IMG/VR virus record: IMGVR_UViG_3300045988_085402
Location: 1-35,293 of that record
Strand: one strand, 5' to 3'
Length of the DNA stretch: 35,293 nucleotides
Origin: a virus
In this document: one piece after another, positions 1-35,293 of the stretch
How positions within the stretch are numbered: position 1 is the stretch's first letter
How the letters are laid out: each line of letters opens with the position of its first letter
Position numbers and translations under genes: made by a program
The notes under the pieces: model-generated
Databases searched by the model: none
What the model was told of the DNA's origin: nothing
What the model saw: only the letters and a program-made list of their open reading frames with translations

Positions 1-55
1 AAGGCTCCTACGCCACCGCCCCCGCCGGCAGCATCGTCATCGTCCGCACCGCCTG
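1..55. repeat. Terminal direct repeat, left copy (identical to 35239..35293)
   Basis: Read directly: bases 1-55 (AAGGCTCCTACGCCACC...GTCCGCACCGCCTG) match the last 55 bases of the window base for base. This is the signature of a contig that closes on itself. Confidence 0.95.
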
Positions 56-56
56 A
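1..56 (+). CDS. 3' end of the wrap-around small early gene that starts at 35073 (repeat copy plus stop codon)
   Basis: The frame of ORF 35073..35293 continues through the repeat. Position 1 is codon position 2. ...GTC CGC ACC GCC TGA ends at 56. Confidence 0.7.
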   Translation, partial: GSYATAPAGSIVIVRTA

Positions 57-153
57 AAGGAGAGGAAGTATCGAGCGCCGTGATACCCGTCGCCGACATG
101 CTCACCCGCGGACTTGAACAACTAGACGCCACCAACCGAAAGGAGCTCCCCTA

Positions 154-321
154 ATGCGTCACGCGGCCCCCAACACCATCCCCCCGCGGCCAGCCGGCCG
201 GGCCGCCCAGCTCGCCCTGGGCGCCATCACCTACGCCATCGCAAGCCTGTCCGCCTGCCTCATCACCCTCGGCTCCGCCCTCGCCATCTGGGGTCTCTGG
301 CAGTGGCTGGAGGTGAACTGA
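154..321 (+). CDS. Small membrane protein (55 aa, below the ORF-track cutoff)
   Basis: ATG 154 is preceded by GAAAGGAG (138-145). Hand translation: MRHAAPNTIPPRPAGRAAQLALGAITYAIASLSACLITLGSALAIWGLWQWLEVN, with one long hydrophobic stretch. Third codon positions are mostly G/C. Stop TGA 319-321 abuts the next ATG (323). Confidence 0.5.
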   Translation: MRHAAPNTIPPRPAGRAAQLALGAITYAIASLSACLITLGSALAIWGLWQWLEVN

Positions 322-322
322 C

Positions 323-580
323 ATGACCCCCGCCGGAGTTGTCTCAGAGGCCCTCACCATCCTCGACGCGTGCGGCCTCGACCGGACCAAGCTGAGAGTA
401 GCGACCGGCCCCCGCGAAGCGGTCATCCGCCGGGGCCGGCGTCCGTCAGGGACGCGAGTGGCCCTCACCAGGCGCGGCGTCACCTGGTACGTGACCGGCG
501 GCGGCGTCCATTGGAGAGGAACCAGCCGGCATGCCGCCGCCACACAGGTCGCTCACATCATCGAGACCGGCTGGAGGTGA
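323..580 (+). CDS. Hypothetical small early protein (85 aa)
   Basis: ORF track. GGAGG (309-313) lies 9 nt upstream of the ATG. G/C-rich third positions. Last gene of the plus-strand block. Confidence 0.6.
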   Translation: MTPAGVVSEALTILDACGLDRTKLRVATGPREAVIRRGRRPSGTRVALTRRGVTWYVTGGGVHWRGTSRHAAATQVAHIIETGWR

Positions 581-958
581 CGGCGGCGTCGGCGGCCGGC
601 TCTCCGGCGCAATCAGCCGTATCAACGCCACCCCCCACCGGATCAACGCGGCCGCATACTCCTCCAACTTGAACACCTGCACCCTGAGGCGGTGCGCTTC
701 CTCTTCCGCGAGGTCGCGCGCCGCCTCAGCAGCATCCCTGGACAGCTCCAACGTCGCGACACGACGGTTCAAGGAGTCAGCCATCCGCTCCAAGGCTTCA
801 ACCCTCCGGTCGGACGTCCGCTCCGCCCTCGCGAACAGCCAACCAATGCACGACGCCACGGCGGCGACCGCCGCGCCGAACAGCTCAGCAGGGAAGGGGG
901 GGAGGTCAAGGTCATGCATGATCCCAGTATGGGCCGCCAACAAAGCGACGACACTCAC
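446..958 (-). CDS. Membrane-anchored coiled-coil protein, function unknown (start GTG 958, or ATG 919)
   Basis: ORF track 446..1042, trimmed. GTG 958 overlaps the stop of the upstream gene (GTGA). Hydrophobic segment AELFGAAVAAVASCIGWLFA is followed by a heptad-like charged helix (RRVEALERMADSLNRRVATLELSRDAAEAARDLAEEEAHRLRVQVFKLEE) and a Pro-rich tail. Confidence 0.5.
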   Translation of the reverse strand: MSVVALLAAHTGIMHDLDLPPFPAELFGAAVAAVASCIGWLFARAERTSDRRVEALERMADSLNRRVATLELSRDAAEAARDLAEEEAHRLRVQVFKLEEYAAALIRWGVALIRLIAPESRPPTPPSPPAGLDDVSDLCGGGMPAGSSPMDAAAGHVPGDAAPGEGHSRP

Positions 959-2265
959 GCCAGCGGGGCGTACATCATCGGCATGACCCGCTTCCCGCCG
1001 CCGCCCGCGGGGATGTTCGTGATCACCGTACTGTTCGGCCACACCTCAACGGTCGCCCCGTCAGACGTGCCATCCGTCTTCAACAGCGGGTAGCAGGTGC
1101 GCTGCGGCTTCGCGCCACCCAACACAGCGGCCGGGATCGTCGCGACACGCTTCTGCCCAACAGACGGCAACGTCACCGTACCCCACTCCGACCGGGGCCC
1201 CACGCAAAGGGCATGACCAGAGAGAGACGCAACAAACGTGTCGCCAGGCGTCATATCGCCGGGGAACGACGTCCACTTAAAGGCGGGCGTTGGTGCGGGA
1301 GAACCCCCGCCCGACCCTGCCGGCCGGCGTCCGTTCACCGCGTCAACCACCCGCAGCCACGCGTCGGCGGACTTCGGGCCACTGTCTGGACGGACATCGA
1401 AGTCGCCATACTGACCGATGTTCCACAGGCCAACGCCGTTCAGCCCGGACATGAACGCCACCTGCGCGAACGCGGTCAGCTTCGCGGCCTTCGCGTCGTC
1501 CGTCTTGTCGTTGAAGCCAACCTCCTCCAAGATGAACGGCTTCCCCGCCTGTGTGGCGATCTGGGCGAGATTCCGGAACGCATCGCCAGTCGGGTTGTCG
1601 TACCCGTGGGTGGTGAACACGTCCACCTCCGGGAGGCGCGCCACCTGGTCGAACAGGTCGCCGTGCGCGTCCCGCCCGCGGCCGTCAGCGCCCAGGTGAA
1701 TAAAGCCGCCGGCCGCGATAGGGCCGTCATAGCCGAGTCGACGTACCGCCTCCACCTGCTGCAGCAGCGACCACACGTACTGGTCTGCAGAGCCCGCCCG
1801 CTGGACCGGATTGTCGTCACCCCACAGCACCATCGGTTCGCCGGCCAGGGCAACGCAATCCATGGTCGGGTAGTCCCGGTAGGGGATGTCCGCGTCAGGG
1901 AAGTTCCGCCACAGGACCTCACGGAAGTAAGGACACCAGTCCTGCCACCTCAGGAAGTAGGGGTTCGCCTTCTCCTTCACGAACAAGTTCCGCACGTAGG
2001 ACAGGTCCAGCCACAGGCGTACGTTCGCGTCTCGCGCCCAGCGAACCTTCGCGTCCATCTCGCCGAGCTTGTCGCCGCCGTTGTGCAGCGCCTGTGACGT
2101 GGAGTCGCCGAACAGGTCGGTGATCCGCATGTGAGTGACCCCCAGCTGGCGGGCGCGCTGTGCCCACAGCCTCCCGTCCGGCGCTCCGTTCGCGGATGCG
2201 ATCACGCAGCCTCGCAGCGCCTCCGCGCGCCGCTTTCTCTCTTCCGTGGGCCCCATAGTGGCCAT
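955..2265 (-). CDS. Clan GH-A (GH5-like) TIM-barrel glycoside hydrolase with a ~100-aa C-terminal beta-rich domain; candidate tail-associated glycanase/depolymerase
   Basis: 436-aa ORF. Motifs appear in the expected order for clan GH-A: ALAGEP (acid/base position, NEP-like), FTTHGYD (H-x-Y), FILEEVGF (nucleophile Glu), GLWNIG (Trp). RBS AGGGAGAGG lies upstream of ATG 2265. Confidence 0.65.
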   Translation of the reverse strand: MATMGPTEERKRRAEALRGCVIASANGAPDGRLWAQRARQLGVTHMRITDLFGDSTSQALHNGGDKLGEMDAKVRWARDANVRLWLDLSYVRNLFVKEKANPYFLRWQDWCPYFREVLWRNFPDADIPYRDYPTMDCVALAGEPMVLWGDDNPVQRAGSADQYVWSLLQQVEAVRRLGYDGPIAAGGFIHLGADGRGRDAHGDLFDQVARLPEVDVFTTHGYDNPTGDAFRNLAQIATQAGKPFILEEVGFNDKTDDAKAAKLTAFAQVAFMSGLNGVGLWNIGQYGDFDVRPDSGPKSADAWLRVVDAVNGRRPAGSGGGSPAPTPAFKWTSFPGDMTPGDTFVASLSGHALCVGPRSEWGTVTLPSVGQKRVATIPAAVLGGAKPQRTCYPLLKTDGTSDGATVEVWPNSTVITNIPAGGGGKRVMPMMYAPLA

Positions 2266-2292
2266 AAAACCCTCTCCCTTGCTGGGTAGTAA

Positions 2293-2332
2293 TTACCTGC
2301 CGCTCCTATGATCTCATGGGTGCGGCAGGTAA
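2293..2332 (-). terminator. Hairpin (11-bp perfect stem TTACCTGCCGC/GCGGCAGGTAA, 18-nt loop) between the 229-aa gene and the glycosidase gene
   Basis: Read directly. Starts 12 nt past the stop at 2344. No U-tract, as is common in high-GC hosts. Confidence 0.45.
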
Positions 2333-2343
2333 CAGCCTGGTGC

Positions 2344-3033
2344 TCAGCGGGCGGCGCCGAGACTGATCACACGGAACCTGGTGCCCGGGTATACGCCGCC
2401 GTCGTAATGCCAGAACGGGTCCGTCCCGTATGACCCGCACGTCGAGTATGCGGCCGTGTGCGTGCCGGCAGGCACCTCCTGCTTCCACGACAGGTGGTGG
2501 GTCATGAATGTCCGGTTGTACTGGATCTCTGTCTGCCACAGGCCCGCGTTGTCCAGGATGAAACCGAAGTAGTAGCTCCCGTTGGCTTTGTCCTTGTCGA
2601 CCTCGGACTCGAAATCGGAGTGAACGATACTGACGCACACGTCCAAGCTGAACTCGAGGAGGCTGCGGATCGGCAGGTTGAAGCCGGTCTCCGCCCACCT
2701 GCGCGTCGTATGGTCGGACGTCGGCCGGCCGCGCCCATTGGACGCGTCAGTCTTGTCGACCAGCACGTCGCAGAACCCGGCCACTGGCTGCAGCACATAC
2801 TGGTTGCCGGACCTAGTCCCGTCCGCCGAGTACAGGACCCCGGCAATCAGGAACATCGCCGGGTGTGCGGCGGACACGACACCGGCCGGCGCCTGCGACA
2901 GGCGAGCCTGCGCCTCCGCCTGCGACGCGCACCGGATGAACGTGCCCACACTGTCCGCGTAGTCGCCCCACGCGGACAGGATCGGATCGGACGCGGTCGG
3001 GACCTTAGCCCCATCCCAGCGGGTAGTACTCAT
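2344..3033 (-). CDS. Hypothetical protein downstream of the tail fibre (possible minor tail/fibre accessory)
   Basis: 229-aa ORF. ATG 3033 lies 14 nt after the fibre stop. Assigned by position only; no motif recognised. Confidence 0.6.
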   Translation of the reverse strand: MSTTRWDGAKVPTASDPILSAWGDYADSVGTFIRCASQAEAQARLSQAPAGVVSAAHPAMFLIAGVLYSADGTRSGNQYVLQPVAGFCDVLVDKTDASNGRGRPTSDHTTRRWAETGFNLPIRSLLEFSLDVCVSIVHSDFESEVDKDKANGSYYFGFILDNAGLWQTEIQYNRTFMTHHLSWKQEVPAGTHTAAYSTCGSYGTDPFWHYDGGVYPGTRFRVISLGAAR

Positions 3034-3046
3034 AGCCTCATCCTAC

Positions 3047-6000
3047 TCAGTTCGTAATGTACATGGCCGACAGGCGGAAGCGCCTGAAGATCAGGTTCCC
3101 TAAGGCGCCGTCATCCGTACCGGGAGACTTAATCGCAAACCTCCAGGCCAGCTTGCTCGACGTTCGCATCTGCACCATCCCCGCGCAGGACACGGCTATA
3201 CTCGTCGCCCCCGGCTCCACCATGGCAGTGCCGCCCACCGCCAGGTTCCAGTTATACGACGGGGACAGCTGCAGCGATGCAGTCACCCACTTAGATGCAT
3301 ACGTGTTATCGACGTACGCTGTCGCCGCGATCCAGTACAGGCCGTTGTAGTAGGTAGACGGGATGCCCTGATCGTCAGTCCACCAATCCTGAGCGTCGAT
3401 CTGCAGCCACGTCCTGGGATTGTTCAGCTTCCCCGGCCACCACTGCCAGTTGTCCCCCTTCCACGACAAGTGACGCACCTGATCGGACGTACCAATGAAG
3501 TGCGGCGGCATAACCAGCGTGCGCAACGGCTTCTGATACTCGAGCGAATCCGACTGCGACGCATACAACCCGCCGACAGCCATCGTCAGCCGGTTCGACC
3601 GGTTCGCGCCCACGTCCACCCGCCGGAGAGTCAAAGAGCCGTTGGCCATGTTCACAGCCGTAGTGTCGAAACCCCGCCGGTACGACAGCTTCATGTTCTC
3701 GATGTACATGTTCGTCGGGGAGTACAACGGGAAAATCCGGAGGAAGTACTCGCGGGTCCCAGTCCGTTCCGCCGGCCACTGCCCGAGCCAGATGTGCTGG
3801 TAGCCATGAATCGACCTGTCCCTGGCCTGAAACCTACCGTCGCGCAGCAAATTGAACTGCAACTCGGTGTTCCCGTCCCTGCGATTGGCTTCGTCCCAGT
3901 GGTACGCCTTGAACGAAAGCACCGGGTCGAACACATTCCCGGACGGGAGAGTGAAGTTAATCTCCCAGCACGCGCCGTACGAGAAATCCAGGTCCGACTT
4001 GAACCTCCCGTGCACCTCCCGCGGCTTGGCGGATTCAATCGTGCACTTGCCGTCACTGTCGGTGCTGTACTGGTTCACCCACGTCGCCGACAGGTCAATC
4101 CACTGGTCGACATACTCGGCCGTGTCTCCGTCAGACGCATTCCATCCGGGCTTTTTCTTGTTGACGGACTCAGCCGACTCGAGGAACGTAGACAACGACG
4201 CCCCGATGATCTGCGACCCCCAGATCTTGTTGCCTTTCAGCTCGCCGACTACCGCGGAGCCGGTAATGGTCGCCTTACCGGCAGTCAGCATGTCAGTAGT
4301 CACCGACGCAAACGCGGCTAGCTTCGCCCACAATTCCTTGCTGGCGTAGATCGCGTCCGACGTCACCGACCCCGGCGCAAGCTTCGTAGCCCCCACAGCC
4401 TCCGTCAACGACACGAACGCTACCTCGGCCCGACAGCCCGCCGTAGCAGACAACTGGAACATAGTTGACGTGGTGCCGACGTCCGGCGTCCACGACCACT
4501 CCTCAGTCCGCCAACTGTAATCGTTGGCCTTGTACGCGGGCCGGCAGATCTCCTTCGCCGCCGCTGTCGCTACGAGAGTGCCAGCGTTGCCGGAGTTGTA
4601 CCGGTACGTCATCCGCAGCACCCAGCGCTTCCCAGCAGGGAACGTAATCTTCTGCGTTGCCTGCGCCCACACCTGCGCGCCGGCCGTGTTGACGAACCGG
4701 ACGCCGGTCATCAGCGCACCCGGGGCGCCGGACACGGTAGCCGCCAACGTCACCGCGTTCACGTCCGACACCGTCCACACGGACGACGGTGAAGACGCGA
4801 ACAGCGGCTCCCGCACCATATTCTCCGGGTCCACCGACACGGAGTGCGCGGCCACTGCCCCGAGGAACGCGGAGTCGGACGTGATCACGTCGATCACAGC
4901 CTGCGGCATCTTCGCGCCGCCGGTCACCATCAGTTTCGACACCGACAGGCCGCCGATCTTCGCGTCAGTGATAGACGCGTCAGCAATCTGCGCGGACCCA
5001 ATTGCGGCGTCACCGATCTGCGCGGACCCGATCGCCTTGTCGCCGATGAAATTCGTGCCTGCCTGGCTGAGCCGCCACACAGTGCCGTTCCACGTGAACG
5101 CCTGGCCAAGCTTCCCGTCAGCGCCCTGCACCCACCACAGCGACCCGGCGACCTTGCCCTGCCCGTCAGTCGGCAGCGGAGCGCGGGCTGCGATTGTCAC
5201 TTTCCCGTCCAGGGAGGACATTTTCGCGGAAGCCTGGTCGGCGGCATTCCGGGCACCAAGCGCGTCCGCGGTAGCCTTGTCGGCCTTCTCAGCGGCGCCC
5301 TGCGCGGCAGCGGCAGCACCATCGGCCTTCTGCTTCGCGGCCAGAATGTCGACCGCAGACGCGTCCTGTTTCGCTTTCAGTGCCGAGTAGTCGGCCTGCG
5401 CTTTCTGCGCGTCAGCCTGCGCGGCCTTCGCTGCAGCCTGCGCACCGTCCGCAGTTGCTTTCACCGCAGTGGCGTTCGCGTCAGCTTTCTTCGCCGCCGA
5501 GTCCGCATCCGCGGCCTTCTGCGCCGCAGTCGCAGCGGCATTGGCGGCGTCCTGCGCTTTCGTGTTCGCCTGCCCGGCGAGAGTCTGCGCGGCCTGCGCC
5601 AGCGACTTCGCCTCCTCGGCAAGAGCCACCGCCTTCGCGTTGTCACCGGAATTCTTGATCGCATCCTCGGCGCGCTTCGCCGTCTCGGCGGCCTGCCGGG
5701 CAGTGGTCTTCGCAGCGTCCGCCACCGTAGCCGCGTCCTTCGCGGCCTTGTCGGCGGCAGTGATACGCCCATCCAGGCCCTTCACACTGTCCTGCACAGT
5801 GCCGACAGAAGTGGCGGCAGCCTCAGCCTTCGCGCGGGCAGTCTGCGCGTCACGGGCAGCAGCGGCGGCGTCCTTCGCAGCATTGTCGGCGCGAGTCTTC
5901 ACCTCGGCGGCAGCCTTCTTCGCGTCCACCGCATCGTTCATGGCGTCCGCGATCTCCCGGCCGGCCGGCCCGAGCCGCTCAATCTGCGTGCGCTCATCGC

Positions 6001-6283
6001 CGGGCTCATCCTGCCCGTCAGTGATCGCCAGCAGCGTCCCATCCGGGTGCAGGCGGACAGTAACCATCGCCCCCTGCCACGTGTACAGGCCAGGCGTCTC
6101 CCCGGCCACGTACGTCTCAGGCCTGTCGTACGGCATGCCGACGCGCACCCACCCTGCCGGCAGGGTCGGGTCAGTCTTCGACGTGTCAACCACACGCCCC
6201 TTCACCCAGCGGATCGTTGTGTCGCGACGCTGGGACGCCTGGCTACCCTCGCGGAGTGCCAGGTACAGGCTGCTATCACTCAT
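3047..6283 (-). CDS. Tail fibre / receptor-binding protein (1078 aa) with a long Ala-rich coiled-coil stalk
   Basis: ORF 3047..6325 trimmed to ATG 6283 (RBS GGGGAGGAG; the upstream gene stops at 6297). About 250 aa of A/K/D/Q/T-rich heptad-like sequence. Repeats IGSAQIGDAAIGSAQIADASITDAKIGG. Large C-terminal globular part. Confidence 0.8.
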   Translation of the reverse strand: MSDSSLYLALREGSQASQRRDTTIRWVKGRVVDTSKTDPTLPAGWVRVGMPYDRPETYVAGETPGLYTWQGAMVTVRLHPDGTLLAITDGQDEPGDERTQIERLGPAGREIADAMNDAVDAKKAAAEVKTRADNAAKDAAAAARDAQTARAKAEAAATSVGTVQDSVKGLDGRITAADKAAKDAATVADAAKTTARQAAETAKRAEDAIKNSGDNAKAVALAEEAKSLAQAAQTLAGQANTKAQDAANAAATAAQKAADADSAAKKADANATAVKATADGAQAAAKAAQADAQKAQADYSALKAKQDASAVDILAAKQKADGAAAAAQGAAEKADKATADALGARNAADQASAKMSSLDGKVTIAARAPLPTDGQGKVAGSLWWVQGADGKLGQAFTWNGTVWRLSQAGTNFIGDKAIGSAQIGDAAIGSAQIADASITDAKIGGLSVSKLMVTGGAKMPQAVIDVITSDSAFLGAVAAHSVSVDPENMVREPLFASSPSSVWTVSDVNAVTLAATVSGAPGALMTGVRFVNTAGAQVWAQATQKITFPAGKRWVLRMTYRYNSGNAGTLVATAAAKEICRPAYKANDYSWRTEEWSWTPDVGTTSTMFQLSATAGCRAEVAFVSLTEAVGATKLAPGSVTSDAIYASKELWAKLAAFASVTTDMLTAGKATITGSAVVGELKGNKIWGSQIIGASLSTFLESAESVNKKKPGWNASDGDTAEYVDQWIDLSATWVNQYSTDSDGKCTIESAKPREVHGRFKSDLDFSYGACWEINFTLPSGNVFDPVLSFKAYHWDEANRRDGNTELQFNLLRDGRFQARDRSIHGYQHIWLGQWPAERTGTREYFLRIFPLYSPTNMYIENMKLSYRRGFDTTAVNMANGSLTLRRVDVGANRSNRLTMAVGGLYASQSDSLEYQKPLRTLVMPPHFIGTSDQVRHLSWKGDNWQWWPGKLNNPRTWLQIDAQDWWTDDQGIPSTYYNGLYWIAATAYVDNTYASKWVTASLQLSPSYNWNLAVGGTAMVEPGATSIAVSCAGMVQMRTSSKLAWRFAIKSPGTDDGALGNLIFRRFRLSAMYITN

Positions 6284-6296
6284 GCGGTCTCCTCCC

Positions 6297-7640
6297 CTAC
6301 AGGTGGCGGCGGGCCTCCCGTCCAATCACCGTCATCGTGCGAGACACGTCAGACAGTGAGCACGAGTAGCTCGAGACAATGATAGCAATCCACTCGCCCT
6401 CCTTGATTTCGAAGGCGAGGAGGTCGCCGATCTCGATACGAGGGTCGAACGCCATCTCCACTTTCCAGGACGGCAGACGGTCGCGGGCGTGGAACGCGTC
6501 CGCGTTCGCCTGTTCCACCATCTTCGACCATGACTTATCCGACGACAGGTCCGTGACCTTCGTCACCCGGCCGTAGTGCTTCGGGTCGTACGGAGTGCCG
6601 TAGTACTGCATCCCGATATGGAAATCGTACGTGTAGTTCGACTTCCATCCGGTCGTCTTCCCCTTGTCGTCAACCTCGCGTTCCCAGCCAGGCCACAGGT
6701 TGTGCCTCCACTGCCAGGCCGTGTCCTTCGCGTTCTGGTACAGCTCATCCTTCTGTCCCCACGCAGACGCCGTGGGCTTGGACTCCCACAACAGGTTCAG
6801 AGCCTCGTCCACTTCGGTGTCATGGTCAGACCGTTTGATCGCGTCCGCCCACGACTTATTCCCAGACAGGGAGTAGGACTTCGTACCGTCGCCCTTTGCG
6901 TTGATCTCGATCACGTTCGGCAGCCGGCCGGACGGGTCCTCAGTCCGCTGTGCGTCCACGAGTAACCCAGACGCTAGCGGGTACGTCTCGTCCGGCGCCT
7001 GCCAGTTCTCCCGCCGGGCGTACGCCTCGATCTTCCCGCCGTACCCCATGCGCACGTCCGCACCGCATGAGTCCGCCAACATGATTACCGACGCCAGCCG
7101 GTTCGGCGGCATCTGCAATGACGCCATCGGGGCAACATTCCGCACCTTCGGGTCCACCCAGATGTACGTGTGCTCAGGGACAGGGTTCAGCCGGCGCATC
7201 TCCGACAGCAGAGTCCCCCCCAACCACGGTGAGTGCGGGAACGGGAGAGGGTTCTCCTCCAGGTCCAAGAGCATATCTTTCGCCTGCACGGTCGCCTCCT
7301 CCGGGTTCGCCGGGGAGTCCGTGATCCGGAAATGCCCGAACGGGACGTCCCACCCCTCACCTTCGCGAGGGCGAATCTCCAGGACAGGGCACAGCTCCTG
7401 CCCGTAGTTCGCCAGCGGGTCGGTCGGGTCTTTCGGCGCCAGCTGACGGGGAACGTTCAGCGTCAGCCGCGCCGGGGCGGTCGGGTTCGAGTCCGCCTTC
7501 GTGCTGAGCTTCCCCCAGTCCAGTTGCACGTTGTATGCGGGCAGGTCCCGCCACTCGATCTTCCCGCCGTAGCGGACGTCCACGCGGACACGCCACCGCG
7601 CCGGTTGGGCCATGTCGAACAAGGAAGGGCCGGGCCTCAT
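6297..7640 (-). CDS. Minor tail protein (Tal/baseplate-hub position, 447 aa)
   Basis: ORF 6297..7928 trimmed to ATG 7640, which overlaps the upstream stop (ATGA at 7637-7640). It is the second gene after the tape measure. Confidence 0.7.
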   Translation of the reverse strand: MRPGPSLFDMAQPARWRVRVDVRYGGKIEWRDLPAYNVQLDWGKLSTKADSNPTAPARLTLNVPRQLAPKDPTDPLANYGQELCPVLEIRPREGEGWDVPFGHFRITDSPANPEEATVQAKDMLLDLEENPLPFPHSPWLGGTLLSEMRRLNPVPEHTYIWVDPKVRNVAPMASLQMPPNRLASVIMLADSCGADVRMGYGGKIEAYARRENWQAPDETYPLASGLLVDAQRTEDPSGRLPNVIEINAKGDGTKSYSLSGNKSWADAIKRSDHDTEVDEALNLLWESKPTASAWGQKDELYQNAKDTAWQWRHNLWPGWEREVDDKGKTTGWKSNYTYDFHIGMQYYGTPYDPKHYGRVTKVTDLSSDKSWSKMVEQANADAFHARDRLPSWKVEMAFDPRIEIGDLLAFEIKEGEWIAIIVSSYSCSLSDVSRTMTVIGREARRHL

Positions 7641-8920
7641 GACGGCATCCCCGCCACATAGCGGCACACGTCGTTGTACGTGCGCGAGGCAATGTCCGGA
7701 ATGTCCGACAACGACAGGTCCGCAATGCCGACCTCGGCGAACTCGACCGTCGGCAGCGGGTCGCCGTCGAGCAGCAGACACGGCGCGATCCAGTCCGCGC
7801 CGGCCTGGATCGTGGTTGTCGCTTTCATGAGTACCCACCTGTTCGCGTCGGGCTTCCCTCGTGTCTGCCGGTCCGGATGGTCGAAGCTGCGTTTCGTCGA
7901 GCCTGACCCGCGGCCGTTCGACAACCACAGGCCAACCGACACGTTCGACAGGTCGGAGTCGCTGCCGATGCGTCGCACGTAGGCGGACACTTCCACAGTG
8001 TGATCGACCGGCACCTGCCGGAAGCTGGACGTGCCCGCCGTCGGGGTGACAGTGCGGACGCCCCCACCGCGAGTCGGCCGGCCGTGCGGCGACCAGTTCT
8101 CCGAGATGTCCCCGCCGAGCAACTTGTCATCCTCCGGGTGTGTGGTGCCGCCCCACAGGTAGAAAACCTCCCGTTTCACGTCGCCGGAGGCAAGCTTCGC
8201 CTCCCAGTCCAGCCATTCACCCCAGGTGACGCACGGCGCCCACGAACCCATCCTGGTGCCGTACATGCCGAGCCACTGCTCGGTGTGCCGGACCATCTCC
8301 GAGGGGCGCTCCGTCACGGACAGCTCCCACTGGACGGTGCCGGCCAGGCGTGATTCAGTCTGCTGTGCGGTGGCTTTCTGTACGGCCACCACTCGGATCG
8401 GACGGATCGTGCACGACGGGATCCGGCAGGCGTCGCCATCGTGGGCGACGATCAGGTAGCCGGGGCGCTGCGTGAGCGCGCGGAGCGTCTCGTAGTCGGC
8501 GCGGCCTTTCGTGCGGTAGGTGATCGTGTATGACAGTGGCTCCGCGGACTGCCCCCATCTGTCAAGGGTCCCAGCTGACGTGGACAAGGTCGTCAGTCCC
8601 GCGGAGAACGACTCCTCGTTCGCCTCGACGATGCGCCCCTTGACGGCGACATGGCCGGTCTCGTCGGAGATGATGTCCGCCCCGATGGATGTGCGCACCG
8701 CGGTAGTGTCCGACGCGCCGACCTGTGCGTACGTGGTCTCCTCGCCGATCGGCGCCAGCGGGTCGCTGATGCACTCGGAGTCGGTGGGATGCCAGATGAG
8801 TACCCGGTTGTCGTCCGACTTTACGTATACGGGTATCGCGGCCGCACCTTCGGGGGACGGGTTCGGCTGCAGGGACAGCATTCCCGTGTGCTGGGCCGTG
8901 AAAGCTTTCATCGTTGCCAT
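7637..8920 (-). CDS. Minor tail protein (distal tail protein position, 427 aa)
   Basis: ORF track. Lies immediately downstream of the tape measure gene. Call is based on synteny. Confidence 0.7.
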   Translation of the reverse strand: MATMKAFTAQHTGMLSLQPNPSPEGAAAIPVYVKSDDNRVLIWHPTDSECISDPLAPIGEETTYAQVGASDTTAVRTSIGADIISDETGHVAVKGRIVEANEESFSAGLTTLSTSAGTLDRWGQSAEPLSYTITYRTKGRADYETLRALTQRPGYLIVAHDGDACRIPSCTIRPIRVVAVQKATAQQTESRLAGTVQWELSVTERPSEMVRHTEQWLGMYGTRMGSWAPCVTWGEWLDWEAKLASGDVKREVFYLWGGTTHPEDDKLLGGDISENWSPHGRPTRGGGVRTVTPTAGTSSFRQVPVDHTVEVSAYVRRIGSDSDLSNVSVGLWLSNGRGSGSTKRSFDHPDRQTRGKPDANRWVLMKATTTIQAGADWIAPCLLLDGDPLPTVEFAEVGIADLSLSDIPDIASRTYNDVCRYVAGMPS

Positions 8921-8924
8921 GCGA

Positions 8925-11900
8925 TCATCTTCCCATCATCCTGTTAGCGGTGACGATGCGCCCGTCCGCGACGGACTTCATCCTGGTAGTCAGGGTGGTC
9001 CGCCCGTCCACGGTCAGCTCCAAGTTCATCCCGTCCATGGCCTTGCGCAGCTGCTTCACGGACACAGCCCCGCCGGCGGCGATGGACGGTGAGGACGCGG
9101 ACAGTGCGCCGCCGTCAGCGAAGCGGCGCGCCTCCATGTAGTTACGGATGTCGCCGTCGCGGATCATCCGCCGCAGCCGGTAGATAGCGTCCTGGCCGCC
9201 GGCGGCGGCCACCTCGGCGGCGGTAAGGACATGCTCCCCGTTGGATAGCCACGCGGGGATCCAGTCGTCTTTCGGGCCGCCAGGACCGTGCACGGCGCCA
9301 GCGTTCGCGTACCCCTTGATCGGGGTGATCGGACCCCCTTCAGACCGCAGCCAGGAACCTTTCGGCATGTGGTCGCCGATCCAATGGCCGACCGACGTGA
9401 AGATCTGCTTGATCCGAGTAGTGATCGAAATCTCTTTGTCGTGGAGTTGGTCGATGTTGTACTTGACGGTGCGGACCTTGCCGCTAGCTTGGTCGTTACC
9501 GGAAATCGTTACCGTGCCGGTCGTATTGTCGATCTCCGTATGGACGGAGTCCTTCTCCCACCGGGCGCCGGTAGCGTCACCAAGAATGGACACCGTGCCA
9601 TCCGAGTTGTCGATCGTCTGCACGGTCTCCTGCAGGCCGGCCAGCCCCTGGTCGTTGTCCGCGTCGATCTCAACCACGCCGGTCGTACCGTTGATCGAGT
9701 CAGCCGTCACGGTCAACGTGTAGTCCGCCTGTGCGGCGTCACCGGAAATGGAGATGGTCCCTGTCATGCCGTCGATCTCAGCCGTCGCGCCGTTAGCAGC
9801 TTCGGTCGCCTGTGACGTGTCGGCGGTGACCTCAGTGTTGATCTTCTCGGGGATAAGGCCGTACTTATCGGCGAGCTCGACCGCCTCGTCTTCTGTGAGC
9901 CCCATAGACTCTGCCGCTGCGATGAACGCGTCCCGGCCGGTCTGCATCTTGGACTGCAGCTCATCCTGACCGGCACCAGCAGCCTGCGCCGCCTGCACCT
10001 GCGCGAACGTGGCAGACGCCAAGTCATTCAGAGCGGACTGATTCTTCCTGCCTTTCTCCGTGGTGATGTCCAGCGTGGCGCCGTTCTCCTTGACAGCGTC
10101 ATTGACGTTCTTCAGTGCCTCCTGAAACTTGATGTCCGCGTTCGAGTTCGCGATGACGGTGTCACCATACGTTTTGATGCCTTTGATTACCTCCTCGATG
10201 GATGGCACGATTTGGTCGGTGCCTTCCTTTGCCTTGCGGATAGCGGCATCCAGCTGCGACGTGCCGCCGGCCGCGGCCTGAGCGTTAGGGTCAATCTGCC
10301 CCAACGCAATGGCGAGGCGCGTATTGTCGTCCGCCGTCAAACCCATCTGCTTTGCGACCTCGTTAAGATGCGACTTGAAATCCGGCATGGAGTTGATCAG
10401 GTCGATCATTGACTTGTTCGTGCCATTCGTCATCTCGGACGATAGTTTTTTGAACTGTACCACAGCGTCGTCTGTGGACATGCCAGACAGAGCCTTACCC
10501 GTCGTCTCAAGGGCATCCTTCGTGCGCTGCAAATCGGAGCGAGTGTCCGCCCCGAAGGCGCCAGCGACACCGTCGGCGAAGCTAGCCAAGTGCTGCTGCA
10601 CGGACGACCACACGGACGGGCGGCTGATGTCCGCCAAGGCCTGCGAATACTCCTGCAGGGAGTACTTACCTTTATCGAAATCCAAGTTGTTCATGACGGA
10701 GCCGCCGTGAGCGAGCGCCGTGGACATTTCGTCCACGGACACGCCAGTGCGGCGCACTTCATCGCCGTAATGCTTGACACCTTCAATCAGGGCGGCAGTG
10801 ATCATCATCCGGCCTGCCCGACCGAAACCAGTCATGCCAGTGGCGACTTCACCGAGCTTCCCTTTCAGGCCGGCAGCCGTCCAGTTCAGCGCGTTCATGG
10901 CGTCTTTGATCTCAACAATTTTCGGCGCCATCACCATGAGACCACCGACCGCGGTCAGGGCCGCACCCCCGAACGCGGCAAAGTTCATGATCATGGACTG
11001 AGTGCCGCTGCCGAGCTCCCCAAGCTTATCGACCAGGGATGTGATGTGCTGAACGACGGAACGGACCGGCGCCTGCGAGGACGACCCGATCTTAATCATG
11101 GCGGTCTCCCAGGACCCGCCCAGCTTCTCAATGTCGCCCTTCAAATTGTCCTGTTTCAGGCGTGCAGTTTCAGCGGCGTAGCCGGCATCGTTGACTTTGT
11201 CGATCCAGCCCTGGATGCCTTCGCCACCCTCGTTGTACAGGACGTTCGCGGCACGGATGGCGTCCGACCCGAAGATCGTGCTCATCGCCGTGTTGCGCTC
11301 CTCTTCGCCGAGGTCTTTCATCCCGTTGCGCAGCTGCTCGGCGACGGCGGTGATCCCAATGAAGTGCCCCTGAGCGTCATAAATATGGATGCCCAAGTCG
11401 TCCATTGCGTTCTTGGCGCCCTTGGAGGGGTTCTCCAGACGCTGAAGCATCGTCTTGAAACTCGTACCGGCGTCTTGGCCGATCAGGCCGGCGGACGCGA
11501 AAGCAGCGATCGAGCCCGTCGTTTCCTCGATGCTCAGGCCGGCCTGCGAGGCAACAAGACCAGACTGTTTCAGGGCGTACGCCATGTCGTGGACGCCGCC
11601 CTGCGCCTTACCTGCGCCAGCGGCCAGAAGGTCCGCGACGTGGGTCACCTTGTCGCCAGACAGGTTGAACTGCACCATTGCGGTCGCCGCGGTCTCAGCC
11701 GCCTCGGACACGCTGATCTCACCCGCAGCAGCCAAGTCCAGAGCGCCCGAAAGGCCGCCCGCGAGAATGTCTTTTGTGGATACGCCGGCCTTGGCCAGCT
11801 CCTCAATGCCGGAGGCCGCCTCTGTCGCGGAGAACGCGGTGTCCGCGCCGGCCTGGATGGCAGCCTCGCGCAGCTGGGACATCTCGTCCGCGGACGAGTG

Positions 11901-12239
11901 GGTGGCGGCCTGCACAGACGACATGGATGCGTCGAAGTCCGCGGACATCTTCCCGGCCATGCCCGCAAACCCGAGCAGACCCGCCCCGACACCCGCGACC
12001 GCCGTCCCTACCGTAGTCCAAGCCGCCCCGTTCTGGCGCGCAGAGTCAGCGAGACCGGCGAGCCCGGACTTGCCCCGCTCGCCGGCATTGCCCATCTGGT
12101 CGCCGGCGCCCTGCGCGGCCTGGCCGGCCTGCGACATTGCGTCCGCGGCGCCCTTTGTCGCAGACGACGCCTCCTGCATGCCGGCCTTCACCCCGGATGC
12201 GTCGGCAGTCAGCTTGACAACTACGGTTCTGTCGGCCAC
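8925..12239 (-). CDS. Tape measure protein (1104 aa)
   Basis: Largest ORF, directly after the G/GT chaperone pair. Gly/Ala-rich hydrophobic segments and long helical regions. GTG start 12239 with GAGGAG upstream. Confidence 0.9.
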   Translation of the reverse strand: MADRTVVVKLTADASGVKAGMQEASSATKGAADAMSQAGQAAQGAGDQMGNAGERGKSGLAGLADSARQNGAAWTTVGTAVAGVGAGLLGFAGMAGKMSADFDASMSSVQAATHSSADEMSQLREAAIQAGADTAFSATEAASGIEELAKAGVSTKDILAGGLSGALDLAAAGEISVSEAAETAATAMVQFNLSGDKVTHVADLLAAGAGKAQGGVHDMAYALKQSGLVASQAGLSIEETTGSIAAFASAGLIGQDAGTSFKTMLQRLENPSKGAKNAMDDLGIHIYDAQGHFIGITAVAEQLRNGMKDLGEEERNTAMSTIFGSDAIRAANVLYNEGGEGIQGWIDKVNDAGYAAETARLKQDNLKGDIEKLGGSWETAMIKIGSSSQAPVRSVVQHITSLVDKLGELGSGTQSMIMNFAAFGGAALTAVGGLMVMAPKIVEIKDAMNALNWTAAGLKGKLGEVATGMTGFGRAGRMMITAALIEGVKHYGDEVRRTGVSVDEMSTALAHGGSVMNNLDFDKGKYSLQEYSQALADISRPSVWSSVQQHLASFADGVAGAFGADTRSDLQRTKDALETTGKALSGMSTDDAVVQFKKLSSEMTNGTNKSMIDLINSMPDFKSHLNEVAKQMGLTADDNTRLAIALGQIDPNAQAAAGGTSQLDAAIRKAKEGTDQIVPSIEEVIKGIKTYGDTVIANSNADIKFQEALKNVNDAVKENGATLDITTEKGRKNQSALNDLASATFAQVQAAQAAGAGQDELQSKMQTGRDAFIAAAESMGLTEDEAVELADKYGLIPEKINTEVTADTSQATEAANGATAEIDGMTGTISISGDAAQADYTLTVTADSINGTTGVVEIDADNDQGLAGLQETVQTIDNSDGTVSILGDATGARWEKDSVHTEIDNTTGTVTISGNDQASGKVRTVKYNIDQLHDKEISITTRIKQIFTSVGHWIGDHMPKGSWLRSEGGPITPIKGYANAGAVHGPGGPKDDWIPAWLSNGEHVLTAAEVAAAGGQDAIYRLRRMIRDGDIRNYMEARRFADGGALSASSPSIAAGGAVSVKQLRKAMDGMNLELTVDGRTTLTTRMKSVADGRIVTANRMMGR

Positions 12240-12249
12240 AAGACTCTCC

Positions 12250-13151
12250 TCACTCCTGTTCGGATTCTACCTTGGCGTCCGCGACATACAGGAGTGACCC
12301 CTCTTTCGGGGGGGAGATGAGGTCGCCATGTTTGTTCCGCTCGGAATGGTCCTTCTCCCACCGTTCACGGGCAGCTTTCGCATAACAGACCACCTCTCGG
12401 GCTTCGAACCAGCCGTCCATGAACTCGTCCCAGGCCACATCGCGCGGGTAGCCACACCCGCATGGGCACAAGGATGACTCGTACAGGGAGTAAGCGTTCG
12501 CCAGGTCGTAGTCCTGGGCCACCCACTCGCTAGACCGGCGCAGAATCCCCGTCGGCGGACGCCCCCACCCCATGGCGGCTTTCACCATGGACCGCAGCCA
12601 GGCCCCGGTCGGGGCGGTCAGGACCTGGACGAGAAAGGGGCGGTGATGGTCGGGCTCTCCGTGTCGACGGCGCGGATGCAGCGGGACAGCTTCTCGACCT
12701 GCTGAGGTGACGCCTGGTACAGGCCGGCGATGTCCTCGCCAGTCACGCCGGTAGGCTCCACGATGTGCGCGGCGATGAACGCGCACTCCATCTCGTGGGT
12801 GACAGGGTCATCCTTCGTGCGGTGGCCGAGCGACTCCATGAGTTCCTTCTGCGCGTACACGGACATCGTCTGCACGACGAACTCCACCGCTGAGTCTTTC
12901 AGTTCAGCGAGCGTCGCGTTGGCCTTGTTGAGAAGCTCCTTCTTGCGTTCGTCGGACAGGCCGGGCAGGCGGGCCTCCTCGTCCAGACGGTCGATCACAG
13001 CGAGCAGGTCGGTGCGCCCGTACAGCATGCATGACTTCCTGGTCGGCTGGAACCCGGCCATCCACGCGGCGAAATCAAACTTCTCTGGCGTGTCCGCGCC
13101 GTCGGTGCGGTTCTCGAAGTTGTCAGCGTCAACGTCAACACGGTCGCTCAT
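12250..13151 (-). CDS. Tail assembly chaperone GT fusion, made by a -1 programmed frameshift (about 300 aa)
   Basis: The -1 frame (ORF 12250..12786) is open across the end of the G ORF. After the CCCTTTC slip the reading continues ...TAPF LVQVLTAPTG..., exactly as in that ORF. Confidence 0.75.
12618..13151 (-). CDS. Tail assembly chaperone G (177 aa)
   Basis: Acidic ORF between the major tail and tape measure genes. Canonical position, with an overlapping -1 ORF. Confidence 0.8.
   Translation of the reverse strand: MSDRVDVDADNFENRTDGADTPEKFDFAAWMAGFQPTRKSCMLYGRTDLLAVIDRLDEEARLPGLSDERKKELLNKANATLAELKDSAVEFVVQTMSVYAQKELMESLGHRTKDDPVTHEMECAFIAAHIVEPTGVTGEDIAGLYQASPQQVEKLSRCIRAVDTESPTITAPFSSRS
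12633..12639 (-). other. -1 slippery heptamer C CCT TTC (X XXY YYZ), six codons before the G stop
   Basis: Minus strand reads ...ACC GCC CCT TTC TCG TCC AGG TCC TGA. Plus strand GAAAGGG at 12633-12639. Confidence 0.7.
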
Positions 13152-13261
13152 CGGCGTCCCCTGTCTGCGGTCCCAAGCGGTCTATGTGCGGTGTCGCCCC
13201 CGCCGCCAGAGACCGCACATGGCAGCGGGGGCAACAGGCCCAGTGTACAGGGTGGCGTACG

Positions 13262-14056
13262 TCAGGCGCCGACCGTGTAGGGCTTCCCAGCGGACGCGCC
13301 AACCGCGTTCGTGACGATGAAGTTGCCCGTCTGAACACCGACAGGCAGGACCGCGCTGATAGCCGTCTGAGACAGAACCCGGTAGGAGGCGACCGGGGTA
13401 GTCTTCCCGGCCACCGTGCAGGTGACACCAGTGACGCCAACGAAGTTCGTACCGGTGATCAGCACGGTGTCGCCGGCTTTCTTCCCGGACGGGTCGATCG
13501 ACGTAATCGTGGGGGCGGCCTGGACCTTGCCGCCGCCGACGGTGATCTCGTTCTCCAGGGCGTCAGAAATGAACAGGGACACGGTGCGCTTCGTGTACGT
13601 GGTCCTGTCGTCAGGCTTCTGCGGCTGGCCGGGGGCGACGTGGTACCAGTCGACGTCGTCCCCGTTCGCGAACGGCTCCTCGGGCTTCTTACCTTCGCGC
13701 TCGTACAGCTCGAACTCGCGGCCGGTCTGCTTCAGCAGCTCCCAGACGGCGTTGTCACCGCCCTGGACCTTCTGCCCGTTGTCGTCGAAGAACCAGTACA
13801 CGCTGACCTGGCCCTCGTATTCTGCAGGGCCGGGGACGGTGCCCTTGCCGGCGGCGCCGAGTACAGGCTCCTCCACGCTAGTACTTCCCTTTGATCCGAG
13901 CTTATAGTCGGACTTCATGACAGACATCTCAAAGTGGATGCCCTTGTTCAGTTCGTCCGCGGTCGGCGCCTTCCTGTTCGCGACCGGGGCGGAGTCGGTG
14001 CCCAGGGCGACGAGCGTGATGCGGCCGTCGCCGAGCGTCCGGATTGACGAAGCCAT
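13262..14056 (-). CDS. Major tail protein with C-terminal Ig-like (IPT/TIG-type) domain
   Basis: 264-aa ORF upstream of the chaperones. C-terminus PTITSIDPSGKKAGDTVLITGTNFVGVTGVTCTVAGKTTPVASYRVLSQTAISAVLP is typical of IPT/TIG repeats. RBS GAGAGGAGAAAG. Confidence 0.8.
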   Translation of the reverse strand: MASSIRTLGDGRITLVALGTDSAPVANRKAPTADELNKGIHFEMSVMKSDYKLGSKGSTSVEEPVLGAAGKGTVPGPAEYEGQVSVYWFFDDNGQKVQGGDNAVWELLKQTGREFELYEREGKKPEEPFANGDDVDWYHVAPGQPQKPDDRTTYTKRTVSLFISDALENEITVGGGKVQAAPTITSIDPSGKKAGDTVLITGTNFVGVTGVTCTVAGKTTPVASYRVLSQTAISAVLPVGVQTGNFIVTNAVGASAGKPYTVGA

Positions 14057-14123
14057 GTCGGCTTTCTCCTCTCTCCGACGCCGCGTCAGCGCCGGACAAC
14101 GTACGTTTCTAGGTCAGTTTAAC

Positions 14124-14546
14124 TCAGGCAAATCTTTTGAACGCCGTAACCTGCCACATGTCTACCGAGTAGAACAGGTGGCCGTAGGCGGGGATGTCCA
14201 CTTGGTCATCGCGGAGCAGCCCGGACGAGTACGACAGGCGCAGCGGCTCCACGTGGCAGCCGCCGACCCGCAGCTCATACCCGTCGAGCACCCCACGGAC
14301 GTCATCTGTTACGGTCAGCAACCTGTCGGCGGTTCCTGCAACCACCGTGAGCGGCTGCAGGAAGCTTATCTCGTCGGCGGCATTACCGAGCGTGCCAGCC
14401 TTGCCGGCGCCGGCGGCAGGCAACTTCACGAGCACGTACGGGACGTTCGGCCTGGCTTTCGTGACCTCACCGAGGTACACGTCGTACCGGCACAGGTCCC
14501 GGCATGCCCTCTCCATTGCTTTCACGAACGGGCCGATCTTAATCAT
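14124..14546 (-). CDS. Tail terminator-like neck protein (140 aa)
   Basis: Assigned by synteny: last of four small genes between capsid and major tail. ATGA overlap with the upstream gene. Confidence 0.6.
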   Translation of the reverse strand: MIKIGPFVKAMERACRDLCRYDVYLGEVTKARPNVPYVLVKLPAAGAGKAGTLGNAADEISFLQPLTVVAGTADRLLTVTDDVRGVLDGYELRVGGCHVEPLRLSYSSGLLRDDQVDIPAYGHLFYSVDMWQVTAFKRFA

Positions 14547-14920
14547 GACAACTTGTCCAGTATCTCGTCGAGGGTGGAAGCGATCTCGTCGGTCACCTTG
14601 TCGTCCATGTAGTCGGCTGGGTGCGGCATGCCGCCGCCACCCTTAGGAGTGCCCCAAATCGCAATGTTAGCTAGCGCGCCCTTCGGCTTCGACGGGCCGA
14701 ACTCGGCCTGTACAACAGCGCCGGACGGCTTCGTGTCGTAGGAGAACGTGTCGCCCACCTTAGCGATTCCCTTGTTGGGGAACGCCCGGTAGTCCTGCCG
14801 CGCCCGCTCCTTCGCCGAGTCTAAGGCGTTGCGCACGCCGACCTGCACCGCCGAACCGGCCTCCTGGGCAGAGGCGAAGTCGGCGGCGAGCGCACGCAGC
14901 TGTGTTACGTCGGCGGGCAT
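14543..14920 (-). CDS. Neck/tail-completion protein (HK97 gp10-like position, 125 aa)
   Basis: Synteny. Start/stop overlap (TGATG) with the upstream gene. Confidence 0.6.
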   Translation of the reverse strand: MPADVTQLRALAADFASAQEAGSAVQVGVRNALDSAKERARQDYRAFPNKGIAKVGDTFSYDTKPSGAVVQAEFGPSKPKGALANIAIWGTPKGGGGMPHPADYMDDKVTDEIASTLDEILDKLS

Positions 14921-15291
14921 CAGTCGGTCTCCGCGTCAACGAGCATTCTCGTGGCGGTCCTGTGCGTCTGGTTGATGAGGCCGCGGATTCGGAACGGATA
15001 TGCGTACCCGGTCACGGTGGCGACGTCTCCGATGGCCGGCTGGTACGCGGCCTCGCGGGGAATGTGCAGCTCGGTCTGCTGCAGCTCATAGGTGTGCCCG
15101 CCGGTGGTCGGGGCGGTGCCGTACGACGTCTGCTGCCGCAGCCGGCACTTCCCTTCGTACACGCGAGCCATGGCAGGCTCGTCATGGCCGGCCTGTGGGT
15201 TCCAGTTCATTGACCTTTCCGGCCGGTCAATCACACACGAGTCGACCATCAACCATTCAGCCCGACGCCGGCGGGCGTGCGGGTGACTCAC
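14920..15291 (-). CDS. Head closure / head-tail joining protein (123 aa; alternative start ATG 15249)
   Basis: Synteny. GTG 15291 overlaps the upstream stop (GTGA). Confidence 0.6.
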   Translation of the reverse strand: MSHPHARRRRAEWLMVDSCVIDRPERSMNWNPQAGHDEPAMARVYEGKCRLRQQTSYGTAPTTGGHTYELQQTELHIPREAAYQPAIGDVATVTGYAYPFRIRGLINQTHRTATRMLVDAETD

Positions 15292-15740
15292 GGCTCCCCC
15301 CTGATCGCGTCGATCCAGCCGCTGTCACCATACCGGTTCGTGGCGGGCGGCCACACTTCCCTGTACGTGCCTATCACGCCGAGCCCGCGTGTGGGGGCGT
15401 CCTCAATGTACAGGAGCAGTGACTTCTTTTCGGTGGGTGTCAGGTACAGGCCGTCCTCGGGGACGGGCTTGCCGCCACCCATCCAGTCGTCGAGTCGTTC
15501 ATAGTTCCACGACTCGGGGTTGACGTACGCTCGCGCCGCGCAGGACAGGATGATTTCCTGCACGCCGCCAGGGACGTCAGCCGGGGTCCATGGCCGTGCG
15601 ACGCGTCCGCAGGTTTCAAGGACAAGGGAGGTGGCCCGTCGCAGGAGCCATTTGGCACGGCGGACGTCACCGTCCTCGGTGATGCTCTCTCCGAGCCAGT
15701 CTCCGAGGTCGGTGACGTCCGCCAGCGCTGTGGTGGGCAT
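15288..15740 (-). CDS. Head-tail connector/adaptor (gp6-like position, 150 aa)
   Basis: First gene after the major capsid gene. Helical N-terminal region typical of adaptors. Confidence 0.65.
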   Translation of the reverse strand: MPTTALADVTDLGDWLGESITEDGDVRRAKWLLRRATSLVLETCGRVARPWTPADVPGGVQEIILSCAARAYVNPESWNYERLDDWMGGGKPVPEDGLYLTPTEKKSLLLYIEDAPTRGLGVIGTYREVWPPATNRYGDSGWIDAIRGEP

Positions 15741-15745
15741 TGCGA

Positions 15746-16675
15746 TCAGGCGAGTCCAAAAGCAGTGGCGCGCTGATCGTCCATGACAGCAGCACCGAAG
15801 AAAGCGTCGACAACGGCGCGGTCCTCAGCCTGGTCGGGGTTGTAGTCGCAGATCAGGCGCAGGGCGAAGCCGTCCTCGGCGTGGTTCGCACCGTAGGAGG
15901 CGCCGAGCGGCACGGTCGCGGCGCGCAGAGCCATCGTGAACGCGTCGCGCTGGTAGGCGATGCCGAACTTCTCCGGGAGGCGCGGGTCCTCGATGATGGT
16001 GAAGCCCTTCAGACGGGTGATGACGGCCTCGTGGAGGCTGTCGCCGTCGTCGGCCTGGTAGGCGGCGTTCGCCAGGTCGCGGTTCTTCTGGATGACCTCG
16101 GCAATGCCGGGGCCGACGGCGATCGTCCGGTCGGAGGTGGGGACCTCACGGCTGTTGAGGACGCGGGCGAGGCGGGCCACGACTTCGAGGACGTTCGAGG
16201 AGTCACTCTTCAGCTTCAGGGCCTTGGCGTCGGTGTAGTCGACGCCAACGGCAGAAGCGTCCGCGGCCTGCGAAGCCTTGATCGTGGCCATGATCGCGGC
16301 GAGCTTCTTGGGGAGCTCATCGACGACGGCCTCGGCGGTCGGCTTGGCGACCTCGGCCTCGAAGGACTGCAGGGTCCATGTGTACCAGTCGGAGGGCAGA
16401 CGGACCGCGGAGTAGATCTGGTCGGCGAGCTCGACGGGCACGTACGCGCGGGTCAGGTCGGTGTAGCTGATCGCGTTGCGAGCGTCACGCTGAGCCTTGG
16501 TGCGGGTCGCGGCGGTCGCCTTGACGGGCATGGGCACGTTGACGGTGCTGCCGTAGCCGGCCTCGTAACCGGACTCGGCGTCGCGGTTAATGGTGCGCGG
16601 CAGGGCGGACAGGTAGCGGAGAGCGGCGACGGAGCTCTTGGTGACCTTCATCGCCGGGGTTGCAAAGTTAGCCAT
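15746..16675 (-). CDS. Major capsid protein (309 aa)
   Basis: Follows the scaffold gene. Size and position fit an HK97-fold capsid protein. The translation looks like a well-formed globular protein. Confidence 0.85.
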   Translation of the reverse strand: MANFATPAMKVTKSSVAALRYLSALPRTINRDAESGYEAGYGSTVNVPMPVKATAATRTKAQRDARNAISYTDLTRAYVPVELADQIYSAVRLPSDWYTWTLQSFEAEVAKPTAEAVVDELPKKLAAIMATIKASQAADASAVGVDYTDAKALKLKSDSSNVLEVVARLARVLNSREVPTSDRTIAVGPGIAEVIQKNRDLANAAYQADDGDSLHEAVITRLKGFTIIEDPRLPEKFGIAYQRDAFTMALRAATVPLGASYGANHAEDGFALRLICDYNPDQAEDRAVVDAFFGAAVMDDQRATAFGLA

Positions 16676-16690
16676 GGGGCTTCCCTTCTA

Positions 16691-17248
16691 TCAGCGGCGA
16701 CCGAAGATCCGGCTGCCAATGGTGGTGATGTTCTCGTCAGTGTCGTCGTCTCCGACCGGGGCGAACGGGGCCGCCTGCGGCTGGGGGGCGATGATTGCGG
16801 CGAGCTTCTGGGCGTCATCGGGGGAGTTGAGGGTGACGTAGTCGGCGAGCTCAGGGGCGAGGCCGACGGACTTGAGGGACTCCTGGGTGGCGAGCTGCGC
16901 CTTCAGGCCGTCCAGTTCGGCGCGGGCCGCCTCGGCGAGAGCCTTGTAGTCAACGGCCGGCTGTGCGTCGGCGGCAGGCTCCTGGTCGGGGACCTGGGGG
17001 GCCGGCTCCGCGTCGCCCGTGTCGGCGGGTGCGGCCTCAGGCTTGTCGGCAGGCTTCGCCGAAGCGTCCCCCTCGGGGGTGGGCTGCTCGGGCTGGGTCT
17101 CGTCAGTGTCATCGACAGTTCGCTCGGGGGTGGCCCGCTGGGGGGCGGGCTGCTCGGCGCCCGTCACCGACTTCGGGTCGGCCTTGGCGTCACTGTCGGT
17201 GGATGCCGCAGACGCGGACGCGTCCGGACGGGGCTTCGACTGGGACAT
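16691..17248 (-). CDS. Scaffolding protein (185 aa)
   Basis: Acidic Pro/Ala/Glu/Asp-rich low-complexity N-half, then a helical segment (KALAEAARAELDGLKAQLATQESLK). Lies between the MuF-like and capsid genes. Strong RBS AAGGAGGAG. Confidence 0.8.
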   Translation of the reverse strand: MSQSKPRPDASASAASTDSDAKADPKSVTGAEQPAPQRATPERTVDDTDETQPEQPTPEGDASAKPADKPEAAPADTGDAEPAPQVPDQEPAADAQPAVDYKALAEAARAELDGLKAQLATQESLKSVGLAPELADYVTLNSPDDAQKLAAIIAPQPQAAPFAPVGDDDTDENITTIGSRIFGRR

Positions 17249-17284
17249 TAACTCCTCCTTTTGGTGCGCTGCATGCAGTATATA

Positions 17285-18076
17285 TCAACGGGTCTTCCAC
17301 CCATCAGAGAACAACTCCGGGGCGACGCGCCGCATTTCCATGGTGATGTTGTGTCGTCCCGGCCGGCCGGACAGGGCTTCGCCGGACGCGTGGATGTTCG
17401 CGGCAGCTTCCTGGTAGGCGGCGTTGATGCGCAGCTCGCGCGACGTCGCAGACCGTTTCAGCCATTCGGTGGGGGTTTCCTTGCAGATTTCCCAGGTGCA
17501 GTCGCAGCAGCGGTGGGCGCGGAACGTGACAGTGTCTTCGGTGTAGACAGGGCCGCGGGCTGCGAGCATGGAGCAGAACGCGCATGTCTTGCCGACGATG
17601 ACGCGCCTGCACTTCAGTCGGGTGCGCCTGGCGGATTGGATGACGTAGTCGCGGGACGTGGACTCAACGCGGGTGCGGCCCCACTGGGCGGCCCAGTCCC
17701 GCATTTCGGCGACAGCTTGCTCCCCGCTGATGCCGCGGCGGATGAGGGTTTTCGCGCGGACGGGACCGGAGTAGAACGCAGTGCGGACGGCGTCCTGCCT
17801 GGCGATAGGGCGGACGGCGGGGAGGGTCGGCAGGTCGATGTCTTCGGCGCGGGCGTACCGGGTGAGGTACCGGGCTGTGAGGGTGCGGCCTTGCCGGGTG
17901 CCGGCCTGGATGGCGTCGGCGGCTTTCTTCACCGCGTACTGGTGGGCGCCGCCGATGTCGTCCGGGTCGATGTCGTCCATGGCGTCGGCTACTGCGAGGC
18001 CGGTGGCGGCGGCTATCGCGGAAATATGCCGCTGGTATCCGGCAGTGAGGGCTGCGCCGACGGCAGTGAGGGCCAC
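17285..18076 (-). CDS. MuF-like minor head (head morphogenesis) protein
   Basis: 263 aa, directly after the portal gene. Carries the Cys/His cluster CAFCSMLAARGPVY...FRAHRCCDC characteristic of Mu F / SPP1 gp7-type proteins. GTG start. Confidence 0.75.
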   Translation of the reverse strand: MALTAVGAALTAGYQRHISAIAAATGLAVADAMDDIDPDDIGGAHQYAVKKAADAIQAGTRQGRTLTARYLTRYARAEDIDLPTLPAVRPIARQDAVRTAFYSGPVRAKTLIRRGISGEQAVAEMRDWAAQWGRTRVESTSRDYVIQSARRTRLKCRRVIVGKTCAFCSMLAARGPVYTEDTVTFRAHRCCDCTWEICKETPTEWLKRSATSRELRINAAYQEAAANIHASGEALSGRPGRHNITMEMRRVAPELFSDGWKTR

Positions 18077-18079
18077 CGC

Positions 18080-19420
18080 TCAGGCCTCCTCGGCGGGCGG
18101 GGTGCCTTCCCCGTCGGAGGTGAGTGCGCGGGCGTACGCTTCCAGCTCGGATGGGTGGGCGTCCGCGTACTCCTGCCACTCCTGCGCTTCGGCGGGCGAC
18201 ACGCCGGGGATCCGCTGCCATAGCAGCTGCGCGGGAACGCCGAGTGACTGAGACAGTTTGCCGAGCGCGTCCGCGGCCTGCGACAGCGATCGGGCTTCCG
18301 TGTCTCGCCAGTCGACGCGGAGCGTGTAGTCGTTCGCATCGGAGATGCGGTGTTCGATCTGGGCGGAAGCGCGGAGGGCGTTCAGGAGCGGCCGGCCGAG
18401 TGCGCGCTGGATCGAGGTTATGTGCGCCCGCTCGGCCGACTTTGCTTCGGCGAGGGCGTCGGCGGACAGGTTAACGAGCTGTGACCCGGACAGGGACCAG
18501 GACGGGACAGACGCGAGCGCAGCGAGGGTTCCGAGGTCGGCGCGCTCCGCGTCGAGGACGGACTGCATGCTGGTTTCCGGCAGCGACCCGAACTGGACGC
18601 CGTCGCCGCCGGTCAGGATCGACGAGGTCGACAAGTGCGCCTTCATTCGCTCGGCGTCTTCGAGGCTGCCAGGGTCATCCAAGCCGGTGACAGTCTTCAC
18701 TCGCCACGAGTTGGAGTGCTGGATGAGGAGCCGGTCGTGGACCGTCTTGATGTACCGGCGGGCGGGGATGCGCAGCCGGTCCACGAGAGACTCTGCGTCG
18801 CCGTCGATAGATAGGTAGGGGGCGAAACGGCAGACGGGGGTGTATCCGAGACCGTGACGGACGACCTCGTAGGGGTTGCCTGCCCGGTCGATGCGGATCA
18901 AGTCTTGGCTTGTGACGTACAGGGTGGGGCGGCCGCCTTTCGTGAGGAACACGGCGCGGGCGGGCCAGTCCGCGGTGGGGTCGTCCCCCCAGTCCATGCC
19001 GACGCGGGCGACTGAGGCTGCTTCAAGTTTCGCGGCCGGGCCGTTCGGTGCGACCAGTAGGAACGCTTCCCCGTCAGTCAGGGCGGCTTTCCAGAGCGCG
19101 GTCTGGCGCGTCGGCATGCCGGCGCGTTCCCATGGCGCCCATAGCGTGGCGAGGTCGCCCTGCTGGTCGGCGGTGCGGGTGACGCCGTCAGCGATGATCT
19201 GACGGCCGAGCGTATCCACGAGAAGGGCGAGGGTGGGGCCGAGCGCGAGCGCGCGGAGGCGCCTCTGGTCGGCGCTCTTGCCGCCGCCGTCCACGGTCGC
19301 GAGCGGCGCCCCGATGCCGGGCGTGGTCGACCCGGGGACGAGGTCCTCTTGCCGCTGCTGCGCCTCCCATCGTTTCTCGGCGGTGTCCTCGGCGAGCTTC
19401 TCCCAGGGGCGGTCATTCAT
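18080..19420 (-). CDS. Portal protein (446 aa)
   Basis: Size fits, and it sits immediately after terL. Confidence 0.85.
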   Translation of the reverse strand: MNDRPWEKLAEDTAEKRWEAQQRQEDLVPGSTTPGIGAPLATVDGGGKSADQRRLRALALGPTLALLVDTLGRQIIADGVTRTADQQGDLATLWAPWERAGMPTRQTALWKAALTDGEAFLLVAPNGPAAKLEAASVARVGMDWGDDPTADWPARAVFLTKGGRPTLYVTSQDLIRIDRAGNPYEVVRHGLGYTPVCRFAPYLSIDGDAESLVDRLRIPARRYIKTVHDRLLIQHSNSWRVKTVTGLDDPGSLEDAERMKAHLSTSSILTGGDGVQFGSLPETSMQSVLDAERADLGTLAALASVPSWSLSGSQLVNLSADALAEAKSAERAHITSIQRALGRPLLNALRASAQIEHRISDANDYTLRVDWRDTEARSLSQAADALGKLSQSLGVPAQLLWQRIPGVSPAEAQEWQEYADAHPSELEAYARALTSDGEGTPPAEEA

Positions 19421-19426
19421 GGGCGG

Positions 19427-21181
19427 TCACCATACCTTTCCGCGTCCTCTGCGGCGACTGTTTCTGTACTCTTCACGCATTATACGGGCACCGACCATGG
19501 CGACGGCCAGGTCGATTTTTTTCCTGGATTCGCGATGATTCTTGGCGATGGACGGTCCCCACTTGGAGGGGACGCGGCGGGCGTGGAGCACGTGGGCGCG
19601 GAGCCGAGCGTCACCGTCGTGGAGGAGCCCGCCGGCCTCGATGTCCGCGTAGACGCGGTTGACGCCGCGGACGAACCGTGCCGTGTGGGACGGGTCGGAC
19701 ATGTCCCATCTGGTGGCGTGCTGCCTGGAGGCGGGCATGCGGAGTTTCCGCCGGTAGTCGCGGTGCCAGCCGTCAATGATGCCGTCCCAGAAAGCCACCA
19801 GTGTTTCGTCGTCTTTGGCGTGGGACGGGTCGCACCATAGGGCGACAGCGTTGTAGTGGTCGAGGACGTCGCGGACGCGTTGGTCGATCTCTTCGCGGGG
19901 CGCGACCCAACCGTGGGCGCGGGCGTCGGGCGGGCGCTGCCACACGCCGAGCGGGAACACGGCGCCGTCGGAGATCCGACAGCCCACGAAAGCGGTCGCG
20001 TCATCCGACTTACCGCCATCGAAAAACAAAACCAGCTCATCGTCAGGGTCGAGCGCGGGTAGGTCCTTGGCGCAACAGGCGTCCCATTCCTCCCTGGTCA
20101 CCCACGCGTCCTCGGCTGCGGTGACCTGGTTGTACCACTTCCGCCTGGACTCGGACGGCGGCGTCTCCGGGTCGAGGACGTCCTGGACGATACGGTCCGG
20201 GGACAGCCATGTCGCGTCGCCGCGGACGCCTTTCACAACTTCCGGGGCATCGTCCGCGGTCAGCGGCGCCTGCGGGGGGGCCTCCAGAGTGTCGTACATG
20301 AGCCCGTAGGAGCGGATCTTCCCCGCCTGGGACTGTTCCCACGCTTCCCTGGTGGCAAGTCCTACCGACTCGACGCCGACGCGGGCCGCGTTGCAGATGT
20401 GCAGCACGCGCGCTTGCCGGTCCGGCGGCGACTTCGCGGCGTCACCGCGCACCACCCCCATCATCGCGATGCCAGCGTTGGAGGCGGTCCAGTTCTGGGT
20501 CTCGTTGCATATCGTCAGGGTGGCGCGGGACCCTTCGGCGGCGTCGGGGTTCGACGTGATCGCGGTAATGAAGCCTGGAGAGCCGTCTGTGGGGCGCACG
20601 TACGTGGAGATGACGCGTACGCCGAGCTCGGCCTGCACCTGCGCGGGGGCGATCGCCCGGATCGCCCCCATCGTGTTCTCGGTCTGCTGCTGCGACACGG
20701 CGAGCAGACGAATCCACGGTGTCTGCTCGTGGCGCCCGCGGACGCCACGTGGAGTGGACTGCGGAAGCGATGGGCCGAGGAGAGCGTTCAGGGCGATCAC
20801 GCCGGCCAGCGGGTCTTTCCCCCACCCTTTACACCGCTGCAGGACGACTGTGGGCGCCAGGAACATGCCGTCATCGTCCACTGCGTAGTACCAAAGAATG
20901 AACCGGGCCTGTTCTGGCGTGAATGTCCACGCACCGCCGCCCGGGCCGACCAGCGAGGAAGACGCCCATGCGAGCACATCCCATCCGATGGTGCTGTCAG
21001 GCAGTAGCCATCGCCCGTTCTCGATGGTCCAGACCGGGCCGTGCGCGATCGGCGGCCACGCGCAGTCAGGCAGGGCCGCCGGGGCGGACAGGCGCTCCTT
21101 GTACCAGGCTTTGATTGCCGGCCAGTCGGTCTCATCCCATTCGCTGGCCTCGGCCGGCGCACTGTTACGCCGACGTGCCAT
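19427..21181 (-). CDS. terL: Terminase large subunit
   Basis: 584 aa. Walker-A-like CKGWGKD, acidic residues typical of an ATPase, and a C-terminal nuclease-size region. Lies between terS and portal. Confidence 0.9.
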   Translation of the reverse strand: MARRRNSAPAEASEWDETDWPAIKAWYKERLSAPAALPDCAWPPIAHGPVWTIENGRWLLPDSTIGWDVLAWASSSLVGPGGGAWTFTPEQARFILWYYAVDDDGMFLAPTVVLQRCKGWGKDPLAGVIALNALLGPSLPQSTPRGVRGRHEQTPWIRLLAVSQQQTENTMGAIRAIAPAQVQAELGVRVISTYVRPTDGSPGFITAITSNPDAAEGSRATLTICNETQNWTASNAGIAMMGVVRGDAAKSPPDRQARVLHICNAARVGVESVGLATREAWEQSQAGKIRSYGLMYDTLEAPPQAPLTADDAPEVVKGVRGDATWLSPDRIVQDVLDPETPPSESRRKWYNQVTAAEDAWVTREEWDACCAKDLPALDPDDELVLFFDGGKSDDATAFVGCRISDGAVFPLGVWQRPPDARAHGWVAPREEIDQRVRDVLDHYNAVALWCDPSHAKDDETLVAFWDGIIDGWHRDYRRKLRMPASRQHATRWDMSDPSHTARFVRGVNRVYADIEAGGLLHDGDARLRAHVLHARRVPSKWGPSIAKNHRESRKKIDLAVAMVGARIMREEYRNSRRRGRGKVW

Positions 21182-21512
21182 GCGTCAACCCCCAGCGGCC
21201 CGCAGCCGCGGTTGCGGCGTGCTCCGACCGTGCCAGGCGGGCCTCGTCAGTGTCATCCTGCAGACGCAAGGCCTTCGCGAGGGACGCCATCACTGCCCGG
21301 TGCTGCCGGATCTCCGCGAGCAGAGGGTTGGGGCGCATCTGACCGGTCGACCCGACCGTCAGCAGGTCCCCGCCGTCCAGCTCTTTCGCCATCCGGGATA
21401 TCAGCTCGGCCTCATGGCACATGTCGTCCAGGATCCGCACCTCAACTGGCGACAGGTCCCACTCCTCTAACACTTCCTTGCGCAGGCGCCTAGCGGATGT
21501 CAGACGTGCCAC
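21165..21512 (-). CDS. terS: Terminase small subunit (P27-like)
   Basis: 115 aa. LRKEVLEEWDLSPVEVRILDDMCHEAELISRMAKELDG...GQMRPNPLLAEIRQHRAVMASLAKALRL matches the usual P27-family pattern. Overlaps the terL start by 17 nt. GTG start with AGGAG upstream. Confidence 0.75.
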   Translation of the reverse strand: MARLTSARRLRKEVLEEWDLSPVEVRILDDMCHEAELISRMAKELDGGDLLTVGSTGQMRPNPLLAEIRQHRAVMASLAKALRLQDDTDEARLARSEHAATAAAGRWGLTHGTSA

Positions 21513-21547
21513 GAGAAAACTCCTAACAGTTTGCGGTCAGGGCACAA

Positions 21548-21584
21548 GGATACCCCGCCAGCCGGCTGAACTGGCGGGGTATCC
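21548..21584 (-). terminator. Perfect 14-bp-stem hairpin (GGATACCCCGCCAG / CTGGCGGGGTATCC, 9-nt loop) between the holin-like gene and terS
   Basis: Read directly. Begins 12 nt after the stop at 21596. Followed on the minus strand by TTGTG. Could instead be part of a packaging (cos) site. Confidence 0.5.
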
Positions 21585-21595
21585 GTAAGGGCCGG

Positions 21596-21946
21596 TCAGG
21601 CCTTGTGCTTCCCGTCGCCGGAGCCACGCAGGGTGACACCGCCGGGAGTGACAATGCCCGCCCAGTCGAGGATCGAGACGCCGTTGATCTTCACGCTCTT
21701 CAGGATGTTGAAAGCCCCGAGAACAAGGCCAGCGACAGCCAGCAGCTGAGACACGGCAGCCTCAGCGGTCGCCGGGTAGGCGCCCACGAACCATGTGCCA
21801 GCGGCGATCAGAACAACAGCAGCCAGGGACAGGGCGCGGCGCTTGCCCGCAGTCCAGTACGGCTTGTCCAGGGCCGCCTGAACGAAAGGCCACGCAACGG
21901 CAGCCACGGCGGTCAGGGTCGCGCTCTGCTCAGCAGTTAGATTCAT
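21596..21946 (-). CDS. Holin-like membrane protein (116 aa, about 3 hydrophobic segments)
   Basis: Hydrophobic stretches LTAVAAVAWPFVQAAL, ALSLAAVVLIAAGTWFVGAY and LLAVAGLVLGAFNIL. Charged C-terminus. Sits next to the endolysin gene. RBS GAGGAGAAAG. Confidence 0.7.
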   Translation of the reverse strand: MNLTAEQSATLTAVAAVAWPFVQAALDKPYWTAGKRRALSLAAVVLIAAGTWFVGAYPATAEAAVSQLLAVAGLVLGAFNILKSVKINGVSILDWAGIVTPGGVTLRGSGDGKHKA

Positions 21947-22058
21947 CTTTCTCCTCTGTTGTTTCTTGACGGCCTTCTAGCCGCCCGACCCAGTACGCGC
22001 CCAGGATCGCTGCGGCGGCGAACCAATGGGCTGCGCACGGGACGATATGGGGGGTCAC
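21930..22058 (-). CDS. Unlisted 42-aa single-pass membrane ORF between endolysin and holin (possible second holin/antiholin component)
   Basis: Hand translation: VTPHIVPCAAHWFAAAAILGAYWVGRLEGRQETTEEKDESNC. GTG 22058 overlaps the endolysin stop (GTGA). The 3' end overlaps the holin start by 17 nt. Confidence 0.45.
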   Translation of the reverse strand: MTPHIVPCAAHWFAAAAILGAYWVGRLEGRQETTEEKDESNC

Positions 22059-23452
22059 TTTGCAGCGTCGGGCCGCTCAACGTCAGCGGGCTTCACGGCG
22101 GCGCGGATGTCGTTCACGGCGCCGTAGATCGCGCCCGCGGACTTGACGCCCTCCTGGCCGGGGGTGAGCGCATCGAGGACCTTGTCGACCGCGGCGTGGA
22201 TCGCCCTGGTCTCCTCGTAGGTCGCCTTCGCGTACCAGTTCATGTCGCCGGCGAAGTGGTCACCGGCCTGCCCGGACCTGAACAGGTCCCTGATCTCCCT
22301 GAGAAGGTCAACACCTTCAGCCATTTCCCATGCCTCCTGTCCTGCGCCGTTGGGGCGCCCGTAGTTGTACCACGACCTGCATCGGTCGCTGAAGGGTTCG
22401 CCGTACGCCTCGTAGGCGCCATAAGCGCTACCCGAATTGTAGCGGGAGCCAACACGCTTCAGGTCCTCGTAGGAGTCGCCTTCGGCGCTGATGAGGTCCC
22501 GGATGATGCCGCAACCGATCTCGGCGGACTTCTCAGGGTCCCACCAGGCCCGGTCGGGGTCATTGAAGAAGTAGCCCGGGTACGTGACCTGCAACGGGCC
22601 CACCCCGTTGGACGTGGCGCCGGCGCTGATCTGTGCGTAGAAGTCCCGGAACTTCTCTTCGGTGACTTCGCCGCCGCCGCAGTAGGCGCCGCCAGCGTCG
22701 TGGCCGAAGATATTCGCCCCGTACTCGCCGGTTTCCATCCACAGGGCCGCGAGCGCAGCCCACCAAGGGCAGCCGACATTGTCTGCGGCGCGCAGGACGG
22801 CTTGCTGCACGTACGACAGTTCGTACCCGTCGTGGCTGGCGCGGGACTGTTCCTGTGTGGGCGGGATAGGCGCTGCGGTGCCGCCGAGGTAGCGGAGGCA
22901 GTGCGTCCATCGGGCTGTCTGCGTGTACAGGTGGCCCTCATAGGACACACATCGACACTCGGAGCCGGTCTGGTCGCCGATGTACCCGTCGATGGAACCA
23001 TCTTCGGCGATCCACGCCTCGGACAGCCCGCCCTTGGTGACCATGGCGACGTGCCCGGCGCCTCCTGAGGCCGCCTCGGAGAGGATCAGGTCGCCGAGCT
23101 GGAGGCCGCCGTCCGGGTAGAGGCTGCTGTCGTCCCAGTGGACGTCCTCGAAGCCTCTGGAGGCGGCGTAGCCGCGAATGTTGCCTGTGTATGTGTCCCT
23201 GGGGAACATGATGCTGGAGTTCCAGGGTTCCCCGTCGGCGTGGAACGCGAAGTTCCAGGCGGCGGCGACGCCGGCGGAACAGTCCATGTTGGCGTCCGCG
23301 GTGAGCCAGCCAAGGTCGGTGGACCGTTCGTATGCCATCCACCGGTCGGGCTGCGAGTATCCGACGCTGTAGTCACCTCCTTGTGGTTTCCCGGGGCCGC
23401 AGGTGGCCCAGTACTCCATCTGGGCTGCGGCGGTTGCGGGTGATGCTGACAT
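22055..23452 (-). CDS. Endolysin: N-terminal NlpC/P60-CHAP-type peptidase plus lytic-transglycosylase-like domain
   Basis: 465 aa. Cys/His pair (NMDCSAGVAAAW ... GAGHVAMV) typical of cysteine peptidoglycan peptidases. The middle region (AALWMETGEYGANIFGHD ... GVGPLQVT) resembles the SLT catalytic Glu and GLMQ motifs. RBS AGGAGG. Confidence 0.8.
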   Translation of the reverse strand: MSASPATAAAQMEYWATCGPGKPQGGDYSVGYSQPDRWMAYERSTDLGWLTADANMDCSAGVAAAWNFAFHADGEPWNSSIMFPRDTYTGNIRGYAASRGFEDVHWDDSSLYPDGGLQLGDLILSEAASGGAGHVAMVTKGGLSEAWIAEDGSIDGYIGDQTGSECRCVSYEGHLYTQTARWTHCLRYLGGTAAPIPPTQEQSRASHDGYELSYVQQAVLRAADNVGCPWWAALAALWMETGEYGANIFGHDAGGAYCGGGEVTEEKFRDFYAQISAGATSNGVGPLQVTYPGYFFNDPDRAWWDPEKSAEIGCGIIRDLISAEGDSYEDLKRVGSRYNSGSAYGAYEAYGEPFSDRCRSWYNYGRPNGAGQEAWEMAEGVDLLREIRDLFRSGQAGDHFAGDMNWYAKATYEETRAIHAAVDKVLDALTPGQEGVKSAGAIYGAVNDIRAAVKPADVERPDAAK

Positions 23453-23528
23453 CTGCCCTCCTGTCTGTTGTGCCCCGTCGGGTCGGGGTGGTTGGTACCA
23501 GGGTAGCGGGGCCGTCGTATGGCGGCGC

Positions 23529-23660
23529 TCACCCGAAATCCTGGCGAATCGGGCATCGCGCCGGGTGATTGCTACCTCCGGCGGTCCTTTCCGGGGGTGG
23601 GGGGGGAGGCGGTGCCAGGGTGTTTTTCGCGTTTCGGTCGCGGATTTTTTTCGTTTTCAT
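23529..23660 (-). CDS. Possible 43-aa ORF coupled to the HNH stop (MKTKKIRDRNAKNTLAPPPPPPPERTAGGSNHPARCPIRQDFG)
   Basis: ATG 23660 overlaps the HNH stop (ATGA), which is the usual coupling pattern in this genome. However, the composition is driven by the strand-biased DNA and no RBS was seen. Confidence 0.2.
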   Translation of the reverse strand: MKTKKIRDRNAKNTLAPPPPPPPERTAGGSNHPARCPIRQDFG

Positions 23661-24100
23661 GTGAAGCGTTCGCGCAAGTTTCTGTTGCGCGTTTCGTTTG
23701 GTTTTTCTTCGTTTTGTTTCGTTTTGTTTTTGTTTTGTGTTTGTTGCATGTTTGGGTGCGGCGCGTGTTTGTGTTGTGTCATTGCGTGTCGTGTGGCGGT
23801 GCGCGCGAGGGTCTCGGCGGTGGTCTTGGCGTGGTGGCAGGCGTGGGAGAGGGGTTGCAGGTTGTCTATTGAATGATTGTCTCCGGGTGTGATGTGGTCG
23901 ATGTCTGTGGCGTGGCGGTTGCATCCGGCGGCGTGCCACCTCCCGGTGGGGGTGGTGGTGCCCCTGGCTATCTGGGTGGGTGTGCCCATTGGGTGGGGGA
24001 GTCCTGCGCATTTGTTGTTGTTTCTTTGTAGGACTTGTTGTCTTATTTTGTTCCAGTTGTTTGGGAGTCGTTGTCTGCGTGTGCTGGTGGTCCATGCCAT
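23657..24100 (-). CDS. HNH endonuclease (atypical: degenerate zinc-finger spacing and low-complexity tail)
   Basis: RRQRLPNNWNKIRQQVLQRNNNKC ... GCNRHATDIDHITPGDNHSIDNLQPLSHACHHAKT matches the phage HNH pattern (RLPxNW..IR..VL.R....C ... DHI.P......NLQ.LC..CH..KT). Confidence 0.8.
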   Translation of the reverse strand: MAWTTSTRRQRLPNNWNKIRQQVLQRNNNKCAGLPHPMGTPTQIARGTTTPTGRWHAAGCNRHATDIDHITPGDNHSIDNLQPLSHACHHAKTTAETLARTATRHAMTQHKHAPHPNMQQTQNKNKTKQNEEKPNETRNRNLRERFT

Positions 24101-24115
24101 GTGCCCATCCTAGGT

Positions 24116-24180
24116 GGGGTGGTGGGGGTGTGGGGTGGTTGGGTGGTTCCTGTCTGGGTGGGGGGTGTTTGGGTTGCGGG
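24116..24180 (+). other. Two canonical G-quadruplex motifs on the plus strand
   Basis: 24116-24143: GGGG TGGT GGGGG TGT GGGG TGGTT GGG. 24156-24180: GGG T GGGGGG TGTTT GGG TTGC GGG. Read directly. Confidence 0.6.
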
Positions 24181-24239
24181 TTTCTGGTGTTTGAGTTTCC
24201 CCGGGTTGGGTCTTTAGTCCTGCCCTGTGTGCTGGGTCA

Positions 24240-24404
24240 TGTGGGTAACTCTGTGGGTATCCCTGTGGATTGGTTGTGGATAACTTGTGGATAAGTGGTT
24301 GTGCATACAAGTGATTCACTGCACCACCCGAGTTACCCGCAGGTGGTTGTGGGTTGCGGATCGTTGGGGTTGCAATGGAAGGTGGGGTTATCCACATATC
24401 CACA
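24240..24404. promoter_or_regulatory. DnaA-box cluster (candidate origin of replication or DnaA-dependent control region)
   Basis: Five phased boxes: TGTGGGTAA 24240, TGTGGGTAT 24252, TGTGGATTG 24264, TGTGGATAA 24275, TGTGGATAA 24286. Opposite orientation: TTATCCACA 24388 and ATATCCACA 24396. Consensus TTATCCACA. Confidence 0.55.
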
Positions 24405-24410
24405 GGTGCC

Positions 24411-24452
24411 TACTGTCTACTACCTAGATATCTCTGGTTTGGTGTCATAGCC
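24411..24452. promoter_or_regulatory. Low-GC tract next to the DnaA boxes (candidate DNA unwinding element)
   Basis: TACTGTCTACTACCTAGATATCTCTGGTTTGGTGTCATAG is about 40% GC in a genome of about two-thirds GC. Contains the palindrome AGATATCT and the repeat CTACT. Confidence 0.3.
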
Positions 24453-24548
24453 CCAACGGGGCGCGGGCGCGTGGGTGGGGCGTCCGGTTCTCCTGGGTAC
24501 GAGGTCCCTGTCTGTGGTGGGTGGTGCGGTGTGGAGCGAGGAGATAGG

Positions 24549-24586
24549 CGGATCCCCCGGCGCCTGTGATGGTGTCGGGGGATCCG
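24549..24586 (-). terminator. Hairpin (11-bp stem CGGATCCCCCG/CGGGGGATCCG, 16-nt loop) after the small membrane-protein gene
   Basis: Read directly. Starts 5 nt past the stop at 24591. Confidence 0.5.
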
Positions 24587-24590
24587 GGGG

Positions 24591-24803
24591 TCAGCGGCGG
24601 TGGAAGCCTGGTCGGCTGCCGTGCTTGCGGGCCCAGCGGATGGGGCGCAGCGACGCGAGGCAGACGGCGGAGACGACGGTCCAGAGGAGGGAGGTGGAGA
24701 TGTCGAGCTCCCCGGTGGTGAAGCCGGCCCACCAGAGGAGTGCGGCGTGGATGGCGGAGAGGATGCCGGAGATGAGTGCGGTGGCGTAGAGGGTGCGGGT
24801 CAT
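24591..24803 (-). CDS. Small membrane protein (70 aa, two hydrophobic segments)
   Basis: ORF track. LYATALISGILSAIHAALLWWAGF and SLLWTVVSAVCLASL. RBS AGGGAG. Confidence 0.6.
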   Translation of the reverse strand: MTRTLYATALISGILSAIHAALLWWAGFTTGELDISTSLLWTVVSAVCLASLRPIRWARKHGSRPGFHRR

Positions 24804-24894
24804 TGCGGTCTCCCTTATCGGTTGGTGCGGATGTTCCTATGGTATCCGGGCCCCCTGGGTGCACGGAGGCCGTGTAAGCGACGCTGCCGGCCCA

Positions 24895-24942
24895 ACGGAC
24901 AACCCCCTGCACCCGAGTACCAGGTGAGGGGGGTTCGTCCGT
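24895..24942 (-). terminator. Imperfect long hairpin (ACGGAC-AACCCCC ... GGGGGTT-C-GTCCGT) after dnaB
   Basis: Read directly. 13 paired positions with one bulge. Lies 12 nt past the stop at 24954. Confidence 0.4.
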
Positions 24943-24953
24943 CTGCGGGCCTG

Positions 24954-26207
24954 TCAGCGGCCCTGTGGGGTGGGTTCTGCGAGGACGGCCATGGCGGGCT
25001 GGCGGATGAGCTCAGCATCCCCTGTTGCGCCGTGCCTGTTCTTAGCTATCGACACGGCCAGCCGCGTCCTGTCAGGAACACCGTTGCGCACGGGCAGGGA
25101 CAGGAGGGTGACGGTGTCCGCATCCTGTTCGATGCTGCCCGACTCGCGGAGGTCGGCGAGCTTCGGGGCGAGGTCGTCCCTCATCTCGGAGGCGCGGGAC
25201 AGCTGCGACAGGGCGAACACGGGAACGTCGAGTTCGAGGGCCAGTTCCTTCAATGCTCTCGACTGGTAGGTGACCATCTCTCTGAGTGAGGAACCGGGCA
25301 CGCCCCGGGACGGGGCGAGGAGCTGCATGTGGTCGATGACGACGGCGCCGAGCTTCTTCTTGTGGTGGAGGGTGCGTGCGAGAGCTGCGACCTGTTCGAC
25401 GGACATGCCGGCCTTGTCGCTGATGTGGACGGGCAGGGCCGCCATCTGGGCTGCAGCCCGGTTGAGGACGTCGGCGAGGTCGGATGGTGTGGGCTCTTCC
25501 CTGGTCGTGTACTTCAGTGCAGCACCCGTGGCCTGGGACAGGAGTCTGGGGAGTAGTTCGCGGGCTGGCATTTCCATGGACACGTAGAGGACGTGCCGGT
25601 CGTTGCGTGCGGCGCATGCTGTGAGGTACAGGCCGTAGAGAGTTTTGCCGACTGCGGGCCGAGCGCCGATGACGTGGAGGCCGCCGTCGCGGTGCATGCC
25701 GACAATGTCGTTGACGGATGCCCATGGGGTGTGGACGCCGGTGGCTTTCTTGGCTGTGTACCACTGGTCGATGAGGGATGGCATGGAGACGGTGTCTCCG
25801 TCGGGGGCGGTGCATCCGATGTGGGACTGTGCCCAGGAGGCGACTTCGGCGGCGGTGGCGTCGCCCTGGAGGAGCTGCCCGGCGCGAGTGAGTACGTCGT
25901 GGACGGCGCGTTTGGCGGATGCTTCTTGGACGAGGCGGGCGTAGTGGTCCGCGTCGACAGGGTTCACGGACGCGTGCACGCAGTCGAGGATGTCTTCCCC
26001 GGTGGCTGGCTTGTGGACTTCAGCGAGGACGGAAGCGGGGGTGGGGACTCTGCCCATTGCCCAGTGGTCGCGGATGATTCCCCAGAGGACCGCGTACCTG
26101 GTGTTGGCGATCATGTCTGGGGTGGTGGCCCAGGTGGTGTCGGTTTGTGCTTCGTTGCCTGCGAGGGCGGAACCGACGAGGCATTGTTCGATGGTGATGG
26201 TTTCCAT
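24954..26207 (-). CDS. dnaB: DnaB-family replicative helicase
   Basis: ORF 24954..26258 trimmed to ATG 26207 (RBS AAAGGAACAC). N-terminal IEQCLVGSAL, Walker A GARPAVGKT, Walker B VVIDHMQLL, and SQLSR/ESGSIEQDAD motifs typical of DnaB. Confidence 0.9.
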   Translation of the reverse strand: METITIEQCLVGSALAGNEAQTDTTWATTPDMIANTRYAVLWGIIRDHWAMGRVPTPASVLAEVHKPATGEDILDCVHASVNPVDADHYARLVQEASAKRAVHDVLTRAGQLLQGDATAAEVASWAQSHIGCTAPDGDTVSMPSLIDQWYTAKKATGVHTPWASVNDIVGMHRDGGLHVIGARPAVGKTLYGLYLTACAARNDRHVLYVSMEMPARELLPRLLSQATGAALKYTTREEPTPSDLADVLNRAAAQMAALPVHISDKAGMSVEQVAALARTLHHKKKLGAVVIDHMQLLAPSRGVPGSSLREMVTYQSRALKELALELDVPVFALSQLSRASEMRDDLAPKLADLRESGSIEQDADTVTLLSLPVRNGVPDRTRLAVSIAKNRHGATGDAELIRQPAMAVLAEPTPQGR

Positions 26208-26233
26208 TTGCGTGTTCCTTTTTCCGGGCGGGT

Positions 26234-27037
26234 TCAGCTGTTGGTCGCGTTGTTCCACATGGCTGCGATGTTGGCCATGAGTTCAGGGGTGGTTTCTGCG
26301 TTGACGAGTTCGGGGTTATCGATGCGGGGGGTGCCGAGGAGGTCGGTGGAGTCGGTTGGTGTTCGGGGCTGGTAGTTCTCCCAGTCGTGGTCTTCGAGCC
26401 AGCGGCGGGCGGTGCGGATGTATCGGGCGGGTGTTTCCCGTCGGCGGCATTGGTCTGCGTAGGCGCGTGCGCCGTCGGTGATTTCTTGGGCTGTGGCGTG
26501 CTGTCGCGCTTTCTGCCAGTCTCGGGCGGTGGCTTTGGTGCCTGGGTAGGCCTGGTTGAATTCAGCTCGCTCTTGGGCTTCCTGCGTCTTCTGGGCCTGT
26601 TTCTTGGCTGCGGCTTTGTCGCGTCTGGCGCGGGCGCGGTCGATGTCGTTTTCGGTGACTCGGTCGGCGATGGGGGTGAGGGGCTTGTAAGTCCGCGGCT
26701 GCTCGGTGGCTCGGTCGTGGCTGGTGGCTCCTGCGGCTATGAGGCCGTCGTGGTTGAGGAGGGCGTCGAGGTGGATTGCGTATTCGTTGGCGCCGCCTGC
26801 GACGTGACGGGTTTCGATGATGCCGAGTTCGGTGAGGTGCTTGAGTGCGCGGGCGACTGTGGGGCGAGACTGTCCTGAGCGTTGTTCGATGGCGGCCCAT
26901 GACGGGTAGATGTGTTCGCAGTTCCACCAGGTGCAGAGAGCGGTGAGGGTGGCGATGTCTCCGCCGGTGAGGTCGCGACGTTTCCAGTAGGGGCGGATGT
27001 TGATGGCGCCGATGACCTGGCTGTTGAAGCACTCCAT
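26234..27037 (-). CDS. Winged-HTH replication organiser (DnaD-like initiator / helicase loader candidate)
   Basis: ORF 26234..27184 trimmed to ATG 27037 (RBS AAGGAG). wHTH-like AAIEQRSGQSRPTVARALKHLTELGIIE. C-terminal ARYIRTARRWLEDHDWEN resembles the DnaD/DnaB_2 motif. Immediately upstream of dnaB. Confidence 0.65.
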   Translation of the reverse strand: MECFNSQVIGAINIRPYWKRRDLTGGDIATLTALCTWWNCEHIYPSWAAIEQRSGQSRPTVARALKHLTELGIIETRHVAGGANEYAIHLDALLNHDGLIAAGATSHDRATEQPRTYKPLTPIADRVTENDIDRARARRDKAAAKKQAQKTQEAQERAEFNQAYPGTKATARDWQKARQHATAQEITDGARAYADQCRRRETPARYIRTARRWLEDHDWENYQPRTPTDSTDLLGTPRIDNPELVNAETTPELMANIAAMWNNATNS

Positions 27038-27085
27038 GTGTTTTCTCCTTGTTGTGTTGGCTGTTGTGTTGGTTGGCTGGTTGGT

Positions 27086-27121
27086 GGGGCCCGGGGAGCT
27101 TCTTGGCTCGACCCGGGCCCC
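27086..27121. promoter_or_regulatory. GC-rich palindromic hairpin (GGGGCCCGGG ... CCCGGGCCCC) in the leader of the organiser gene
   Basis: Read directly. 10-bp perfect arms with an inner GAGC/GCTC pair. Followed on the minus strand by a CA-rich leader with CCAACACAACA repeated twice. Confidence 0.4.
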
Positions 27122-27310
27122 GGCTGACCTCTGGGGAACACAACAAGAAAACCATGAGGTCAGCCGATCAACCAACGGGGTCAACCATACCGCATGCCGG
27201 CCGGATGGGTTCCGCCCCTGGCGCCGGCGTGGGTCGCGCCTGTGTGGACGCCGGGGAGCGCCGGCACCGGGGGGGTAGGGGGGGTGTTTATTCTCTTGGA
27301 TAAGGTTTGG

Positions 27311-27354
27311 GTCTCATTTTGATACCCCCCTGTCGTCTCATTTTGATACCCCCC
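27311..27354. repeat. Two perfect 20-bp direct repeats GTCTCATTTTGATACCCCCC (27311-27330, 27335-27354); iteron/operator candidates
   Basis: Read directly. 24-bp period. Located in the divergent intergenic region. Confidence 0.85.
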
Positions 27355-27395
27355 CGCGCCCCCCTCGACCGTGACCAACGTCACCGAGACACGGG

Positions 27396-27424
27396 TTGAC
27401 CGGCGTGTCGACACGCCGTAGATT
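27396..27424 (+). promoter_or_regulatory. Rightward early promoter candidate: TTGACC - 17 nt - TAGATT
   Basis: The -35 (27396-27401) and -10 (27419-27424, TANNNT type) have a 17-nt spacer. They lie about 40 nt upstream of the first plus-strand gene. Confidence 0.55.
27401..27418. promoter_or_regulatory. Perfect 18-bp palindrome CGGCGTGTCGACACGCCG filling the promoter spacer (operator candidate)
   Basis: Read directly. The reverse complement of CGGCGTGTC is GACACGCCG. Confidence 0.6.
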
Positions 27425-27465
27425 GATTCCGTCAACTCAATCAACCCCCACCGAGGAGGAACCAA

Positions 27466-27726
27466 ATGAACACCACCGCTCAGCTCCCCAGCCAGGCCGG
27501 CACCACCCTGATCACCTGGGTCGCCACCCTCAGCATCGTCTGGGTCCTGGCCTCCGCCTTCGCCCTGGTTACCGGCCACGTCACGATGGTCGTCGTCCTC
27601 GGGCTCGTCGTCGGCCTGCCGGCCGCCATCCGAGCCACCCGGTCCAGCAACCGCAGGAAGGCCATTCTCCGCCACGCTGCGGCCCGAACGGCCCCGGTCC
27701 GGTACCAGGCACCGGCCGCACGCTGA
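27466..27726 (+). CDS. Early membrane protein (86 aa, two hydrophobic segments)
   Basis: ORF track. RBS GGAGGA. TLITWVATLSIVWVLASAFALV and VVVLGLVVGLPAAI. Confidence 0.65.
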   Translation: MNTTAQLPSQAGTTLITWVATLSIVWVLASAFALVTGHVTMVVVLGLVVGLPAAIRATRSSNRRKAILRHAAARTAPVRYQAPAAR

Positions 27727-27770
27727 GCGGCCCTCAGAAACGCTCCTACGGCTTTAGGAAGGAACACCGC

Positions 27771-28064
27771 ATGTACCTGTCGACCGCCGCTCAGAACGAC
27801 ACCGCAACCCTCGTCGCCAAGTGGGTCCGCGAGAACACGATCAGCTATGGCGCCGTAGCCACCGAGGTCGGCCGAGCCGGCTACCCCGATGCTGCGGTCG
27901 TAGCCATCGCCGAGAACGGCAGCGCCACCTGCACCGCGAAGGTCGCCGTCCACCACAACCGCATCGTGTACGTGTCGAAGGTCGGCGCCCACGTCTCCTA
28001 CCCGACCACCTTCAGGGATGCCGGCCGGATCGTCGGGGGTTTCCTCTCCCTCGAGGAGGACTGA
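27771..28064 (+). CDS. Hypothetical small early protein (97 aa)
   Basis: ATG 27771 preceded by GGAAGGAACACC. In frame with ORF 27396..28064. Confidence 0.65.
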   Translation: MYLSTAAQNDTATLVAKWVRENTISYGAVATEVGRAGYPDAAVVAIAENGSATCTAKVAVHHNRIVYVSKVGAHVSYPTTFRDAGRIVGGFLSLEED

Positions 28065-28354
28065 TGTTCCATCGACGCAAGAGGAACCCGCGGACGATGG
28101 CCTTAGATGTCGCCAAGGAAATTGGCCGGCGCGGGCTCCCCGCCAAAGTGGAAGCCGTTACCGTGATGTCCGCGGCAGGGAACGTTCGGAGGTGCGCGGT
28201 CGTGATTCCAGGTCGCGGCGTCGCGGTCATAAACAACGACCTCAGTATCATTGTCGTCTCGTCCAACAAACCCCTCCCGTGGAATCTGGAATTCAAATGC
28301 GAGAACACCGAAGCTGCCGCGGAAAATATTTTGAGAAATCTGCCACTGCCATGA
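28064..28354 (+). CDS. Hypothetical small early protein (96 aa)
   Basis: ATG overlaps the upstream stop (TGATG). RBS GAGGAGGA. Confidence 0.65.
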   Translation: MFHRRKRNPRTMALDVAKEIGRRGLPAKVEAVTVMSAAGNVRRCAVVIPGRGVAVINNDLSIIVVSSNKPLPWNLEFKCENTEAAAENILRNLPLP

Positions 28355-28521
28355 ACATTCCCCAGAATACTGAGATGAGAAACCGGCCCAGGCCCGCGAA
28401 AGCGGCAGCCATCAGATACAGGCGGCGCGTCGAGCGGGCCGAGATGGCCTACCGGAAGCACGCCACCTACACCGACCCGACCACCGGCCGCACCCAAACA
28501 ATCAACATCCGCCACAGCTGA
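28351..28521 (+). CDS. Hypothetical basic protein (56 aa)
   Basis: ATGA overlap with the upstream gene. MNIPQNTEMRNRPRPAKAAAIRYRRRVERAEMAYRKHATYTDPTTGRTQTINIRHS. Confidence 0.5.
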   Translation: MNIPQNTEMRNRPRPAKAAAIRYRRRVERAEMAYRKHATYTDPTTGRTQTINIRHS

Positions 28522-28533
28522 AAGGAACCACCA

Positions 28534-29115
28534 ATGCAACTCTCCGACATTGAAGGCCTTCTCCGCTCCCACCTCATCGAAGGGGAGGTCATGGTCGAGG
28601 AGCCCACCAACCACAGAGCCTTCGGCGACCGCATGTACATCATCACCACCTCAGGACTGCCCGTGTGGGTGTACATCATCGAGGCGGAAAGCCTGTACGC
28701 CATCGAGGCGGAAGGCGCCCTTGAAGTGTGGGGGCCCGGCGTAGGCGAACCCGACCGGACTGTTGAAGCTGTCCTCGGTCACGCCCGCCGCAACGGCGCC
28801 CCGGAGCCGCCGCCGGACCCCGAAGTGGTTTTCGCCGACGTGATCGCCTACCTGCGTCCACTACTCCGGGAAGGCGAGTCCCTGTCAACAGGCAGGGACG
28901 ATCGCAGCGGCGACCCGACGCTGGTCATCTCAACCGCCGTCAACCATTCCTCCATCTCCTGGCGCAACGGTCTCCTCGACTACACCAGCCCCTACGACCG
29001 CGCGTACCACCACTACGCAGACGAGGAGAGCGGCTTCGGTGACCTCCTCGACCTCGCGCTCACCGAGGCTAGAGCCGCCGCTGACGCGGAGCAGGACTAC
29101 TTCGGCAACCGCTGA
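28534..29115 (+). CDS. Hypothetical early protein (193 aa; looks like two tandem copies of the small-protein layout)
   Basis: ORF track. RBS GAAAGGAACC. Confidence 0.7.
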   Translation: MQLSDIEGLLRSHLIEGEVMVEEPTNHRAFGDRMYIITTSGLPVWVYIIEAESLYAIEAEGALEVWGPGVGEPDRTVEAVLGHARRNGAPEPPPDPEVVFADVIAYLRPLLREGESLSTGRDDRSGDPTLVISTAVNHSSISWRNGLLDYTSPYDRAYHHYADEESGFGDLLDLALTEARAAADAEQDYFGNR

Positions 29116-29141
29116 ACCAACCAACTGAAAGGAACCCATCA

Positions 29142-29426
29142 ATGTCACCTCTGCACCAGGCCCGCCTTCTCGTGCCGCTCCTCGAAGCTATCCGCAAGCA
29201 CCTCGGCTACGGCGAGTACGCCGCCTTCCGGCGCACTACCTACGGATCTCCGTACATTGAGGCCCGCACCGAGCGCGGCAATGTGATCGCCGGCATTGAC
29301 GAGGACGGCACGTACACATTGGACGCCGCTGGCAGCCGCTACGTCTGCGACCCGAACGGCACGAAGGACGCCATCTACAATGCGATCCGCCGGGCCCTCA
29401 ACGACGCCCGCGAGGAGTGGTCATGA
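29142..29426 (+). CDS. Hypothetical small early protein (94 aa)
   Basis: ORF track. RBS GAAAGGAACCC. Confidence 0.7.
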   Translation: MSPLHQARLLVPLLEAIRKHLGYGEYAAFRRTTYGSPYIEARTERGNVIAGIDEDGTYTLDAAGSRYVCDPNGTKDAIYNAIRRALNDAREEWS

Positions 29427-29725
29427 TCGGCCGCTACGCCAGCATCGCAGACAGGGTCGCTATGGCCAAGGTCATCGCCGACGTCTGCATCCGCGACCAC
29501 TCGGGCCCGGATTACCTCATCGAGGAGCCTATGGTTGACGGCGAAGCCGCAACACTGCACATTTACTGGGGGGACCAGAACCTTATGTCCGTCCACGTCG
29601 GCCGGGCTGGAGTCACCATGCACGCTGGCCGATCAACCGTGGACATGCCATACCAATGCGACGCGCACCCCGCAGACGTAGCCAACCAGCTCCTCGGCAC
29701 AATGATGAAAGGAACACCCCGATGA
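29423..29725 (+). CDS. Hypothetical small early protein (100 aa; alternative start GTG 29417)
   Basis: ATGA overlap with the upstream stop. GAGGAG upstream. Confidence 0.65.
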   Translation: MIGRYASIADRVAMAKVIADVCIRDHSGPDYLIEEPMVDGEAATLHIYWGDQNLMSVHVGRAGVTMHAGRSTVDMPYQCDAHPADVANQLLGTMMKGTPR

Positions 29726-30411
29726 CAGACCGTATCGAGCACGCAAAAATCGTCGCCCAGTCCACACTGATCCCCGCTGAATACCGAGGCAAGCCCGCCG
29801 ACATTGTGTGGGCCATGGACATCGGCGACGCCCTGGGCGTCCCATACACGCAGGTGATGCAGTCAATGGTCGTGGCCCGCGGCAAGATGACAATGTCCGC
29901 GGACCTTATGGGCGCCGTCGTCAGGCGGGCCGGCCACAAGCTGCGCCTCCACGAAGACGGCGACTCTGTGACCGCGACCCTGATCCGCGCCGACGACCCC
30001 GACTACGAATTCACTGTCACCTGGGACAAGACGAAAGCGCGGGCGGCCGGCCTGTGGGGCAGCCGCGGCCCGTGGCAGCAGTACCCGCGACAGATGCTCC
30101 GCGCCCGCGCTATCACCGAGGTGTGCCGCCAGGGCGCATCGGACGCCCTCGCGGGCACCGTCTACACGCCGGAGGAGCTGGAATCCGCGCCCACGCAGAA
30201 CGCCCGGCAGGAACCCAAAGAGGACCACACGCAGCGAGACATGACCCGCACCATCCTCATGGACTACTGCCACGAGACCGGACGGGACGCCAACGAAGTC
30301 TGGCGGCAGGCGCAGGCCGCCGGGGCCAGCATGGACGACCCCGACTCTCTGTCCGCCGTCATCGACAAATGGGCGGCCGGCATCAACGCGGAGCCGCAGG
30401 AGGAGCAGTGA
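29722..30411 (+). CDS. recT: RecT-family single-strand annealing protein
   Basis: 229 aa. STLIPAEYRGKPADIVWAMDIGDALGVPYTQVMQSMVVARGK ... GPWQQYPRQMLRARAITEVCR follows the RecT pattern. RBS GAAAGGAACACC. ATGA overlap. Confidence 0.7.
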   Translation: MTDRIEHAKIVAQSTLIPAEYRGKPADIVWAMDIGDALGVPYTQVMQSMVVARGKMTMSADLMGAVVRRAGHKLRLHEDGDSVTATLIRADDPDYEFTVTWDKTKARAAGLWGSRGPWQQYPRQMLRARAITEVCRQGASDALAGTVYTPEELESAPTQNARQEPKEDHTQRDMTRTILMDYCHETGRDANEVWRQAQAAGASMDDPDSLSAVIDKWAAGINAEPQEEQ

Positions 30412-30776
30412 ACCTCCGAACCGTCACCCCGATCGGAGTGCAACGGCGAATCCTGTCTCTCATGTGGATCGGCCACTCCGAACAGCGGATCGCCGACATG
30501 GCCGGCGTGAAACTGAAGTCAGTGCGGAAAGGCCGCGCAGGCGAGTACGTGCCCGAAGAGGACAGGCTCCTCATCGCGTGCGCCTGGTCCCGCAACCAAT
30601 GCAACCTCGCCCCCGTGAACTACGGGTCGCAGGTCGCCCACAAGACTGCGGTTGACTCCGGCGCGCACTCCCCGCTCGCATGGGATGAAGACGACATTGA
30701 CAATTACCACGCCGAACCACATGATCTAACGAAGGGCCGGGACCGGTCCCCGTGGAACAGAAAGGAACACTCATGA
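30408..30776 (+). CDS. HTH DNA-binding protein (122 aa)
   Basis: GTGA overlap with recT. QRRILSLMWIGHSEQRIADMAGVKLKSVRK looks like a LuxR/sigma-region-4-type helix-turn-helix. Confidence 0.55.
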   Translation: MNLRTVTPIGVQRRILSLMWIGHSEQRIADMAGVKLKSVRKGRAGEYVPEEDRLLIACAWSRNQCNLAPVNYGSQVAHKTAVDSGAHSPLAWDEDDIDNYHAEPHDLTKGRDRSPWNRKEHS

Positions 30777-31447
30777 AGATCATCGTCCAGAAGACAATGA
30801 ACGTGACAGACCCAGTCCGAGCCCACGACACAGACGCCGGCCTCGACCTGTACGTCCCTGAAGGGCAGACCTGCCTGGTGCGCAGGGGCGCCGTGTACAC
30901 GATCGACCTCGGCGTCAGGGTCGCCATCCCGGACGGCTACTACGGACAATTGACCCTCCGGTCGTCCGCCGGGCGGAAGGGACTCACAATCCCCCACGGC
31001 GTAGGGGTCATCGACTCCGGGTACCGCGGCAACCTGAAGGTCCTTGTCACTGCCCTTACCGAACCGGTCCTTGTCGCCGCCAGGGATCGCATCTGCCAGC
31101 TCATTGTCCTTCCCCTGCCCCCCGTCGACTACGAGCCCGGCATCGTGGATGACAACACTGACCGCGGCGCGGGCGGATTCGGGTCCACCGGAACCGGGGC
31201 CACGGGCCGCGACTACGCCGCCGGCAGCGCCGGCAGCCTCACCATCGGCCAGCTCATAGGGCAGTTGCAGGACGCCGCCCTCCGCTACGGCAACGACACC
31301 CCCGTCGCCGTCATTGCCGACGGCGGGCTCGACTACGAACAGGCGGACACCCTAGCCGTCATCAACACCACCAAGACCGGCCACGTCGCCGGCTGGGACC
31401 AGTACCGCGCAGACCCCGACGGCACCCCCATGGCGGTGATCTCATGA
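30773..31447 (+). CDS. dut: dUTPase fused to an ~80-aa C-terminal extra domain
   Basis: Motifs AGLDL, GVIDSGYRG and RGAGGFGSTG of trimeric dUTPases fall within aa 1-140. Aa 141-224 are additional. ATGA overlap. RBS GAAAGGAACAC. Confidence 0.85.
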   Translation: MKIIVQKTMNVTDPVRAHDTDAGLDLYVPEGQTCLVRRGAVYTIDLGVRVAIPDGYYGQLTLRSSAGRKGLTIPHGVGVIDSGYRGNLKVLVTALTEPVLVAARDRICQLIVLPLPPVDYEPGIVDDNTDRGAGGFGSTGTGATGRDYAAGSAGSLTIGQLIGQLQDAALRYGNDTPVAVIADGGLDYEQADTLAVINTTKTGHVAGWDQYRADPDGTPMAVIS

Positions 31448-31689
31448 ACGACAAGGAAAAAAAGATGGACAACAGGACCTACCTCACCGTCGACGGCCTC
31501 GCGCGCGAGCTGCAAGAGATCGCCGACCGGTACGGCAACATCCCCGTAGTCACCCCCACCAAGGCGGACGCCGACTACGAGCAAGCCACTGTTCCGATCG
31601 TCATGCACGGCAGGCGAGAGGTGGTGCCCGGCGATTGGGACCTGTTCCACATCGAACCCAGCGGCGAGCCTGTGGTGGTGATCTCATGA
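31444..31689 (+). CDS. Stand-alone paralogue of the dUTPase C-terminal domain (81 aa)
   Basis: Alignable by eye with dUTPase aa 155-224: LT(I/V)..L...LQ..A.RYGN.PV...DYEQA...G.WD...P.G.P..VIS. Confidence 0.7.
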   Translation: MNDKEKKMDNRTYLTVDGLARELQEIADRYGNIPVVTPTKADADYEQATVPIVMHGRREVVPGDWDLFHIEPSGEPVVVIS

Positions 31690-32063
31690 GCGACAACGTG
31701 AATCACCCCGCCCACTACACGCGGTGGCCCGTCGAGGCCATCAACCTGACCGAGCGGGAAACGTTCCTGATCGGCAACGTCCTGAAGTACGCGCTCCGCG
31801 CCGGCGTCAAGGATGGCAGCACGTACGGGGAGGACATGGCGAAAGCCCGCTGGTACGCGCGCAGGCACGTCGACAACATCGCCGCCAGGGACTCCTGGCA
31901 GGCCGGCCTCGACTCCCTGCAGACACACTTCGCAGACGCCACCGCCTACCTGACCTCCCGACAGGAAGACACCACCGAGATGCGCGCATACCTGCAGGAC
32001 CAGCTGACCGCCATCCACGATCGGGTCGAGAAGGAGCTGTGCGAAGCATGGGACGCAACCTGA
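31686..32063 (+). CDS. DUF3310-like protein (125 aa)
   Basis: N-terminal VNHPAHYTRWPVEAINL...FLIGNVLKYALRAG...EDMAKARWY matches the DUF3310 (SaV-like) signature. Confidence 0.75.
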   Translation: MSDNVNHPAHYTRWPVEAINLTERETFLIGNVLKYALRAGVKDGSTYGEDMAKARWYARRHVDNIAARDSWQAGLDSLQTHFADATAYLTSRQEDTTEMRAYLQDQLTAIHDRVEKELCEAWDAT

Positions 32064-32428
32064 GGTCCGCGAAAGCCGCCGGCTCCCGGTTCGAACGGCT
32101 CATCGCAAACCACCTCAACGACCGGCTGTACGGCCTCCACGTCGACCGGCAAGTCAAGACTGGTGCCCACGACTCCGGCGACATAGCCGGAGTCCACCTC
32201 GCCGGCAAGCGCATCGCCATTGAATGCAAAAACGTTACCCGCATGGACTTGCCGAGGTGGACTCGGGAAGCGCACACTGAAGCCGGCAACATCGGCGGGG
32301 CGGCCGGAGTGGTCATCCACAAGAGACACGGCAACAACAAGCCCGAAGACCAGTGGGTGACCATGACCGTCACCGACCTTGTCACCATCATCAACCTGTT
32401 CAACGAAAGGAACACCAATGGCCGCTGA
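32048..32428 (+). CDS. PD-(D/E)XK nuclease, Holliday-junction-resolvase-like (126 aa)
   Basis: GSRFERLIANHL ... DSGDIAGV ... KRIAIECKN gives the D...E.K core. Resembles the small resolvase family of actinophages, recalled from memory and not searched. Confidence 0.6.
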   Translation: MGRNLRSAKAAGSRFERLIANHLNDRLYGLHVDRQVKTGAHDSGDIAGVHLAGKRIAIECKNVTRMDLPRWTREAHTEAGNIGGAAGVVIHKRHGNNKPEDQWVTMTVTDLVTIINLFNERNTNGR

Positions 32429-32816
32429 GATCACCGTTACGGGGACGCTCACCAGAGACCCGGAGATCAAGTACGCGCAGTCAGGCACCGCCATGCTGAA
32501 GCTCGCCATGGCCGCCACCAGGCGAACCCAGAACCGAGACACGAAGCAATGGGAAGACGACGGCGACCCGCTGTACGTCGACGCCACATTCTTCGGCGAC
32601 CGGGAGAACTACCTCGGCGACATCCTCCGCAAAGGCGACCAGGTGTCCATAACCGGCGCGCTCATCCGCCGCAACTGGGAGTCCGGCTCCAAGTCCGGCG
32701 TCGCCCTCGAGGTCCGATTCCCGAAGCTCCTCGGGTACATCAGGAAATCCGACAGGGCCGGCGGCGTGCAGGCACTCGCCCCGACCACGTCCAACACGTT
32801 CAACGCCCCGTTCTGA
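32418..32816 (+). CDS. ssb: Single-stranded DNA-binding protein
   Basis: ITVTGTLTRDPEIKYAQSGTAMLKLAMAATRR ... ATFFGDRENYLGDILRKGDQVSITGALIRRNWES is an OB-fold SSB pattern. RBS GAAAGGAACACC. Confidence 0.85.
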   Translation: MAAEITVTGTLTRDPEIKYAQSGTAMLKLAMAATRRTQNRDTKQWEDDGDPLYVDATFFGDRENYLGDILRKGDQVSITGALIRRNWESGSKSGVALEVRFPKLLGYIRKSDRAGGVQALAPTTSNTFNAPF

Positions 32817-32827
32817 CGGGCGTCACA

Positions 32828-32860
32828 GGTGGGGGGAAACCGTCAGGGAGTACCCCCACC
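32828..32860 (+). terminator. Hairpin GGTGGGGG ... CCCCCACC after ssb
   Basis: 8-bp G/C stem, 12 nt past the ssb stop. No U-tract. Confidence 0.45.
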
Positions 32861-32905
32861 CACCTCACTACACGTAGACCCTCATAAAACGAAAGACATA
32901 AACCA

Positions 32906-33184
32906 ATGGCTTCATTCGAGATCATGATCGCCTCGCAGCCGTCCTGTCAGCAGTGCCGCTCCTCGAAGCGGTACCTGACCAAGAACAGCACACCCTACCT
33001 GGAGACGAAGTACAAGGACGACGACACCGCGCAGGCGATCGCCTCCACGAACAACTACACGGCCGCCCCGGTCTGCTATGTGATCGACAAGCGCAGCGGC
33101 GATACCGTCGACCACTGGGCAGGGTTCAACATGTTCAAGCTCCGCCAGTGGGCGAACAACTACAAGAAGGAGCTGAGCGAATGA
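32906..33184 (+). CDS. nrdH: NrdH-like glutaredoxin
   Basis: CQQC redox motif near the N-terminus, plus AAPVCYV and DHWAGFNMFKL (compare the NrdH pattern C.QC ... APVV ... HWSGFRPD). Confidence 0.8.
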   Translation: MASFEIMIASQPSCQQCRSSKRYLTKNSTPYLETKYKDDDTAQAIASTNNYTAAPVCYVIDKRSGDTVDHWAGFNMFKLRQWANNYKKELSE

Positions 33185-34335
33185 CCCCCCTGGACGAGGC
33201 GATCATTGAGAACGACGCCCTGCCGCAGCATCAGCGGCGCACCAACCAAGCCATCGCCGACGAGTACGGCACCTCCGAGGCCGCCGTCAGGCGTCACAGG
33301 AAGGCGCTGAAGCGGCGCAGCGAGATGGGCAAAGGCGGCGTTGACGAGTACTTCGGCGTGCCCGTCGAAGCCATCACGGCCCGCGGGAAGACAGTGCGTC
33401 TGGCCGACGGGTCGTACGAGAAGATCACGTACAAGCCTGGCGTTGCCGAGCGCAGCGAGGTGCAGGCCCACCGTTACGAGGATCTTGCGCCGATCTTCGC
33501 AGAGCCGGCCGGCCCGGCCCCTGAGATGTCAACCCCGTCGACGGTTGTGGTCGTGATGTCCGACCTGCAGATCGGGAAGACTGACCGAGGTGGCGGCACC
33601 GAGGAGACCGTCCGCCGGGTCCGTTCCTCTGCCGCCCAGATCGCCGACCATGTGACCGGCCGGTTCCGGAAGGTCATCCTCGTGGACTGCGGCGACTCCA
33701 CCGAAGGGTTCAGCAACACGGTCAGCCAGGCGCAGACCAATGACCTGCCGCTCACATATCAGATCAGGACGGCGCAGGCGTTGCTCGCTGACGCGCTCCG
33801 GGCTCTGGTGCCGGCCGCCCCGGAGGTCACCTACGTGGCGGTCCCGTCGAACCACTGCCAGGTACGTACCGGAATCGGGCGCAGCAATAGGGCCTCGTTC
33901 CCCGGGGACGACTACGGGCTTCTGATCGCCGACAACATCCGGCAGATCATTGCCGGCCGGCCCGGCTACGAGCACGTTCAGTTCGAGGTACCAGAGAAGC
34001 GGTTGGAGTCGCTGACCGTGCGGGCCGCCGACGGGACGGTCATGGGGGTCACCCACGGCCATGCCGCCGGATCGAAGAGCCGGGTCGCGGACTGGTTCCG
34101 GGGGCAGGCGTTCGGATGCGTGGCGGGCATGCAGGACGCCCGGGTGCTTCTGCATGGCCACTGGCATTCCTTCTCGGTGCAGACGGCCGGGGACAGCCGG
34201 CAGATCATCTGCGCGCCGACCGCGGATCCGGGTTCGAGTTGGTTCCAGAACGCTTCCGGCGACTCGTCCGCGCCGGCCGTGTTGACGTTCGAGTTGGGCG
34301 GCGGCACGTCGTCCGGTTGGCGCCTCTGGTCGTGA
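33181..34335 (+). CDS. Calcineurin-type metallophosphoesterase (Mre11/SbcD-like nuclease candidate) with N-terminal HTH-like region
   Basis: Ordered motifs VVVMSDLQIG, VDCGDSTEG, VPSNH, GVTHGH and LLHGHWH. N-terminal QRRTNQAIADEYGTSEAAVRRHRKAL. ATGA overlap with nrdH. Confidence 0.75.
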   Translation: MTPLDEAIIENDALPQHQRRTNQAIADEYGTSEAAVRRHRKALKRRSEMGKGGVDEYFGVPVEAITARGKTVRLADGSYEKITYKPGVAERSEVQAHRYEDLAPIFAEPAGPAPEMSTPSTVVVVMSDLQIGKTDRGGGTEETVRRVRSSAAQIADHVTGRFRKVILVDCGDSTEGFSNTVSQAQTNDLPLTYQIRTAQALLADALRALVPAAPEVTYVAVPSNHCQVRTGIGRSNRASFPGDDYGLLIADNIRQIIAGRPGYEHVQFEVPEKRLESLTVRAADGTVMGVTHGHAAGSKSRVADWFRGQAFGCVAGMQDARVLLHGHWHSFSVQTAGDSRQIICAPTADPGSSWFQNASGDSSAPAVLTFELGGGTSSGWRLWS

Positions 34336-34339
34336 CGCT

Positions 34340-34379
34340 GACGTCGCGGGGTACTCTTGATATGCGGCCCCGCGACGTC
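34340..34379 (+). terminator. Perfect 12-bp-stem hairpin GACGTCGCGGGG ... CCCCGCGACGTC after the phosphoesterase gene
   Basis: Read directly. Starts 5 nt after the stop. 16-nt loop. Confidence 0.55.
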
Positions 34380-34553
34380 CCGCGGTCCGGTCCTCTCCGC
34401 CATCCCCGGCGTCCGAGGGGGCCGGACCCTCCCACGCCCCCCACCCCCCAACGCTCGTGTGGCCGATCTCACGGGCGGACGGGTTGATGGGCGACCCACA
34501 CAGTAGGAGCATTGACCGTGTCTGATAAGTCAACCAACAGAAAGGAAACAGAC

Positions 34554-34775
34554 ATGAACACCACCGCCCAGCTGAACGCCGCCCCCCGCACCGACGCGGC
34601 CGGCAACGCCCTCACCCGGTTCACCCTCACCCTCGACGGCGAGCGGGTCTACCAGGACGTCGACCAGTGGGGACTCCCCTACGACGGCTCCCCCAACAGC
34701 GGCCTCCACGGCGATCTCTGCGCCTGGCTGACCACCATGGGCCGCCTCGACGCGGACGCCCTCAACGCTCTCTGA
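34554..34775 (+). CDS. Hypothetical small early protein (73 aa)
   Basis: ATG 34554 preceded by GAAAGGAAAC. In frame with ORF 34512..34775. Confidence 0.65.
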   Translation: MNTTAQLNAAPRTDAAGNALTRFTLTLDGERVYQDVDQWGLPYDGSPNSGLHGDLCAWLTTMGRLDADALNAL

Positions 34776-34806
34776 ACGATCGCCCACAACCCGGAAGGAG
34801 CCACCA

Positions 34807-35025
34807 ATGAACGCAGCCACCATCGCCCGGATCGCCGCGTGGAACGTCATCGCCGACCAGGAACTGCCCGCCGGCACCAAGGTCACCGTCAAAGACGGGC
34901 GGGTCACCATCCATCCTCGCGGCGGTCAGCCGGCCCACATTCCCTACGGCCCAGCAGACACTCTCGGCAGCCTCTACAGCGCCCTCAAAGACGCGGCCCA
35001 GGCGACCACCAAGACCCCCCACTGA
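34807..35025 (+). CDS. Hypothetical small early protein (72 aa)
   Basis: ORF track. RBS GGAAGGAGCC. Confidence 0.65.
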   Translation: MNAATIARIAAWNVIADQELPAGTKVTVKDGRVTIHPRGGQPAHIPYGPADTLGSLYSALKDAAQATTKTPH

Positions 35026-35072
35026 CAGGCCGCCAGAAGGCCTCCCATGACCCCAGAAAGGAACACCAGGTG

Positions 35073-35293
35073 ATGTACCCTCACCAGCCCACCAAGCCCA
35101 CCCCAATCGAGGACGTCTCTGCCGGCAGCCTCATCATCCGCGAGGGCGCCACCTGGAGAGTCGAATCCAACCGGCCGACCCCGGGACGGCCCGCCTACCG
35201 TACCCTCACCCTCCGCGGCGGCCACGCGGGCGCCCAGAAAGGCTCCTACGCCACCGCCCCCGCCGGCAGCATCGTCATCGTCCGCACCGCCTG
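35073..35293 (+). CDS. Hypothetical small early protein (73 aa) that runs off the window end and finishes at position 56
   Basis: ATG 35073 (GTG 35070 is also possible) preceded by GAAAGGAACACC. MYPHQPTKPTPIEDVSAGSLIIREGATWRVESNRPTPGRPAYRTLTLRGGHAGAQKGSYATAPAGSIVIVRTA. Confidence 0.65.
   Translation, partial: MYPHQPTKPTPIEDVSAGSLIIREGATWRVESNRPTPGRPAYRTLTLRGGHAGAQKGSYATAPAGSIVIVRTA
35239..35293. repeat. Terminal direct repeat, right copy (identical to 1..55)
   Basis: Read directly. Confidence 0.95.

What the first reader, a model, noticed from the sequence alone, without database searches (positions are those of the whole stretch)
23560..24240. About 0.7-kb island that is about 90% G+T on one strand, with G-quadruplex motifs, a T-rich low-GC tract and a compositionally distorted HNH gene
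Seen in sequence (hand counts, plus strand):
- 23701-23760 has G16 T38 C5 A1, which is 90% G+T and only 35% GC.
- 24121-24180 has G37 T19 C4 A0, which is 93% G+T.
- There are two canonical G4 motifs (24116-24143 and 24156-24180) and a G5-T-G8 run at 23593-23606.
- GTTTT-type repeats occur at 23690-23750 (GGTTTTTCTTCGTTTTGTTTCGTTTTGTTTTTGTTTTGTGTTTGTTG).

The HNH gene is encoded on the complementary C+A-rich strand, and its product shows three oddities:
- It is T/P/H/Q/N/K-rich.
- It has about 29 residues between the first Cys pair, where HNH proteins usually have a few, and SHACH where CxxCH is expected.
- It ends in a ~45-aa low-complexity tail (...QQTQNKNKTKQNEEKPNETRNRN...).

Established knowledge: joint C-to-T and A-to-G deamination of a strand that spends time single-stranded yields exactly a G+T-rich strand, as in the vertebrate mitochondrial heavy strand.

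Inference, two options:
- The plus strand here may be persistently exposed, for example as a displaced strand at the adjacent DnaA-box region, in an R-loop, or at a packaging end.
- The island may be a selected structural DNA element, such as a G4-gated late promoter or a cos/pac region.
Basis: partly seen in the sequence, partly recalled or inferred. Interest (0 to 1): 0.65.

Follow-up and report, generated by a model that had tools for sequence, protein, structure and literature searches.

The report
Strand-skewed HNH gene beside phage cos site
The odd G+T-rich stretch is real: it is the last ~700 bp of a phage genome's right end (a packaging-nuclease gene plus the DNA cutting site), and its lopsided base composition looks maintained by selection rather than caused by DNA damage, though its purpose is still unproven.

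Summary
Window 23575-24260 is the strongest G+T outlier of this 35.2-kb circularly assembled actinophage genome: 76% overall, 90-93% only in 60-bp windows.

It is not an anonymous island. It is the right-terminal module of a cos phage:
- a C-tract region;
- a terminase-associated HNH endonuclease gene (24100-23657, minus strand);
- a conserved C-run and the cos cleavage site, placed at 23573|23574 by its match to the mapped ends of phages Footloose and Sue2.

The skew is C+A richness of the sense strand, i.e. G/U avoidance. At third codon positions the whole leftward early block shares it (0.73-0.85). HNH stands out only at positions 1 and 2, because the protein is weakly constrained (dN/dS 0.31).

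The bias persists in sub-clades whose HNH is below 50% identical, and is absent from more distant HNH-cos phages.

Young variants run away from C+A (12 versus 34 in the island; 28 versus 80 in DnaB+Rep). That argues against ongoing deamination and for selective maintenance.

The G4 motifs are mostly what this composition predicts. The sense RNA is the least structured in the genome, with C/G up to 9.2. Function is inferred, not shown.

The parts
23575..24260 (-). The compositional island: the sense (minus) strand is 76% C+A, G 17%, T 7%. It is bounded by the cos site and by the iteron array.
   Evidence: It is the global maximum of the window at three scales.
23563..23585 (-). Predicted cos cleavage region. 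On the sense strand ...CCGCCGGAGGT | AGCAATCAC, the virion right end would stop at 23574 and the left end start at 23573. By analogy it carries a 3' overhang of unknown length.
   Evidence: The motif matches the mapped right|left ends of Footloose (...GGGGAT|AGCCGCTCC) and Sue2 (...GGGGCAT|AGCGTCC), and is conserved in L010, L011 and L029-L033. Contigs L006 and L034 end within a few nt to ~15 nt of the corresponding point.
23593..23606 (-). C8AC5 run (G5TG8 on the plus strand), 20-35 nt before the cos cut. It is part of the conserved cos architecture.
   Evidence: Equivalent C-run blocks occur in Sue2 (C6TC6TC3TC3), L010, L029-L033 and L011. G4Hunter is at least 2 over 23587-23620.
23626..23656 (.). 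Conserved A7-TCCGCG...CGCG element just after the HNH stop. On the plus strand it reads as a hairpin followed by a T7 run.
   Evidence: It is conserved in all close relatives and in L029-L031.
23657..24100 (-). HNH endonuclease gene, 147 aa, of the terminase-associated type. C+A at codon positions 1/2/3 is 0.73/0.69/0.85.
   Evidence: phrog_333 E=8e-25. tblastn matches annotated actinophage HNH genes lying at genome ends. H69, N80 and H89 are invariant. dN/dS is 0.31.
23660..23749 (-). Low-complexity Q/N/K/T tail of HNH (about residues 118-147), encoded by the AAAAC/GTTTT repeat at 23691-23745. It includes a 7-bp-stem hairpin at 23671-23691.
   Evidence: In L010 the same repeat DNA lies mostly after the stop codon. 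Tail dN/dS is 0.28.
23936..23998 (-). Clade-specific insert of about 20-23 aa in the loop between Cys31 and Cys60.
   Evidence: Absent from L011, Footloose, Sue2, Samy and Nedarya. Present, with different sequence, in L010, L029-L034.
24107..24112 (-). TAGGAT hexamer at -12..-7 from the HNH ATG. It is a candidate -10 element for a leaderless transcript, or alternatively a degenerate Shine-Dalgarno sequence.
   Evidence: TANNNT lies at this exact distance in 18 of 19 clade members, although the NNN varies (GGA, GAA, CCA, CCC, GGG). Outgroups carry AGGAGG there instead.
24113..24254 (-). C-tract region (G-tracts on the plus strand) upstream of HNH. C is 51% and T 2% at -120..-13. Sense-RNA C/G reaches 9.2. 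It holds the two canonical G4 motifs at 24116-24143 and 24156-24180.
   Evidence: Four independent IMG/VR contigs break inside it at different positions.
24240..24404 (.). Flanking element, not part of the skewed island: six direct and three inverted TTAYCCACA (DnaA-box-like) iterons, a probable replication origin.

Best explanation
Window 23575-24260 is the right-terminal module of a cos-packaging siphophage genome.

Read on the minus strand, it runs as follows:
- a C-tract region;
- a conserved TANNNT hexamer six bases before the start codon;
- a terminase-associated HNH endonuclease gene;
- an AAAAC-repeat tail;
- a small hairpin and an A-run;
- a C-run;
- the cos cleavage site at 23573|23574.

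The G+T richness of the plus strand is avoidance of G and U on the sense strand. That bias acts on the whole leftward early block, from the divergent promoter near 27300 down to cos, where third codon positions are 73-85% C+A. It shows at all codon positions only in HNH and its non-coding flanks. HNH tolerates it because little of the protein is constrained beyond the catalytic core. The T/P/H/Q/N/K richness, the loop insert and the low-complexity tail are consequences of the bias.

The composition is held by preferential retention of C and A, which looks like selection. It is not produced by ongoing strand-specific deamination.

Most likely mechanism (inferred, not shown): the bias keeps this transcript free of secondary structure and C-rich/G-poor. 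This either favours expression of the early genes and HNH in a 65% GC genome, or makes the untranslated parts a Rho-loading (rut-like) gate on transcription running across cos into the late genes.

The G-runs are partly a cos-site component and partly a by-product of the composition.
For: **Anatomy**
- HNH matches phrog_333 at 8e-25 and has annotated homologues at actinophage genome ends.
- H69, N80 and H89 are invariant.
- The cos motif matches the mapped ends of Footloose and Sue2 and is conserved through the clade.
- Island edges lie at about 23575 and about 24270.

**The bias is operon-wide at synonymous sites**
- Third-position C+A is Rep 0.79, DnaB 0.73, TM 0.85 and HNH 0.85.
- HNH is an outlier only at positions 1 and 2, 0.73 and 0.69.
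- Rightward early genes are C+A-rich on their own coding strand.

**Long-term maintenance**
- Sub-clades with HNH at 44-53% identity and unalignable flanks keep C+A at 0.63-0.76, with sharp edges.
- L010 carries a swapped HNH-cos cassette on an otherwise ~88-92% identical backbone, and the cassette is still skewed.
- More distant homologues are not skewed: the median over 74 loci is 0.55.

**Against a mutational drive**
- Island singletons run 12 toward and 34 away from C+A (p = 0.0016), with equal per-site rates.
- Sense C>T is 0.022 per site against 0.141 in the lysin control.
- DnaB+Rep third positions run 28 toward and 80 away. Young variants predict an equilibrium C+A of 0.56, against 0.78 observed.

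**Constraint**
- The pre-cos spacer is 92% identical among relatives while dS is 0.21-0.34.
- HNH dN/dS is 0.31, and 0.28-0.35 in the insert and the tail.

**Physical consequence**
- Sense-RNA folding energy is -7.5 to -15 kcal/mol per 120 nt, against a genome mean of -43.7 +/- 9.4. Eleven of the 15 weakest windows lie in the island.
- C/G reaches 9.2, against a 99th percentile of 2.64.
- Rut sites are described as unstructured, C-rich, G-poor stretches of at least 70-80 nt (PMC6407284).
Against: - No transcript, terminus or protein activity has been measured.
- The cos position rests on motif homology and on two contig ends.
- The selection inference rests on 7-12 metagenomic sequences polarised by the minor allele. 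A non-equilibrium composition, or sequencing errors among the singletons, could mimic it.
- A 16-bp-stem hairpin at 24549-24586 already offers a terminator for the early operon, which weakens the need for a Rho gate.
- If HNH is leaderless, the most skewed 150 bp lie upstream of its transcript. An RNA-level reading then needs read-through from upstream.
- C-rich, G-poor coding RNA would also expose the phage's own genes to Rho.
- The third-position maximum and the purine/pyrimidine balance (55:45) are equally what a transition-biased mutational process would leave behind.
Confidence: 0.55

Rival explanations
1. Mutational origin, the reader's option 1. The plus strand spends time single-stranded, for example as the 5'-ended strand displaced from the cos nick, in an R-loop, or beside the origin. 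Deamination of C to T and A to G has then made it G+T-rich, as in the vertebrate mtDNA heavy strand.
For: - The bias is strongest at third codon positions (0.85) and is also present in non-coding flanks.
- The purine:pyrimidine ratio stays near 55:45, as transitions alone would leave it.
- Within the island, plus-strand C>T (0.086 per site) exceeds minus-strand C>T (0.022 per site).
- The plus strand is the one whose 5' end lies at the inferred cos end.
Against: - Young variants flow away from C+A, 12 versus 34 and 28 versus 80.
- Plus-strand A>G is 0 of 41 and 0 of 11 sites.
- Plus-strand C>T is no higher than in the control. The asymmetry comes from a deficit of sense-strand C>T.
- The edges are sharp rather than graded.
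- The skew follows the coding strand in both early operons.
- HNH dS is lower than in the lysin gene, not higher.
- The island is detached from the iterons in L029 and L031.
- Transcription-coupled deamination of the non-template strand predicts the opposite sign.
Confidence: 0.12
2. DNA-level structural element, the reader's option 2. The G-runs or G4s, and the strand-asymmetric duplex, are selected as a gate on the HNH/late promoter, or as part of packaging termination and ejection, since this is the last DNA packaged and the first ejected.
For: - G4Hunter is at least 2.0 at 23587-23620, 24110-24148 and 24156-24180. All six such sites in the genome appear to be intergenic, with the C-rich strand being the sense strand of the downstream gene.
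- C-runs before cos are conserved from Sue2 to this clade.
- C-tracts persist upstream of the TANNNT hexamer in three sub-clades.
- The island ends at cos. The HK97 packaging motor stalls at cos, and its HNH protein promotes cleavage there (PMC9410871).
- Palindromes are at the genome minimum.
Against: - C-run clustering is only marginally above composition in the window clade (p 0.03-0.25), and not at all in the L029 sub-clade, L011 or Footloose.
- Canonical G4 motifs are not enriched genome-wide: 10 observed against about 14 expected (not used).
- The skew extends over the HNH coding sequence and, at third positions, over 3.6 kb of early genes. A point-like DNA signal does not explain that.
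Confidence: 0.2
3. Replication-linked skew. The plus strand from about 15.3 kb to about 27.3 kb is the leading-strand sequence of a bidirectional replicon, and the island is simply where that signal is least masked by coding constraint.
For: - Cumulative GC skew has one minimum near 15.3 kb and one maximum near 27.3 kb.
- In Footloose and L011 the skew flips exactly at cos, with origin-like polarity.
Against: - The implied origin would lie among the head and tail genes, while the iterons, Rep and DnaB sit at 24.2-27.2 kb.
- The jump in magnitude at cos and the sharp upstream edge in L029 and L031 are not explained.
- AT skew follows the coding strand.
- Young variants show no directional input.
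Confidence: 0.08
4. No function. The module is a mosaic, horizontally exchanged cassette, inflated by slippage-generated low-complexity repeats (AAAAC, CCACCCC) that happen to be strand-asymmetric.
For: - The HNH-cos cassette is swapped in L010 relative to an otherwise ~88-92% identical backbone.
- GC is lower, 55% against 65%.
- There are tandem arrays of period 5, 8 and 15.
- The tail repeat is coding in one lineage and mostly non-coding in another.
Against: - The HNH core, which is not repetitive, is also 73% C+A.
- The neighbouring genes share the third-position bias.
- The bias is retained in every cassette variant.
- Purifying selection acts on the insert and the tail.
Confidence: 0.05

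Closest known systems
Terminase-associated HNH endonucleases next to cos (HK97 gp74 type; actinophage 'HNH endonuclease' genes at genome ends, such as Footloose gp71 and Sue2 gp68)
   Same: - Small HNH protein with the H...N...H core.
- N-terminus M-A/P-W-x-x-S-x-R-x-x-R-L-P.
- The gene is the last one before cos, with terminase genes on the other side.
- HK97 GP74 promotes cos cleavage by TerL (PMC9410871).
   Different: - A loop insert of about 20-23 aa and a low-complexity tail of about 30 aa.
- Ser replaces the first Cys of the second zinc pair (shared with Footloose and L011).
- Extreme C+A coding bias.
- An endolysin-like gene and one unknown gene lie between cos and TerS.
Actinophage cos sites with defined termini (Footloose, Sue2, Samy)
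   Same: A C- or G-run block 20-60 nt before the end, then GAAAG-like bases, then ...GG(N)AT | AGC... at the junction.
   Different: The ends here are inferred, not mapped, and the overhang length is unknown. In Sue2 and Samy the adjacent HNH gene is not skewed.
Rho utilisation (rut) sites, such as lambda tR1; criteria as in RhoTermPredict (PMC6407284)
   Same: At least 78 nt of C-rich, G-poor, unstructured RNA. Here C/G is 2.4 at the median and 9.2 at the peak, over about 650 nt.
   Different: Much longer than a rut site and mostly coding. No evidence of Rho action, and the host and its Rho are unknown.
Vertebrate mitochondrial heavy-strand G+T skew (deamination of single-stranded DNA)
   Same: One strand is G+T-rich, the bias is strongest at synonymous sites, and the encoded protein composition is dragged along.
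   Different: Recent substitutions here show no directional C>T or A>G input on the G+T strand. The edges are sharp, and the skew follows the coding strand.
Bacterial promoter-proximal G-quadruplex motifs
   Same: G4Hunter of at least 2 on the template strand just upstream of a candidate -10 element.
   Different: The motif density is about what 51-56% C composition gives by chance. Folding has not been tested.

Membership tests
Terminase-associated HNH endonuclease (HK97 gp74-like; PHROG 333; Pfam PF01844) | HNH catalytic motif: His, then Asn, then His | tested here: met
   D68-H69, N80 and H89 are invariant across 8 sequences down to 40% identity.
Terminase-associated HNH endonuclease (HK97 gp74-like; PHROG 333; Pfam PF01844) | Significant profile match | tested here: met
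   phrog_333 E=8.3e-25 over residues 1-138. The Pfam HNH match is below the gathering score, 17.2 against 21.4 bits. PDB 5H0M matches only at E=0.9.
Terminase-associated HNH endonuclease (HK97 gp74-like; PHROG 333; Pfam PF01844) | Canonical CxxC...CxxC zinc site | tested here: not met
   The protein has C31-x28-C60 and S85-x2-C88. Ser85 is shared with Footloose and L011, while L010 keeps Cys. This is a variable trait of the subfamily, so it does not bar membership.
Terminase-associated HNH endonuclease (HK97 gp74-like; PHROG 333; Pfam PF01844) | Gene adjacent to cos and to the terminase genes | tested here: met
   The inferred cos site is 83 bp after the stop codon. TerS and TerL lie 2.1-2.4 kb further on the same strand.
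Terminase-associated HNH endonuclease (HK97 gp74-like; PHROG 333; Pfam PF01844) | Stimulates TerL cleavage at cos | not testable with these tools
   This needs biochemistry.
cos site (cohesive-end packaging signal) | Sequence homologous to experimentally defined termini of related phages | tested here: met
   the window, L010, L011 and L029-L033 align to the Footloose and Sue2 right|left junctions.
cos site (cohesive-end packaging signal) | Physical genome ends at that position | tested here: inconclusive
   Contigs L006 and L034 end within a few nt to ~15 nt of it. Four other contigs end in the upstream C-tract at varying positions, which looks like assembly breaks. No read-level data are available.
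G-quadruplex-forming sequence | Four G3+ runs with loops of 1-7 nt, or a high G4Hunter score | tested here: met
   24116-24143 and 24156-24180 are canonical. G4Hunter reaches 2.52.
G-quadruplex-forming sequence | Enrichment beyond local composition, and conservation as runs | tested here: inconclusive
   Island: 2 motifs against 0.44 expected, p = 0.05. Run clustering has p 0.03-0.25 in the close clade and none in other skewed lineages.
G-quadruplex-forming sequence | Folding in vitro or in vivo | not testable with these tools
   This needs CD, melting or polymerase-stop assays.
Rho utilisation site / Rho-dependent attenuator | At least 78 nt of unstructured RNA with C/G above 1 | tested here: met
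   Median C/G is 2.43 and the maximum 9.2; 68% of island windows are at or above 2. Folding energy is the weakest in the genome. Criteria are from PMC6407284.
Rho utilisation site / Rho-dependent attenuator | Ribosome-free nascent RNA and Rho-dependent 3' ends | not testable with these tools
   No transcript data exist and the host is unknown (one search found no host relative).
Deamination-driven strand asymmetry (mtDNA heavy-strand type) | Excess of C>T and A>G on the G+T-rich strand among recent substitutions | tested here: not met
   per-site rates are symmetric, the net flux runs away from the skew, and plus-strand A>G is 0 of 41 and 0 of 11.
Deamination-driven strand asymmetry (mtDNA heavy-strand type) | Bias strongest at synonymous sites | tested here: met
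   Third-position C+A is 0.85, against 0.73 and 0.69 at positions 1 and 2.
Origin DNA-unwinding element beside iterons | Contiguity with the initiator-binding repeats across relatives | tested here: not met
   In L029 and L031 the box array lies 1.16-1.38 kb upstream, and about 650 bp of unskewed DNA separates it from the island.

The most novel reading that the evidence does not exclude
The 0.7-1.0 kb terminal module is a selected composition element. One version: a structure-free, C-rich RNA acts with Rho or an antiterminator. Another: its G-rich template strand acts as a roadblock. Either way it would gate transcription across the cos junction, so that late genes fire only after circularisation or replication. 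Alternatively it conditions the last-packaged, first-ejected DNA for motor arrest at cos. The HNH protein sequence would have been reshaped to fit this nucleotide-level requirement.
Probability: 0.22. Interest if true: 0.6.

Novelty: new variant of a known kind. Interest (0 to 1): 0.4.

Why it matters
If the reading is right, this is a clean natural case of a nucleotide-level requirement overriding protein sequence. An essential packaging nuclease has been pushed to 76% C+A, with an added insert and tail, next to the genome end.

It also gives a concrete, testable handle on two poorly understood matters in actinophages. One is how early and late transcription are separated at the cos junction. 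The other is what the conserved C-runs beside 3'-overhang cos sites do.

In practice, it gives a sequence rule (C-run ... GAAAG ... GGNAT|AGC after a terminal HNH gene) for placing genome ends in metagenomic phage contigs. It also warns that G-tract regions break assemblies and can mimic termini.

If the skew proves to be neutral, the result is ordinary: a compositional curiosity in a known module.

Tried and rejected
- **DNA similarity search of phage records.** Nothing close was found. Low-complexity masking probably contributed.
- **AlphaFold2 on the 9-sequence HNH alignment.** Mean pLDDT was 41 and the model is unusable, so no fold search was run.
- **PDB sequence search.** Only marginal hits, with 5H0M at E=0.9.
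- **Rfam on 23300-24700.** No family matched.
- **Consensus promoter scan.** No sigma-70-type sites. The five terminator-like hits on the plus strand are not above the shuffle expectation of 3.3 +/- 1.8, and they reflect T-richness.
- **Directional comparison with unskewed homologues.** G>A, T>C, G>C and T>A are all asymmetric. At 40-50% identity the sites are saturated, so this only restates the composition difference. I rejected it as a test of mutational path.
- **Chi-like protection of the DNA end.** Considered and set aside. The strand ending 3' at the right end is the C+A-rich one, opposite to the orientation in which known G-rich Chi sites act (reasoning from established RecBCD/AddAB polarity; not tested).
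- **Transcription-coupled deamination of the non-template strand.** It predicts the wrong sign.
- **Origin unwinding element.** Rejected because the island detaches from the iterons in L029 and L031.
- **Literature searches for phage G4/cos or phage strand asymmetry.** Nothing specific turned up.
Full report
**1. Checking the observation**

- 23701-23760 is G16 T38 C5 A1.
- 24121-24180 is G37 T19 C4 A0.
- G5TG8 lies at 23593-23606.
- Both G4 patterns are present.
- Tandem Repeats Finder reports a GTTTT array at 23691-23745.

Sliding windows of 60, 200 and 680 bp all put the genome-wide maximum of G+T here. The 680-bp value is 0.769, against a mean of 0.507 and sd 0.070. A 60-bp profile shows sharp edges at about 23575 and about 24270.

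Four corrections apply.
- The island as a whole is 76% G+T, not 90%.
- The gap between the first Cys pair is 28 residues.
- 'SHACH' is not peculiar to this protein.
- The G4 motifs are close to what the local composition predicts.

**2. What the window is**

The first and last 55 nt are identical, so the window is a circular assembly of about 35,238 bp. It has 65% GC and no close relative among deposited phages.

Reading the minus strand from the divergent control region near 27300, the order is as follows:
- replication initiator, 27184-26234;
- DnaB, 26258-24954;
- a small membrane protein, 24803-24591;
- a 490-bp spacer holding nine TTAYCCACA repeats;
- HNH, 24100-23657;
- a 204-bp spacer;
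- an endolysin-like protein, then TerS, TerL, portal, head and tail genes.

Rightward early genes (RecT, dUTPase, kinase, SSB, exonuclease) occupy 27396-35025.

**3. The HNH gene is real and belongs to a known kind**

- It matches PHROG 333 at E=8e-25.
- By tblastn it matches hundreds of annotated actinophage HNH genes that sit at genome ends next to the terminase genes.
- H69, N80 and H89 are invariant in an alignment reaching 40% identity.
- Ser85 in place of Cys is shared with Footloose and L011.
- The loop insert of about 20-23 aa occurs only in the broader clade: the window group, and L010 and L029-L034 with other sequences.
- The low-complexity tail is found in most of that clade (the window group, L029-L031 and L033; L032 and L034 end without it). 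In L010 the protein stops early, and the same AAAAC-repeat DNA continues as non-coding sequence. This suggests the repeat DNA is the primary feature and the protein tail a read-through of it.
- Among ten close relatives, dN/dS is 0.31 overall and 0.28-0.35 in the insert and tail. The lysin gene gives 0.07. So the protein is functional but weakly constrained.

**4. The island ends at cos**

Footloose (TerL 46% identical) and Sue2 have experimentally defined linear ends with HNH as the last gene. Their right|left junctions read:
- Footloose: ...GGGGGTGGGGGTGCCTCC...CGCCGGGGAT | AGCCGCTCC
- Sue2: ...CCCTCCCCCCTCCCCCCTCCCTCCCTGACCGAAGGGGCAT | AGCGTCC

The window's sense strand reads ...CCTCCCCCCCCACCCCCGGAAAGGACCGCCGGAGGT | AGCAATCAC. 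L010, L011 and L029-L033 carry the same layout.

This places the cut at 23573|23574.

Contig ends give partial support.
- Contigs L006 and L034 end within a few nt to ~15 nt of this point.
- Four other contigs end inside the upstream C-tract, at four different offsets (32, 37, 48 and 59 nt before the ATG). These look like assembly breaks in G-tract DNA rather than true ends.

By analogy with lambda and HK97, packaging starts on the terminase side. The island would then be the last DNA packaged and the first ejected. This is an inference. In HK97 the HNH protein promotes cos cleavage and the motor stalls at cos (PMC9410871).

**5. What the skew is**

On the sense strand the island is C+A-rich. 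HNH has A 38%, C 38%, G 17% and T 7%. C+A at codon positions 1/2/3 is 0.73/0.69/0.85, and only 2 of 148 third positions are T.

At third positions HNH is not an outlier within its own block: Rep is 0.79, DnaB 0.73 and TM 0.85. It is an outlier only at positions 1 and 2. The rightward early genes are also C+A-rich on their own coding strand (third positions 0.52-0.75), so the skew follows the coding strand.

The 'island' is therefore the least protein-constrained end of a transcription-unit-wide avoidance of G and U. It consists of a small, tolerant protein and its non-coding flanks.

**6. Comparative depth**

The homologous HNH is the most C+A-rich place in the Footloose genome (0.68), and it is 0.71 in L011. 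Sue2, Samy and Nedarya show no bias.

Across 74 IMG/VR loci the median is 0.55. Nine loci have C+A of 0.65 or more, and all of them are at least 43% identical to the query.

Sub-clade L029-L031 has about 50% HNH identity and flanks that cannot be aligned. It still has a 1-kb island of 0.65-0.86, with sharp edges at -500 and at cos. There the iteron array lies 1.2 kb upstream, separated by unskewed DNA. The island therefore travels with HNH and cos, not with the origin.

L010 is 88-92% identical to the window clade in DnaB, the iterons and the lysin. It is only 65% identical in HNH and the pre-cos spacer. This is a swapped HNH-cos cassette that is still skewed.

**7. Mutation or selection**

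Singleton variants in 12 relatives (island, sense strand) give:
- 12 changes toward C+A and 34 away (p = 0.0016);
- per-site rates of 0.076 and 0.065, not significantly different;
- plus-strand A>G at 0 of 41 sites;
- plus-strand C>T at 0.086 per site, against 0.071 in the lysin control;
- a sixfold deficit of sense-strand C>T, 0.022 against 0.141. This is the real difference from the control.

DnaB+Rep third positions give 28 toward and 80 away (p = 6e-7). Young variants predict an equilibrium C+A of 0.56, against 0.78 observed.

Several further points argue the same way.
- HNH dS (0.21) is lower than lysin dS (0.34).
- The pre-cos spacer is 92% identical among relatives.
- Deamination of the non-template strand during transcription would give the opposite sign (established knowledge).

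I therefore favour maintenance by preferential retention of C and A. The sample is small and is polarised by the minor allele. The comparison with unskewed homologues is saturated and does not help.

**8. G4 motifs**

G4Hunter is at least 2.0 at 23587-23620, 24110-24148, 24156-24180 and 27260-27294 on the plus strand. On the minus strand it is at least 2.0 at 27340-27373 and 34422-34457. All six sites appear to be intergenic, with the C-rich strand being the sense strand of the downstream gene.

Canonical motifs are not enriched genome-wide, 10 against about 14 expected. The island has 2 against 0.44 expected, p = 0.05.

Shuffling the 108 nt upstream of HNH gives almost the same scores. In the L029 sub-clade, L011 and Footloose there is no excess of runs at all.

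Composition is the primary feature. G4 potential is largely a by-product, with the possible exception of the cos-proximal run.

**9. Physical consequence and proposed mechanism**

- The sense RNA of the island is the least structured in the genome: -7.5 to -15 kcal/mol per 120 nt, against -43.7 +/- 9.4. Eleven of the 15 weakest windows lie in the island.
- C/G in 78-nt windows has a median of 2.4 and peaks at 9.2 at 24085-24219. The genome's 99th percentile is 2.64.
- Unstructured, C-rich, G-poor RNA of at least 70-80 nt is the description of a Rho loading site (PMC6407284).
- A TANNNT hexamer lies exactly six bases before the ATG in 18 of 19 clade members, although its middle bases vary. Outgroups have AGGAGG there. 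HNH may therefore be expressed as a leaderless mRNA, which is common in Actinobacteria (own knowledge). The hexamer could instead be a degenerate ribosome-binding site.

My best reading, which is inferred, is this. The composition keeps the early-left transcript, HNH and its flanks unstructured. Either this favours expression in a high-GC setting, or the untranslated parts act as a Rho-type gate on transcription that would otherwise cross cos into the late genes.

Two points cut against it.
- A strong hairpin at 24549-24586 could already end the early operon.
- The most skewed 150 bp would lie upstream of a leaderless HNH transcript.

**10. Verdict**

The deamination reading is not supported. 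The 'cos region' guess is right, and the 'G4 gate' reading is unproven and weakened.

The module is a known kind, a terminal HNH gene plus cos, in an unusually skewed variant shared by one clade of phages from metagenomes (including a Human Microbiome Project sample). The cause of the skew is not settled.

Noticed in passing
window 24240-24404: There are six direct copies of TTAYCCACA at 11-14 bp spacing on the minus strand, and three inverted copies. All three perfect TTATCCACA (E. coli-type DnaA box) sites of the window lie here. The array sits next to the Rep initiator and DnaB genes, so it is a probable origin. It is conserved in L010, L030, L032 and L033, and displaced 1.2 kb upstream in L029 and L031.
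   Followed up: partly
window 24549-24586: A 16-bp-stem inverted repeat (CGGATCCCCCGGCGCC / GGTGTCGGGGGATCCG, loop of 6) lies immediately after the stop of the small membrane-protein gene. It is a candidate U-tract-less terminator of the early-left operon.
   Followed up: no
window 27185-27400: The divergent control region holds two direct copies of GTCTCATTTTGATACCCCCC and a conserved GAGAATAAACAC7TAC7 element. Relatives L004 and L005 carry a different repeat (GGCGGCTCATTTTGAGCC) at the same place, which suggests operator or immunity-type variation.
   Followed up: partly
window 27260-27294, 27340-27373, 34422-34457: The other three G4Hunter >= 2 sites of the genome also appear to be intergenic. 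Each has its C-rich strand on the sense strand of the downstream gene. Long C-runs look like a recurrent feature of operon starts in this phage.
   Followed up: partly
window 1-55 and 35239-35293: There is an exact 55-nt terminal overlap. The window is a circularly closed assembly of about 35,238 bp, so its ends are arbitrary.
   Followed up: yes
L001, L003, L007, L008 (IMG/VR contigs), equivalent to window 24132-24160: Four independent contigs end inside the C/G-tract region 32-59 nt upstream of the HNH start, at different positions. This probably reflects assembly or coverage failure in G-tract DNA, which could be mistaken for genome termini.
   Followed up: partly
L010 versus window, 23576-24100: The HNH gene and the pre-cos spacer are about 65% identical, while DnaB, the iterons and the lysin are 88-92% identical. 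The HNH-cos cassette appears to be exchanged as a unit, which suggests nuclease and site co-specificity.
   Followed up: partly
whole window: Cumulative GC skew has a single minimum near 15.3 kb, between the head and tail genes, and a maximum near 27.3 kb, at the divergent promoter. AT skew instead follows the coding strand. In Footloose and L011 the C+A skew flips sharply at cos.
   Followed up: partly
window 24591-24803: The 70-aa membrane-protein gene is missing, or replaced by gaps, in some close relatives. It is a small mosaic indel.
   Followed up: no
window 22055-23452: The first gene after the inferred cos site encodes a 465-aa protein with an endolysin-like domain (PF25309). It lies before TerS, which is an unusual position for a lysin-like gene. 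The arrangement is conserved in L029-L033.
   Followed up: no
window 24110-24403 (minus strand) and L031 -550..0: Long open frames (97 aa here, 182 aa in L031) run through the C+A-rich non-coding DNA, and one is called as a gene in ENA. They are probably spurious, because T-poor sequence has few stop codons: 1-5 stops in 228 codons per sense frame.
   Followed up: partly
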